Source: Jimgerdemannia flammicorona (Eukaryota). From it: a stretch of 48,538 nt of DNA. Both the position numbers and the translations under genes were made by a program. Positions 1 through 48,538 of this stretch are shown here, piece after piece. The stretch lies in NCBI GenBank assembly GCA_003990765.1, contig RBNJ01000037.1, positions 1-48,538 on the forward strand, in the 5' to 3' direction. The notes under the pieces are model-generated. The model was not told the origin of the DNA, made no database searches, and was given only the letters and a program-made list of their open reading frames with translations. Position 1 is the first letter of the stretch. Every line of letters starts with the position of its first letter.

Positions 1-180
1 GTTATAATTGATTTCTAAATTTGTGTGAGATTTCTTAATAAGATAAAATATGACTTTACTACTACTATTAAGTATAATAGTTTTAAAAAAGTAATTAAGT
101 TATAAAATATTAACCAACTTAAAGAGATATTATAGGTTTAAGTAGTTTTTAAAGAAGAGAATAAAATGAATATTTATATA

Positions 181-554
181 TAGTGCTCTCAAATGAATTG
201 AATCAATTCGAATTGAATTGAATTGAGGATCATTTGAATCGAATTGAGGGTCCAATTCAAAACCTATTTTTAGAAATATAATAACTCGACGAATACATGT
301 CCAAATTCAATGATATTTAGCTTGTTAGATTCCCCTATATAAGAGAAATCTAACAAGCTAAATATCATTGAATTTGGATGTGTATTTGTCAAGTTGTTTA
401 ATTTCTAAAAATAGAGTTTGAATTGGACCTTGAATCGAATTGGACCTCAATTTGAATTGATTTGAATCAAATTGGGCCTCAATTCAATTTGAAGTTTTCG
501 AATCAAATTGAATTTGGGTCCAATTCAATTCAATTTGATTCGCTGGGAGTACTA
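181..554. mobile_element. Non-autonomous hAT-like MITE, foldback/palindromic (copy 1)
   Basis: Ends TAGTGCTCTC.../...GGGAGTACTA (imperfect TIR); 8-bp TSD TTTATATA at 173-180 and 555-562; central perfect inverted repeat 301-331/347-377; GAATT/AATTC-rich subterminal repeats. Confidence 0.85.
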
Positions 555-990
555 TTTATATAATATCTGAGAGAGAAGTCTAAAAGATTTTAGAAATTAA
601 AAAAAAAAAAAAAAAAAAAAGATATCAAGATAGAGTCTTAACTAAAGACAATGAATAAAGTTCTATAATTTTTAAAAAGATTTCATAACTTGCTAAGATA
701 AAAAACTTAGTATCAAAAATGTTTTAATGAAATCTTAATACTATAAGAAATTTCTTAAATATTTAAAATATACTAGAATATTGTAGAAAAAAAAAAAAAA
801 AAAAAAAAAAGACAATATATATATATGTATATATTAGAAAAAAGATATAAAAATATACTATAACAAGCAAAACTTTTATATTTACTAAGTTTATATTATA
901 AAATATAATTCAGATCTATAGTTGTTTGAGTTCATACATATTATAGTTATTTAGTTATATGGCTGTAGTTTCTAATCTATAAGGAAAAAC

Positions 991-1883
991 AAACTGACTG
1001 ATCTCTCTGAAGAGGCTTCTCACTGAGGCAGCAACCTTTGCCACTCCTAAGTATGAGCTGTTGCTGTGCACCATCGACTGGGTCTGGAGACACAATGATA
1101 ATGCACCATCGGCTTCAAAATGCCATGCTGTTTTGTATGACATCAACAATATGGTTGCAGGGCGTGATGGTGCGATCCAGCTAGGAGATGGCACATCACG
1201 CGCCTTGATGCTCAAAATGATAATGTACTTTGATCTCACGCTTGTCTGCCTGCATCGATTCAAGATCCTCATGGAGGCAGTTGATACATTTTCGGGGACC
1301 TCTCCACACCGCGTGGCGTTCTGCTATCAAGCCTGCAAGAATACCATATGCCCTATGGGCCATCCATCTGTACGTTGCCAGGTGTGTTACAATGTCAGTC
1401 TCGATCGAAAGTCGGTTCTCAAGTGGTCGTTTTGGAAGATGGCCAGGTTGTGAAAGTTACACTGTGGGCTCCACCACAGACAGCATGGCTTTCCGTCCCT
1501 GGGATGACAGTTCACAACAATACGTGAATGGGACATTATCTTTGAATCCATTGACAGCAATGGCGTTTGTAAGATTGGGCTCGTTGGAGAAGAATTCCCA
1601 AATCTTGATGCTGAATTGGCAACTCGGCCATATTCATGGGCTTTCTCTCTGACAAGACCAACTAATTGTTGGCTTATCAAACCCCATGATGCAACCACGG
1701 TTACGGTCAACGCATTGTGAATAGTGATTCATAACCTTTCATTTAACATGAATGACCGTACCTGTGCTAGTTTGATCAACGGAATCAATTATGGGACAGC
1801 CTGGAGCAATCTCTCCGAGAGGGTGTACCTTGCCGTGAGCTTATATCGAAATTGTAAGTATCATAAAGGATCGTCGAGACTGA
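991..1883 (+). pseudogene. BTB-BACK-SPRY paralogue A, 5'-truncated (BACK and SPRY part only)
   Basis: Translates LTDLSEE..., LLCTIDWVW..., FDLTLVCLHRFKIL, MNDRTCASLINGINYGTAWSNLSERVYLAVSLY, collinear with the intact copies; several deletions and frameshifts; 5' part replaced by AT-rich DNA. Confidence 0.88.
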
Positions 1884-2770
1884 ATGATGAGGTCATAGAT
1901 GACCAATCTGTTCTTAGCTTAGTAATACTGCCATCATTCTGTACCAAAACCTAAGTTGTATCTTCTCATCTTAAAGCTGTAATTATTTACTTTTGGCTTA
2001 TATATTAACAATTGGTCATCACGCATTTTATATTCAATTATATACTGGTAACAAACAGTAATTGAGTATTATATAATAAAATTTATATTGTATTATCAGA
2101 TGTAAAAAGTCTAGCATACTATTATATTATATTATACATTTGATTCAAAATCAGATATGTCTTCTCTATATATTTAAAATACTTTAACTCAAAGGTCAGG
2201 CAGAGTCAAATGCTAAACCAAGACTTATATCTCTAGTGAACCTTTGAATGGTTCAAATTCTGTTTTGGAGTTTTCTATTAAATAAAGTAGATAATTAAGA
2301 ATTCTTAAATCTTAAGCAAAAATTATTTAGGCTATATATATATATTCTCTTTTACTCTGTGGGTATGTTTCTTATATATTCTTGAAATTGTTGGTTGCAT
2401 TTGTAATACTAAAGATAAAATTTAACAATAAAAACAAAAAACAAAACAAAAAACAAAAAGATAATAAAAATATATATAAACACCAACTTTGAATTTGATT
2501 AATAAATACCCGTCAATATAACCACTGTGGCGAATTTTCTTCACCTGGTAAAGAGTTTGGGTTTTTGTATTATATTAATTGCCTGAACGTCTACCTGCAG
2601 CACAGACGGCCGAGGTGTGGCATCGCGATACAATGCTGTGTTGGACATCCTTTTCCATGTGCAAAAATTATGCTGCGGCACGATTCAGATATAAATATAT
2701 ACGAAAACAGAAAGTAATTCTTCCACGGCCGAAATCACGCGCTACAGAGCCTTTTATTTCTTCCGCTTTT

Positions 2771-3265
2771 ATGAACATGGCCGAGCAATCCGACAGCGGT
2801 CTTAGTCTCAGGGACGACATTGCCTCCATCTGGAAGGACCCAACCTACCACGACGTGACCATTGTCTGTGCTGACGGTATCGAGCTTGTCTGATTTCGAT
2901 TCTCTTACTCTGTCCATGAGAATTTTCACACTGATTCATATGATCTCAAGGCGATGCTGTACGGAAACATGTGAGAGGGTTCCTCTCACCTCGTTGTCCT
3001 CAACGACATAACCTCCGCGGTGCTCAACATCGCCTTCGGCTTTATTTACACCGAGGCCATCGAAAACACCGTCAATGTTTCCATCGCGGTAGGAATATAC
3101 CGCGCAGCAAACTTTCTCCTCCTTCCCAAGCTCATGAAGATGGTGCTGGAACGCATACACGACCTCGCTGATTTTGGTATAGCCTCATCGCTTCTCAACG
3201 AAGCCGTCGCCGCCATCGAAGCCAATAAGGACCTCTACGATGGGCTCTTCAACCCCTTCCGCGAG
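2771..3265 (+). pseudogene. BTB-BACK-SPRY paralogue B, 5' half only
   Basis: MNMAEQSDSGLSLRDDIASIWKDPTYHDVTIVCADG then ...AVGIYRAANFLLLPKLMKMVLER...; exon 1 donor deleted, in-frame TGA, breaks off after NPFR into sequence resembling the 3' flank of copy C. Confidence 0.88.
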
Positions 3266-4373
3266 TTGACTGAGGAGCGTTCAACCAAGACTGGCTCCAA
3301 CTATGAAATATATTTTACTGGATTGCTTAAATTTCAGCCCATACACTTTCTTTCGTTTCTTTAGCCTGTTTCTTACATGTCATTTAGAGTTGTTGGTTTT
3401 GTTTGCAGTACTGGAGTTCAACTTTGACAACAAAATCACTCCGAAATTGCTTAATCAATACCACAGTGGCGTTGACAAAAAAAACCCCCCATAAGACAAA
3501 CGCCAGTCATGGAGTATCTTAGAAATCACCCTCGTCGACTTTGATACATACTATATATTATTATGGCCGAGCATTATTATTCTAGAAGGCATCTTAAAGT
3601 TTTTGACGAGCCACCATCCGACAACTCGACCCCGAAACTTGGGGCAAGGAGGGATATGATTCCTATTTGATCCAAAGGGTATTATCTCCCATATATTGTT
3701 TAATTCACTCGTTTCCCTAATCAGCGGGCTTGTTTTACAGTGTTACGATACTCACTTAGGTCCTCTCACATATATACAACCACCCTGTTTAAACCTGAAT
3801 CCGAGCCTATTCCGAATCCGGGCATATTCGAGCTTTTAGCGGTATTCAGCCGAACAAAGGGATCATAGGTTGGTGCGTGGGTCGGTGCAACTAAAACATG
3901 CAGATTCTCGACATCGAGAATGAGAAATAAAAACAATCAACGAACACAACCCAGCGTAGGTGCTCGCCGTTGGGCCAATGGACGCGTCGGAGGTGCGGTT
4001 CGTCTCGGCCGGGAGTTGACGGTGATAGCGTCCTGGTCAGAGCTACAGCAGTTCTATATGATGGCGGGTCGTGCCCGTGGCTGACGGACCTCACCCCGTA
4101 CGTGTACGACGGCGGTATGCGCGACGACCAAGGAGCGTTTGACAAGGCCATGGATCTGGCTCCTGCAAAGCCATTCAAGGCTCAAAATGTTCTACCTGTT
4201 CTATTCCCTGTGGCCGAGTGAGGAGTTTGACAAGGGTGGTCAATGAGTGTGAAGGAGGTGGACCAAGTTTTGATGTATTGCGGGGAATGTGTGGGTGTGT
4301 GAGAATGTTAACCTATAACAATAGGGGAATCCAGTTTATAAATCATTTAATCTTGCTCCCATTTCGCTTCATG

Positions 4374-4375
<2 letters not shown>

Positions 4376-4438
<63 letters not shown>
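4376..4438. repeat. Poly(T) homopolymer (~60 nt)
   Basis: Directly visible run of T. Confidence 0.9.
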
Positions 4439-4450
<12 letters not shown>

Positions 4451-4933
4451 CGGTTTCCACTGACACTCGGATCCCATCACGAATGTTTTATTCTGTACAA
4501 GTGGCGTTATAAAATCTGCATATGTAGTCCCTCAAAGATAGGCTAGCTTAGTCGTAATCTGCTGTCCGGAGCGCGGGGGGGGGGAGGGAGCCGCTCTCGA
4601 CCAGCGTAAAAACAACCTTCTTCTCAACCCCCGGGCGACCAGAAAAAACTCTTCAACGTCCTAGCGGGTGGTGGTGGCCATTTCTACTGCGTAAGGACCA
4701 GCGAGCCGGCATATACATGTGTGGAATGTGCGGTGGTTCTGAAGAGGAAATGCGTGATCCTCATTTGGCGATTAACACGTCAGTGAGCCACAAAGAAACC
4801 CGGCCCGATAGCCATTTGATTGAACCAGCAGGTTCCTTCCCAACCGGGCTTCGCGTTGTTTGCGTTGTTTTAAATTCCGACAAGATTTTAATTTTCTGGC
4901 CACGCATTTTTGCTCCCATTCTTCCAGAAAGCG

Positions 4934-5588
4934 ATGGGTGCCCCGTGCTTTGCGTTGTCAGTCGGAGCGCTACGGAGTGCCCCGTTGCTAGTAGACTCCT
5001 TCTCGTCACTTCTCGCGCTCTGGAGGCTCAAGCCCCCCGAGGTCTCGCCGGCAGCGAAGGGGCTGCTAGCTCGCGCGAAGGTATCTGACTCGAGCGAGCC
5101 GTTGACACCGCGCCCGCCTTGTGCAGAGTGAGCTTTTTACGAAACGTTATCTCTCAATACACAAGGTCGACAACCAAACAACTTTGCCTAACCCATATAT
5201 TTCCCCTGTACCTGCAGAATCCTTATACCCGCTCACCCCATCATCCCTCCCATCCCCATCACCACCGCCGCCATCACATTCGACTCCTCGAGTCCCGTGT
5301 GCCCGCGGTGCGAGTCCGATCTGAGCGTGGACTCGTACTACGCGTGCGACAAATGTGAGGACAGCGACGCTTGCCATTGTCTGGGTTGCGGGTACCAGTG
5401 CGTGTGCCTGGACTGCGGGGTGAGTATACTGGTTGCCTTCCACTATAATGGATTGGCGAATTTAATGGGTTCTAATGTTTCTTTTCTTTTCTTTTTTTCC
5501 ATGGACTTCCTACCAATAGAGGGTTGTCGAGAGCAAGCCTTTAATCCCGACGGAGCCTAAACTAAAACGGCATAGAAACAGGAACTGA
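4934..5588 (+). CDS. Predicted 3-exon gene (4934-5127, 5218-5419, 5520-5588), ~154 aa, with a Cys-rich putative zinc-binding domain
   Basis: GTGAGC..CTGCAG and GTGAGT..AATAG introns keep the frame open; exon 2 encodes CPRC-x10-ACDKC-x5-CHCLGC-x3-CVCLDC (10 Cys); basic C-terminus KLKRHRNRN; an upstream exon is possible (acceptor-like TTCTTCCAG ending at 4927). Confidence 0.6.
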
Positions 5589-6031
5589 ACCCTTGTACTA
5601 TTGGTGCAATTGGCCATATAGACCATTTCGTCCTCATTTCTCCGTCAAAATAGACTCAATCGCCTACAAATATTTGGTATCTTTCGTATATGAAGCCCTC
5701 CGTGCTCTGTATCAACAGCAGCACAATTTTTTTTTGACGTACATCATGTTTTGAAATCTCCGCTTCAAAACGTCATAGAAATGGCCAGAGCATGTACCAA
5801 TCAAGACAAGACGATCCTTGTCCTTCGCACCTTCCTCCGTCTATCTTGATAAATGACAGGTCGGAAGCGCATGCAATGGTGCGAGATGACATAAATAAAT
5901 TTGTATTGGCAAACTTTGAGTTTATTTCGCTTTCTTTGAAGCTCAGTCAAACGGCTTAATTTATATTTCTAAGGACAGAATGAGTTGATAAAATACTTTC
6001 TCTAATGAAAATAAATAAATAAATAAGCTAT

Positions 6032-6919
6032 TTACACGCGCATGACGCAAGCCCACTTGCTCAGGTTAAAGTTTTCTTGCAGGAGGAAGTTCTTCTTCCC
6101 AAGTTTGACATTCCACTTCACACCATTCTTGTCTGTCTTGAAATTTCCAAACTCCACGGGCACCGTTCAGCGTTCTCTTCGTTCTCGTTGTCGACCTATG
6201 CGTTGATGAGCGGGTCGGAGATGGCTTCCATCGGCTCGTGGCCAAGGACGCTGATCATCGCATCGGCACCAAATTGGCCGTTGGGTGAGCGCGGGTATTG
6301 GTTGCCCGAGCATGTGCTAAGGGCATTGCGTTGTCGAGTCGCCGATGAAGGCGTACTGATTGGCTTTGTAATAGGAGTGATAGCCACACATGCGAGAACA
6401 AAAGCCGTTAGGGTGACGTCGGGCGAGGTGTACACGACGTAAATAACGTTAGGGTTTGATGGTAGAGTGTTACGCTGAATTGCGCTTGACACCACGTTGT
6501 GGATAGCGTTCTGTGTCAGGTTTTTGCCCTGACTGTAGTTGTCGGAGTAGGAGATGTAGCCCCTGACATATTGCTTCTGTCGGATATGGTAATATTCCTT
6601 CTCGATGTTGAAGTACGCGGACGAGGGAGAGATGGTCGATAAAATAGGTAAACAGGTTTTTGGCGGACTCCAGTTGCCGTAGTAGATCTGGTAAACTTTG
6701 ACCGGGCCTATCATGACCGGGCCGCCTTGTATGGTAGGTTGATTGGGCCGTCGGAGGCGAAGCTCTTAGCGTGGCTAACGTTGATGGTTGTACCGATGAC
6801 GCCCATCGGGCCCAGGGTCACGTTGGTCTCGGGGACCGGAGAAAGGTGAGTGGGGCGCGCGGTGGCGGTCGGGGTAAGAGAGTGAGGACGGAGAGGGAGA
6901 GGATGCTGAAGGCCTTCAT
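6032..6919 (-). pseudogene. PHI-1/EXORDIUM-like (phosphate-induced protein 1 family) secreted protein, disrupted
   Basis: Signal-peptide-like start MKAFSILSLSVLTLL; motifs GPVMIGPVKVYQIYYGNW, YSQGKNL, IYVVYTSPDV, SPNGQFGADAMISVLGHEPMEAISDP..NA*, ENAERCPWSFG, FLLQENFN; TAG at the conserved Trp (6196-6198) and frameshifts. Confidence 0.8.
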
Positions 6920-8610
6920 TTTTGGGTTGGGCATTATTGCTGAAAAGGGAGTGGAATGTGAGAATTGAGGCGCGTTGCGATTTCTTCTTCAGGTTATGAG
7001 AAGGAATGAGAGAGAGTAAGATAAGGGTGATGGTGTAAAGTCAGATGCTTTTATATCGCTTGAACGACAGTAAAGGTCATGCGTAGTTTGCCTCGGCGGA
7101 CCATGGTTTTTGATTACTGTATCAAAAATACATCGAATACCAATTTCAAGGTTCCACACATTTTTACGTCTGTCCAGATTGACAAAGGTTAATGTTGCAC
7201 ATTGTAAATGTGCAAGGTTCCGCGCATTAAACAGAACGAGTCAACTTGTACCACATGAACGTAAGGACACTCGGAGGGAAATGGACTTTAACAGGCTTCA
7301 CTGTTATTTAAGCGCTCGTCGCATTGATTGAGAATTACTTTCACCCACTGACGACAGGTAAGAACACAACGACTGAGTACATCAATTCCAATGTTGACAA
7401 TGATCAGTACCGAATCATTACGGCATTGCAGTTCACCCGAATCGGACGGAGTATCAAATTATAATTGCGTTAATTTCCGCTATGCTCTAACCAAGCACCC
7501 AGATCAGATCGGGCAATCGGGCTAAAGTGGCTTCAAAGGGCGACGATCGACGGCCGCCTGAATACACATAATACAACGAGGGTCATTTCGCTCAGTCATG
7601 TGTGTATCCGTATGTAGGTCAGTCATAATTTTGAGAGCTATTGCATGCAAGGCGGTGTCTTCACTTCTGAAAAATTCCCCCCACTAACAGCTCCAAGATT
7701 CTGAGGCTTATGATCCACGGGTTTTGCGGCTATGCTGCAACTTTGTATCGACTCCACTGAATAAAGCTGAACGAAAATAGAACCCAATCGAGCTGATGCG
7801 CACTTAAACTTGAACAATCTGTAATACACAAGATCGTACAGTTATGTTTTAACCAAGTGGTAATTATTGATGGGTAATACAACCGCTCGTAGATTGTATA
7901 TATATACATGATTCAACAACAATGAACTTCAACAACAATAAACAATTGCGGGGCCCTAAAAAAATAAAAAAATAAATAATATAACACATGATACAGAACC
8001 TGAGCCTGAGACATCTGCCAGCTGAGATCGTTGGATAAATCGTCCGTGTTGCTGCATTAGAATATAGTACACTCCAATATGTCGATCAACATAAACCATC
8101 TCTTGTATTTCTGTCTGTTGAAATTCTATTACAATGACTAAGCACAGAACAGCAATGAACAATTACAAAACGCAGAATCACTCTTCATGGCTCAACCTAG
8201 AAGGCCAACTACTGCGAGTACTTATGAAGCGATTTTAGTAGTTGTCAGCAGAGGGGTCTCATTGGTGAGGCGGGGCATCTCGTTAGTGGACACGAACCTC
8301 GTCAGTGTGAATCACAGCGGCGGGAATTGGAGGATCAGAATGTCACCAGGGTGTTTATGAACGAGCTATCTGTGGACATAATAGGGCTATAACATCAACT
8401 CACAGGTACCTGCGGCTGACACGTGCTCCGCACTCTAGAGTGCGTTCACAGCAGGGAGACCTCGGCGTCGACAATCTCTGTGGGGGAGTTTCTTAGGTTC
8501 ATTCTCGTTTCGTGAATGTCGTGGGCGTGGGAAGTGAAATTGTATGAGACGGACACTTTTAATATGACTTACAGAACGTCACACGGGAGAAAGTAACTTT
8601 TTAAAATGAA

Positions 8611-8907
8611 CCCACAATTTTTTTAATTCATTAGTAATAGTTCTATATAAACAATGGTTCGCCTAATTAATGCATTGGGGACAAATGCAGTAGGGGATCG
8701 AAGCAAATTCGGGTCCTGGTCACGTCATATATATATATATAGTTAATTTTTGTGGATGTGGGAAACGATAACCCACAATTTTTTGAATTCATTACTAACA
8801 ATTGTATATAACAATGGTTCGCCTGATTTCATGCAGCGGGGACAGGAGCTGGTGTTTTCTCTTTTTCACTGTTGGATCAGTTTTGTGGTTACGTAGGGGA
8901 TCGAAGC
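8611..8907 (+). repeat. Local imperfect direct duplication (~90-bp core; 8611-8704 vs 8772-8907)
   Basis: CCCACAATTTTTT(G/T)AATTCATTA...ACAATGGTTCGCCT...GGGGACA...GTAGGGGATCGAAGC occurs twice. Confidence 0.75.
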
Positions 8908-9025
8908 TCGAGATTGGCTGGTTGGTGTCTTTAGCTTGTCACGCTGGATGTAATATATATGATATCCAAAGTGCCATGCCATATTCGCTGAGCCACCCAC
9001 ATAATTATTTTTCTGTTTTTTTCAG

Positions 9026-9502
9026 TCCACGACCTACACCCTGGAATCAGCGACATTTTCCGATATCGACTCGCCAGTTCTCCTCGCATCCGACGGCCAA
9101 CGCCACCTCATCGCAGTCCTTGCCGCCAGCACACGGGAGGAGCTGGCTCACTCCGTCGTCAGCGAAACGTGCTTCATTCTCTCCCCAGCCCATCATCCTC
9201 GACCCAATCTCGCCGTACCTGCTCACTGAGTGGAATCTACCCCCTGCGTGGGATCTGGACCTCCCGCTCTTCTTGCGCGCCTCTGCATTCACCTGCGGCA
9301 CCAGAGACGTAGGCTCGGCCACCTGTTGATGTCACTCATGCAACGGCAGTTTACGGGGCGTCCTATCGTGCTGGATTGTTGTTATGGAAATCATCACTTG
9401 TGTAGGTTCTACGAGGAGTGTGACTTCAAGAGGGTTAGGGCGTTTCCGGAAGAGGAATGGTTTGTCAGAGCGTTTATCTGGCAGAATGGGCATACTTTGT
9501 AA
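9026..9502 (+). pseudogene. GNAT-family N-acetyltransferase, degenerate
   Basis: LARLCIHLRHQRRRLGHLLM (motif A, Q/RxxGxG-like) followed by IVLDCCYGNHHLCRFYEECDF (motif B, N..L..FY...GF); the upstream part is interrupted by a stop or frameshift. Confidence 0.6.
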
Positions 9503-11032
9503 GCAACGACTATCAGGGTGTGGCTTCGTATAATATCTCTTAGCATTACTGTACTATATTGTCTCTCTAAATTGCGAAACGTTACGATTCAAGTAAAGAA
9601 TGGTTTAAAAGTTTGAAACCAATAACGCAAATTCAACATATTGTGCTATTTTGAAAGTTGGGTTCCTCCCTTCATTGTGAATATACGATTTGATTGGCAA
9701 TTCGATATTTTGCCGTGGATATTACTCTTCAGAGAATATTAGTTTTCAACATTAGCATCAGCGCCACTAATGAGGGGACGTGTTTTGATAGTCACAACTC
9801 TGCTCCCTAAGCCACGCGAACTTTATTGCGACGAGAAGATATTTATAAGCAGTGGACAAAAAGTCTTTAGTCCGAAGGATTCGCATGCATATTTGGGCTT
9901 AGTTCGATACCAACTCGAACATAAACGAAAAATTGTGTAGTTATACGTTTTCGCTAAAGGCACGAAATCAGCACCATGGAGAAAACCGAACCATCTGCTT
10001 CTTATATTACTCTGATATTATCGATGGCATGGATATGCGTCTCAAGATCATTTATCCTCTCCCTGCCACCATCACCAGGTCGCCAATCGTCGATGAATCG
10101 TCCTCGCCCGCGCCCTCTGTAGGCATCACGCCGAACACATCTAGATATGTACATAACAGGGCTCAGGGAAGACACCAGATGCAATGTTTCCACAACCTGA
10201 GAAAATGTAATTTATATTTTTTATTTATTTAAATAAAATAAAATCACAATATAACTGTATCAAGATAATGAAATATATAAAAAGGTTGATTGTCTGCAAT
10301 GAGGGCGTTGGGTGTATCCCCTATGCGTAATTAGGTTTGTAGTATGTATCAGTAATATTTCACTACGAACACATTCACGATAGCACCATGCTAGTCTGCC
10401 CAATATCTAATCAAAATAGAATACATAAATGCGTAACTCGCAAATCATTTATAACGACTCTATGATCACCGACTGGGCATCCATCCAGCTGGGCGGGTCA
10501 ACCCTGCCGAAAATGCTCGCATTAAAAAGAAACCGAGGCGGGGGATGTTATTATACACATTTACAACATCCGTGAACGAACAAAAAATCAATCGAGTTGC
10601 CATTACAGCTTTTCGGGTCTGATCACGTAATAAAAGCATGTGAATACTATTGTTTGGCATGCCCCCCGGGGACCCGTTTCCTTACTAGTTAGTGGCCGCT
10701 AAAACTTTTTTTTCTTCTCTCACTAGGAAATGAAGGGGGGAGGACTTCGTTATTAGATTTATCGCTCTCTTTTGCATAAATAAATGTTGTGTTCAGTGAC
10801 GTTAGTTTGTTGGATGTAATGACTTTCCAATCAAGTGAGAAACCGTTTGGCTGGGGTCCACAAACTGTGGTTGAATGGCGGTCTTGGGGATTTTGGAGGG
10901 TGAATGGGGAAGAAGAATACAAAGGCGCAAACGCAACATTCAAACGACACCAGCAGGAAAATTGGAATCACGTTTTGATTGACGACACTTGGTCACGCAT
11001 ACAACACAATCTTTATTCGTTACTTGGCAAAG

Positions 11033-12251
11033 CTACCCAACAACGATTTCACTCACCAACGGACGCCAGTTGCTGAAACGGTATGAAAAATGCATGTACA
11101 CGTTCACCCGCCTGCCACCTACATAGTGATACGTATGATATGACCTTTGTTCGAACGCCCTATATTCCCAATTGCCATGGCTAAAAACGGGTGTCACCGT
11201 ATACAAAACCCAAGGGTCCACCGCCCCAATCTCCACGATTCCTTTCATTATCAAAGGATAGTGGACTTCGTCGACGCCATTAATGGTCTGAAACACCCGA
11301 CCAGTCAGAGAAATGGTGCCCATCCCTTGAATAGTCAAAGATAGAAAGATATGATGAATCAACTTGGTTTCTGCATGAAAGACATGTCAGAGAAGGCGAA
11401 ATAACATGCCTCGCGAAAAGCAGACGACCGGCGATGTCGTAGATAAAGGCGGCGATGTAGTAGATAAGGTTCACGATGTCGTAGATAAGCTCGACGATCT
11501 GGTAAAGAATGCCTTCTGAAATATCCTCTCGCCGAAGATATAAGTTGGCGGCGGCTTCTTCAGAAATATTGTACACTGATTGACGAACATAGAATGACTT
11601 AGTACTATCTGGCAAAATTTGAATACTTGGCGACACAAACGATCTGCTCACCTTTTGCTATCAAACGGTTTTGTTTCACCACGGGGTCGTCGTCGCTTCC
11701 CGGAATGTGGCGAACTATAGGAATTTGATCGCAGCGGCTTCTTCGGAGATATTGTGCACTGATTGACGAACATAGAATAACTTAGCACTATCTGGTGACA
11801 TTTGAATACGTGGCGAAAAACGATCTGCTCGCCTTTGGCGAGAAAGCGGTTGGTTTTATCTTCTTCGCTTCCTGGAATGTAGGGAACTAAAGAAAAGAGG
11901 GCATTTAGCACTAGGCTTTGCTACTCCTAGGATAGAGAAGGAAAACCAGCATACAAGTAGCAGGAGGCTTACCGGTGGGTTCTTCCAAGCGCCTACTTGG
12001 TATGTCGTTCAGGTCGTCCAGGTCGTCGTTCGCGTCGCCTAAAGAAAAGAGGGCATTTAGCCCTAGGCTTTGCTACCCTTAGGATAGAGAAGGAAAAAAA
12101 AGACAGACGGCATACGAATGGCGGGAGGATTGACGGCGGACTCTCCCAAGCGGCTTGGAGTGTTGTTCAAGTTGTGGTTCGACATTGTGACCTTCTCCGT
12201 CATTTCCATCATTTCCGTCATTGTGATCATGAGAAGAGCAATGTTGCTCAT
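11033..12251 (-). CDS. Orphan multi-exon gene with duplicated exon/intron units (exons ~12251-12116, 12038-11955, [11886-11833], 11714-11652, 11575-11429, 11370-~11057)
   Basis: GTATG..TTCTTTAG and GTGAGC..CAATCAG introns; all junctions are phase 1 and the frame stays open through the ORF-track segments MSNIALL..., VYNISEEAAANLYLRRED..., IHHIFLSLTIQGMG...; 3' end uncertain. Confidence 0.55.
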
Positions 12252-13266
12252 TAAACTGAAAACATGCATGGAATGACTTTCCTACCTAAGCTTCGGTATT
12301 TTATAACACGAAGCCTCCTTCACGATGCAGTTCCTCGTCGTTAATCATCGTTCTGTCAATTGGCGGTTAATGGTCGTTCGGAGGTTAAACATCGTTCTGC
12401 AAAACGCAGAATGACAATGTCATGATGGGATTTGATATTGATTTGTGATTTTGTCCGATACATCAATTTCGACTTCAAGCCAGTAAACGCCAGGGTAATG
12501 GCACATGAACATCGTATCTTACGCATTGTGACATATCTCAGTTCACAAAATGATTGGTAAGTGCTAACAATGACATTGCGAGCCTTACTAGGCGTAATGC
12601 CCGAGCGATTTTTATCCTCTGAAAGGGCTGTACTAAGAACCTTGTATTGATGGGATATCAACTAACGGCAGAATCGCTGAATAACAAAAAAAAAAACTAC
12701 ACTATAATTATAGAATGATAACTAGCTGCAGACAATTATCAGCATAACAATAATTAATTAACCACAAAACATAGAACAACAATGTCTCGAGCTTCAGTTA
12801 TATCGCACAGTTAGTGCTGTTCTCATTATAGATACCAATAATCAATGCGAGTTATGGCAAACGTTGATACTTGCATCGACTGTAATATCCATAACGTGCT
12901 CAATGTCACAGCACTGACATAACTAACAATTATATATCACATTATAAGCATGCGCAAAAATGCTTGCAACGTCAGTCAATGGCAATATCAGCCCGAGACG
13001 GTATCCGACAGCTCCGTGAACGTGATATGCTCAGTCACTTGCTGATCGATTGGGCATGGCAATTTATCGGGATTGAGTCAAATGGGTTTTTGAATTGAGA
13101 AGTGCCCAACACAGACGCGCTCTCGGATCCGCTATCATGTCTGCACGTGATTACGCCACATCTTCTTACGTCACATCTCTGAAGATGTCATCAATCAGAA
13201 CGCGTATTTAGCATTATCAATAAACTCTACTCCACTCTACAACACCCTCAAGCATGTGGTGCTCAT

Positions 13267-13304
<38 letters not shown>

Positions 13305-13769
13305 ACCATGCAGTATCTTTTCAGAGGAAGATCTTAAAAAACTCTTATCTCTCCTAAAGTCACCTCAACTTCAAAAGTATCTGTATATATCACCTTATTC
13401 TCCTTATGGTATTTTTTATTAAAATATAATTATATTGAAGTCTATATATATATCAAGTTATATGATGGTAAGTAACTGAATTAAGTTAGATGACTTTTAT
13501 ATTTCTTTGTATCTTTTTCTCTACTTCTTTACTTACTCTTTTATTAAAACTCTATGCTAGAGTATAAATTCTATAAAAAACTATTATAGACTCAGACTTT
13601 TACAAACTATATTCTTTACTACTATTATATAACTTTAAGTAGTTTACTATATTAAATAATACTTCTAAGCCTTTCTTTATAGAAGTTCTATAAATACTCT
13701 AATAGTAATAGTTCAGCAGATTGTCAATACTAAAAGTCTCTAATATGTATATACTATAATTAAATTAGT

Positions 13770-15103
13770 TAGAATAGTAAAATAGGTAATAATTTATCTA
13801 TAAGTATAGAATATTTTATCACTGTTATAAATTGATAATAAGTTAAAGAGATAGAAAAATATTACTCTATATAGAATTCTAAAAAGTAGTAAAGTAAATA
13901 ATATATATAGTTATAGAATATCTTTCTGTAAAAAATTATTTAGTTAATATATGAGATAGTTTATAAGTAATTAAACTTTATAGTTATAAAGAGTTTGTCT
14001 AGAGAATATAAGCTATTTAGTTAATAATATCAGAATAGATATATTTTTCTATAAGAAGACTAATTATTATCATAAATATATTAAGAAGAAAAGTTATATT
14101 TAATAGTTAAAGTTAGTACTTTCAAATAAATTAAATTGAGGATTTTTTTAATTTGAATTGAGTTTAAATTGAATCAAGTTCAAATTAAATTAAGATCTGA
14201 TTTGATTCAATTTAAATTGAATTGAGGTCTGATTTAATTTGAAATTTTTACCCCAACTTTAAAATGTAATAACTCAATAAAAATAAATCCAAATTTAATA
14301 TTCTTTATTATACTAGATTTACTAATATGTAAGATATATTTAATAAGCTAAAATTTATTAAATTTAGATATATTTTGATCAAGTTATTGAATTTTGAAAA
14401 ATTAGATTCAAATTAAACTTTGAATTAAATTGGACCTTAATTTAATATGAATTTGATTAAATTACATCTTAATTCAAATTAAATATTTTGAATCAAATCA
14501 AATTGAGATCAAATTAAATTAAATTTGATTCATTCTGAGTACTAGTTAAAGTAAGCAGAATATCTTTAAAGAAGTAACAATCTATATATAAATATAGAAT
14601 ATTTTATTACTACTAGAAATAATAATATGTTAAAGAGATTAATAATACTATTCTATATAGAATAACTCTCAGAAAATAGTAAAGTAAATAATATAGTCAT
14701 AGAATATCTTTTCATTATAAAGTATCTAAATAATATATATAAGATAATTTGTAAGTAATTGAACTTTATAGTAAGAATATAAGTATATATGAAAAAGAAA
14801 AGTCTGTCTAGAGAATATAAGCTACTTAGTCAGTAATATCAGAATACAGATATACTTTTTCATAAGAAAACTAATTCTTATTATAGGTATATTAAGAAGA
14901 AACCTTATATATTTAATAGTTAGAATAGACTAAATATCTTTAGAGGAGTGATAACTTATCTATAAGTATAAATTATCTTACTACTACTATAAATTAATAA
15001 TAAGTTAAAGAGGTAAATAATATTGTCTCATATAGAGTAACTTTCAGAAAGTAGTAAAGTAAATAATATAGTTACAAAATATCCTCTCATTAGAAAGTAT
15101 CTA
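13770..15103. repeat. Decayed AT-rich tandem repeat, ~350-380-bp unit, ~2.5 copies, interrupted by a MITE
   Basis: GTCTAGAGAATATAAGCTA..ATATCAGAATA and AGTAAAGTAAATAATATA blocks recur in units ~13770-14113, ~14553-14920 and partial 14921-15103. Confidence 0.75.
14114..14544. mobile_element. hAT-like palindromic MITE (copy 2, more decayed)
   Basis: TAGTACT...AGTACTA ends; 8-bp TSD GTTAAAGT at 14106-14113 and 14545-14552; internal layout matches the element at 181-554. Confidence 0.85.
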
Positions 15104-16620
15104 TATTATCGCTGCCAAAATTAACGGAATGGCCAATAGCATAGTTGGTCGCTGATTACAGGCAAAATACCACATGCAGGTAATATATGCTGCTTTGACA
15201 TTGGACGTTTTATTATAATTTGTAGCCTCGACCTCACCACTAGAAACTAACAGTAAACATATACCTTTACAAGCATATAATACATACACTGCTTTCTTAT
15301 TTGTAGTTCCGAGAACAGGATAAATATATACCGTGGAATCTGACCTGCAAAGGCGGGAGGGAGTCACTTTGTTTTTATTATCCCATTGTCCAGTACAAAC
15401 AAGAAAACCGAGGTGATGATTAGAAGAAGGCTGTACAAGACGTCTCATTCCTTTGCTTTTCTAAGCGATTTTGTGTAATTGATAGCAAATCAAGATCCAG
15501 AACAAAAACCAATGGGCCACACAGCTAATAGATCTTATTTTCCTCCTTTTCCGCCGTCCCTTCTTTTTCCCTTCCTCTTTTGTTTTCCCCACAAATGTTT
15601 GCCCGACGTCCTGCGTAAATGCACATGTATATACACTCCCCGCTGCTATCCTGGTTTCGATCAATAATATGACGAAGATTGGATCACAATTGATGCGGCT
15701 ATGTCGCATAGTATAGAATTAACCACTCCCCTAGCCCACTTTCCCACCACACACGAACCCATTCTTGGTGACGACGTCAATTCCAAAGGGTGGGCGCTGC
15801 TCAAACATATAGTGGAAAGGGAACAAGAAGCTGTCAGAAATAAGGGAAGGTCCGGTTTGACGGCGATCGGGTGCGGCTTCCGGTGGCCCGTTATCGACAG
15901 GCGTCCAAACGGAATTGTCAGCATCGGAACCGTGGATGAGGGTTGGTAAGAGGGCCTATATGTGGTATGGAAAAGGCAGAGCACTGTTCGGAGGACGGTC
16001 ATGGTTTGAACAGAAAGAGTTGCGTGACGGAATTCTATGGTGATTCACCAACTCAGAGAAAAATGCTCGTGGGCTTGGGCATTTGGACACCAGTCAAATT
16101 GTCAGATGGTGGTGAGTCAAAATATTTAACGGTATGTCTTCTAGGCTATAACGCTCAACCATAATGGTATAACACGTATCAAAATCAGCGAGAGTGATTT
16201 GTAAGATAACAAATCCATGTCAACGCCACTGTGGACATATTGGCTGGTACTCATTAATAAAACTAGGAGATTGTTCCTTGCCCATGATTCTGAAGGTCAG
16301 TCGCTAGTCTTGGTTAAGCGTTCGGCCACGCCTAGTCAGGGTATTTTAAACTGCGTGAAATGTACTTCTGGTGTGACATAATATACCAGAGCTCGAACAC
16401 TAGAATCGGTATTTATTGTATCGACATTCAATTGTTGTTTGTCACCAGCAATATTTAAGGTGAATACAAAATATACACCAGCTGATTGTTACGATATGAG
16501 CAAAAGAAAATGGTTATAGATACAATGTATACAACCCATGAAAATGTTAAGACGTACAACTTAGGCTTTGGTACAGAACGATGACAGTATTGCTAAGCTA
16601 AAAGCAGATGACCTCATCAC

Positions 16621-18115
16621 TCAGCCTCGACGATCTTTTATCCGATACTTACAATCATTAAATAAGCCTACAGCAAGATACACCTTGTCGAGGCTGTCCC
16701 GTAATCGACTCCGTTGATCGAAAGGGCACAAGTACGGTCATTTAGGTTTAAATGCAATGTTATGACATCGCCATTTTCAATGCGTTTGCCGAAATTGCGC
16801 TGCCTTTTTTTATCCCACCATGCTATTTGCTCGCTATACCGAGATGAGAAAGCCCATGAATATGGCTGTTTTGCCATCTCACAATTAAAGCTTGTGAATT
16901 CTTCTCCAATTAATCCAATCTCACAGATGCCGTAGTTGGCACGCGATCCAATAAATTCAACGACAATGTCCCATTCGCAGAGATCGTTGTGAACCTTTGT
17001 CCCAGGGACGGAAAGCCGTGCTGTCTGTGGCGAAGCCCCCGATGGAAGCTCCACAATTTGGCCATCGTCCGAAACGACCACTTGCGAACCGACTTTCGAT
17101 CGATCCCACTGAAGACTGACATCGTGCCTCGTCTTCCCGCGACGTGCGGGCGGATGGCCCGTAGGGCATACGGTATTCTTGCAGGCGTGATGGCAAAACG
17201 CCATGTAGTGTGGAGAGGTCTCCGCAAACGTGACAATTGCCTCTGCGAGGATCTTGAGTCGATGTGGACAGATGAGCGTGAGGTCAAAGTTACTCATCAT
17301 TTTGCGCAGCAAGCCGCGCGACGTGACATCTCCTAGCCGGACCGCGCCATCGAGCCCCGCGACCATATCGTTAATGTCACGTAAAACAGCACGGCGCTCT
17401 AAAGCCGACGGCACATTATTGTTACGTGCCCAGGCCCAGTCAACGACGCACAGCAACAAATCGTGCTCGGGGGTGACAAGGGTTGCTGCTTCGGTGAGGA
17501 GAAGCTCGAGGGCCTCTTCGGAGAGGTCGGTCAGCTCGCCGATGGCGAGCTTGTGAGTGCGGAAGGGGTTGAGAAGCACATTGTAGAGGTCTTTGTTGGC
17601 TTCGCTCCAAGGGATGGCGGCGACGGCCTCGTCGAGGAGCGATGAGGTGACACCAAAATCAGTGAGGTCGTGCGCGCGTTCGAGCACCATCTTCATGAGC
17701 TTTGGGAGGATGAGAAGTTTGCTGCGCGGTATATTCCTACCGCGGTGGAAACTTTGACGGTGTTATCGATAGTTTCGGTGTGAATAAAGCCGAGGACGAT
17801 GTTGAGCACTGCGGAGGTGATGTCGTTGAGGACAACGCGATGAGAAGAACTCTCTCGCGTGTTTCCGTACAGCATCGCCTTAAAGACTGGGCACCTTATA
17901 GGAGATTACACGAATCAGGGTTGTAGAAAATGCTACGAAAAACAACGGATATAACTAAACTGTAATCGGACAAACCTTGAAGCCAGTACGGCACGACAAG
18001 CGCCTAGCTCGACACCGTCAGCGCAGACGATGGTCACATCGTGGTAGGTTGGATCCTTCCAAATGGAGGCGATATCGTCTCTGAGACTAAGGCCACTGTC
18101 GGGTTGTTGGGCCAT
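16621..18115 (-). pseudogene. BTB-BACK-SPRY paralogue C, full length but frameshifted
   Basis: Same two-exon structure as D and F; 1-bp deletion near 17715 (AANF then out of frame) and ~13-bp deletion near 16690 removing WHNLP; first ATG changed to ATA. Confidence 0.85.
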
Positions 18116-18676
18116 GTTTATAAAATCAAGGTTCTGTTTGAAATGGTTGAGGTGCGATTTCAATTTGGATCGTGGCGCAGCGTGGACAAGGTTGGTGATG
18201 TCGTGTAATTAAGATGTGCAAATGTCGAGATATCTGCATCGTCGATACAGCACACGGCAAGAGGAGCACACCGTGGAGCATCAAACGCATCGCATCGACC
18301 CGATGACATTAGCGCCGCAAGTTGATGTTTGTTCACATGAGCAGTTCATCTAGCATATAGCATAAAAACACAAACTCTTCACCAGTTCGACTATTCTCCT
18401 CTCCAACAGGATGGCAATACCAGGCCAAGGAAAGTCTCCGCTGTGGTTTTATTTACTGATATTGATTAATCAAATCAGAAGCTCGTGCTCTTGTGTTCCT
18501 TGCTCATGATTCTGTCAACTTTATTAGTAAAATGTATTCAAATAGAATTTCGATCATTCAAACATTCATTGCGGATGCTAGTTGGTCAAGTGTTTGGTCC
18601 CACCAGGATGCCATTAGCATTTGTGGGTATTTAAACTGCAATTGAAGTTGATATTGAAATTTATCCTGCAAAGTCC

Positions 18677-18708
<32 letters not shown>

Positions 18709-18902
18709 AAAATAGCTTGAATATTTGAAATTTACATCTGATGATGAAACAGAACAATTTATTGTCGTTAACAGTACTACTTAAAACAAATTAAACAAAA
18801 TTCAATTTAGATATGAGTCAATATGAATATCTATTAATACAATGTCTACAACTTAGGCTTTAATACAGAGTGATAACAGTATTCAAATTTCGTCATTCGG
18901 CC

Positions 18903-20406
18903 TCAATGATCTTTTATCCGATACTTGGATAGTGGAAATAAGGTCACGGCAAGATACACCTTGTCGGGGAGATTGTGCCAGGCTGTCCCGTGATTGACTC
19001 CATTAATCGAAAAGGCACAGGTATTGTCATTTAGATTTAAATGCACAGTTACGATATCGCCATTTTCAATACATTTGCCGTAATCGTGACGTTTTGCTCG
19101 ATCCCACATACATGAATTGTTATTGTACGATTGCAAAGTCCATGCGTATGACCGACCTGACATGTTACTATCAAAACGTGTGAAATTCTCTCCAATGAGC
19201 CCAATCTCACAGATGTCGTACGTGTCAAGCGATCCAATGGATTCAACGACAATATCCCATTCGCAGAGATCGTTGTGAACCTTTGTCCCAGGGACGGAAA
19301 GCCGTGCTGTCTGTGGCGAAGCCCCCGATGGAAGCTCCACAACTTGGCCATCGTCCGAAACGACCACTTGCGAACAGACTTTCGATCGATCCCACTGAAG
19401 ACTGACATCGTGCCTCGTCTTCCCGCGACGTGCGGACGGATGGCCCGTAGGGCATACGGTATTCTTGCAGGCGTGATGGCAAAACGCCATGTAGTGTGGA
19501 GAGGTCTCCGCAAACGTGTCAATTGCCTCTGCGAGGATCTTGAGTCGATGCGGGCAGACGAGCGTGAGGTCAAAGTGACTCAGCATTTTGAGTAGCAAAG
19601 CGCGCGACGCGCTATTTCCTAGCCGGACTCCGCCTTCGCACCCCGTAACCATATCATTGATGTCATGCAGGACAGCACGGCGCTCCGAAACCGATGGCGC
19701 ATTCTCGTTGCGTCCCCAGACCCAGTCGACGACGCACAGCAACAGGTCGTGCTCTGGCGTGGCAAGGGTTGCTGCCTCAGTGAGGAGAAGCTCGAGGGCC
19801 TCTTCGGAGAGGTCTGTCAGCTCGCCGATGACAAGTTTGTGAGCGCGAAAGGGGTCGAGGAGTACTTTGTACAAGTCCTTGTTGGCTTCGCTCCAAGGGA
19901 TGGCGGCGACGGCCTCGTTGAGGAGCGATGAGGTGACACCAAAATCAGTGAGGTCGTGCGCGCGTTCAAGCACCATCTTCATGAGCTTTGGGAGGAGGAG
20001 AAAGCTTGCTGCGCGGTATATTCCTACCGCGATGGAAACGTTGACGGTGTTATCGATGGTTTCGGTGTGAATAAAGCCGAGGACGATGTTGAGCACTGCG
20101 GAGGTAATGTCGTTGAGGACAACGCGTTGGGAAGAACTCTCTCGCATGTTTCCATATAGCATCGCCTTGAAGACTGGGCACCTTATAGGAGACCATATGA
20201 ATTAGGAGTGTGGAATTGCTACGAAAACAATGGACACAACTAAATCGAAATCGGACAAACCTTGAAGCCAGTATGGCACGACAGGCGCCTAGCTCGACAC
20301 CGTCAGCGCAGACGATGGTGACATCGTGGTAGGTGGTGTCCTTCCAAATGGAGGAAATGTCGTCCCTGAGACTAAAACCGCTGTCGGATTGCTCGACCAT
20401 GTTCAT
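18903..20406 (-). CDS. BTB/POZ-BACK-SPRY(B30.2) protein, paralogue D, intact (exons 20406-20261, 20181-18903; 474 aa); putative Cullin-3 substrate adaptor
   Basis: BTB: YHDVTIVCADGVELGACRAILASR|CPVFKAMLYGNMRESS..VVLNDIT..; BACK-like LSEEALELLL..EHDLLLCVVDW; SPRY: LQWDRSK..VVSDDG, WDIVVE..EIGL, YGKCIENGDIVTVHLNLNDNTCAFSINGVNHG..NLPDKVYLAVTL; 79-nt GT-AG intron keeps the frame. Confidence 0.9.
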
Positions 20407-20590
20407 AAAAGCAAGGTTCTGTTTGAGATGTTTCGGTTACAGATGGTGCCCTTCTATTCCGAATCGTGGCGCAGCTCCGGCAAGGTTTATGATGTCATGG
20501 CTAAGTTACGCGGCACATGAACCTAATTATTATATATATGTGCAAATGCCTGCAACGCATCTCATCGTTACAGGTTGATGTAAATTAAAT

Positions 20591-20710
20591 TGTGTAAGAG
20601 AATCGGATTCGGGCAAACCTTGAAGCCGCACGCGCTCAGCTTGACACATTAGGTCCTTCCGATGGCGTCACTGAAACTAAAACCGCTGTCGCATTGTTCG
20701 ACCATGTTAT
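20591..20710 (-). pseudogene. Relic of BTB paralogue exon 1 and intron start
   Basis: Reverse strand reads ATGGTCGAACAATGCGACAGCGGTTTTAGT...GCTTCAAG|GTTTGCCCG, matching exon 1 and its donor with internal deletions. Confidence 0.75.
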
Positions 20711-21264
20711 TAAAACAGCAGAAATAAAGGGGTTTGCACGAGATGGGTGATGTGCGAAAGAAATCGTGAAAAGGGGGGGGGGGGGTTGTCAACGTTAATT
20801 TCTAGTGCAACCAAGAATAATGAAGGAATGCAAGGAACATATTGACGAAGCGAAAGAGAATGCTAAGATCTTAATCATAAACTCTATCCACAATTCGATC
20901 ATTCAAACAGTCATTGGAGTGCCAGTGTTCAGCCCCGCCAGGCGGCCTTCGGCGCTTACGGGTTAGCACGTTTGAACTGTATGGAATATGCGATTGGAGT
21001 TCGGCGTCCCTAATTCTGGATCGAATGTATCTCGGATATTAGAATTTCAACGAAGAGACAGGAATGTTTATTGTGTTAAATTCAATTGCCGTTTTGTCGA
21101 CAGCACTACTTAAGGTGAAAATATCTAAAAAAAAAAAACATGACAGCTTATAACTAAGATATAAGCCAAAAATATATAGCGACAGCTACAATGCATCCTA
21201 CTAATTAAAATGATAGGACAATACAGCATAGGCTCTTGTAAAGAACGATGACAGTATTGAGAAA

Positions 21265-22762
21265 TCACCCATGACGATCCTTTATCCGATATTTGCATAG
21301 TTCATATAAGGTCACGGCAGGGTACACCTTGTCAGGGAGATTGGACCAGGCTATCCCATGATTGGACCCGTTAATAGAAATGGTACAAGTATGATTATTT
21401 ACATTTAAATATAACGTTATGACATCGCCATTTTTAATACGTTTGCCGTAGTCGCGATAATTTGAATGCGAAATTGAACGGTTGACGTTGCTGGTTCTTA
21501 GGAAAGTCCATGCATACTGTCTAGTTACTATTTGATCACTAAAATTTGTGAACTCCTTTCCAACGAGTCCAACCTCACAGATATCATGCAAACTCATGGA
21601 TTCAACGACAATATCCCATTCGCATAGATCATTGTGAGCCTTTGTCCCAGGGACGGAAAGCCGTGTTGTCTGTATTGAAGGCACCAATAGAAGCTCCACA
21701 ACCTGGCCATATTCCGAAACGACAACTTGGGAACCGACTTTCGATCGATCCCCCTGGAGATTGAGATTGAGATGTGCCTTTCCGCGATTTGCGGACGGAT
21801 GACCCGTAGGGCATACGGTATTTTTGTAGGCGTGATGGCAAAACGCCACGTATTGTGGAGAGGTCTCTGTAAACGTATCGATTGCCTCCACGAGGCTCTT
21901 GAGGCGATGCGGGCAGACGAGTGTGAGATCAAAATGGCTCGTCATTTTAAGAAGCAAGGCGCGCGACGCGCTATCTCCTAGCCGGACTCCGCTTTCGCAC
22001 CCCGTAACCATATTATTGATGTCATGCAGGACAGCACGGCTCCGAAGCCGATGGAGCATTCTCGTTGCGTCCCCAGACCCAGTCGACGACGCACAGCAAC
22101 AGATCGTGCTCTGGCGTGGCAAGGGTTGCTGCCTCAGTGAGGAAAAGCTCGAGGGCCACTTCGGAGAGGTCGGTCAGCTCGCCGATGGCAAGTTTGTGAG
22201 CGCGGAGGGGGTTGAGGAGTACTTCGTACAGGTCCTTGTTGGCTTCGCTCCAAGGAATGGCGGCGACGGCTTCGTTAAGAAGCGATGAGGCAACACCAAA
22301 ATCGGCGAGGTCGTGTGCGCGATCCAGTACCATCTTCATGAGCTTTGGAAGGAGGAGAAAGTTTGCTGCGCGGTATATTCCTACTGCGGTAGAAGTTTCG
22401 ACGGTGTTGTCGATGGTTTCGGTGTGAATAAAGCCGAGAACGATGTTGAGCACTGCGGAGGTGATGTCGTTGAGGACGACGCGATGAGAGGAACCCTCTC
22501 GCATGTTTCCGTAAAGCATCGCCTTGAAGACTGGGCACCTTTAAAGAGACCACAAGAATCAGATATGCGGAAAATGTCACAAAATATGACAACTAAACTG
22601 TTTAAGAGAATCGAAATCGGACAAACCTTGAAGCCAGTTCAGCACGGCACACGCCTAGCTCAACACCGTCAGCGCAGATGATGGTCACATCGTGGTAGGT
22701 CAGATGGAAGCAATGTCGTCCCTGAGACTAAGATCGCTGTCGGATTGTTTGACCATGTTCAT
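21265..22762 (-). pseudogene. BTB-BACK-SPRY paralogue E, frameshifted
   Basis: 10-bp deletion in exon 1 (ASI-stop) and a frameshift near 22040; otherwise collinear with D and F. Confidence 0.88.
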
Positions 22763-23231
22763 AAAATCAAGAGAAATAAAAGGTGTGATGTCGGCTGTGC
22801 AAAGTGCTTGTAGGTATGAATTGTGGCGCAGCGTCGATAAGGACCAAATCGTTGAACACACATTCGATACATTTCGTATGTTAAAATGTTGAGATATCTG
22901 CATCGTCGTTGCAGCACAGAAAGAGGAGTACACCGTGGAGCATCCAATTCATCGTATTGCATCAGCGCCGCAGGTTGACGTACATTGTTCACATGGGCAG
23001 TTCATATAATATAAAAACATAACCTCTTCGCCAGTTCAGAATTCGAACACTAGACTTCTCAGAAAATTATTCAATCACCGTTTTGTCGACAGCACTATTT
23101 ACGTTAAATATATCTAAAGGACACAACAGCCTACAGTTAAGATAGCCAAAAATCATGGCCACAGCTACAATCTATAGATACAACATAGGATTTGGTACAG
23201 AACGATGCCAGTATTGCTAAGCTAAGACCAT

Positions 23232-24747
23232 TCAATCTCGGCGATCTTTAATCCGATATTTGCAATGTTCATGTAACGTCACGGCAGGGTACACCTCGTC
23301 GGGGAGATTTGTCCAGATTATCCCATGATTGAATCCGTTGATCGAAAGGGAACAAGTATGATCATTTACGTTTAAATGCAAGGTTATGACATCCCCACTT
23401 TTAATCCGTTCGCCGTATTCGCGATATTCTGCGTGAGAATATGAACGTTTGGTGTTGTTGTGGGTTAGGAAAGCCCATGCATACGGCTGGCATGCTATTC
23501 GACCACTAAAATGTGTAAATTCCTCTTCAACAAGCCCAATCTCACAAACACCACGCGATCCAGTGGATTCAACAACAATGTCCCATTCACATAGGTCATT
23601 GTGAACCTTGGTCCCGGGAATGGAAAGCCGTGCAGTTTGTTTCGAAGTCCCTGATGGAAGTTCTACAACCTGGCCATCTTCCGAAACGACTACTTGAGAA
23701 CCGACTTTCGATTGATCCCACTGGAGACTGATATTGTGGTGCGCCTTTTCGCGATTTGCGGACGGATGACCCGTATGGCATACGGCATTATTGCAGGCAT
23801 GATAGCAAAATGCCATGTAGTGTGGAGAGGTCTCCGCAAATGTGTCGACTGCCTCCGCGACGCTCTTGAGTCGATGCGGGCAGACGAGTGTGAGATCAAA
23901 GTGCCTCATCATTTTAAGAAGCAAGGCGCGCGACGCACCATCTCCTATACGGACTGTGCCTTCGCACCCCGAAACCATATCGTTGATGCCATGAAGGACA
24001 GCACGGCGCTCCGAAGCCGATGGCGCATTCTCGTTGCGTCCCCAGGCCCAGTCGATGACGCAGAGTAACAGGTCATGCTCGGGCGTAGCAAGGGTTGCTG
24101 CCTCGGTAAGGAGAAGCTCGAGGGCCTCTTCGGAGAGGTCGTTCAACTCGCCGATGGCAAGCTTGTGAGCACGGAAAGGGTTGAGAAGCACGTCATAAAG
24201 GTCCTTGTTGGCTTCGCTCCAGGGTATGGCGGCGACAGCTTCGTTGAGAAGCGATGAGGTAACACCAAAATCGGCGAGGTCGTGTGCGCGTTCCAGTACC
24301 ATCTTCATAAGCTTTGGGAGGAGGAGAAAGTTTGCCGCACGGTACGTTCCTATTGCGGTGGAAATTTCGACGGTGTTGTCGATGGTTTCGGTGTGAATAA
24401 AACCGAGGATGCTGTTGAGCACTGCGGAGGTGATGTCGTTGAGGACGACGCGATGAGAGGAACCCTCTCTCATGGTTCCGTAAAGCATCGCCTTAAAGAC
24501 TGGGCACCTTTTAAGAGACCATATGAATTCAGGTGTATGTAAGTGGAATGAAAAACGACGGATACAATCAAAGTGTGTAAGAGAATCGATATCGGACAAA
24601 CCTTGAAGCCAGTACAGCACGGCACGCGCCTAGCTCGACACCATCAGCGCAAACGATGGTCACATCGTGGTAGGTAGGGTCCTTCCAGATGGAGGCAATG
24701 TCATCCCTGAGACTAAGGCCGCTGTCGGATTGGTCGACCATGTTCAT
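23232..24747 (-). CDS. BTB/POZ-BACK-SPRY(B30.2) protein, paralogue F, intact (exons 24747-24602, 24507-23232; 473 aa)
   Basis: Same motifs as D; GT-AG intron 24601-24508; spliced length 1422 nt, in frame. Confidence 0.9.
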
Positions 24748-24929
24748 AAAATAAAGAGAAATAAAGGTTTCTATTTGAGATGGTTGAGGTGCTACAACGG
24801 AAAATTTTTCGCCCTAATTAATTATGTCACGCCTCGGAACTTGCCACAATTTTTTCTATTTATAAATAGCTGGCACACAGCCTAACCCCAACAAACTAGA
24901 AGGTATGAGGTGGCGAAACATACAAAACT

Positions 24930-26190
24930 CCATCGCTAGTCACCGCGAAAATATCACTCATTCTCCAAGCTCACCGATGCCCTCCATGAACCCACCCACG
25001 AAAAGGACGCCGCCACGCCTGTGTCATGAGTGACTGTAAGACCATGTTCCCAGAGCGCGCGAACGACTCGGCAATATCCTAGGCGAGTTGGGCGTCTTGC
25101 AGCTTAGACCGTATCTAGTATGGATATCGCCGGATCTATTTACAGAAAACGAGAGGCTGGGACAGGGTGGATTCTCGACCGTGTATAGGGGAATCCTGGA
25201 TGATGCCAAAGTTAAGAAAGTATATAGATGGTTTGGAGCGGTGTTTTGTGTTGAAGGAGTTGAGGCGCGGTATGACCCACGAGGTTCGTGGTAATATTTA
25301 ATCGATTTAGAGGAATTTTCCGCTAGTTGCGGATATGTTTTCTCATGCTTGAGAGAATTTCATTTCGCTTGGTTTCTCTGCAGTTGGCATTGAACGTTCT
25401 TCTAATCGCCGGCTACCGCAAAGAATCCAAAGACGCCTGCCGCGTCATCCCCACAGCACCTCTTTTTGGCCTTACAAAGCATCCCGGCACCCACCAACCC
25501 CTGATGGCCATGGGTATTGCAGATAACGGTACTCTCGGCGATACTCATTTAACAGGTAATATCAACTGGTTTGACTTCGCCGTCATGGCCTTCCGTCTCG
25601 CCGACCACCTCAATAATCTCCACGCGCTCGGTATCCGCCACAGCGACTTCCACCCGGATTATATCGCCTTCACCCAGGACTATTGGATCCTACGCCGCCA
25701 AAGTTACAACCGTCGGGATATACTTCTTTCCAGTAGCCACATAAAACATACCCAACATGCCCATAGGGCTCGGAAAGTTCGTCAACGACGTGTCGGATGA
25801 CAAGGGGGTCTTTGGCGGCATCGACTACTTTGCCTCCGAGGTCTTTGAGAGCAAACAGCAAACTCTCGCCTCGGACGTTTATTGTTTTGCTACACTCCTG
25901 TGGCAGGCCATTGCAGGCGTCCCACCCCGCGGCACCGCCCTCACCGTCTCCGGATCACTGCGCGAGGAGCTCATTCCAGGCACGCCGGCACAATTGATTG
26001 ACGTAATATGGAGATGCTGGAACCGGGACCCGGAACATCAACCAAGTACTCCAGGACTTACAGAAGTGGTGCGTGCGCCTGGGGATCGAAAATTGCAATG
26101 ATCCTGTGAATGGAGCACAGAGCTATGAAGAGGACGCTGAAACAATCGCATTCATTGAAAAGCGGAGGGCAGAGCATGTCAGGCCAATGA
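24930..26190 (+). pseudogene. Tyrosine-kinase-like protein kinase pseudogene
   Basis: LGQGGFSTVYRG (subdomain I), LHALGIRHSDFHP (VIb), IGLGK (VII-like), GGIDYFASE (VIII), ASDVYCF (IX), IWRCWNRDP (XI); intron ~25284-25383; frameshifts and stops. Confidence 0.85.
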
Positions 26191-26239
26191 TACGGCCTCG
26201 GACGAGCAAATAAAGCATTCTGATAAATGTTCAAGAAAT

Positions 26240-27510
26240 GGTTAAAGTACATATCTGGGATCCTGGACCATATATATACAGATATATACAGGCTGATATA
26301 TATGCTATCATACTTTGGAAAGAAGGATTTCATCATATTTATTAATAATTATATATGTAAGATATATATATACTTCCTATCAGTAAAGAGCAAAACACTG
26401 GAGAAATTCAAAGAATTCAAAGTGATCACCAAGAATAAAATAGAACATAAAATATATACTATATGATTAGATAATAGATGTGAATATATCAATAATATAT
26501 TTAGACAATTTCTGAAAAAACATAGTATATAATAATAAATAACAGCTCTCTATATGTTTCAGCAAAATGGCATAGCCAAGTGATTTAACTGTATAGTTGT
26601 AGAAATGTCTCATATAATAATTAATACAGCAGGATTAGGATACTTCTATTGGGCTAAAATAATCAATATAACAATATATATGTAATTAGTGTATTTTTCA
26701 AATACTAAGCAAAGAAGCTAATATATAAGAATAATAATCTCACCTCTGAAGAATTATGAAATAAAATTAAGCCCAATGTATCACATCTATATATATTTAG
26801 TTGTGAAATATATGTTCTTGACAAAAGTAATACCAATTGATATAAATTCAAGCCAAAAGCCAGCAAGCACATATTTCTTAGATATTCTGATACTGGCAAG
26901 ATATATAGACTCTGAGATCTATGTAAGTAACATATTGTCATTTTGTATAATATATAATTTAGAGAAAAAGGAAATAAAGAATTCTGCATAAATATATTAG
27001 TATATATATCTATATTTATATCTATATCCCAGCTAGCATAAGTATAATAACTATCATCAACCTCTCCAATAGTTAATCAAAATTATTTTCAACTACTATA
27101 TATATCTAAGCTAAGATTGCCTAAACTGAGAATAATGAAGATCAAGAATGAAAATGACAGTAGATCTAATACTAAAGATCTTCTATGAAGAATAAGTAAA
27201 ATCATTCTAATGTTCACTAAGAAATTTATTCCAAATTAAGGGGTTATCGAGACATACCAGTAAGCTCTAGATGATAGTAATATCAATACTATGTAAGCTA
27301 TACTGAAGTATATGAATACATATATATTATAATATCTGATAAACCAAATATATATGATAAAGCCATATAATCTCTAGACAGCAAAAAATAGGAATGTGTG
27401 ATAAATGAGGAGTATAATTCACTTATTGAGAATAGTATATAATATCTTATACTCTTTCTACCAAATTACCAAATAATTAGATCAAAGTAGATCTATAGAA
27501 TTAAGATCTA
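26240..27510 (+). mobile_element. Ty1/Copia remnant (integrase to start of RT), heavily C>T/G>A mutated
   Basis: IYIYFLSVKSKTLEKFKEFK...LDNRCEY...FQQNGIAK, and later NEEYNSLIEN..IRSK*IYRIK, the Copia IN core and RT N-terminal motifs. Confidence 0.85.
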
Positions 27511-27659
27511 CTTTTAAAAATAATATTATAATTATAAGAGTATTAGAGATAGATAATAAGTTGTATAAATAATATGATATATTGAATTTTAAATATATAT
27601 ATTCAAAGCTTGAGAATATATATTATTTATATATACTTAGTTATTATATCTAAAGTACT

Positions 27660-28180
27660 TATATTTATAATAAGTATAAGTTTATAAGTCTATAAGTCTA
27701 TAAGACTACAAGTAATAGGTGTAAGTTAAGAGGTTTAAATATTATAATAAGTATAAATAATAAATATAAGCCAAGAGTTTCAAATATTGTAATAAGTATA
27801 AGTCTATAAGTCTAAATACCTATAAGTAATAAGTATACATAAGCTGAGAGTTTCAAATATTATAATAAGTATAAGTCTGCAATTTTACAAGTAATAAGTA
27901 TAAGCTAAGAGCTTTAAATATTAATAAGTATAAGTTTATAAGTCTATAAGTCTGTAAGTAATAAGTAGTATAAGTTGAAAGCTTTAAATATTATAATAAG
28001 TATAAGTCTGTAAGCTTGTAAGCCTATAAGTAATAAGTATAAGTAAGAGCTTCAAATATTACAATAAGTATAAGTCTATAAGCCTACAAGCCTACAAGTA
28101 ATAAGTATAAGCCAAGAGCTTTAAATATTATAATAAGTATAAGTCTATAATCCTGTAAGCTATAAGTAATAAGTATAATA
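27660..28180. repeat. Minisatellite, ~8 units of 45-75 bp with internal 8-bp TAAG(T/C)CTA subrepeats
   Basis: Recurrent T(T/C)AAATATTATAATAAGTATAAGTCTATAAG...AAGTAATAAGTATAAG.(T/C)AAGAG. Confidence 0.85.
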
Positions 28181-28189
28181 ACTTATATG

Positions 28190-28942
28190 ATTTCCTATTA
28201 TATTTAAAGAATATATACTTATTAGCTTTAGATACTGATTCTTTCCTTTCTCTATAATATAAGCCTTATATATATCTAAATATATATAAATGTAAAATAT
28301 CTAGCTTTATTTTACTCTATAAGTACTCAGAAGTAAGATTGTAATTATTTCTAAATTACTTATTATTGTTATCAGATTTCTTACTTAATACTAAAGATAT
28401 ATATCAGTTATAGATATATACTACTATATTGATAGTCTTGGTTTAATATATAAGAATATAAATGATAGTCTAGTTATATTAATTATTATATATACTATTT
28501 CTATAACTATATAGTTAAATCACTCAGTTATATCATTCTGCTGAAGTATATAAAGAGCTATTATTCAATAATATATACTATATTTTCTCAAATACTACTT
28601 AAATATACTATTGATATATTCATATCAATTATCTGAATATATAATATATATTCTATATCTTGTTTTATTTTCTGTAATTGCTTTAAATTCTTTGAATTTA
28701 TCTAGGACTTCATTCTTTACTAATAAGAAGTATATATATACTTTATATATATAATTGTTAATAAATATGATAAAACATCTCTTTTTACTATAAGAAGTAA
28801 TATATATCAGACTATATATATCTATATAGATTAAATTAAATATACTAAATATATATTTTATCTATTTCTAAAATAGTTGTTGAGATATTTTATTTGCTAT
28901 ATAAGTCCTTATAGAAGTTATTATCAAGATATATATATATAC
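28190..28942 (-). mobile_element. Second Ty1/Copia remnant, integrase part (continues at 41514-41870)
   Basis: Reverse strand YIYFLLVKNEVLDKFKEFKAITENKT...YSDN...ILQQNDITE. Confidence 0.8.
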
Positions 28943-29377
28943 TATAACAAAGTAGACACATAACTATGTAAGTATATCAGATTTCTGTATCTTAAAAACT
29001 TGATCTTCTTTGACTCTGTAGAGTCCTTTGGGATATAAGAATGAGTGAGTTCAAAGTATATCTATCTGTAGGCTTACTAGTTTCTTTACTTTCTCTTTAC
29101 TTTAAACTATTTCAATATGAGATTTATTCACTCTAGATACTAGAGATATTTATATAAGTTTGCTAGCTATAAGGTGGCTAAGTTATAACTATGTTTCTTA
29201 TGAGTCACTTTTCAACATTTGCTAAATCTTTGATGATTGCCAAAACTTTAACATTTGCTAAAACTTTAATATTTATAAAATATGACTACTATTACTATAT
29301 TTAAGAATCAGATTTAGGTACTATGATCAAATATCTATTTTTCTAATTTATATTTCTAATTCAGATCAACTGTAACA
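28943..29377 (-). repeat. 3' LTR of Gypsy 1 (~435 bp)
   Basis: T(A/G)TAACA...TGTAACA ends; aligns with 35147-35370 plus 41257-41513. Confidence 0.88.
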
Positions 29378-32300
29378 ACTTTCTCTTGAATAGATAATTT
29401 ATCTCTAAAGCATTCTATTCACTCAAACTCCCAAGCTTCTATGATTTGTATCTCCTTGTACTGTATGATTTATACCATTATATTCTCTTAATAGTATTTC
29501 TTAATATATTCAAAGTCTCCTAGAACAACTTCTCAGAAATAAGCTAAGACTTATTTGTCTTCTTTAAATAACTTGTATACTCTTTTGATAATAGTGATCT
29601 GAGTGTAAGAGAGCTAACATTCTCTAATTTAGTCTTCTTTTCCCATCTCTGACTATAAGTTTAGTAGCTATTCTAACTTAAAGTATTCTTGAAACTCAGT
29701 CTGGTTCTGGTAGGTCTTAAAATGTTAGATTTATAACAAGTGTATCTGAATAATGCTCTAGATACTATCAAAAGATTCTTCTATAATCAATGGCTCAGTA
29801 GTGTACCATTGTCTTTCTATGGCTTGTTGTACAGTACTAGTGATCTTGAGGGCTATAGTTAATTAGCCATAATACTTCTTAAGTCAGTTTCAGTGAATAG
29901 TAGTAGAGATAATTGTATCTGAGAGTTTTTATAGCCAAAAGGTAGTTTTTTTTATATTTTGCACAAGGTAAGATCTTTTCCACTTAGGTTCCAATTTTTA
30001 TAACTATGAAGCTTCTACCATATTATAATATACTAGGACTTTGTCTCCTATCTTGATAATTTTCAGGGACTTATACATCTTCTCTGCATTATTTTGTTAT
30101 AGTACTTGTGCCTTAGTTATATAATTCTCAGCCTTCTTTCTGATTTGGTATAGTCTCTATATTTCTATATCCATGCATTTCCATAAAGTATCTCTATTAA
30201 ATGATAAGATTTCTTGAGAACTTTCTTCTCCAAATAATATTTCTTGAGGGGTGAAATAGGTGCTTTGTAATTAGATATCTTAGAGAGCAGATAATGCTAT
30301 TGGCAGATAGTAATCTCAGTTTTCATAATTATTATAGATTTTGGCAATAATACTCTTGAGGGTCTTATTAGTTCTTTCTACTTATCCATTTCTCTGAGAG
30401 TAATAGACTATAGTCCAAATATACTGGATCTTGTACTTCTTGTAGAGAACCTCAAAGAACTGGTTCACAAATTCTGTTCCTCTGCCTGTGGTTACTTGTG
30501 CTGAGGTCTTGAATTAGCAGATAATTTCTTTGTAGAAGAAATTAGCAATTGACTATATATTGGCTTCTTTGAGAGGTCCTATCTCTATCTATTCTATAAA
30601 AGGTCTAAGATAATAATGATATATTAGTTACTATTCAAAGTCAATAGTAGGGGGTTGATTACATCTATTATAATGTATGTAAAGAGTACTGGTTCTATAT
30701 ATACTGATCCTGGGACCTGATTTTATTAGTCTTGTTTCTGTTTCTGACATTTATCACAGGTCTTGACAAATTGTCTAATATCTTCCTCTATTCCTGACCA
30801 CTATATTGTTCTTCTTACTTTTTTATAGGTATTTGTTCCTCTTAGATGACTAAGTTTATATACTGATTTTATTACTTATTCCTTCTTATGTTTGGGTATG
30901 ATTAGTAGCTAGTATTTCTCTATTGGTCTTGAATTGTTTCTATGTTCTGTTGATAATTATTTGTATCCATTCTTTCAGATGTTGGGGTATCTTTTGCTGT
31001 TTCAGATAGATGATAATTCTATAGTAGAGTTCTTTATTCATAGTTGATTTACTGGTTAGATATCCTTTGAGGTATCTGTGAGAGAGTATTTGCATTGGTA
31101 TTGGTTCTTTCAGAGCAGTACATGATGGTTACATTATAAGCTTGCAACTTTATAATCTATCTAGCATAGATTCCTTTAGATTGTCTGGTAGTCAGTAGCC
31201 AGGTAAGAGCTAAGTAATCTGTCTAGATAATGAAGTATCTTCCAGCAAAGTAGTAGTGGAACTTTTCTATAGTCCAGATAACTGCAAGATATTCTAACTT
31301 ATAGAATTCATATTCTTTTTCAGCTCCTCAGGTCTCTTGGCTGAGATATATAATAATATACTCTACTTTGTCTTTTTTCTGCATCAGAACTACTCCTAGT
31401 CTCTGTGTACTTATATCTATCTGTAGGATGAATTCTTTAGTCTAATTAGATCTTCTGAGGAGGAGTACTTGGATCAGTCTGATCTTGAGTTCATCAAATA
31501 CTTTTTGTTGTCTATCAGTCTATTGAAACATGACATTCTTCTTATTGAGTTTATAAATTGGGCCTGTAATGTTGGAGAATTCTCTAATAAATCTATAGTA
31601 GTATAAAATGAGTCTCATGAAAACTTGGGCTTCCGTGATAGTGGTAGGCCTTAGATATGCTGCTACTGCTTGAATCTTGAGAGGGTCTGTATATATTCTA
31701 TCTTGGTTGATAATGTAACCAAAATAGGAGATCTTGATTTCCACAAACTTATACTTCTTGAGCTTAATGTAAAGACTATGCTTTCTTAGCTTTTCTATCA
31801 TCTGCTGGATGTGCTGTAGATGTTCTTTGACTGTCTTACTATAAATAATAACATCATCTACATAAACTATTATCTATCTTTCTATATTATAGCAGAAGAT
31901 TTTATTCATCATTTACTGAAAGCTTGCTGGTATATTGCACATTTCAATGATATTTACAGGTAGACATAGATTCTATCTAGAGTGATAAAGGCTGATTTTT
32001 CTCTTACTGCTTTGGTGAGGCCAATCTGGTAGAATTCTGAGTATAAATCCAAGATACTGTAATACTGTACTTTATCTCTCAGAGTTACAAAAATGTCACT
32101 GATGAGGGATAGTGATAGGTGATCCTTCTTTATAGTCAGATTGAGCTTTTTGTAATTGGTGCAGAGTCTTGAGACAAATTCTCCTAGTTTTCTTTCTTTT
32201 TTTGAGATTAATACAACTGGTGAAGCTCAAGGACTGCTGGTCTCTTTGATGATAGTAGTTTCTTCCATCTGCTTGATTTCTTCTCTAAGCCATTCATGAT

Positions 32301-32544
32301 AGGCTAGTGGAATTGGCCTTGCTTTTTGGTAGATTGGTTCAGTATCTTATATATCTATATCATAGTAGTAGTATGGAGTCTTTTTCTTAATATCCTTGAA
32401 GTCTGTAGCCAGTACATCCTCAAATTTGTAGAATATCTTCTTGAGTTCCTTCTTGAGTAGAAATTTATTTTCAATGATATAGCTATGCTTATTTATAGTT
32501 TCCTCCTTCTTGTGATCCAGTTGGTGATCTTGGTGCTAGTGAAT

Positions 32545-32965
32545 ACTTCTCTTCTTGTAGATCAGAATTCTTTCTTTCCTCTTTCTATTTCCTCCAACTT
32601 TTTGACTTCTATGATCTTTGGCTGAAGAACTGGAAAGATCAATATCTGTACCAATTAGTTCTTCTTGATTGGAAATGGAATTATAAGGTTATAGTTCCTA
32701 GTAATGAGTAATATTTCTCTAATTTAATCTGAATTGATGACTCTTTCTTCAATAGTAATCTCACTCTTGGCCAGACTGCTTCTTGTCTTGAAGATCCCAA
32801 CATAGTCTTTTGGAATAGTTATCTCCAGATCAGTTGCAAGTAGGGTAGTTGTCTAGAGCTTGAGTATAGTCTTCTCTACTATAGTGATATCTATTCTAGC
32901 TATATTCTCTGACTTATATTCTGATAGAACTATATTAGGATAGATCTTCTGAATCTTGACCTTGA
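32545..32965 (-). pseudogene. dUTPase domain in Gypsy 1 pol (degenerate)
   Basis: ARIDI..TTTLLATDL..IFKTRSSLAKSEITIEERVINSD...ERGKKEF*STRR, homologous to the Gypsy 2 dUTPase. Confidence 0.8.
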
Positions 32966-35146
32966 TTTTTTTCTCATTATCACTGCTCTTTAGAAGAGCT
33001 AGTAATTTGTGATCCTTTTTCTCTTTCTTTTCTTATCTTACTTGTTTCTTGAGGGTCTTCTGTCTTCTTTTATAATAGATTTTCTTGATTCTGCTAATAT
33101 ACTAATAGTAATCATCAATATGTTTTATACAGTACATCTTGATTCTATAAGGGCAGACTCCTTGTAGTATATATCTCTCAATAATCCTTTTGTACTATTC
33201 TTTCTTACTGATCTTTCTAACTTTCTTCTTCTTTTTCTATATAGTTACCATATAGACTTCTTTTTGCTCACTTTCTTCTTTCTCTATCTTAGGTAGCACT
33301 TCTTTATTAATATTGATGGGAATTCACATCTTCTGATCCTAATAAATGATCTATATCTTTTAGGCATTGAGATCAATTACTACTCTGGCTTTAAGAAGTC
33401 ACTGGTTGCCAATGAGAATATCATAGTTAGTAGTATTAGTTACAATCACATCTACTGAGATTATTGTCCCTCCAAACTTAATGGGAACATCTTGGATATT
33501 TCCTAGAAGTATAGCTCTTGTACTATCTGCTATAATAAATATATACCAATTTGGTTGCTTCTTCAACCTCCCAACCTAGGCAGTCTGCTGCTTTCTTACT
33601 GAGGAGGTATCCTCCAGCTCTAGTATCAATGATGGTCTCAAAGATTCTATCTTCAATTTGACAGATTGTATAGATAGATGTCTTGTGATTATCTTTACTC
33701 TCTTCTCTAGAGTCTTCTTGAATATTATTGGCCTTAGTTATCTTCCATCCTTATTTCTTGATTATCTCAGTAAGTTCATATCTCATTTGCTGTCTGAATG
33801 TGGGTATTTCTGCCAGCTGACCAAAGGTGGTATTGATCTTTTGTTAACTAAGATTCTTAAAGATATTATACTTGAAAGTCTTAGTCTTGTGAAGCTTCTT
33901 CTTTTCTCCTTCACTGGCTAAGGTAGTTTCTCATATGATGTCTTAAACAGTCTATTCCAACTCTATATCTTGATCTATTTCTTCATCTTGGCTTTCTGTA
34001 GTAGTTTTTATTTGTTTTTCTGCAGAGTTCTTCTTGAGTCTTTCTGGTGGTCTCTTGTAGAGTTGCTTGTAGATATCTTTCTTGATAGTCTGTACAGAGT
34101 AGGCCTTTTATTCTTCTTTATCTGATTTTCTGATTTCTTTGAAGATAATAGTATTGGTCTGTTTCTTATTTCTTATAGTATTGCTTGGCTGAGCTTTATA
34201 CTTGATCTCACTTATATATTTATATGAGTAGTGGTTTTCTTCTCTACAAGTATAGCAGATACCTCTCTTCTTGTCTAAGATAGTAGTAAACTTCTAAACT
34301 AGGCAGTAGTCTCTTCCTCTAATTTCTTTTACCACATCTTTAAGATAGGTAGTCATTTCAGCAAACTTCTTAGTAAGTTCCTCCATAAGATTACTATTTC
34401 TCTGCTACTTAGTAGCTCTTGGCTAAGATGTATTTCAATTGATAACTATGGTAGGCATCATGCTGGTTATCTTAGATACTTTGATTCTGACTCTAGTAAC
34501 TCTTTCCATTGTGTGGTCTTGTGGGTATCTGGCTATCTAATATTGCTGGATATAGGTAACCTTTTGTGTTAGGTCTAGGATTACTAATAATGAGCAGATA
34601 GCTAGGGCTATCTCTGGGTAGACTCTTTTTATAAAGGTTGTCTCAGCTATTTGATCTTAGATAGTGGTAGTATAATCTATAAGGATTATTTAATATCAGA
34701 TTCTGGTGTAGAATGTATTTAGATTCTTATTCATTCCTTGATATGTTATATTGAACTAATCCTTCAGGACTTGCTTAATCTTGTCTGTATAGTAGGTGGT
34801 TTGAAGCCAAGTCTTCTATACTACTAGCATGACATTGTCATCATTTCCTATATACATAGGTTGCAGCTATAAATGCTGCTCTTACTAGTTCTCAGAGACT
34901 GAAGAACATGAGAGCTACTTACTGTACTGCTGTCAGAGTCCTTACAGTAGCATATTGCTTGAAATCATTAATGAAAGTAATAATTGATTCATCTGAGGTA
35001 TATCTGTAAAATACTAGTAGTTTCATATCTATCTTGTCTAGATGTCTTAATTTGATTTATATGATTGTTTAGATGATAGTAGTTATTTATTGTTCAGCTT
35101 GAAAGTGAGATATTTATCTTAAATTACCAGTCAATAGATACTAAGT

Positions 35147-35370
35147 TATAACAAAGCAGATATGTAACTGTATAAGTATGTCAGATTTCTGTATCTTGAA
35201 AACTTGATCTTCTTTGACTCTGCAGAGTCCTCAGGATATAGGAGTGAGTGAGTTCAAAGTATATCTATCTGTAAGCTTACTAGTTCCTTTACTTTCTCTT
35301 TACTTTGAACTATTTTGATCTGAGGTTTATTTACTTTAGATACTGGGGATATTTATATAAGTTTACTAGC
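35147..35370 (-). repeat. 5' LTR of Gypsy 1, part left of the LINE
   Basis: Matches 28943-~29167. Confidence 0.88.
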
Positions 35371-38300
35371 CAGTCACCTTTCACCAGTAACATTCAGGTG
35401 ACACAAGACTTAGGCAATACTTTCAACAATGTTTTTGGTGATAAGCAACTAGCAATATAGAGAGCAATGACCATACAGGTGTACATACTAGGTTGGGTGG
35501 ATCTAGGACCTTTGACTGGCAGCAGGTAAGAAGGGGTTATGACCTGGGGATGGGGGCCTTCGGAGGACTGAAGAATGGAGAAGGCTCTGGAGAGAGACCA
35601 GTATCCAGTGGCAATGGGGGAAGATCTGGTCTCTCAAGCTTTGCAGACAAGGTTAAGGGGAGTGGGTGGCCAGCTGGTACTAGGGCTGGTGCTGCTGAGG
35701 GGAAGGGCAAGATGAGCCTTGGGAGGGGGGGGCAGTGCTCTAGCTAGAAGTGCAGGCATAGGGGCTGGAGGTACTGCAGCTGGGGGTGTGACTATTGATG
35801 AGAGTGTGACAGGGAATCAGGAAAAAAAAAGAGATATAATGGCTGATGGCCAGGTGGGGCAGGGGTTCCCAATATAGAAGGGAGACCTGGCAGATGGTGT
35901 AACAGGACTGGCGGTGACCCCATTGCTCAAGAAGTCAATCTCAGAGTTTGCAGTGACCTTGTGCTTCAGGGGCTTAGCAGTGATGGTGAGGATGGTTCTG
36001 GGGCTTGTTTTGAAGCAGGTGGCTGGGGTGGCCTCGGTGAAGTTCTTGAAGGGTCTGGAGGGGATTGAGGTGGGCTTTGAGGAGGCTGGCCCACTGGATG
36101 AGACAATGAAGACTGGAGTCATGGTTGAGGAGGTGGTGGTCCCCATGGTGTGGTGCTTGTGATGGGACCCCAGAGTGGTACAGCTTCTGGTGAAGGGGGT
36201 GCCCACAGTGATTAAAGAGGAGACTAGGAGGAGGGTGGAGGAGGTGATGATTGAGTACAGTGATGTGGTGGACATCAGCTTTCAGATGTAAGAGGGGACA
36301 ATGATCAGGACAGGCAACATTGATGTCAGGATTTGGCTGGCAGAAAAGGAGGCCACAGGGAAGGCAAGTGACTGGCCTTCTGTGCTGATGTGGGGGGCAT
36401 TCATCTGTAAGATGTTGAGGATGAAGGGGAGTGAGGAGGAGGAGGAGGACTTGTTGGAGGCACTAGAGGAGATGAGTGGAGCTGTGGAGAGGAGGGCAAG
36501 GGCCTGAAAGATATATGAGGAGTTAATGTATCTGGAGGTTGTAGAGGGGAAGCATATCCACATGGACAAGGGGCAGTGGGAGTGGGCACAGGGGCACAGG
36601 AGGCAGAGAGGGCTACTGGTGAGTATGACTGTCAAGGCGAAGAAGAAGGCAGTTAGGGCTGAGATGTCTGGGGGTATCAAAGCCAGTGTCTGGGCTAGTA
36701 AAGGGGTAGGGGAGGTGGAGGTAGGCAAGGAAGGAGATGGGAAGGTGCTGAGCAAGAATCCTTTTACTGATGGCACCTTCGAGGTCTGAGAGCCGGAATT
36801 GGACTCCACTCCCCCCCCCCTCGATCAGAAGGGGCCCGGCTGCAAAGAGAAAGACATCAGAGGATGTGCTGATGAAGGGGGCCCAGCAAGTGTGTTTTGG
36901 GGTCTCTGATGTGGCGAAGGGGGGCCAGGTGGTGGCGGCTGGTGAGGATGAGCTGGTGGATGTCCCTGAGGAGGAGTGGGATGAGGCTGTCAGTATAAGT
37001 GCTGACACTATGATGTTGGATGCAAGATGGCCAGGGACTCCAGAGAGAAGGAGGTAGGAAACTTGCTATAGATGAGCAAGGTGATGGATAACCTTGTGGC
37101 TGATGCATTGGGAGAAGTGGACCTGCAGGTTATGCCTGAGGAGCACTGGGAGTGGATTCTGCATGGTGAGAGAGTGGTGGAGGTGCTGAGGGGGGAGATT
37201 CTTGTGATCCTCTTAAAGGAGGAGAGATATGAGATCAATGAGGTGAGGAAGGCAGAGCTGGTGGTGGCTGCAGGTGAGCAGACAACATACTGCTGGGCTG
37301 AGTGGCATGGTTTGCAGCTCTGGAGGGAGGCCTGTTTGGAGTATCGAGAGGAATTTGAGAAGAGGGAAGATGAGGTGATGGTAGAACTTCTGGGAGGGTT
37401 GGAGGCATGGGAAGCTGGGGAAAGGGAACTAGCTGCTGAATGTGAATTAGACTTGGTGTAGGAGGAGCAGAATGTGGACTTGTAGAGAATGGGATTACTT
37501 TTTAACATTATTCCTTATGAACAGTACAACTAACATTTTCTCTTTAAATGTAAATGGGTTGAATGGCATAAGAACATTTTTACTTGGCTCAAGGGATTGG
37601 AGGCTGATCTCTTTTTACTATAGGATGTTCAGTGTAAGGATGAGGATGATCGGGTGAAGTGGACTAAGAAATGGGGCAGGGCTATTGCTTGGTTTGGAAA
37701 AGTGGTGATTCTGGTAAGGAAGGGTAGAGGTGACTTGGAGGGAATCAGGAGCTGGGGTGACTGCTTGGTCTGGGGAGATTGGCAGTGGCCAGGGTGGGAG
37801 TTGGTGAGGGTTGGCTCTTGCTACTGCCCTGCAGTTAGGGGTGAGAGGATTGCATGGATTGAGGAGCTGCTGGAGGAGGGTGTTCTCTTGGTGGAAGGGG
37901 TTGATATGATTGGGGGGGGGCTTTAATATGGTTTGGGATCAGCATCTAGACCACACTGATGGTGAGAGGAGTGCAGGAGGGAGAAGTAGAGGCCTGGATG
38001 CATGGGAGGAGATGGAGAGGCTGAGCTCCTTAGGAGATATAGGCAGAATATGATGGGGCAACTCCAGGGTCTACATGCATTGGGTGAATGGCTTGGGTAT
38101 AAGGATTGACTGGATTCTGATGGCAGAATGCTGGGGGTCTGATGTCTGGAAGGTATTGGAGGTGGAATGGTGCCCATGGTCTGATCACTGGGGACTATTG
38201 GGACAGGGGCAGTTTGGGGGAAGTGGAGATAGACCCAGACATTGGCACCTTAACTCCTCCTTGCTGGCTGAGAAGGGGTTGTGGGATTCATGGGTAGAGG

Positions 38301-41242
38301 ATATACAGGTGAAAGTTTCTCGCTGAAGGTGTGAGGGTTTATCATTGGGCATCCAGTGGATGAGATTGAAAGAGGCTGCGAGGGTCTATTGGAGAGAGGC
38401 TGGGAGAGAAGCTGGGAGACAGAGGAGGAAGTGCATGAGGTATGCTTTCAGCAGGCTGAGGAGATTGCAAATGGATTGGGCAGGTTGCTTACTTCTGATG
38501 CGGTGGAGGATTGGAGGTTAGTGCAGATTAAATTGGAGATATTGGAACTGCAACAGGTGCTGAGAGAAGAGAAGGAGGTGCATATACAAGGTATGGCTGC
38601 TAGGCTATGGTGGTAGGGACTTGAGGAGGGTGAGCAGCCTACTAAATATTTATCCCATCTGTTCAGTGCTAGGAGGGTGAGACATCAGTGGGATGGAGTC
38701 CTCAATGCTGATGGAGACATAGTATATGGTATGCAACAAATCCTAGGGGTTTTGAAAGAGAGATGGCAGGGTTTGTAGAGTGAGGATGAAGGGGGTGCTG
38801 ATGAGGTGGCTATTGAAGATGCATTAGGGGAATAGAGGCTGCCATAAGTGGCTGGACTGGATGAATTGGCCTTGCCAGTGCAAGGTGAGGAGGTCCAGAG
38901 TGTCCTTGTGGCAACTAAAACTGAAACAGTGCCAGGGGAGGATGGACTACTGTGAGACTTCTGAAAGAAGATGGTCAAGGTCTCTGACATTCTGGGGGAG
39001 ATGACTGCTCTCTGTGATCATATCCTTCAGAGCGGTGAGTAGGTTGGAGAGCAGGACCTTGGGCTGGTGGCTTTATTGTACAAAGACAAGGGGAGGAGAG
39101 AAGACTGGAAGAACTGACAACTAATCATACTTTTGGACATGGACAGGAAGATGGTAACTAAGGTGGTTGTTGCAAGGCTGCAGAAGGTTGCCCAATAGGT
39201 GCTGGGGGAGGAGCAGCGGGGTTTTATTGGAGGCAGGCTTATAAGAGATGGGACTGCTTGGGTGCATGGTGTCATTGAAGGGGCCCAGGCTTATGGCCTA
39301 GATAGAAGGTTGGTCTTTTTGGACCAGGAGAAGGCCTATGACTGGGTCTGGTGGGTTTGGCTGGGCAAGGTGTTGGATCATATTGGTGTTTCTTCTGGAT
39401 TTCAGGCTTCTATGATGAATCTGCTTGAGGGCAGTCGGGTGGTGCTGATGTGTAATAGTCACTATGGTCAGACATTTATCTTGAGAAGAGGGGTTCCTCA
39501 GGGGGACCCCTTGTCCCCTATTCTTTATGCTCTCTCATTGAAACCATTAATGGATAGGATTTGCCAGAAGGTAGTGGGGCTCTCTATCTATGGTATAGTG
39601 TGGAAGGTTGGGGCCTTTGCGGATAATATGGTGGTTGGCCTTGGGTCTGTGGCAGATGTTGAGGCACTTAAGGTAATGGTGGAATGGTATGAGGTTCACT
39701 CTGGGGCAAAGCTCAACTGGCATAAGTGTGAGACTATGATGCTAGGGAATGGACTGGTGGGTGGGGATGTCATTGGAACAATTGTCCCTACTGGTGAGGT
39801 GATATGGTATCTGGGCATCTTTCTCTCTATATATAGTTCTGTCTTGCCATGAGAGCAGGGTGGCTATTTGGAGAGAGGCCCTTCAAGGTTGGGGAGGCTG
39901 CCATATCTCTCTAGTAGGGCAGGTATCAATTCTGAATATATACTGGTTCCCCAAGCTGTGGTATGTGACATACCACCTAAACTTTCCAGCTTGAGTGGTG
40001 AAGAGGCTGACAAAGGTAGCTAGGGATTGGATTTGGGCAGGGAGAAGGTCCCAGATCAGTTGAGATACTCTTGTGACACCGGTGGACAGGAGAGGTCTTG
40101 GCCTTGTAGATTTCCCTAAGAGGTTGTACTGCTTGTGAGCCTGGTGGTTGAAGAGAGTAGCTGAACTACAGAGAGGGGGTTGGGTACTTCTGATGCAGAA
40201 GGTGTGGGAGATGAGAACCTCCCCCCAAGGGTCCTCAGGAGATCTACTCTCTTTGATAGGGCTCAATGGAATTCAGCAGTTATGATTTAAGAGCTTTTGG
40301 TGGGGAGTAGTCGATGGAGCATACAGAATTGGTCTACGCTGGCAAGGCAATAAGGGGGAGGTGTTGTGGGGTCCTCGTATGTGGCAATGGGATAGACTAC
40401 TTCTGGGGGGGTGCTCTACTTATTGCTTTTGATATTAGGGATGGAGTAGAGTGTCAGTAGGGTCTTGGCTGGGACCTTTGGCTGAGTGGTTGGTAGGCAG
40501 TCGGGATTGGCGAGGAGTGGGACTGGGCAGGTATCTGGTCTTGGAGAGCTGAGGTGTAGCAGTGGCTTCCCCCCAAGTTCTGAGTGGTGTGGTGGTGAAT
40601 GCTGCAGAGGAATGTCATGCTGAATTTCTGTACCAGGCATCTGATGGATGGTGGCTGTTTCGACTGTGAGGAGTATTACAATATTGGGCAAGCTGGGGGT
40701 TTGGTGCAGATGCCAGAACATTGGCTGGGAGAGTGTGAGGTTTTGGGGGACTTTTGGGTTGAAATAGGGAATAGACTAGGTGTAGAGTGCAGGCCAGTAG
40801 GTGAAGGGGTTCGCTGGGAGGACTTGAGATCTTGGCTGGTGGGGGGAATGGGTAATAGTTGGCTCACTGTTGGGTGGGTGTTAGCAGTTTGGGTGGGTCT
40901 GGCAGGACATTGGCTATTTGTATTTGAGGAGGGGTGGCAGATGAGTCTGCAGGAGAAGGTTGTAAGGTGGGAGGAGCTGTTGGGGGATCTGTTGACTGAA
41001 TGGTGGATAGGTTGGAGTCCTTCATGGGGACAGCAGTGCAGTTTGGTAGTGAGGATATGTGAACAGAGTGGTGGGAGGGTGAGAATTGTATTTAATAGCA
41101 TAGTGTTTCATCAAGAAGAGGTAGGGAAGAGGGGCCCCCCTAGGGGGATTGGATAGGGGGTGGGTTCATTATATTTATATAGGATAGATGAGTATAATAA
41201 AGGATGAGTCCAAGTTACTATAAAAAAAAAATAAAAATAAAA
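35371..41242 (+). mobile_element. Full-length non-LTR retrotransposon (LINE, L1/Tx1-like; ORF1 ~35500-37460, ORF2 APE-RT ~37517-41156), inactivated
   Basis: 14-bp TSD ATAAGTTTACTAGC (35357-35370 and 41243-41256); A-rich 3' tail; APE motifs SLNVNGL, GSCYCPA, RIDWIL, PWSDH; RT motifs EQRGFIGGR, LDQEKAYD, GVPQGDPLSP, AFADN, YLGI; C-terminal CxxC...EHW..EC. Confidence 0.93.
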
Positions 41243-41256
41243 ATAAGTTTACTAGC

Positions 41257-41513
41257 TATAAGGTGGCTAAGTTATGACTATATTTCTTATAAGTCACTTT
41301 TCAACATCTGTTAAATTTTTGATAATTGCCAAAACTTTAACATTTGTTAAGTTTTCAATATTTATAAATACTTTAACATTTGTTAAAACTTTAATGTTTA
41401 TGAAATATGACTGCTATTTATAAGACTATACTATATTTGGGAATCAGATTCAGATACTATGATTAAATGTCTACTCTTTTAATTTATGTTCCTAATTCAG
41501 ATCAACTATCACA
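41257..41513 (-). repeat. 5' LTR of Gypsy 1, part right of the LINE
   Basis: Matches ~29168-29377; ends TCAACTATCACA. Confidence 0.88.
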
Positions 41514-41870
41514 ATACTAGCAATCTACTTATCAAACTATTTCTGATCATTCTTTCTAGACTCAATTTACCTATATACTCTAAGTATTGATACTATATAT
41601 TAGATATATTAGATATAGTTATTATATATATAAAGGCTTTTATATTACTCAGTATACTATTGATCATATAAAGACTATCTTATTTCAATACTATTATAAT
41701 CTCCTTATTATTCTTCAGACTATATATAGTTACTTTCATTAGATATATATTTATTTATTTATTACTATAGATCATTATTTTGCCAATTAAGAAGAGGTTC
41801 TTTTCTATCTTTAGAGTATATAGTATATTTTGAAAAATACTAACAGGCTCTGTAATATTTCTATAGTATT
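41514..41870 (-). mobile_element. Continuation of Copia remnant 2 (protease C-terminus and GAG-pre-integrase region)
   Basis: Reverse strand NILYTLKIEKNLFLIGK...DSLYM...I*YQYLEYI (decayed WHQRLGH); joins 28942 across the Gypsy TSD. Confidence 0.7.
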
Positions 41871-41871
41871 A

Positions 41872-44800
41872 TATAGTGGTCACTGAGTCCTTCAAATATG
41901 CCAGATTCTCTTCAAGGTATATCTCTTAGACTAACTCAAGTTTGTTATAAGCAAGTTCTTATTGAAGTGCCTTCTCAAGGTCTTATAGTCTCAAACTTCT
42001 TATCTTTAAACTGTCTTGTTATTTCTTAGATTGCTTGTAAAAAAGTATATATATTGCACTGAGTTGACTGAATAGACTGACTTTATTCAGAGGAAATAAG
42101 AGGGGTATTTATACAAAATATAATTCAATGATTACTAAGATATAAAGCTAAATATAAATTCTAATAACTAAAATAAAATGCTAGGACAGGAAAAACTGCT
42201 AAGGTCTAGAGTCAGTACTGATAGTTATATAGATTCAGGATACTGGTATAATTTCAGTGATATGCTGGAATAATTCAGTGTTACCTCAGAATGCTGGTGC
42301 TGGTATTATTTGGTATCACCAAAGAACTTTTAGAGCAGAATATTCAAGACCATAGGGGCTTCATCCTTATCAGAGGTCAGGATATCTTCAAAGGAGATGA
42401 GGTCCATGAATATCTCATCTGTCTCATTGTCATTATTACATAGGTTGTGTATTTTGTATACTTTGTACATATCACATATCTCATATATATTATATAGAAT
42501 GATGTTATTGCCAATGATATCATCACATTTGGTGGTAGTGGGAAGGAGGTCTGGGGCTCTCCAGTCTATGAGATTCTCTTCTACAAAATAGGAAACAAAT
42601 ATAGAGTCTTGGGGAGGTCTAACCTGAATGCTTGGGTCTTGGAATACTGAGATTAATCCTTGCAGGAATTGGTCTGAGTTATCCTAGAGGATGGGGTGCC
42701 AGAAGTCTTCTACTTCATCATTATTGAGAGTGATAGTAGACTGGGCTTCTATTGCTACTCTGGCTTCTAGTGCATCAATATAGCAGACTGACAGGTCTCT
42801 GAAATCTGAGATTCTAATATACTCCAAGTTGGGAATCAACCATGGTGTATGCCTGAAGATCTGATGGATCTTCTTAGCTATTCTTGTTTTATGTATATCC
42901 ATGGGAGTGACATCTTGTAGCTCTTGAGTGCTGGTCTGTGGGAACTCCCAACAGAGAAGGTTTCTTATTTCATACTCCTGCTATATTTGGAGATATTCAG
43001 TAGCAATGATGATCCTTGTTTCTATAGCAGTAGAGAATATAGTAATAAGGGTCACCAGTACTCAGGTTGACACTAGGAGTCCTTCTTGAGTAGGTCCTCA
43101 TGGCTCTTCTGATGTCTTAGAATATCCTTTCTTCAACTGAGGTGTCTTGGTGGTTCCTTGATCTTGAGATTTGGTGAGCAGTAGGCATTTTATTTGTAGT
43201 AAGTCTTTGAGCTATTTTGGGATTAGTGGGTCTTGTTGGTTGCTGCTACTGCAGTTCCTTGATCTTTCTTTTATATTCCTCAAGATATCTGAACTATAGT
43301 TGCAATGACTCACAGTTGGTCATCATCACTCATCTCATATGCTATATGATCTTCTTATACTCCAATCTGGTGGCTTGTAAGAAAAGGCTGTCTCCTGTAC
43401 TGATATCATCATTCTGGAGTCACTATTATATCTTCCTCCTAAATAAGGATCTTCTTGAGTGTTCTTATTTATTGGTCCAGTCCTAAAAAATTTGCTGATC
43501 CCATAACCTCTGGCAAGGGATTGAAAAGTGGTATTTATGGGCTGGTGTCTTCTCTATGTATTTTGGTGTGATAGTGAAGGATTGCTCCCTTCATATAGAG
43601 CAAGGACCTGATTCTGATCTTGACCAATCAGTTGACAGTTCAAATTTCTTTGGCTTTGAAAGTCTCATAGATGAGTAGTTACTAGTGCTGTATCCCTTAG
43701 AAATGGTCCAAACAGATAGCCTGCTGGTTATAGGATATGCTGTTATAATTTATAGACTAGAATCTCATGGGTGATCATTATATTTTGTTTCTCTTATATA
43801 GGTTCATGATACTTCTTGAGTCTGTTCCTATATACTGTGGTAGATAATATGGTCTCTGAGATTTTTCTAAGCCAGAAGATAGTTCTCTTGATATCTTGCA
43901 CATAGAAGGGTTCTTCCCATTTGAGCTCTAGTTTTCATGACCATGAGGCTTCTACCATATTTCAATATAGTAGAACCTTTTCTCTGATTTGGATGGATTC
44001 TAGGATCTTGTAATTCTTTTCTGCATTCTTTCTTATCAGCACTTGTGACTTGATGATGTAATCTTCAGCCTTCTTCCTAATTTAGTATAGTCTCTGGATT
44101 TCTGCATCAACTCATCTCCAAGTTAGGTCTAGATTTGTAGCTGAGGTTCCATCAGAATCTTCTTCTCCAAAGAGCAGTTCCCTTGGGGTAAAGTGTGTAC
44201 TCTGTAATTATATGTCTTGTAGGACAAAGAGGGCAGTTGGGAGATAATTATCCCAATTCTCATATATCTCTGAGATCTTTACCAGGATATTCTTGAGGGT
44301 CTTATTGGTTCTCTCTATCTGTCCATTTTCTTGAGAGTGGTATATGGTGGTCTTGATGTACTGGATCTTATATTTCTGATACATTATCTCATAGAATCCA
44401 TTGACAAATTCTGTGCCATAGTCTGTTGTGATTTGCTTCAGTGTCTTATAGTGGCAGATAATTTCTTAATACAGGAAGTCAGCTATAGAGAGGACATTGG
44501 CTTCTTGTAATACTTCTGCTTCTATCCATTTGGTAAAGAGGTCTACAATAACTATAATATAGTAATTTCCTGATAGTGTTACTGATAGTGGCCCAATAAT
44601 ATCCATTGTAATGTGGTGGAAGGGGATAGGCTCAATTCTTGATGACCTAAGTACCTGGTCTTGCTGATCTTATTTCTATTTTTGGCACTTGTCATACCCT
44701 TTGACAAATTGGTGCAGATCTTCTTCCATCTTAGGTCACTACATAGTTATTCTTGTCTTGTTGTATGTGTTAGTTTCTCCTAGGTATCCTTACTCATATA

Positions 44801-47800
44801 CTTCCTTCATTACTTGATACTTCTTGTATTCAGGTATTACTAGCTTTCTTTCTTTTCTGAGTATAGTATTGTCTAGTTCAAACTGTTTCCAAGTCTGGTT
44901 GATGATAGTGATTGTCTAGGGTTCAAGGTGGTTGGGTATCTTCCACTGCCTAAGATAGCTGATTAATCCATAGTATAGCTCCTTATTCATGTTGAATAGT
45001 CTTGGTGGAGGTGTTTGGGGGTGTCCTTGAGAGTGCATCAGCATTAGTATTAGTTCTTCCTAAGTAGTGCTTGACAGTACAGTCATACTCTTGCAGTCTG
45101 TAGATCCATCTGATATATATTCCTTTGGGGTTCAGAGTGTGGAATAGCCAGGCAAGAGTGGAATGATCTGTTTGAATAGTGAAGTATTTCCTGACTAGGT
45201 AGTAGTGGAACTTGTCTACTGCCCAAACTACTGCTAAGTATTTGAGCTTTCATGACTCATAGTTCTGTTCTGCTCTACAGATACCTCAGCTTACATAGGA
45301 GATGATATATTTATGTCTATATTTCTTCTGAGCTAGGACTGCTCCAAGTCCTATAGTACTTGTATCTGTCTGCAGGATGAATTCTAGATTCCAATCTGAT
45401 CTTCTGAGGATAGATACTTGGGTCAATCTGGTCTTGAGTTCATTGAAGGTTTTTTGGCACTTCTTGGTCCATTTGAATTTGGTTTCTTTCTTCAGTAGCT
45501 CATAGATAGATACTGCAATATTGAAATATCCTTTGATAAATCTTCTGTAGTAGCTGGCCAGTCTAAGGAAGGCATGGACTTCTGTGGTTGTTCTGGGTCT
45601 TGGATAGACTGCAACAGCCTCAATCTTCATAGAGTCTGTATGGATTCTGATCTAGTTAATGAGGTGTCCTAGATAGGCAATTTCTTGAGCTGAAAACTTA
45701 CATTTCTTGGGCTTGATGTAAAGGCCATGCTCTTTGAGCTTCTTGAGGGTTAGCTGTATGTGATTGATATGTTTCCATGTAGTATTGCTGAAGATGATCA
45801 TATCATCAATATAGACAAAGAGCCATTTTCCAATATTGTTGCTGAAGACTCTATTCATCATTTGCTGAAAACTTGCTGGGGCATTACACATTCCAAATGG
45901 CATTCACAGGTAGATATAGGTGGTATCAGGTGTGATGAAGACTGATTTCTTACTGGTATCTTGAGTGAGATCAATCTGATAGAAGCCTGAGAACAGATCT
46001 AGGGTAATGTAGTATTTGGCTTCACTTCCAAGGGTGGTAAGGATTTCTTGAATATTTGGCAAGAGCTGTCTATCCTTCTTTGTGATGGCATTGAGCTTCC
46101 TATAGTCAATGCAGAGTCTTAGTACAAACTCTCCAGACTTGCTTTCTTTCTTTGGGATAAGGACAATGAGTGAAGCCCAGAGACTGATAGCTTGCTTGAT
46201 GATTCCAACTTTTTCCATTTCCTTGAGTTCTGCTTGCAGCCATTCTCTGTAGGCAGGTGGTATGGATCTGGCTTTCTGGTAGATGGACTTGGTATCACCA
46301 GTGTCAACTTTGTGATAGTACTTGGGTTCTTGATTATGGATATTCCTAAAGTCTGTAGCAAGTACTTCTTCATTCTGGTGCAGGATCTTGAGAAGTTGTT
46401 CTTCCAGGGGAAAGTTTTCTCCAATAGTATATGTGAACTTGTTCTGGTCCTTATCTTTCTTGTACTCAAGTTCAGTAATCTTGGTAGTGACATAGGCTCC
46501 TCTTCTAGTAGATCCAAAGCCTTGTTCTCCTCTCTTGGTCTTGATGAGTTCGATGACTTCAGTGATCTTGGGTTTCTTGATTTCATGAATCAGCATCTGA
46601 CCAATCCTATCATGCTTCTTAACTTTAAATGGGGTGGTGGGGTTGTGATTTCTGACTATGAGGAAGATCTTGCCAGTGTAATCAGAGTCAATTACTCCTC
46701 CTTCAACTGAGATTTTGCTTTTGGCCAGACTGCTCCTGGTCTTGATAATTCTAGCATAGTTTTCTAGCAACTTGACTTCAATTCCAGTGTCAAGTAGGGT
46801 GGTGGTCTGTGGTTTGAGGATAGTATCTTGAATGCTGGCAAGGTTTATTCCTATGGCTTCTTTAGTCTTATATTCTGGGATCTTGACTTTGGGGTGAAAC
46901 TTCTTGACCTTGAGAGTGATGTCTGATTCTTATTCCTCCTCATTGTTACTGTCAGCCTGAAGCTCAGGGGGTTGGTCATCTTCTTTGGCTTTCCTTTTTG
47001 CTTCAGTGGCTTCTTGCTCATATTTCTGTTAGCAGATTTTCTTGACTTCACTGATACAGGACCAGTAGTCATTCAGGTGTTCAGAGCAGTACATTCTAGT
47101 ACCATGGGGGTATCTTTCTTGAGGGGTATAGTCATCGATGATCTTGTTATACTACTGCTCATCTGTGAGCTTGGGTGTCTTATTCTTGTTCTTATTCACT
47201 AAGTATATGAAGACCTCTGTATCCTCTTCATCTTCTTCCTTTATGTCTGGTAGAACTCCTTTGTGGACATTGATAGAGACTTGTACCTTTCTTCTTCTAT
47301 AGTTGATCTGCATCTTCTGGGCATTGAGGTTAATGATGGCCTTGGTCTTATGAAGCCATTGATTGCCAATGAGGATGTCATAGTTAGTAGTACTTGTAAC
47401 AATCATATCTACTGGGATAGTAGCTCCTCCTATCTTGATAGGGACTTCTTGGATTTTGCTAAGGGGAGTAGCTTGTGTATCATCTACTATAACATAGACT
47501 ATCTTGGTAGACTCTTCAATGTCCCAACCTAGGCAGTCAATTGCCTTCTTACTCATGAGGCATCCTCCAGCACTGATATCAATGATGGTATCAAAGATAC
47601 AGTCTTCAATCTGACATAGAGTATAGGCTGATGTCTTATACTGATCTTCAGATTCTTTACCTGAATTTTCAGATTCTTCCTGTGCATTGTGAGCTTCTAC
47701 AATCTTGTTCTCTTGATTCTTGATGGTAGTTGCAAGTCCTACTCTCAACTGCTGTCTGAAGGCAGGGACTTCAGCTAGCTGTCCAAAGGTAGCATTGATC

Positions 47801-48538
47801 TTCTGTTCCTTGAGATCTTTATAGATATCATACTGGTGGATCTTGGTCTTATGTAGCTTCTATTTCTTCTTGCTTTCACTTTCTTCTGAGACTGGAGTAG
47901 TACCTTCAATGATTTGGCAGGCAGCTTCATCTAACTCCATATCCTGATCAATCTCCTTAGATTGGGTCTTACTTTAAATAGTGATAGCTGGGGTCTTCTT
48001 TGGTCTTCCAACTGGCTTGCTGTTGCTCTTCTTGTCATAGGGCTTGGACTGGGTTCTGATACCTTCAGTAGCAGGGTAGAATTCAAGCTCCTCATAGTAT
48101 TCTTTATCATCAGTGTCACTAATCTCCTTGATGACTACTGCATTGGTTTGTTCTCTGGTTCTACTAGCATTACTTGGTTGGGCTTTGCATCTTATTTCAG
48201 TTATGTAATTCATTGCATAGTGGCCTTCTTCTTTATATCTGAAGCATATGATTTTGCATTCTTCTGTAGTAGCTGCAAATCTCTGCACTGGTCTCCTGTT
48301 GGCACTTCAGACTTCTCTAACAACATCACCAAGATGTACAGTCATCTCAGTGAACTGCTTGACAAGTTCCTCTACTGGGTCAGCTTTGGCTGTCTTGGAG
48401 GTAGGTGGGGTTGGTTGTCTGTTTACAACTGTAGCAGGTATGATACTAGTTGGCTTTGATGGCTCCATCTTTATGCCAGTTATTTTCTCTATTGATTGTT
48501 CAGCAGAGTGTCTGGCAGTCCAATATCTCTTTTTTTTT
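41872..48538 (-). mobile_element. Ty3/Gypsy LTR retrotransposon 2 (gag-PR-dUTPase-RT-RH-IN plus 3' extra region); 5' end not seen in the window
   Basis: Zinc knuckle ICFRYKEEGHYAMNY; PR IIDISAG..DILIGNQWL; RT LCIDYRKLN, LDLFSGFYQI, MPFGMCNAPASFQ, VYIDDMII; RH FILQTDTSTIGLGAVLAQ; IN with GPY/F-like end ~43900; putative 3' LTR with a TATA-like box near 42110 (LTR limits approximate). Confidence 0.88.
46500..46910 (-). other. Trimeric dUTPase domain in Gypsy 2 pol
   Basis: All five motifs: AIGINL (motif 1), KTRSSLA (2), GGVIDSDYTG (3), DRIGQ (4), RGEQGFGST (5); in frame with RT in ORF 45904-46770. Confidence 0.92.

Follow-up and report, generated by a model that had tools for sequence, protein, structure and literature searches.

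A tandem BTB-SPRY gene cluster with a strongly diverged SPRY segment in the soil fungus Jimgerdemannia flammicorona

The soil fungus Jimgerdemannia flammicorona carries, in a window of 48,538 nt (the whole stretch of DNA analysed here), a tandem BTB-SPRY cluster whose array lies at ~16630-24747. A preliminary description of this DNA saw in it four BTB-BACK-SPRY genes diversified in one SPRY loop, and proposed an immune-like system of Cullin-3 (Cul3) adaptors. The locus raises the question of which copies are intact genes, what kind of protein they encode, and why one SPRY segment differs so strongly between them. Our best explanation, which we hold to be probable with modest confidence, is that a Mucoromycota BTB-helical-SPRY family forms a tandem cluster here that evolves by birth and death, and in which two genes would encode putative Cul3 adaptors with paralogue-specific SPRY substrates.

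Organization of the array and state of its copies

The units C, D, E and F lie head to tail on the minus strand, with start-to-start spacings of 2286, 2357-2368 and 1967-1975 bp (1967-2368 bp overall), which confirms the earlier report of four tandem units of ~2-2.4 kb; the blocks common to all four are 64-97% identical. The four peptide strings given in that report were all found in minus-strand translations, and the orientation itself had been missing from it. Each unit follows the same plan of two exons, encoding a BTB domain, then a helical region of ~170 residues, and then a SPRY domain.

Among the four units of the array, only D and F are intact. Unit D (18903..20406, minus strand) consists of exon 1 (20261-20406), a 79-nt GT..AG intron (20182-20260) and exon 2 (18903-20181, including the stop), and unit F (23232..24747, minus strand) of exon 1 (24602-24747), a 94-nt GT..AG intron (24508-24601) and exon 2 (23232-24507, including the stop). 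Both keep open frames of 424-425 codons despite a synonymous divergence (dS) of ~0.4-0.5. In the nucleotide alignment, unit C (16630..18121, minus strand) has lost 1 bp within the BTB and 13 bp close to the C-terminal end of the SPRY; tblastn recovers it as three pieces in three frames, and its SPRY fragment scores 17.9 bits, under the Pfam cut-off. Unit E (21265..22762, minus strand), in the same kind of alignment, lacks 10 bp of exon 1, which leads to a stop, and a further 2 bp of the helical region; its ORFs are split over frames, and its exon 1 is matched as two separate pieces. With two frame-breaking deletions each, C and E are therefore frameshifted pseudogenes, so that the tandem duplication described earlier stands, but not the status of these two units as working genes.

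Further remains were located by tblastn. A solitary decayed exon 1 relic lies between D and E (20658..20708, minus strand; found with F exon 1, 59% identity across 17 residues). Relic A (1004..1861, plus strand) covers the helical region and SPRY with 47% identity to D residues 128-420 and in-frame stops in the alignment, and relic B (2771..3262, plus strand) is a truncated exon 1 plus start of exon 2 with an in-frame stop (92% identity in exon 1, 80% across exon 2 residues 4-112). The window thus holds two intact copies (D and F), four dead ones and one exon 1 relic; with four of the six copies dead, the BTB-SPRY family may be decaying at this locus.

These four dead copies and the relic, together with the reverse-transcriptase and retrotransposon protease/dUTPase ORFs present in the window, could be taken to mean that the cluster is debris without function throughout, lying in transposon-rich DNA, with D and F intact in appearance only. 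Against this stand the frames kept open in both genes and the ratio of nonsynonymous to synonymous change (omega) between D and F, which is far below 1 both in 258 BTB/helical codons (0.23, p = 6e-11) and in the N-terminal part of the SPRY (SPRY-N; 0.15, p = 2e-5). Over the scaffold in general, likelihood estimates of 0.23-0.35 are significantly below 1, and the scaffold is under purifying selection. Spliced contigs also exist: a contig from run X1 skips the 79 nt of the D intron (ends CT..AC) and one from run X2 skips the 94 nt of the F intron (ends CT..AC on the plus strand), the evidence being one short contig for each gene, taken from runs that are only tentatively labelled as RNA ('RNA?'). 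The debris reading is already disfavoured, and we regard it as very improbable.

Other contig joints misfit the locus (22536 back to 20259; 17450 to 19905; 22521 to 24601; and 18930 to 21306/21311, with extra letters). We read them as near-identical paralogues elsewhere or graph chimeras and excluded them from the evidence; because of them, the X1 and X2 contigs could also stem from near-identical paralogues elsewhere. At the frameshift sites of C and E the contigs show no indel rows, which is neutral on those frameshifts, since site coverage is not displayed.

Domain architecture and the putative link to Cullin-3

Both Pfam domains are above cut-off in D and F. With thresholds of 20.5 bits for BTB (PF00651) and 26.3 bits for SPRY (PF00622), exon 2 alone gives BTB scores of 31.5 (D) and 29.8 bits (F), and SPRY scores reach 34.7 (D), 38.8 (F) and 35.9 bits (E fragment); across the family, the BTB domain was matched in 39 of 40 members. 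The structural model of D, built without exon 1, has a pLDDT of 86.7, and its predicted SPRY (residues 260-425) superimposes in the VIA comparison on the PRYSPRY of TRIM67 with a Z of 22.9 and an rmsd of 1.9 across 158 residues; SPSB3 (Z 19.8), TRIM14 (Z 18.4) and TRIM25 (Z 17.8) are also matched. Foldseek likewise matches the model to TRIM9 (E 3e-13, within E-values of 3e-13 to 1e-11).

The BACK domain is the part of the earlier BTB-BACK-SPRY assignment that did not hold up. Pfam BACK matches one of 40 family members, at E = 0.061, and since it is otherwise undetected, the BACK identity is unproven. The helical region alone gave no PDB sequence match, and the whole-model VIA comparison, which barely probed the N-terminal part, had no BTB-BACK chain among the best 50 matches listed (Z at least 10.6). 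Nevertheless, the region probably holds a 3-box and would be BACK-like. About nine helices follow the BTB in the D model (residues 80-240, pLDDT ~90), to be compared with the eight helices of the KLHL11 BACK, of which the first two form the 3-box (PMC3597819). Additionally, BTB profile matches reach profile position 176-196, running 50-70 positions beyond the BTB into the 3-box/BACK region of KLHL22 and KBTBD2; unlike such BTB-BACK-Kelch (KLHL/KBTBD) adaptors, the family has no Kelch repeats.

The best matches of the BTB profile are Cul3 adaptors, with SPOP closest (E 3e-17), then KLHL22, KLHL3 and KBTBD2, which agrees with the Cul3-adaptor type of BTB proposed at the outset. In these adaptors a hydrophobic residue in the alpha3-beta4 loop clamps Cul3 (Met-233 in SPOP, Phe-130 in KLHL11; PMC3597819). 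The family consensus n-g-M-r-E-s aligns to SPOP h-e-M-E-E-s (N-M-R-E in D, T-M-R-E in F), and in this profile alignment the family Met falls on the clamping loop position of SPOP Met-233. From these closest BTB relatives we infer Cul3 binding, and consider the D and F products putative Cul3 adaptors. They would act as dimeric substrate adaptors of the Cullin-3 ubiquitin ligase, in which the SPRY would pick the substrate, each paralogue having its own specificity; the candidate determinants of this specificity are the diverged segments that follow the W-D-I-V-V-E strand, together with a loop immediately preceding the last strand.

Divergence, gene conversion and selection in the SPRY segment

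As had been claimed, the stretch bounded by WDIVVE and (Y/F)G.(R/C)I is much more diverged than the remainder: nucleotide identity in a 60-nt window at alignment column 1440 is 35-71%, against mostly 76-98% in the BTB/helical part. In D it spans 53 codons (exon 2 codons 314-366; 19083..19241, minus strand) and in F 50 codons (23418..23567, minus strand; codon alignment, coordinates from the exon 2 frame). Twelve family members likewise differ here in both sequence and length. It was earlier called a hypervariable loop, of which the variability stands but the purely loop character does not, given that part of it is predicted beta-strand (modelled pLDDT 78-95).

Nonsynonymous and synonymous counts are distributed differently in the stretch and in the rest of the gene (Fisher p = 2e-4 for D-F, 1.8e-3 for C-D and 1.7e-3 for E-F), and amino-acid change in the stretch proceeds roughly at the neutral rate or faster. 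By Nei-Gojobori counting, omega in the stretch is 0.5-1.05 and dS is 0.46-1.26, against a dS of 0.22-0.46 in the BTB part; by likelihood omega is 1.2-1.9, never significantly above 1. The counting values (0.53-1.05) together with the raised dS come near the pattern that the preliminary description had itself named as contrary to its reading (dN/dS at or below 1, synonymous divergence raised). Gene-conversion patches, in turn, homogenise the scaffold and stop at the variable stretch. One of them gives C and D 98-100% identity over ~270 nt, ending at the stretch, with dS rising from 0.025 within the patch to 0.46 in the stretch (Fisher p = 3e-4), and a second patch links D and E (91-98% identity).

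Two accounts of this divergence have to be weighed. According to the first, constraint is only relaxed: the stretch would be a surface region that tolerates change, in tandem duplicates that are redundant, and its neutral drift would look like hypervariability because gene conversion erases divergence elsewhere. We give this account a real, if less than even, chance. The omega of the stretch is indistinguishable from 1, at least half of the copies are dead, and the conversion patches are demonstrated, with the C-D dS in the stretch above that of the converted flanks. Against it, synonymous divergence between the two intact genes D and F stays even from end to end (dS 0.40-0.69), whereas dN rises abruptly from 0.07-0.08 to 0.47. 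Moreover, a folded beta region would rarely tolerate ~40 contiguous, fully neutral codons, and conserved anchor residues are kept inside the stretch.

According to the second account, which was that of the preliminary description and which we hold as tentative and rather doubtful, the SPRY segments are under diversifying selection and track changing foreign or fast-evolving self targets (viral, endobacterial and transposon-encoded proteins being the candidate foreign ones). It fits with the indels inside the stretch, which are all in frame, and with nucleotide divergence K, which is 0.37-0.75 in the stretch against 0.22-0.42 in the adjacent intron and higher in the stretch in five of six pairs. 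In addition, a contig of run X2 matches D as far as 19229 and differs beyond it, which may point to further expressed paralogues with different loops.

Site-class models were fitted with home-made code (not codeml) to four sequences that include two pseudogenes and show recombination, and their values are to be read accordingly. An M2a-type model was better than M1a by a 2dlnL of 24.0 (codons 314-425), 14.5 (the stretch alone) and 8.7 (the C-terminal part of the SPRY), against a non-significant 1.85 in the BTB/helical/SPRY-N control. Most of this gain is explained by fast neutral change, which accounts for 9.7 of the 12.0 lnL units gained over M1a in codons 314-425. Freeing omega over this fast-neutral-class null still improved the fit, with 2dlnL values of 4.66, 7.48 and 9.24 in the same three partitions (chi-square p = 0.031, 0.006 and 0.002), and the dual-rate fit returned an omega2 of 7-12 with a rate multiplier near 1, so that these tests lean to omega above 1 rather than to relaxation only. 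The flagged sites are 335, 339, 342, 350-352, 355-359, 361-362, 402 and 416-417, the last two in the loop preceding the last SPRY strand. The same dual-rate fit on D-F alone was degenerate (rate to 0, omega to 4e5) and was disregarded.

Several results weaken the selective account. In a parametric bootstrap of the cleanest partition, three of 49 null replicates reached or exceeded the observed 4.66, and without codons 353-366 (the 14 least alignable) 2dlnL falls to 1.32 and the signal is gone. The a-priori test on the stretch named beforehand gives an omega of 1.35 (p = 0.27 against 1), and the pairwise tests give p = 0.21-0.69. What remains of the claim is the site-class signal, which is borderline and depends on the alignment, but not a region-wide omega above 1: diversifying selection in the SPRY stretch is possible, an adaptive, immune-like diversification is weakly supported, and an immune role of the cluster is speculation. 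For the birth-and-death cluster that we prefer, substrate binding by the variable face is putative, as would be any adaptive cause of its diversity.

Family range and related systems

Both BTB and SPRY are carried by 27 of the 41 relatives scanned; 14 of the 20 relatives that were looked up are named, all of them Endogonales or Glomeromycotina. A search for short SPRY fragments gave no match, and a metagenome scan returned one locus, spanning BTB residues 1-75 only. In arbuscular mycorrhizal fungi, BTB/POZ genes are reported among the over-represented families (PMC7550596, PMC5909441). Full-text searches for the BTB-SPRY combination in these fungi turned up no paper on a fungal BTB-SPRY family, judged by titles and abstract openings.

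By analogy, the closest counterparts of the cluster are the expanded MATH-BTB (BATH/BPM) Cul3 adaptors of nematodes and grasses, which also join a BTB to a variable substrate-binding domain and show lineage-specific tandem expansion with many pseudogenes. To our knowledge, a non-self repertoire role has been suggested yet never proven for the MATH-BTB and F-box families. In rice, MATH-BTB comprises 69 genes and 41 pseudogenes, mixed in arrays (PMC4091423), and a role in pathogen defence has been hypothesised on indirect support (PMC1866355, citing Thomas 2006). Here, unlike in those families, the recognition domain is a C-terminal SPRY instead of an N-terminal MATH (no MATH match in D, F or the 41 scanned relatives), the host is a Mucoromycota fungus, and positive selection is possible but not established.

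SPSB/GUSTAVUS proteins join a SPRY to a SOCS box and are Cullin-5 adaptors. Judged by residue spacing and general landmarks of the domain, the variable stretch may correspond to SPSB loop D, and sites 416-417 to loop E. The SPSB SPRY is the substrate receptor of a cullin ligase, and it binds with five loops (A-E) that lie on the side of the domain opposite its termini (PMC2923778). The SPRY described here has a predicted fold matching SPSB3 and would be a putative receptor of the same kind, but a C-terminal SOCS box is absent (the ORF ends 1-2 residues past the last SPRY strand), and the cullin link would be the N-terminal BTB. The B30.2 domains of TRIM5alpha and finTRIM share the fold and the concentration of variability in loops, and for finTRIM the M2a and M8 tests on 38 paralogous B30.2 sequences were significant (PMC2657112). 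Unlike those proteins, D, F and the 41 relatives lack a TRIM-type RING, B-box and coiled coil, the BTB being the sole N-terminal domain found; here diversifying selection is no more than possible, and a viral link would be speculation.

A wider reading, which we consider unlikely, is that Endogonales and arbuscular mycorrhizal fungi keep a repertoire of BTB-SPRY Cul3 adaptors, with a scaffold kept uniform by conversion and loops diversified by selection, tagging changing foreign proteins for ubiquitination. If true, it would be an intracellular system against mycoviruses, endobacteria and transposon products, comparable in fungi to TRIM5/finTRIM and to the MATH-BTB families for which a defence role has been proposed. 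Should drift alone explain the variability, the cluster would be a common tandem family in decay. Given its variable loops, concerted scaffold evolution and rapid birth and death, the BTB-SPRY subfamily would be a concrete, testable entry point to two questions: which proteins are marked for degradation in these obligate or near-obligate symbionts of plants, and whether cullin adaptors in early-diverging fungi make up a repertoire for recognising non-self.

As for the surroundings, the neighbouring kinase resembles that of the BTB-kinase relative P0011 only as kinases generally do (23% identity), and a special link between the two was rejected. An Rfam scan of positions 14000-27000 gave 0 matches, and a tandem-repeat scan of the GC-skewed region found just five small low-copy arrays (29-85 nt).

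Organization, decay and probable transcription of the array

The four units, here called C, D, E and F, lie head to tail on the minus strand (with start-to-start distances of 2286, 2357-2368 and 1967-1975 bp), and the blocks common to them are 64-97% identical, which bears out the tandem array of the preliminary description; the four peptide strings quoted there were all found in minus-strand translations. The spacers between units likewise share sequence, and duplication therefore took in whole units. Each unit is formed by a short exon 1 (~48 codons, containing the BTB start), a GT..AG intron of 79-94 nt and a long exon 2.

Only D (18903-20406) and F (23232-24747), both on the minus strand, are intact. 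Unit C, on the same strand, has lost 1 bp in the BTB and 13 bp near the SPRY end, and unit E, also on the minus strand, has lost 10 bp in exon 1, which brings in a stop, as well as 2 bp in the helical region; in agreement with these deletions, tblastn spreads C over three frames and E over two. Additionally, a decayed exon-1 relic lies between D and E, and two dead copies with in-frame stops are found on the plus strand (1004-1861 and 2771-3262), so that the window holds two live and four dead copies besides one relic.

Contigs from two public sequencing runs of one organism skip exactly the introns predicted for D (79 nt) and F (94 nt), with GT..AG ends. Therefore, presuming that both runs are RNA (their nature is a guess), D and F or near-identical paralogues have spliced transcripts. 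Other contig joints misfit the locus, and their source is probably further paralogues or graph chimeras. One contig, from the run X2, matches D as far as 19229 and diverges beyond, which hints at additional copies with other loops.

Domain composition and predicted function

Both D and F match Pfam BTB and SPRY above the curated cut-offs. The AlphaFold model of D exon 2 (mean pLDDT 86.7) has helices to residue 240 and a beta-sandwich at 260-425, which is a very close match to solved SPRY/B30.2 structures, first TRIM67 (Z 22.9, rmsd 1.9, 158 residues) and then RanBP9, Ash2L, HERC1, SPSB3 and several TRIMs; Foldseek E-values against solved SPRY/B30.2 domains range from 3e-13 to 1e-11. The top matches of the family profile are the BTBs of known Cul3 adaptors, namely SPOP (E 3e-17), followed by KLHL22, KLHL3 and KBTBD2, and in the profile alignment the family M-r-E stands opposite the SPOP M-E-E. 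SPOP Met-233 sits in the alpha3-beta4 loop, which refolds around Cul3 (PMC3597819). The KLHL22 and KBTBD2 matches run 50-70 positions beyond the BTB, into their 3-box/BACK. Pfam BACK itself matches one of 40 family members (E 0.061), and the helical region alone has no match in the PDB by sequence; of the BTB-BACK-SPRY architecture proposed earlier, the BTB and SPRY parts stand and the BACK part is putative.

Judging from the closest relatives of the BTB, the most probable reading, held with fair confidence, is that the live copies are dimeric Cul3 substrate adaptors, with a SPRY face that would choose a different substrate in each paralogue.

Rates of evolution in the scaffold and the variable stretch

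The scaffold is under purifying selection, with a pairwise likelihood omega of 0.23-0.35 over 258 BTB/helical codons (p against 1 from 6e-11 to 6e-5). Sliding identity reveals mosaic patches along the units: C and D are 98-100% identical over ~270 nt, in a patch ending exactly at the variable stretch (the 53-codon SPRY segment between WDIVVE and (Y/F)G.(R/C)I, codons 314-366 of D exon 2), and a different patch brings D and E to 91-98% identity. Based on these mosaics, and on a C-D dS that is 0.46 for the variable stretch but 0.025 within the patch (Fisher p = 3e-4), the near-identity is attributed to gene conversion rather than to a duplication of recent date, and the variable stretch is taken to be old sequence not reached by conversion. 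The cluster would evolve by tandem duplication, scaffold gene conversion and frequent gene death.

The variable positions are grouped in four segments, 314-322, 331-345, 348-366 and 414-417, and the sites flagged by the site-class models described below lie at 335-362, 402 and 416-417. The strong variability claimed for the stretch between units extends across 12 family members, in which these segments vary in both sequence and length. From residue spacing and SPRY landmarks, 331-345 would match SPSB loop D and 416-417 would match loop E. SPSB proteins bind their ligand through five loops, on the face that lies opposite to the termini, and the residues of the site include Tyr129 in loop D and Trp217/Gly218 in loop E (PMC2923778).

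For the 53-codon stretch, the Nei-Gojobori method gives an omega of 0.53-1.05 (dS 0.46-1.26), and the likelihood estimates of 1.66 (D-F), 1.90 (C-D) and 1.19 (E-F) do not differ from 1 (p = 0.21-0.69), nor does the four-taxon M0 value of 1.35 (p = 0.27). Between D and F, both intact, dS is even along the gene (0.40-0.69) and dN goes up from 0.07-0.08 to 0.47; in five of six pairs, the stretch has diverged more at the nucleotide level than the neighbouring intron. Using site-class models (M1a/M2a-type, in our own code), M2a improved on M1a for codons 314-425 (2dlnL 24.0), for the stretch taken by itself (14.5) and for the C-terminal part of the SPRY (8.7), and was no better in the control formed by the BTB, the helical region and the SPRY part before the stretch (1.85). 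Because such tests confuse fast with selected sites, we added a second null containing a class of fast but neutral sites, which takes up most of the M2a gain.

That the loop diversity is adaptive, which we regard as somewhat unlikely, finds support in the better fit obtained beyond this null when omega is freed in the fast class (2dlnL 4.66, 7.48 and 9.24 in three partitions; chi-square p 0.031, 0.006 and 0.002; omega2 7-12), and protein-guided realignment gives 4.57. However, when the cleanest partition was bootstrapped parametrically, three of 49 null replicates reached at least 4.66, and 2dlnL drops to 1.32 once codons 353-366, the block that aligns least well, are left out. The signal of an omega above 1 is therefore suggestive but fragile, coming from four sequences, two of them pseudogenes. 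The diversifying selection proposed in the preliminary description is a possibility: the site-class tests lean towards it, but region-wide omega is not significantly above 1. Drift in tolerant segments, which we hold to be only slightly more probable than adaptation, may be the source of the loop diversity.

Family range, related systems and neighbouring sequences

An exhaustive HMMER search yielded 229 representatives at E <=1e-3 (16 at E <=1e-30), and BTB and SPRY occur together in 27 of the 41 scanned. Fourteen of 20 looked-up relatives were named, all from Endogonales (Endogone sp., Jimgerdemannia flammicorona) or Glomeromycotina (Ambispora, Paraglomus, Glomus, Cetraspora, Entrophospora, Geosiphon, Diversispora and Rhizophagus clarus), and their annotation goes no further than hypothetical or 'concanavalin A-like'. 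The nearest full-length relatives have ~45% identity. In the relative P0011, a BTB-helical module 50% identical to F is fused to a protein kinase domain, and P0022 (1720 residues) combines a kinase domain with six SPRY domains; the modules have therefore been shuffled within these fungi. P0005, a Jimgerdemannia flammicorona 'TRAF-like protein', joins an N-terminal ~70-residue fragment, 70% identical to the array helical region, to MATH/USP-type domains, and is probably a gene model that took in a pseudogene fragment. Among solved structures, PDB 9ya0 chain KE (Toxoplasma pre-conoid ring, 447 residues), at rank 32 of the Foldseek matches, aligns with the whole model (469 columns, TM ~0.33, rmsd 15.6), and this apicomplexan protein may have a BTB-helical-SPRY-like architecture.

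In logic, the nearest known analogue is provided by the MATH-BTB families that have expanded in nematodes and grasses, which are likewise organised in tandem arrays rich in pseudogenes (PMC4091423), and for which defence against pathogens was hypothesised, 'though the evidence is indirect' (PMC1866355). A role of the present genes against foreign proteins is speculation, and we consider it improbable. SPSB proteins show that SPRY can be a cullin-ligase receptor (PMC2923778), and finTRIM and TRIM5alpha carry diversified loops on the same fold (PMC2657112). Having no MATH, SOCS box or RING, the array genes are excluded as MATH-BTB, SPSB or TRIM members. BTB over-representation has already been reported for mycorrhizal Mucoromycota (PMC7550596 and PMC5909441), and no publication describing a BTB-SPRY family from these fungi was found in the literature searched.

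A protein-kinase-like gene (25040-26101, plus strand) lies head to head with F, ~290 bp from its start codon; its ORF runs over three frames (introns or frameshifts), its last piece matches PK_Tyr_Ser-Thr (E 2e-7), and its similarity to the P0011 kinase is generic only. Around a reverse-transcriptase ORF (39199-39852, plus strand), the region 36000-42000, probably a LINE-like element, shows a strong GC skew of 0.34-0.50 and a GC content of 0.40-0.53, and the tandem arrays in it are all small (29-85 nt) and of low copy number. An LTR-retrotransposon-like pol fragment (45904-47859, minus strand) contains, besides an aspartyl protease, a dUTPase domain (E 4e-26) and the beginning of a reverse transcriptase, and an ORF at 6196-6765 (minus strand) gives a match to the Phi_1 family (phosphate-induced protein 1 conserved region, E 2e-13).
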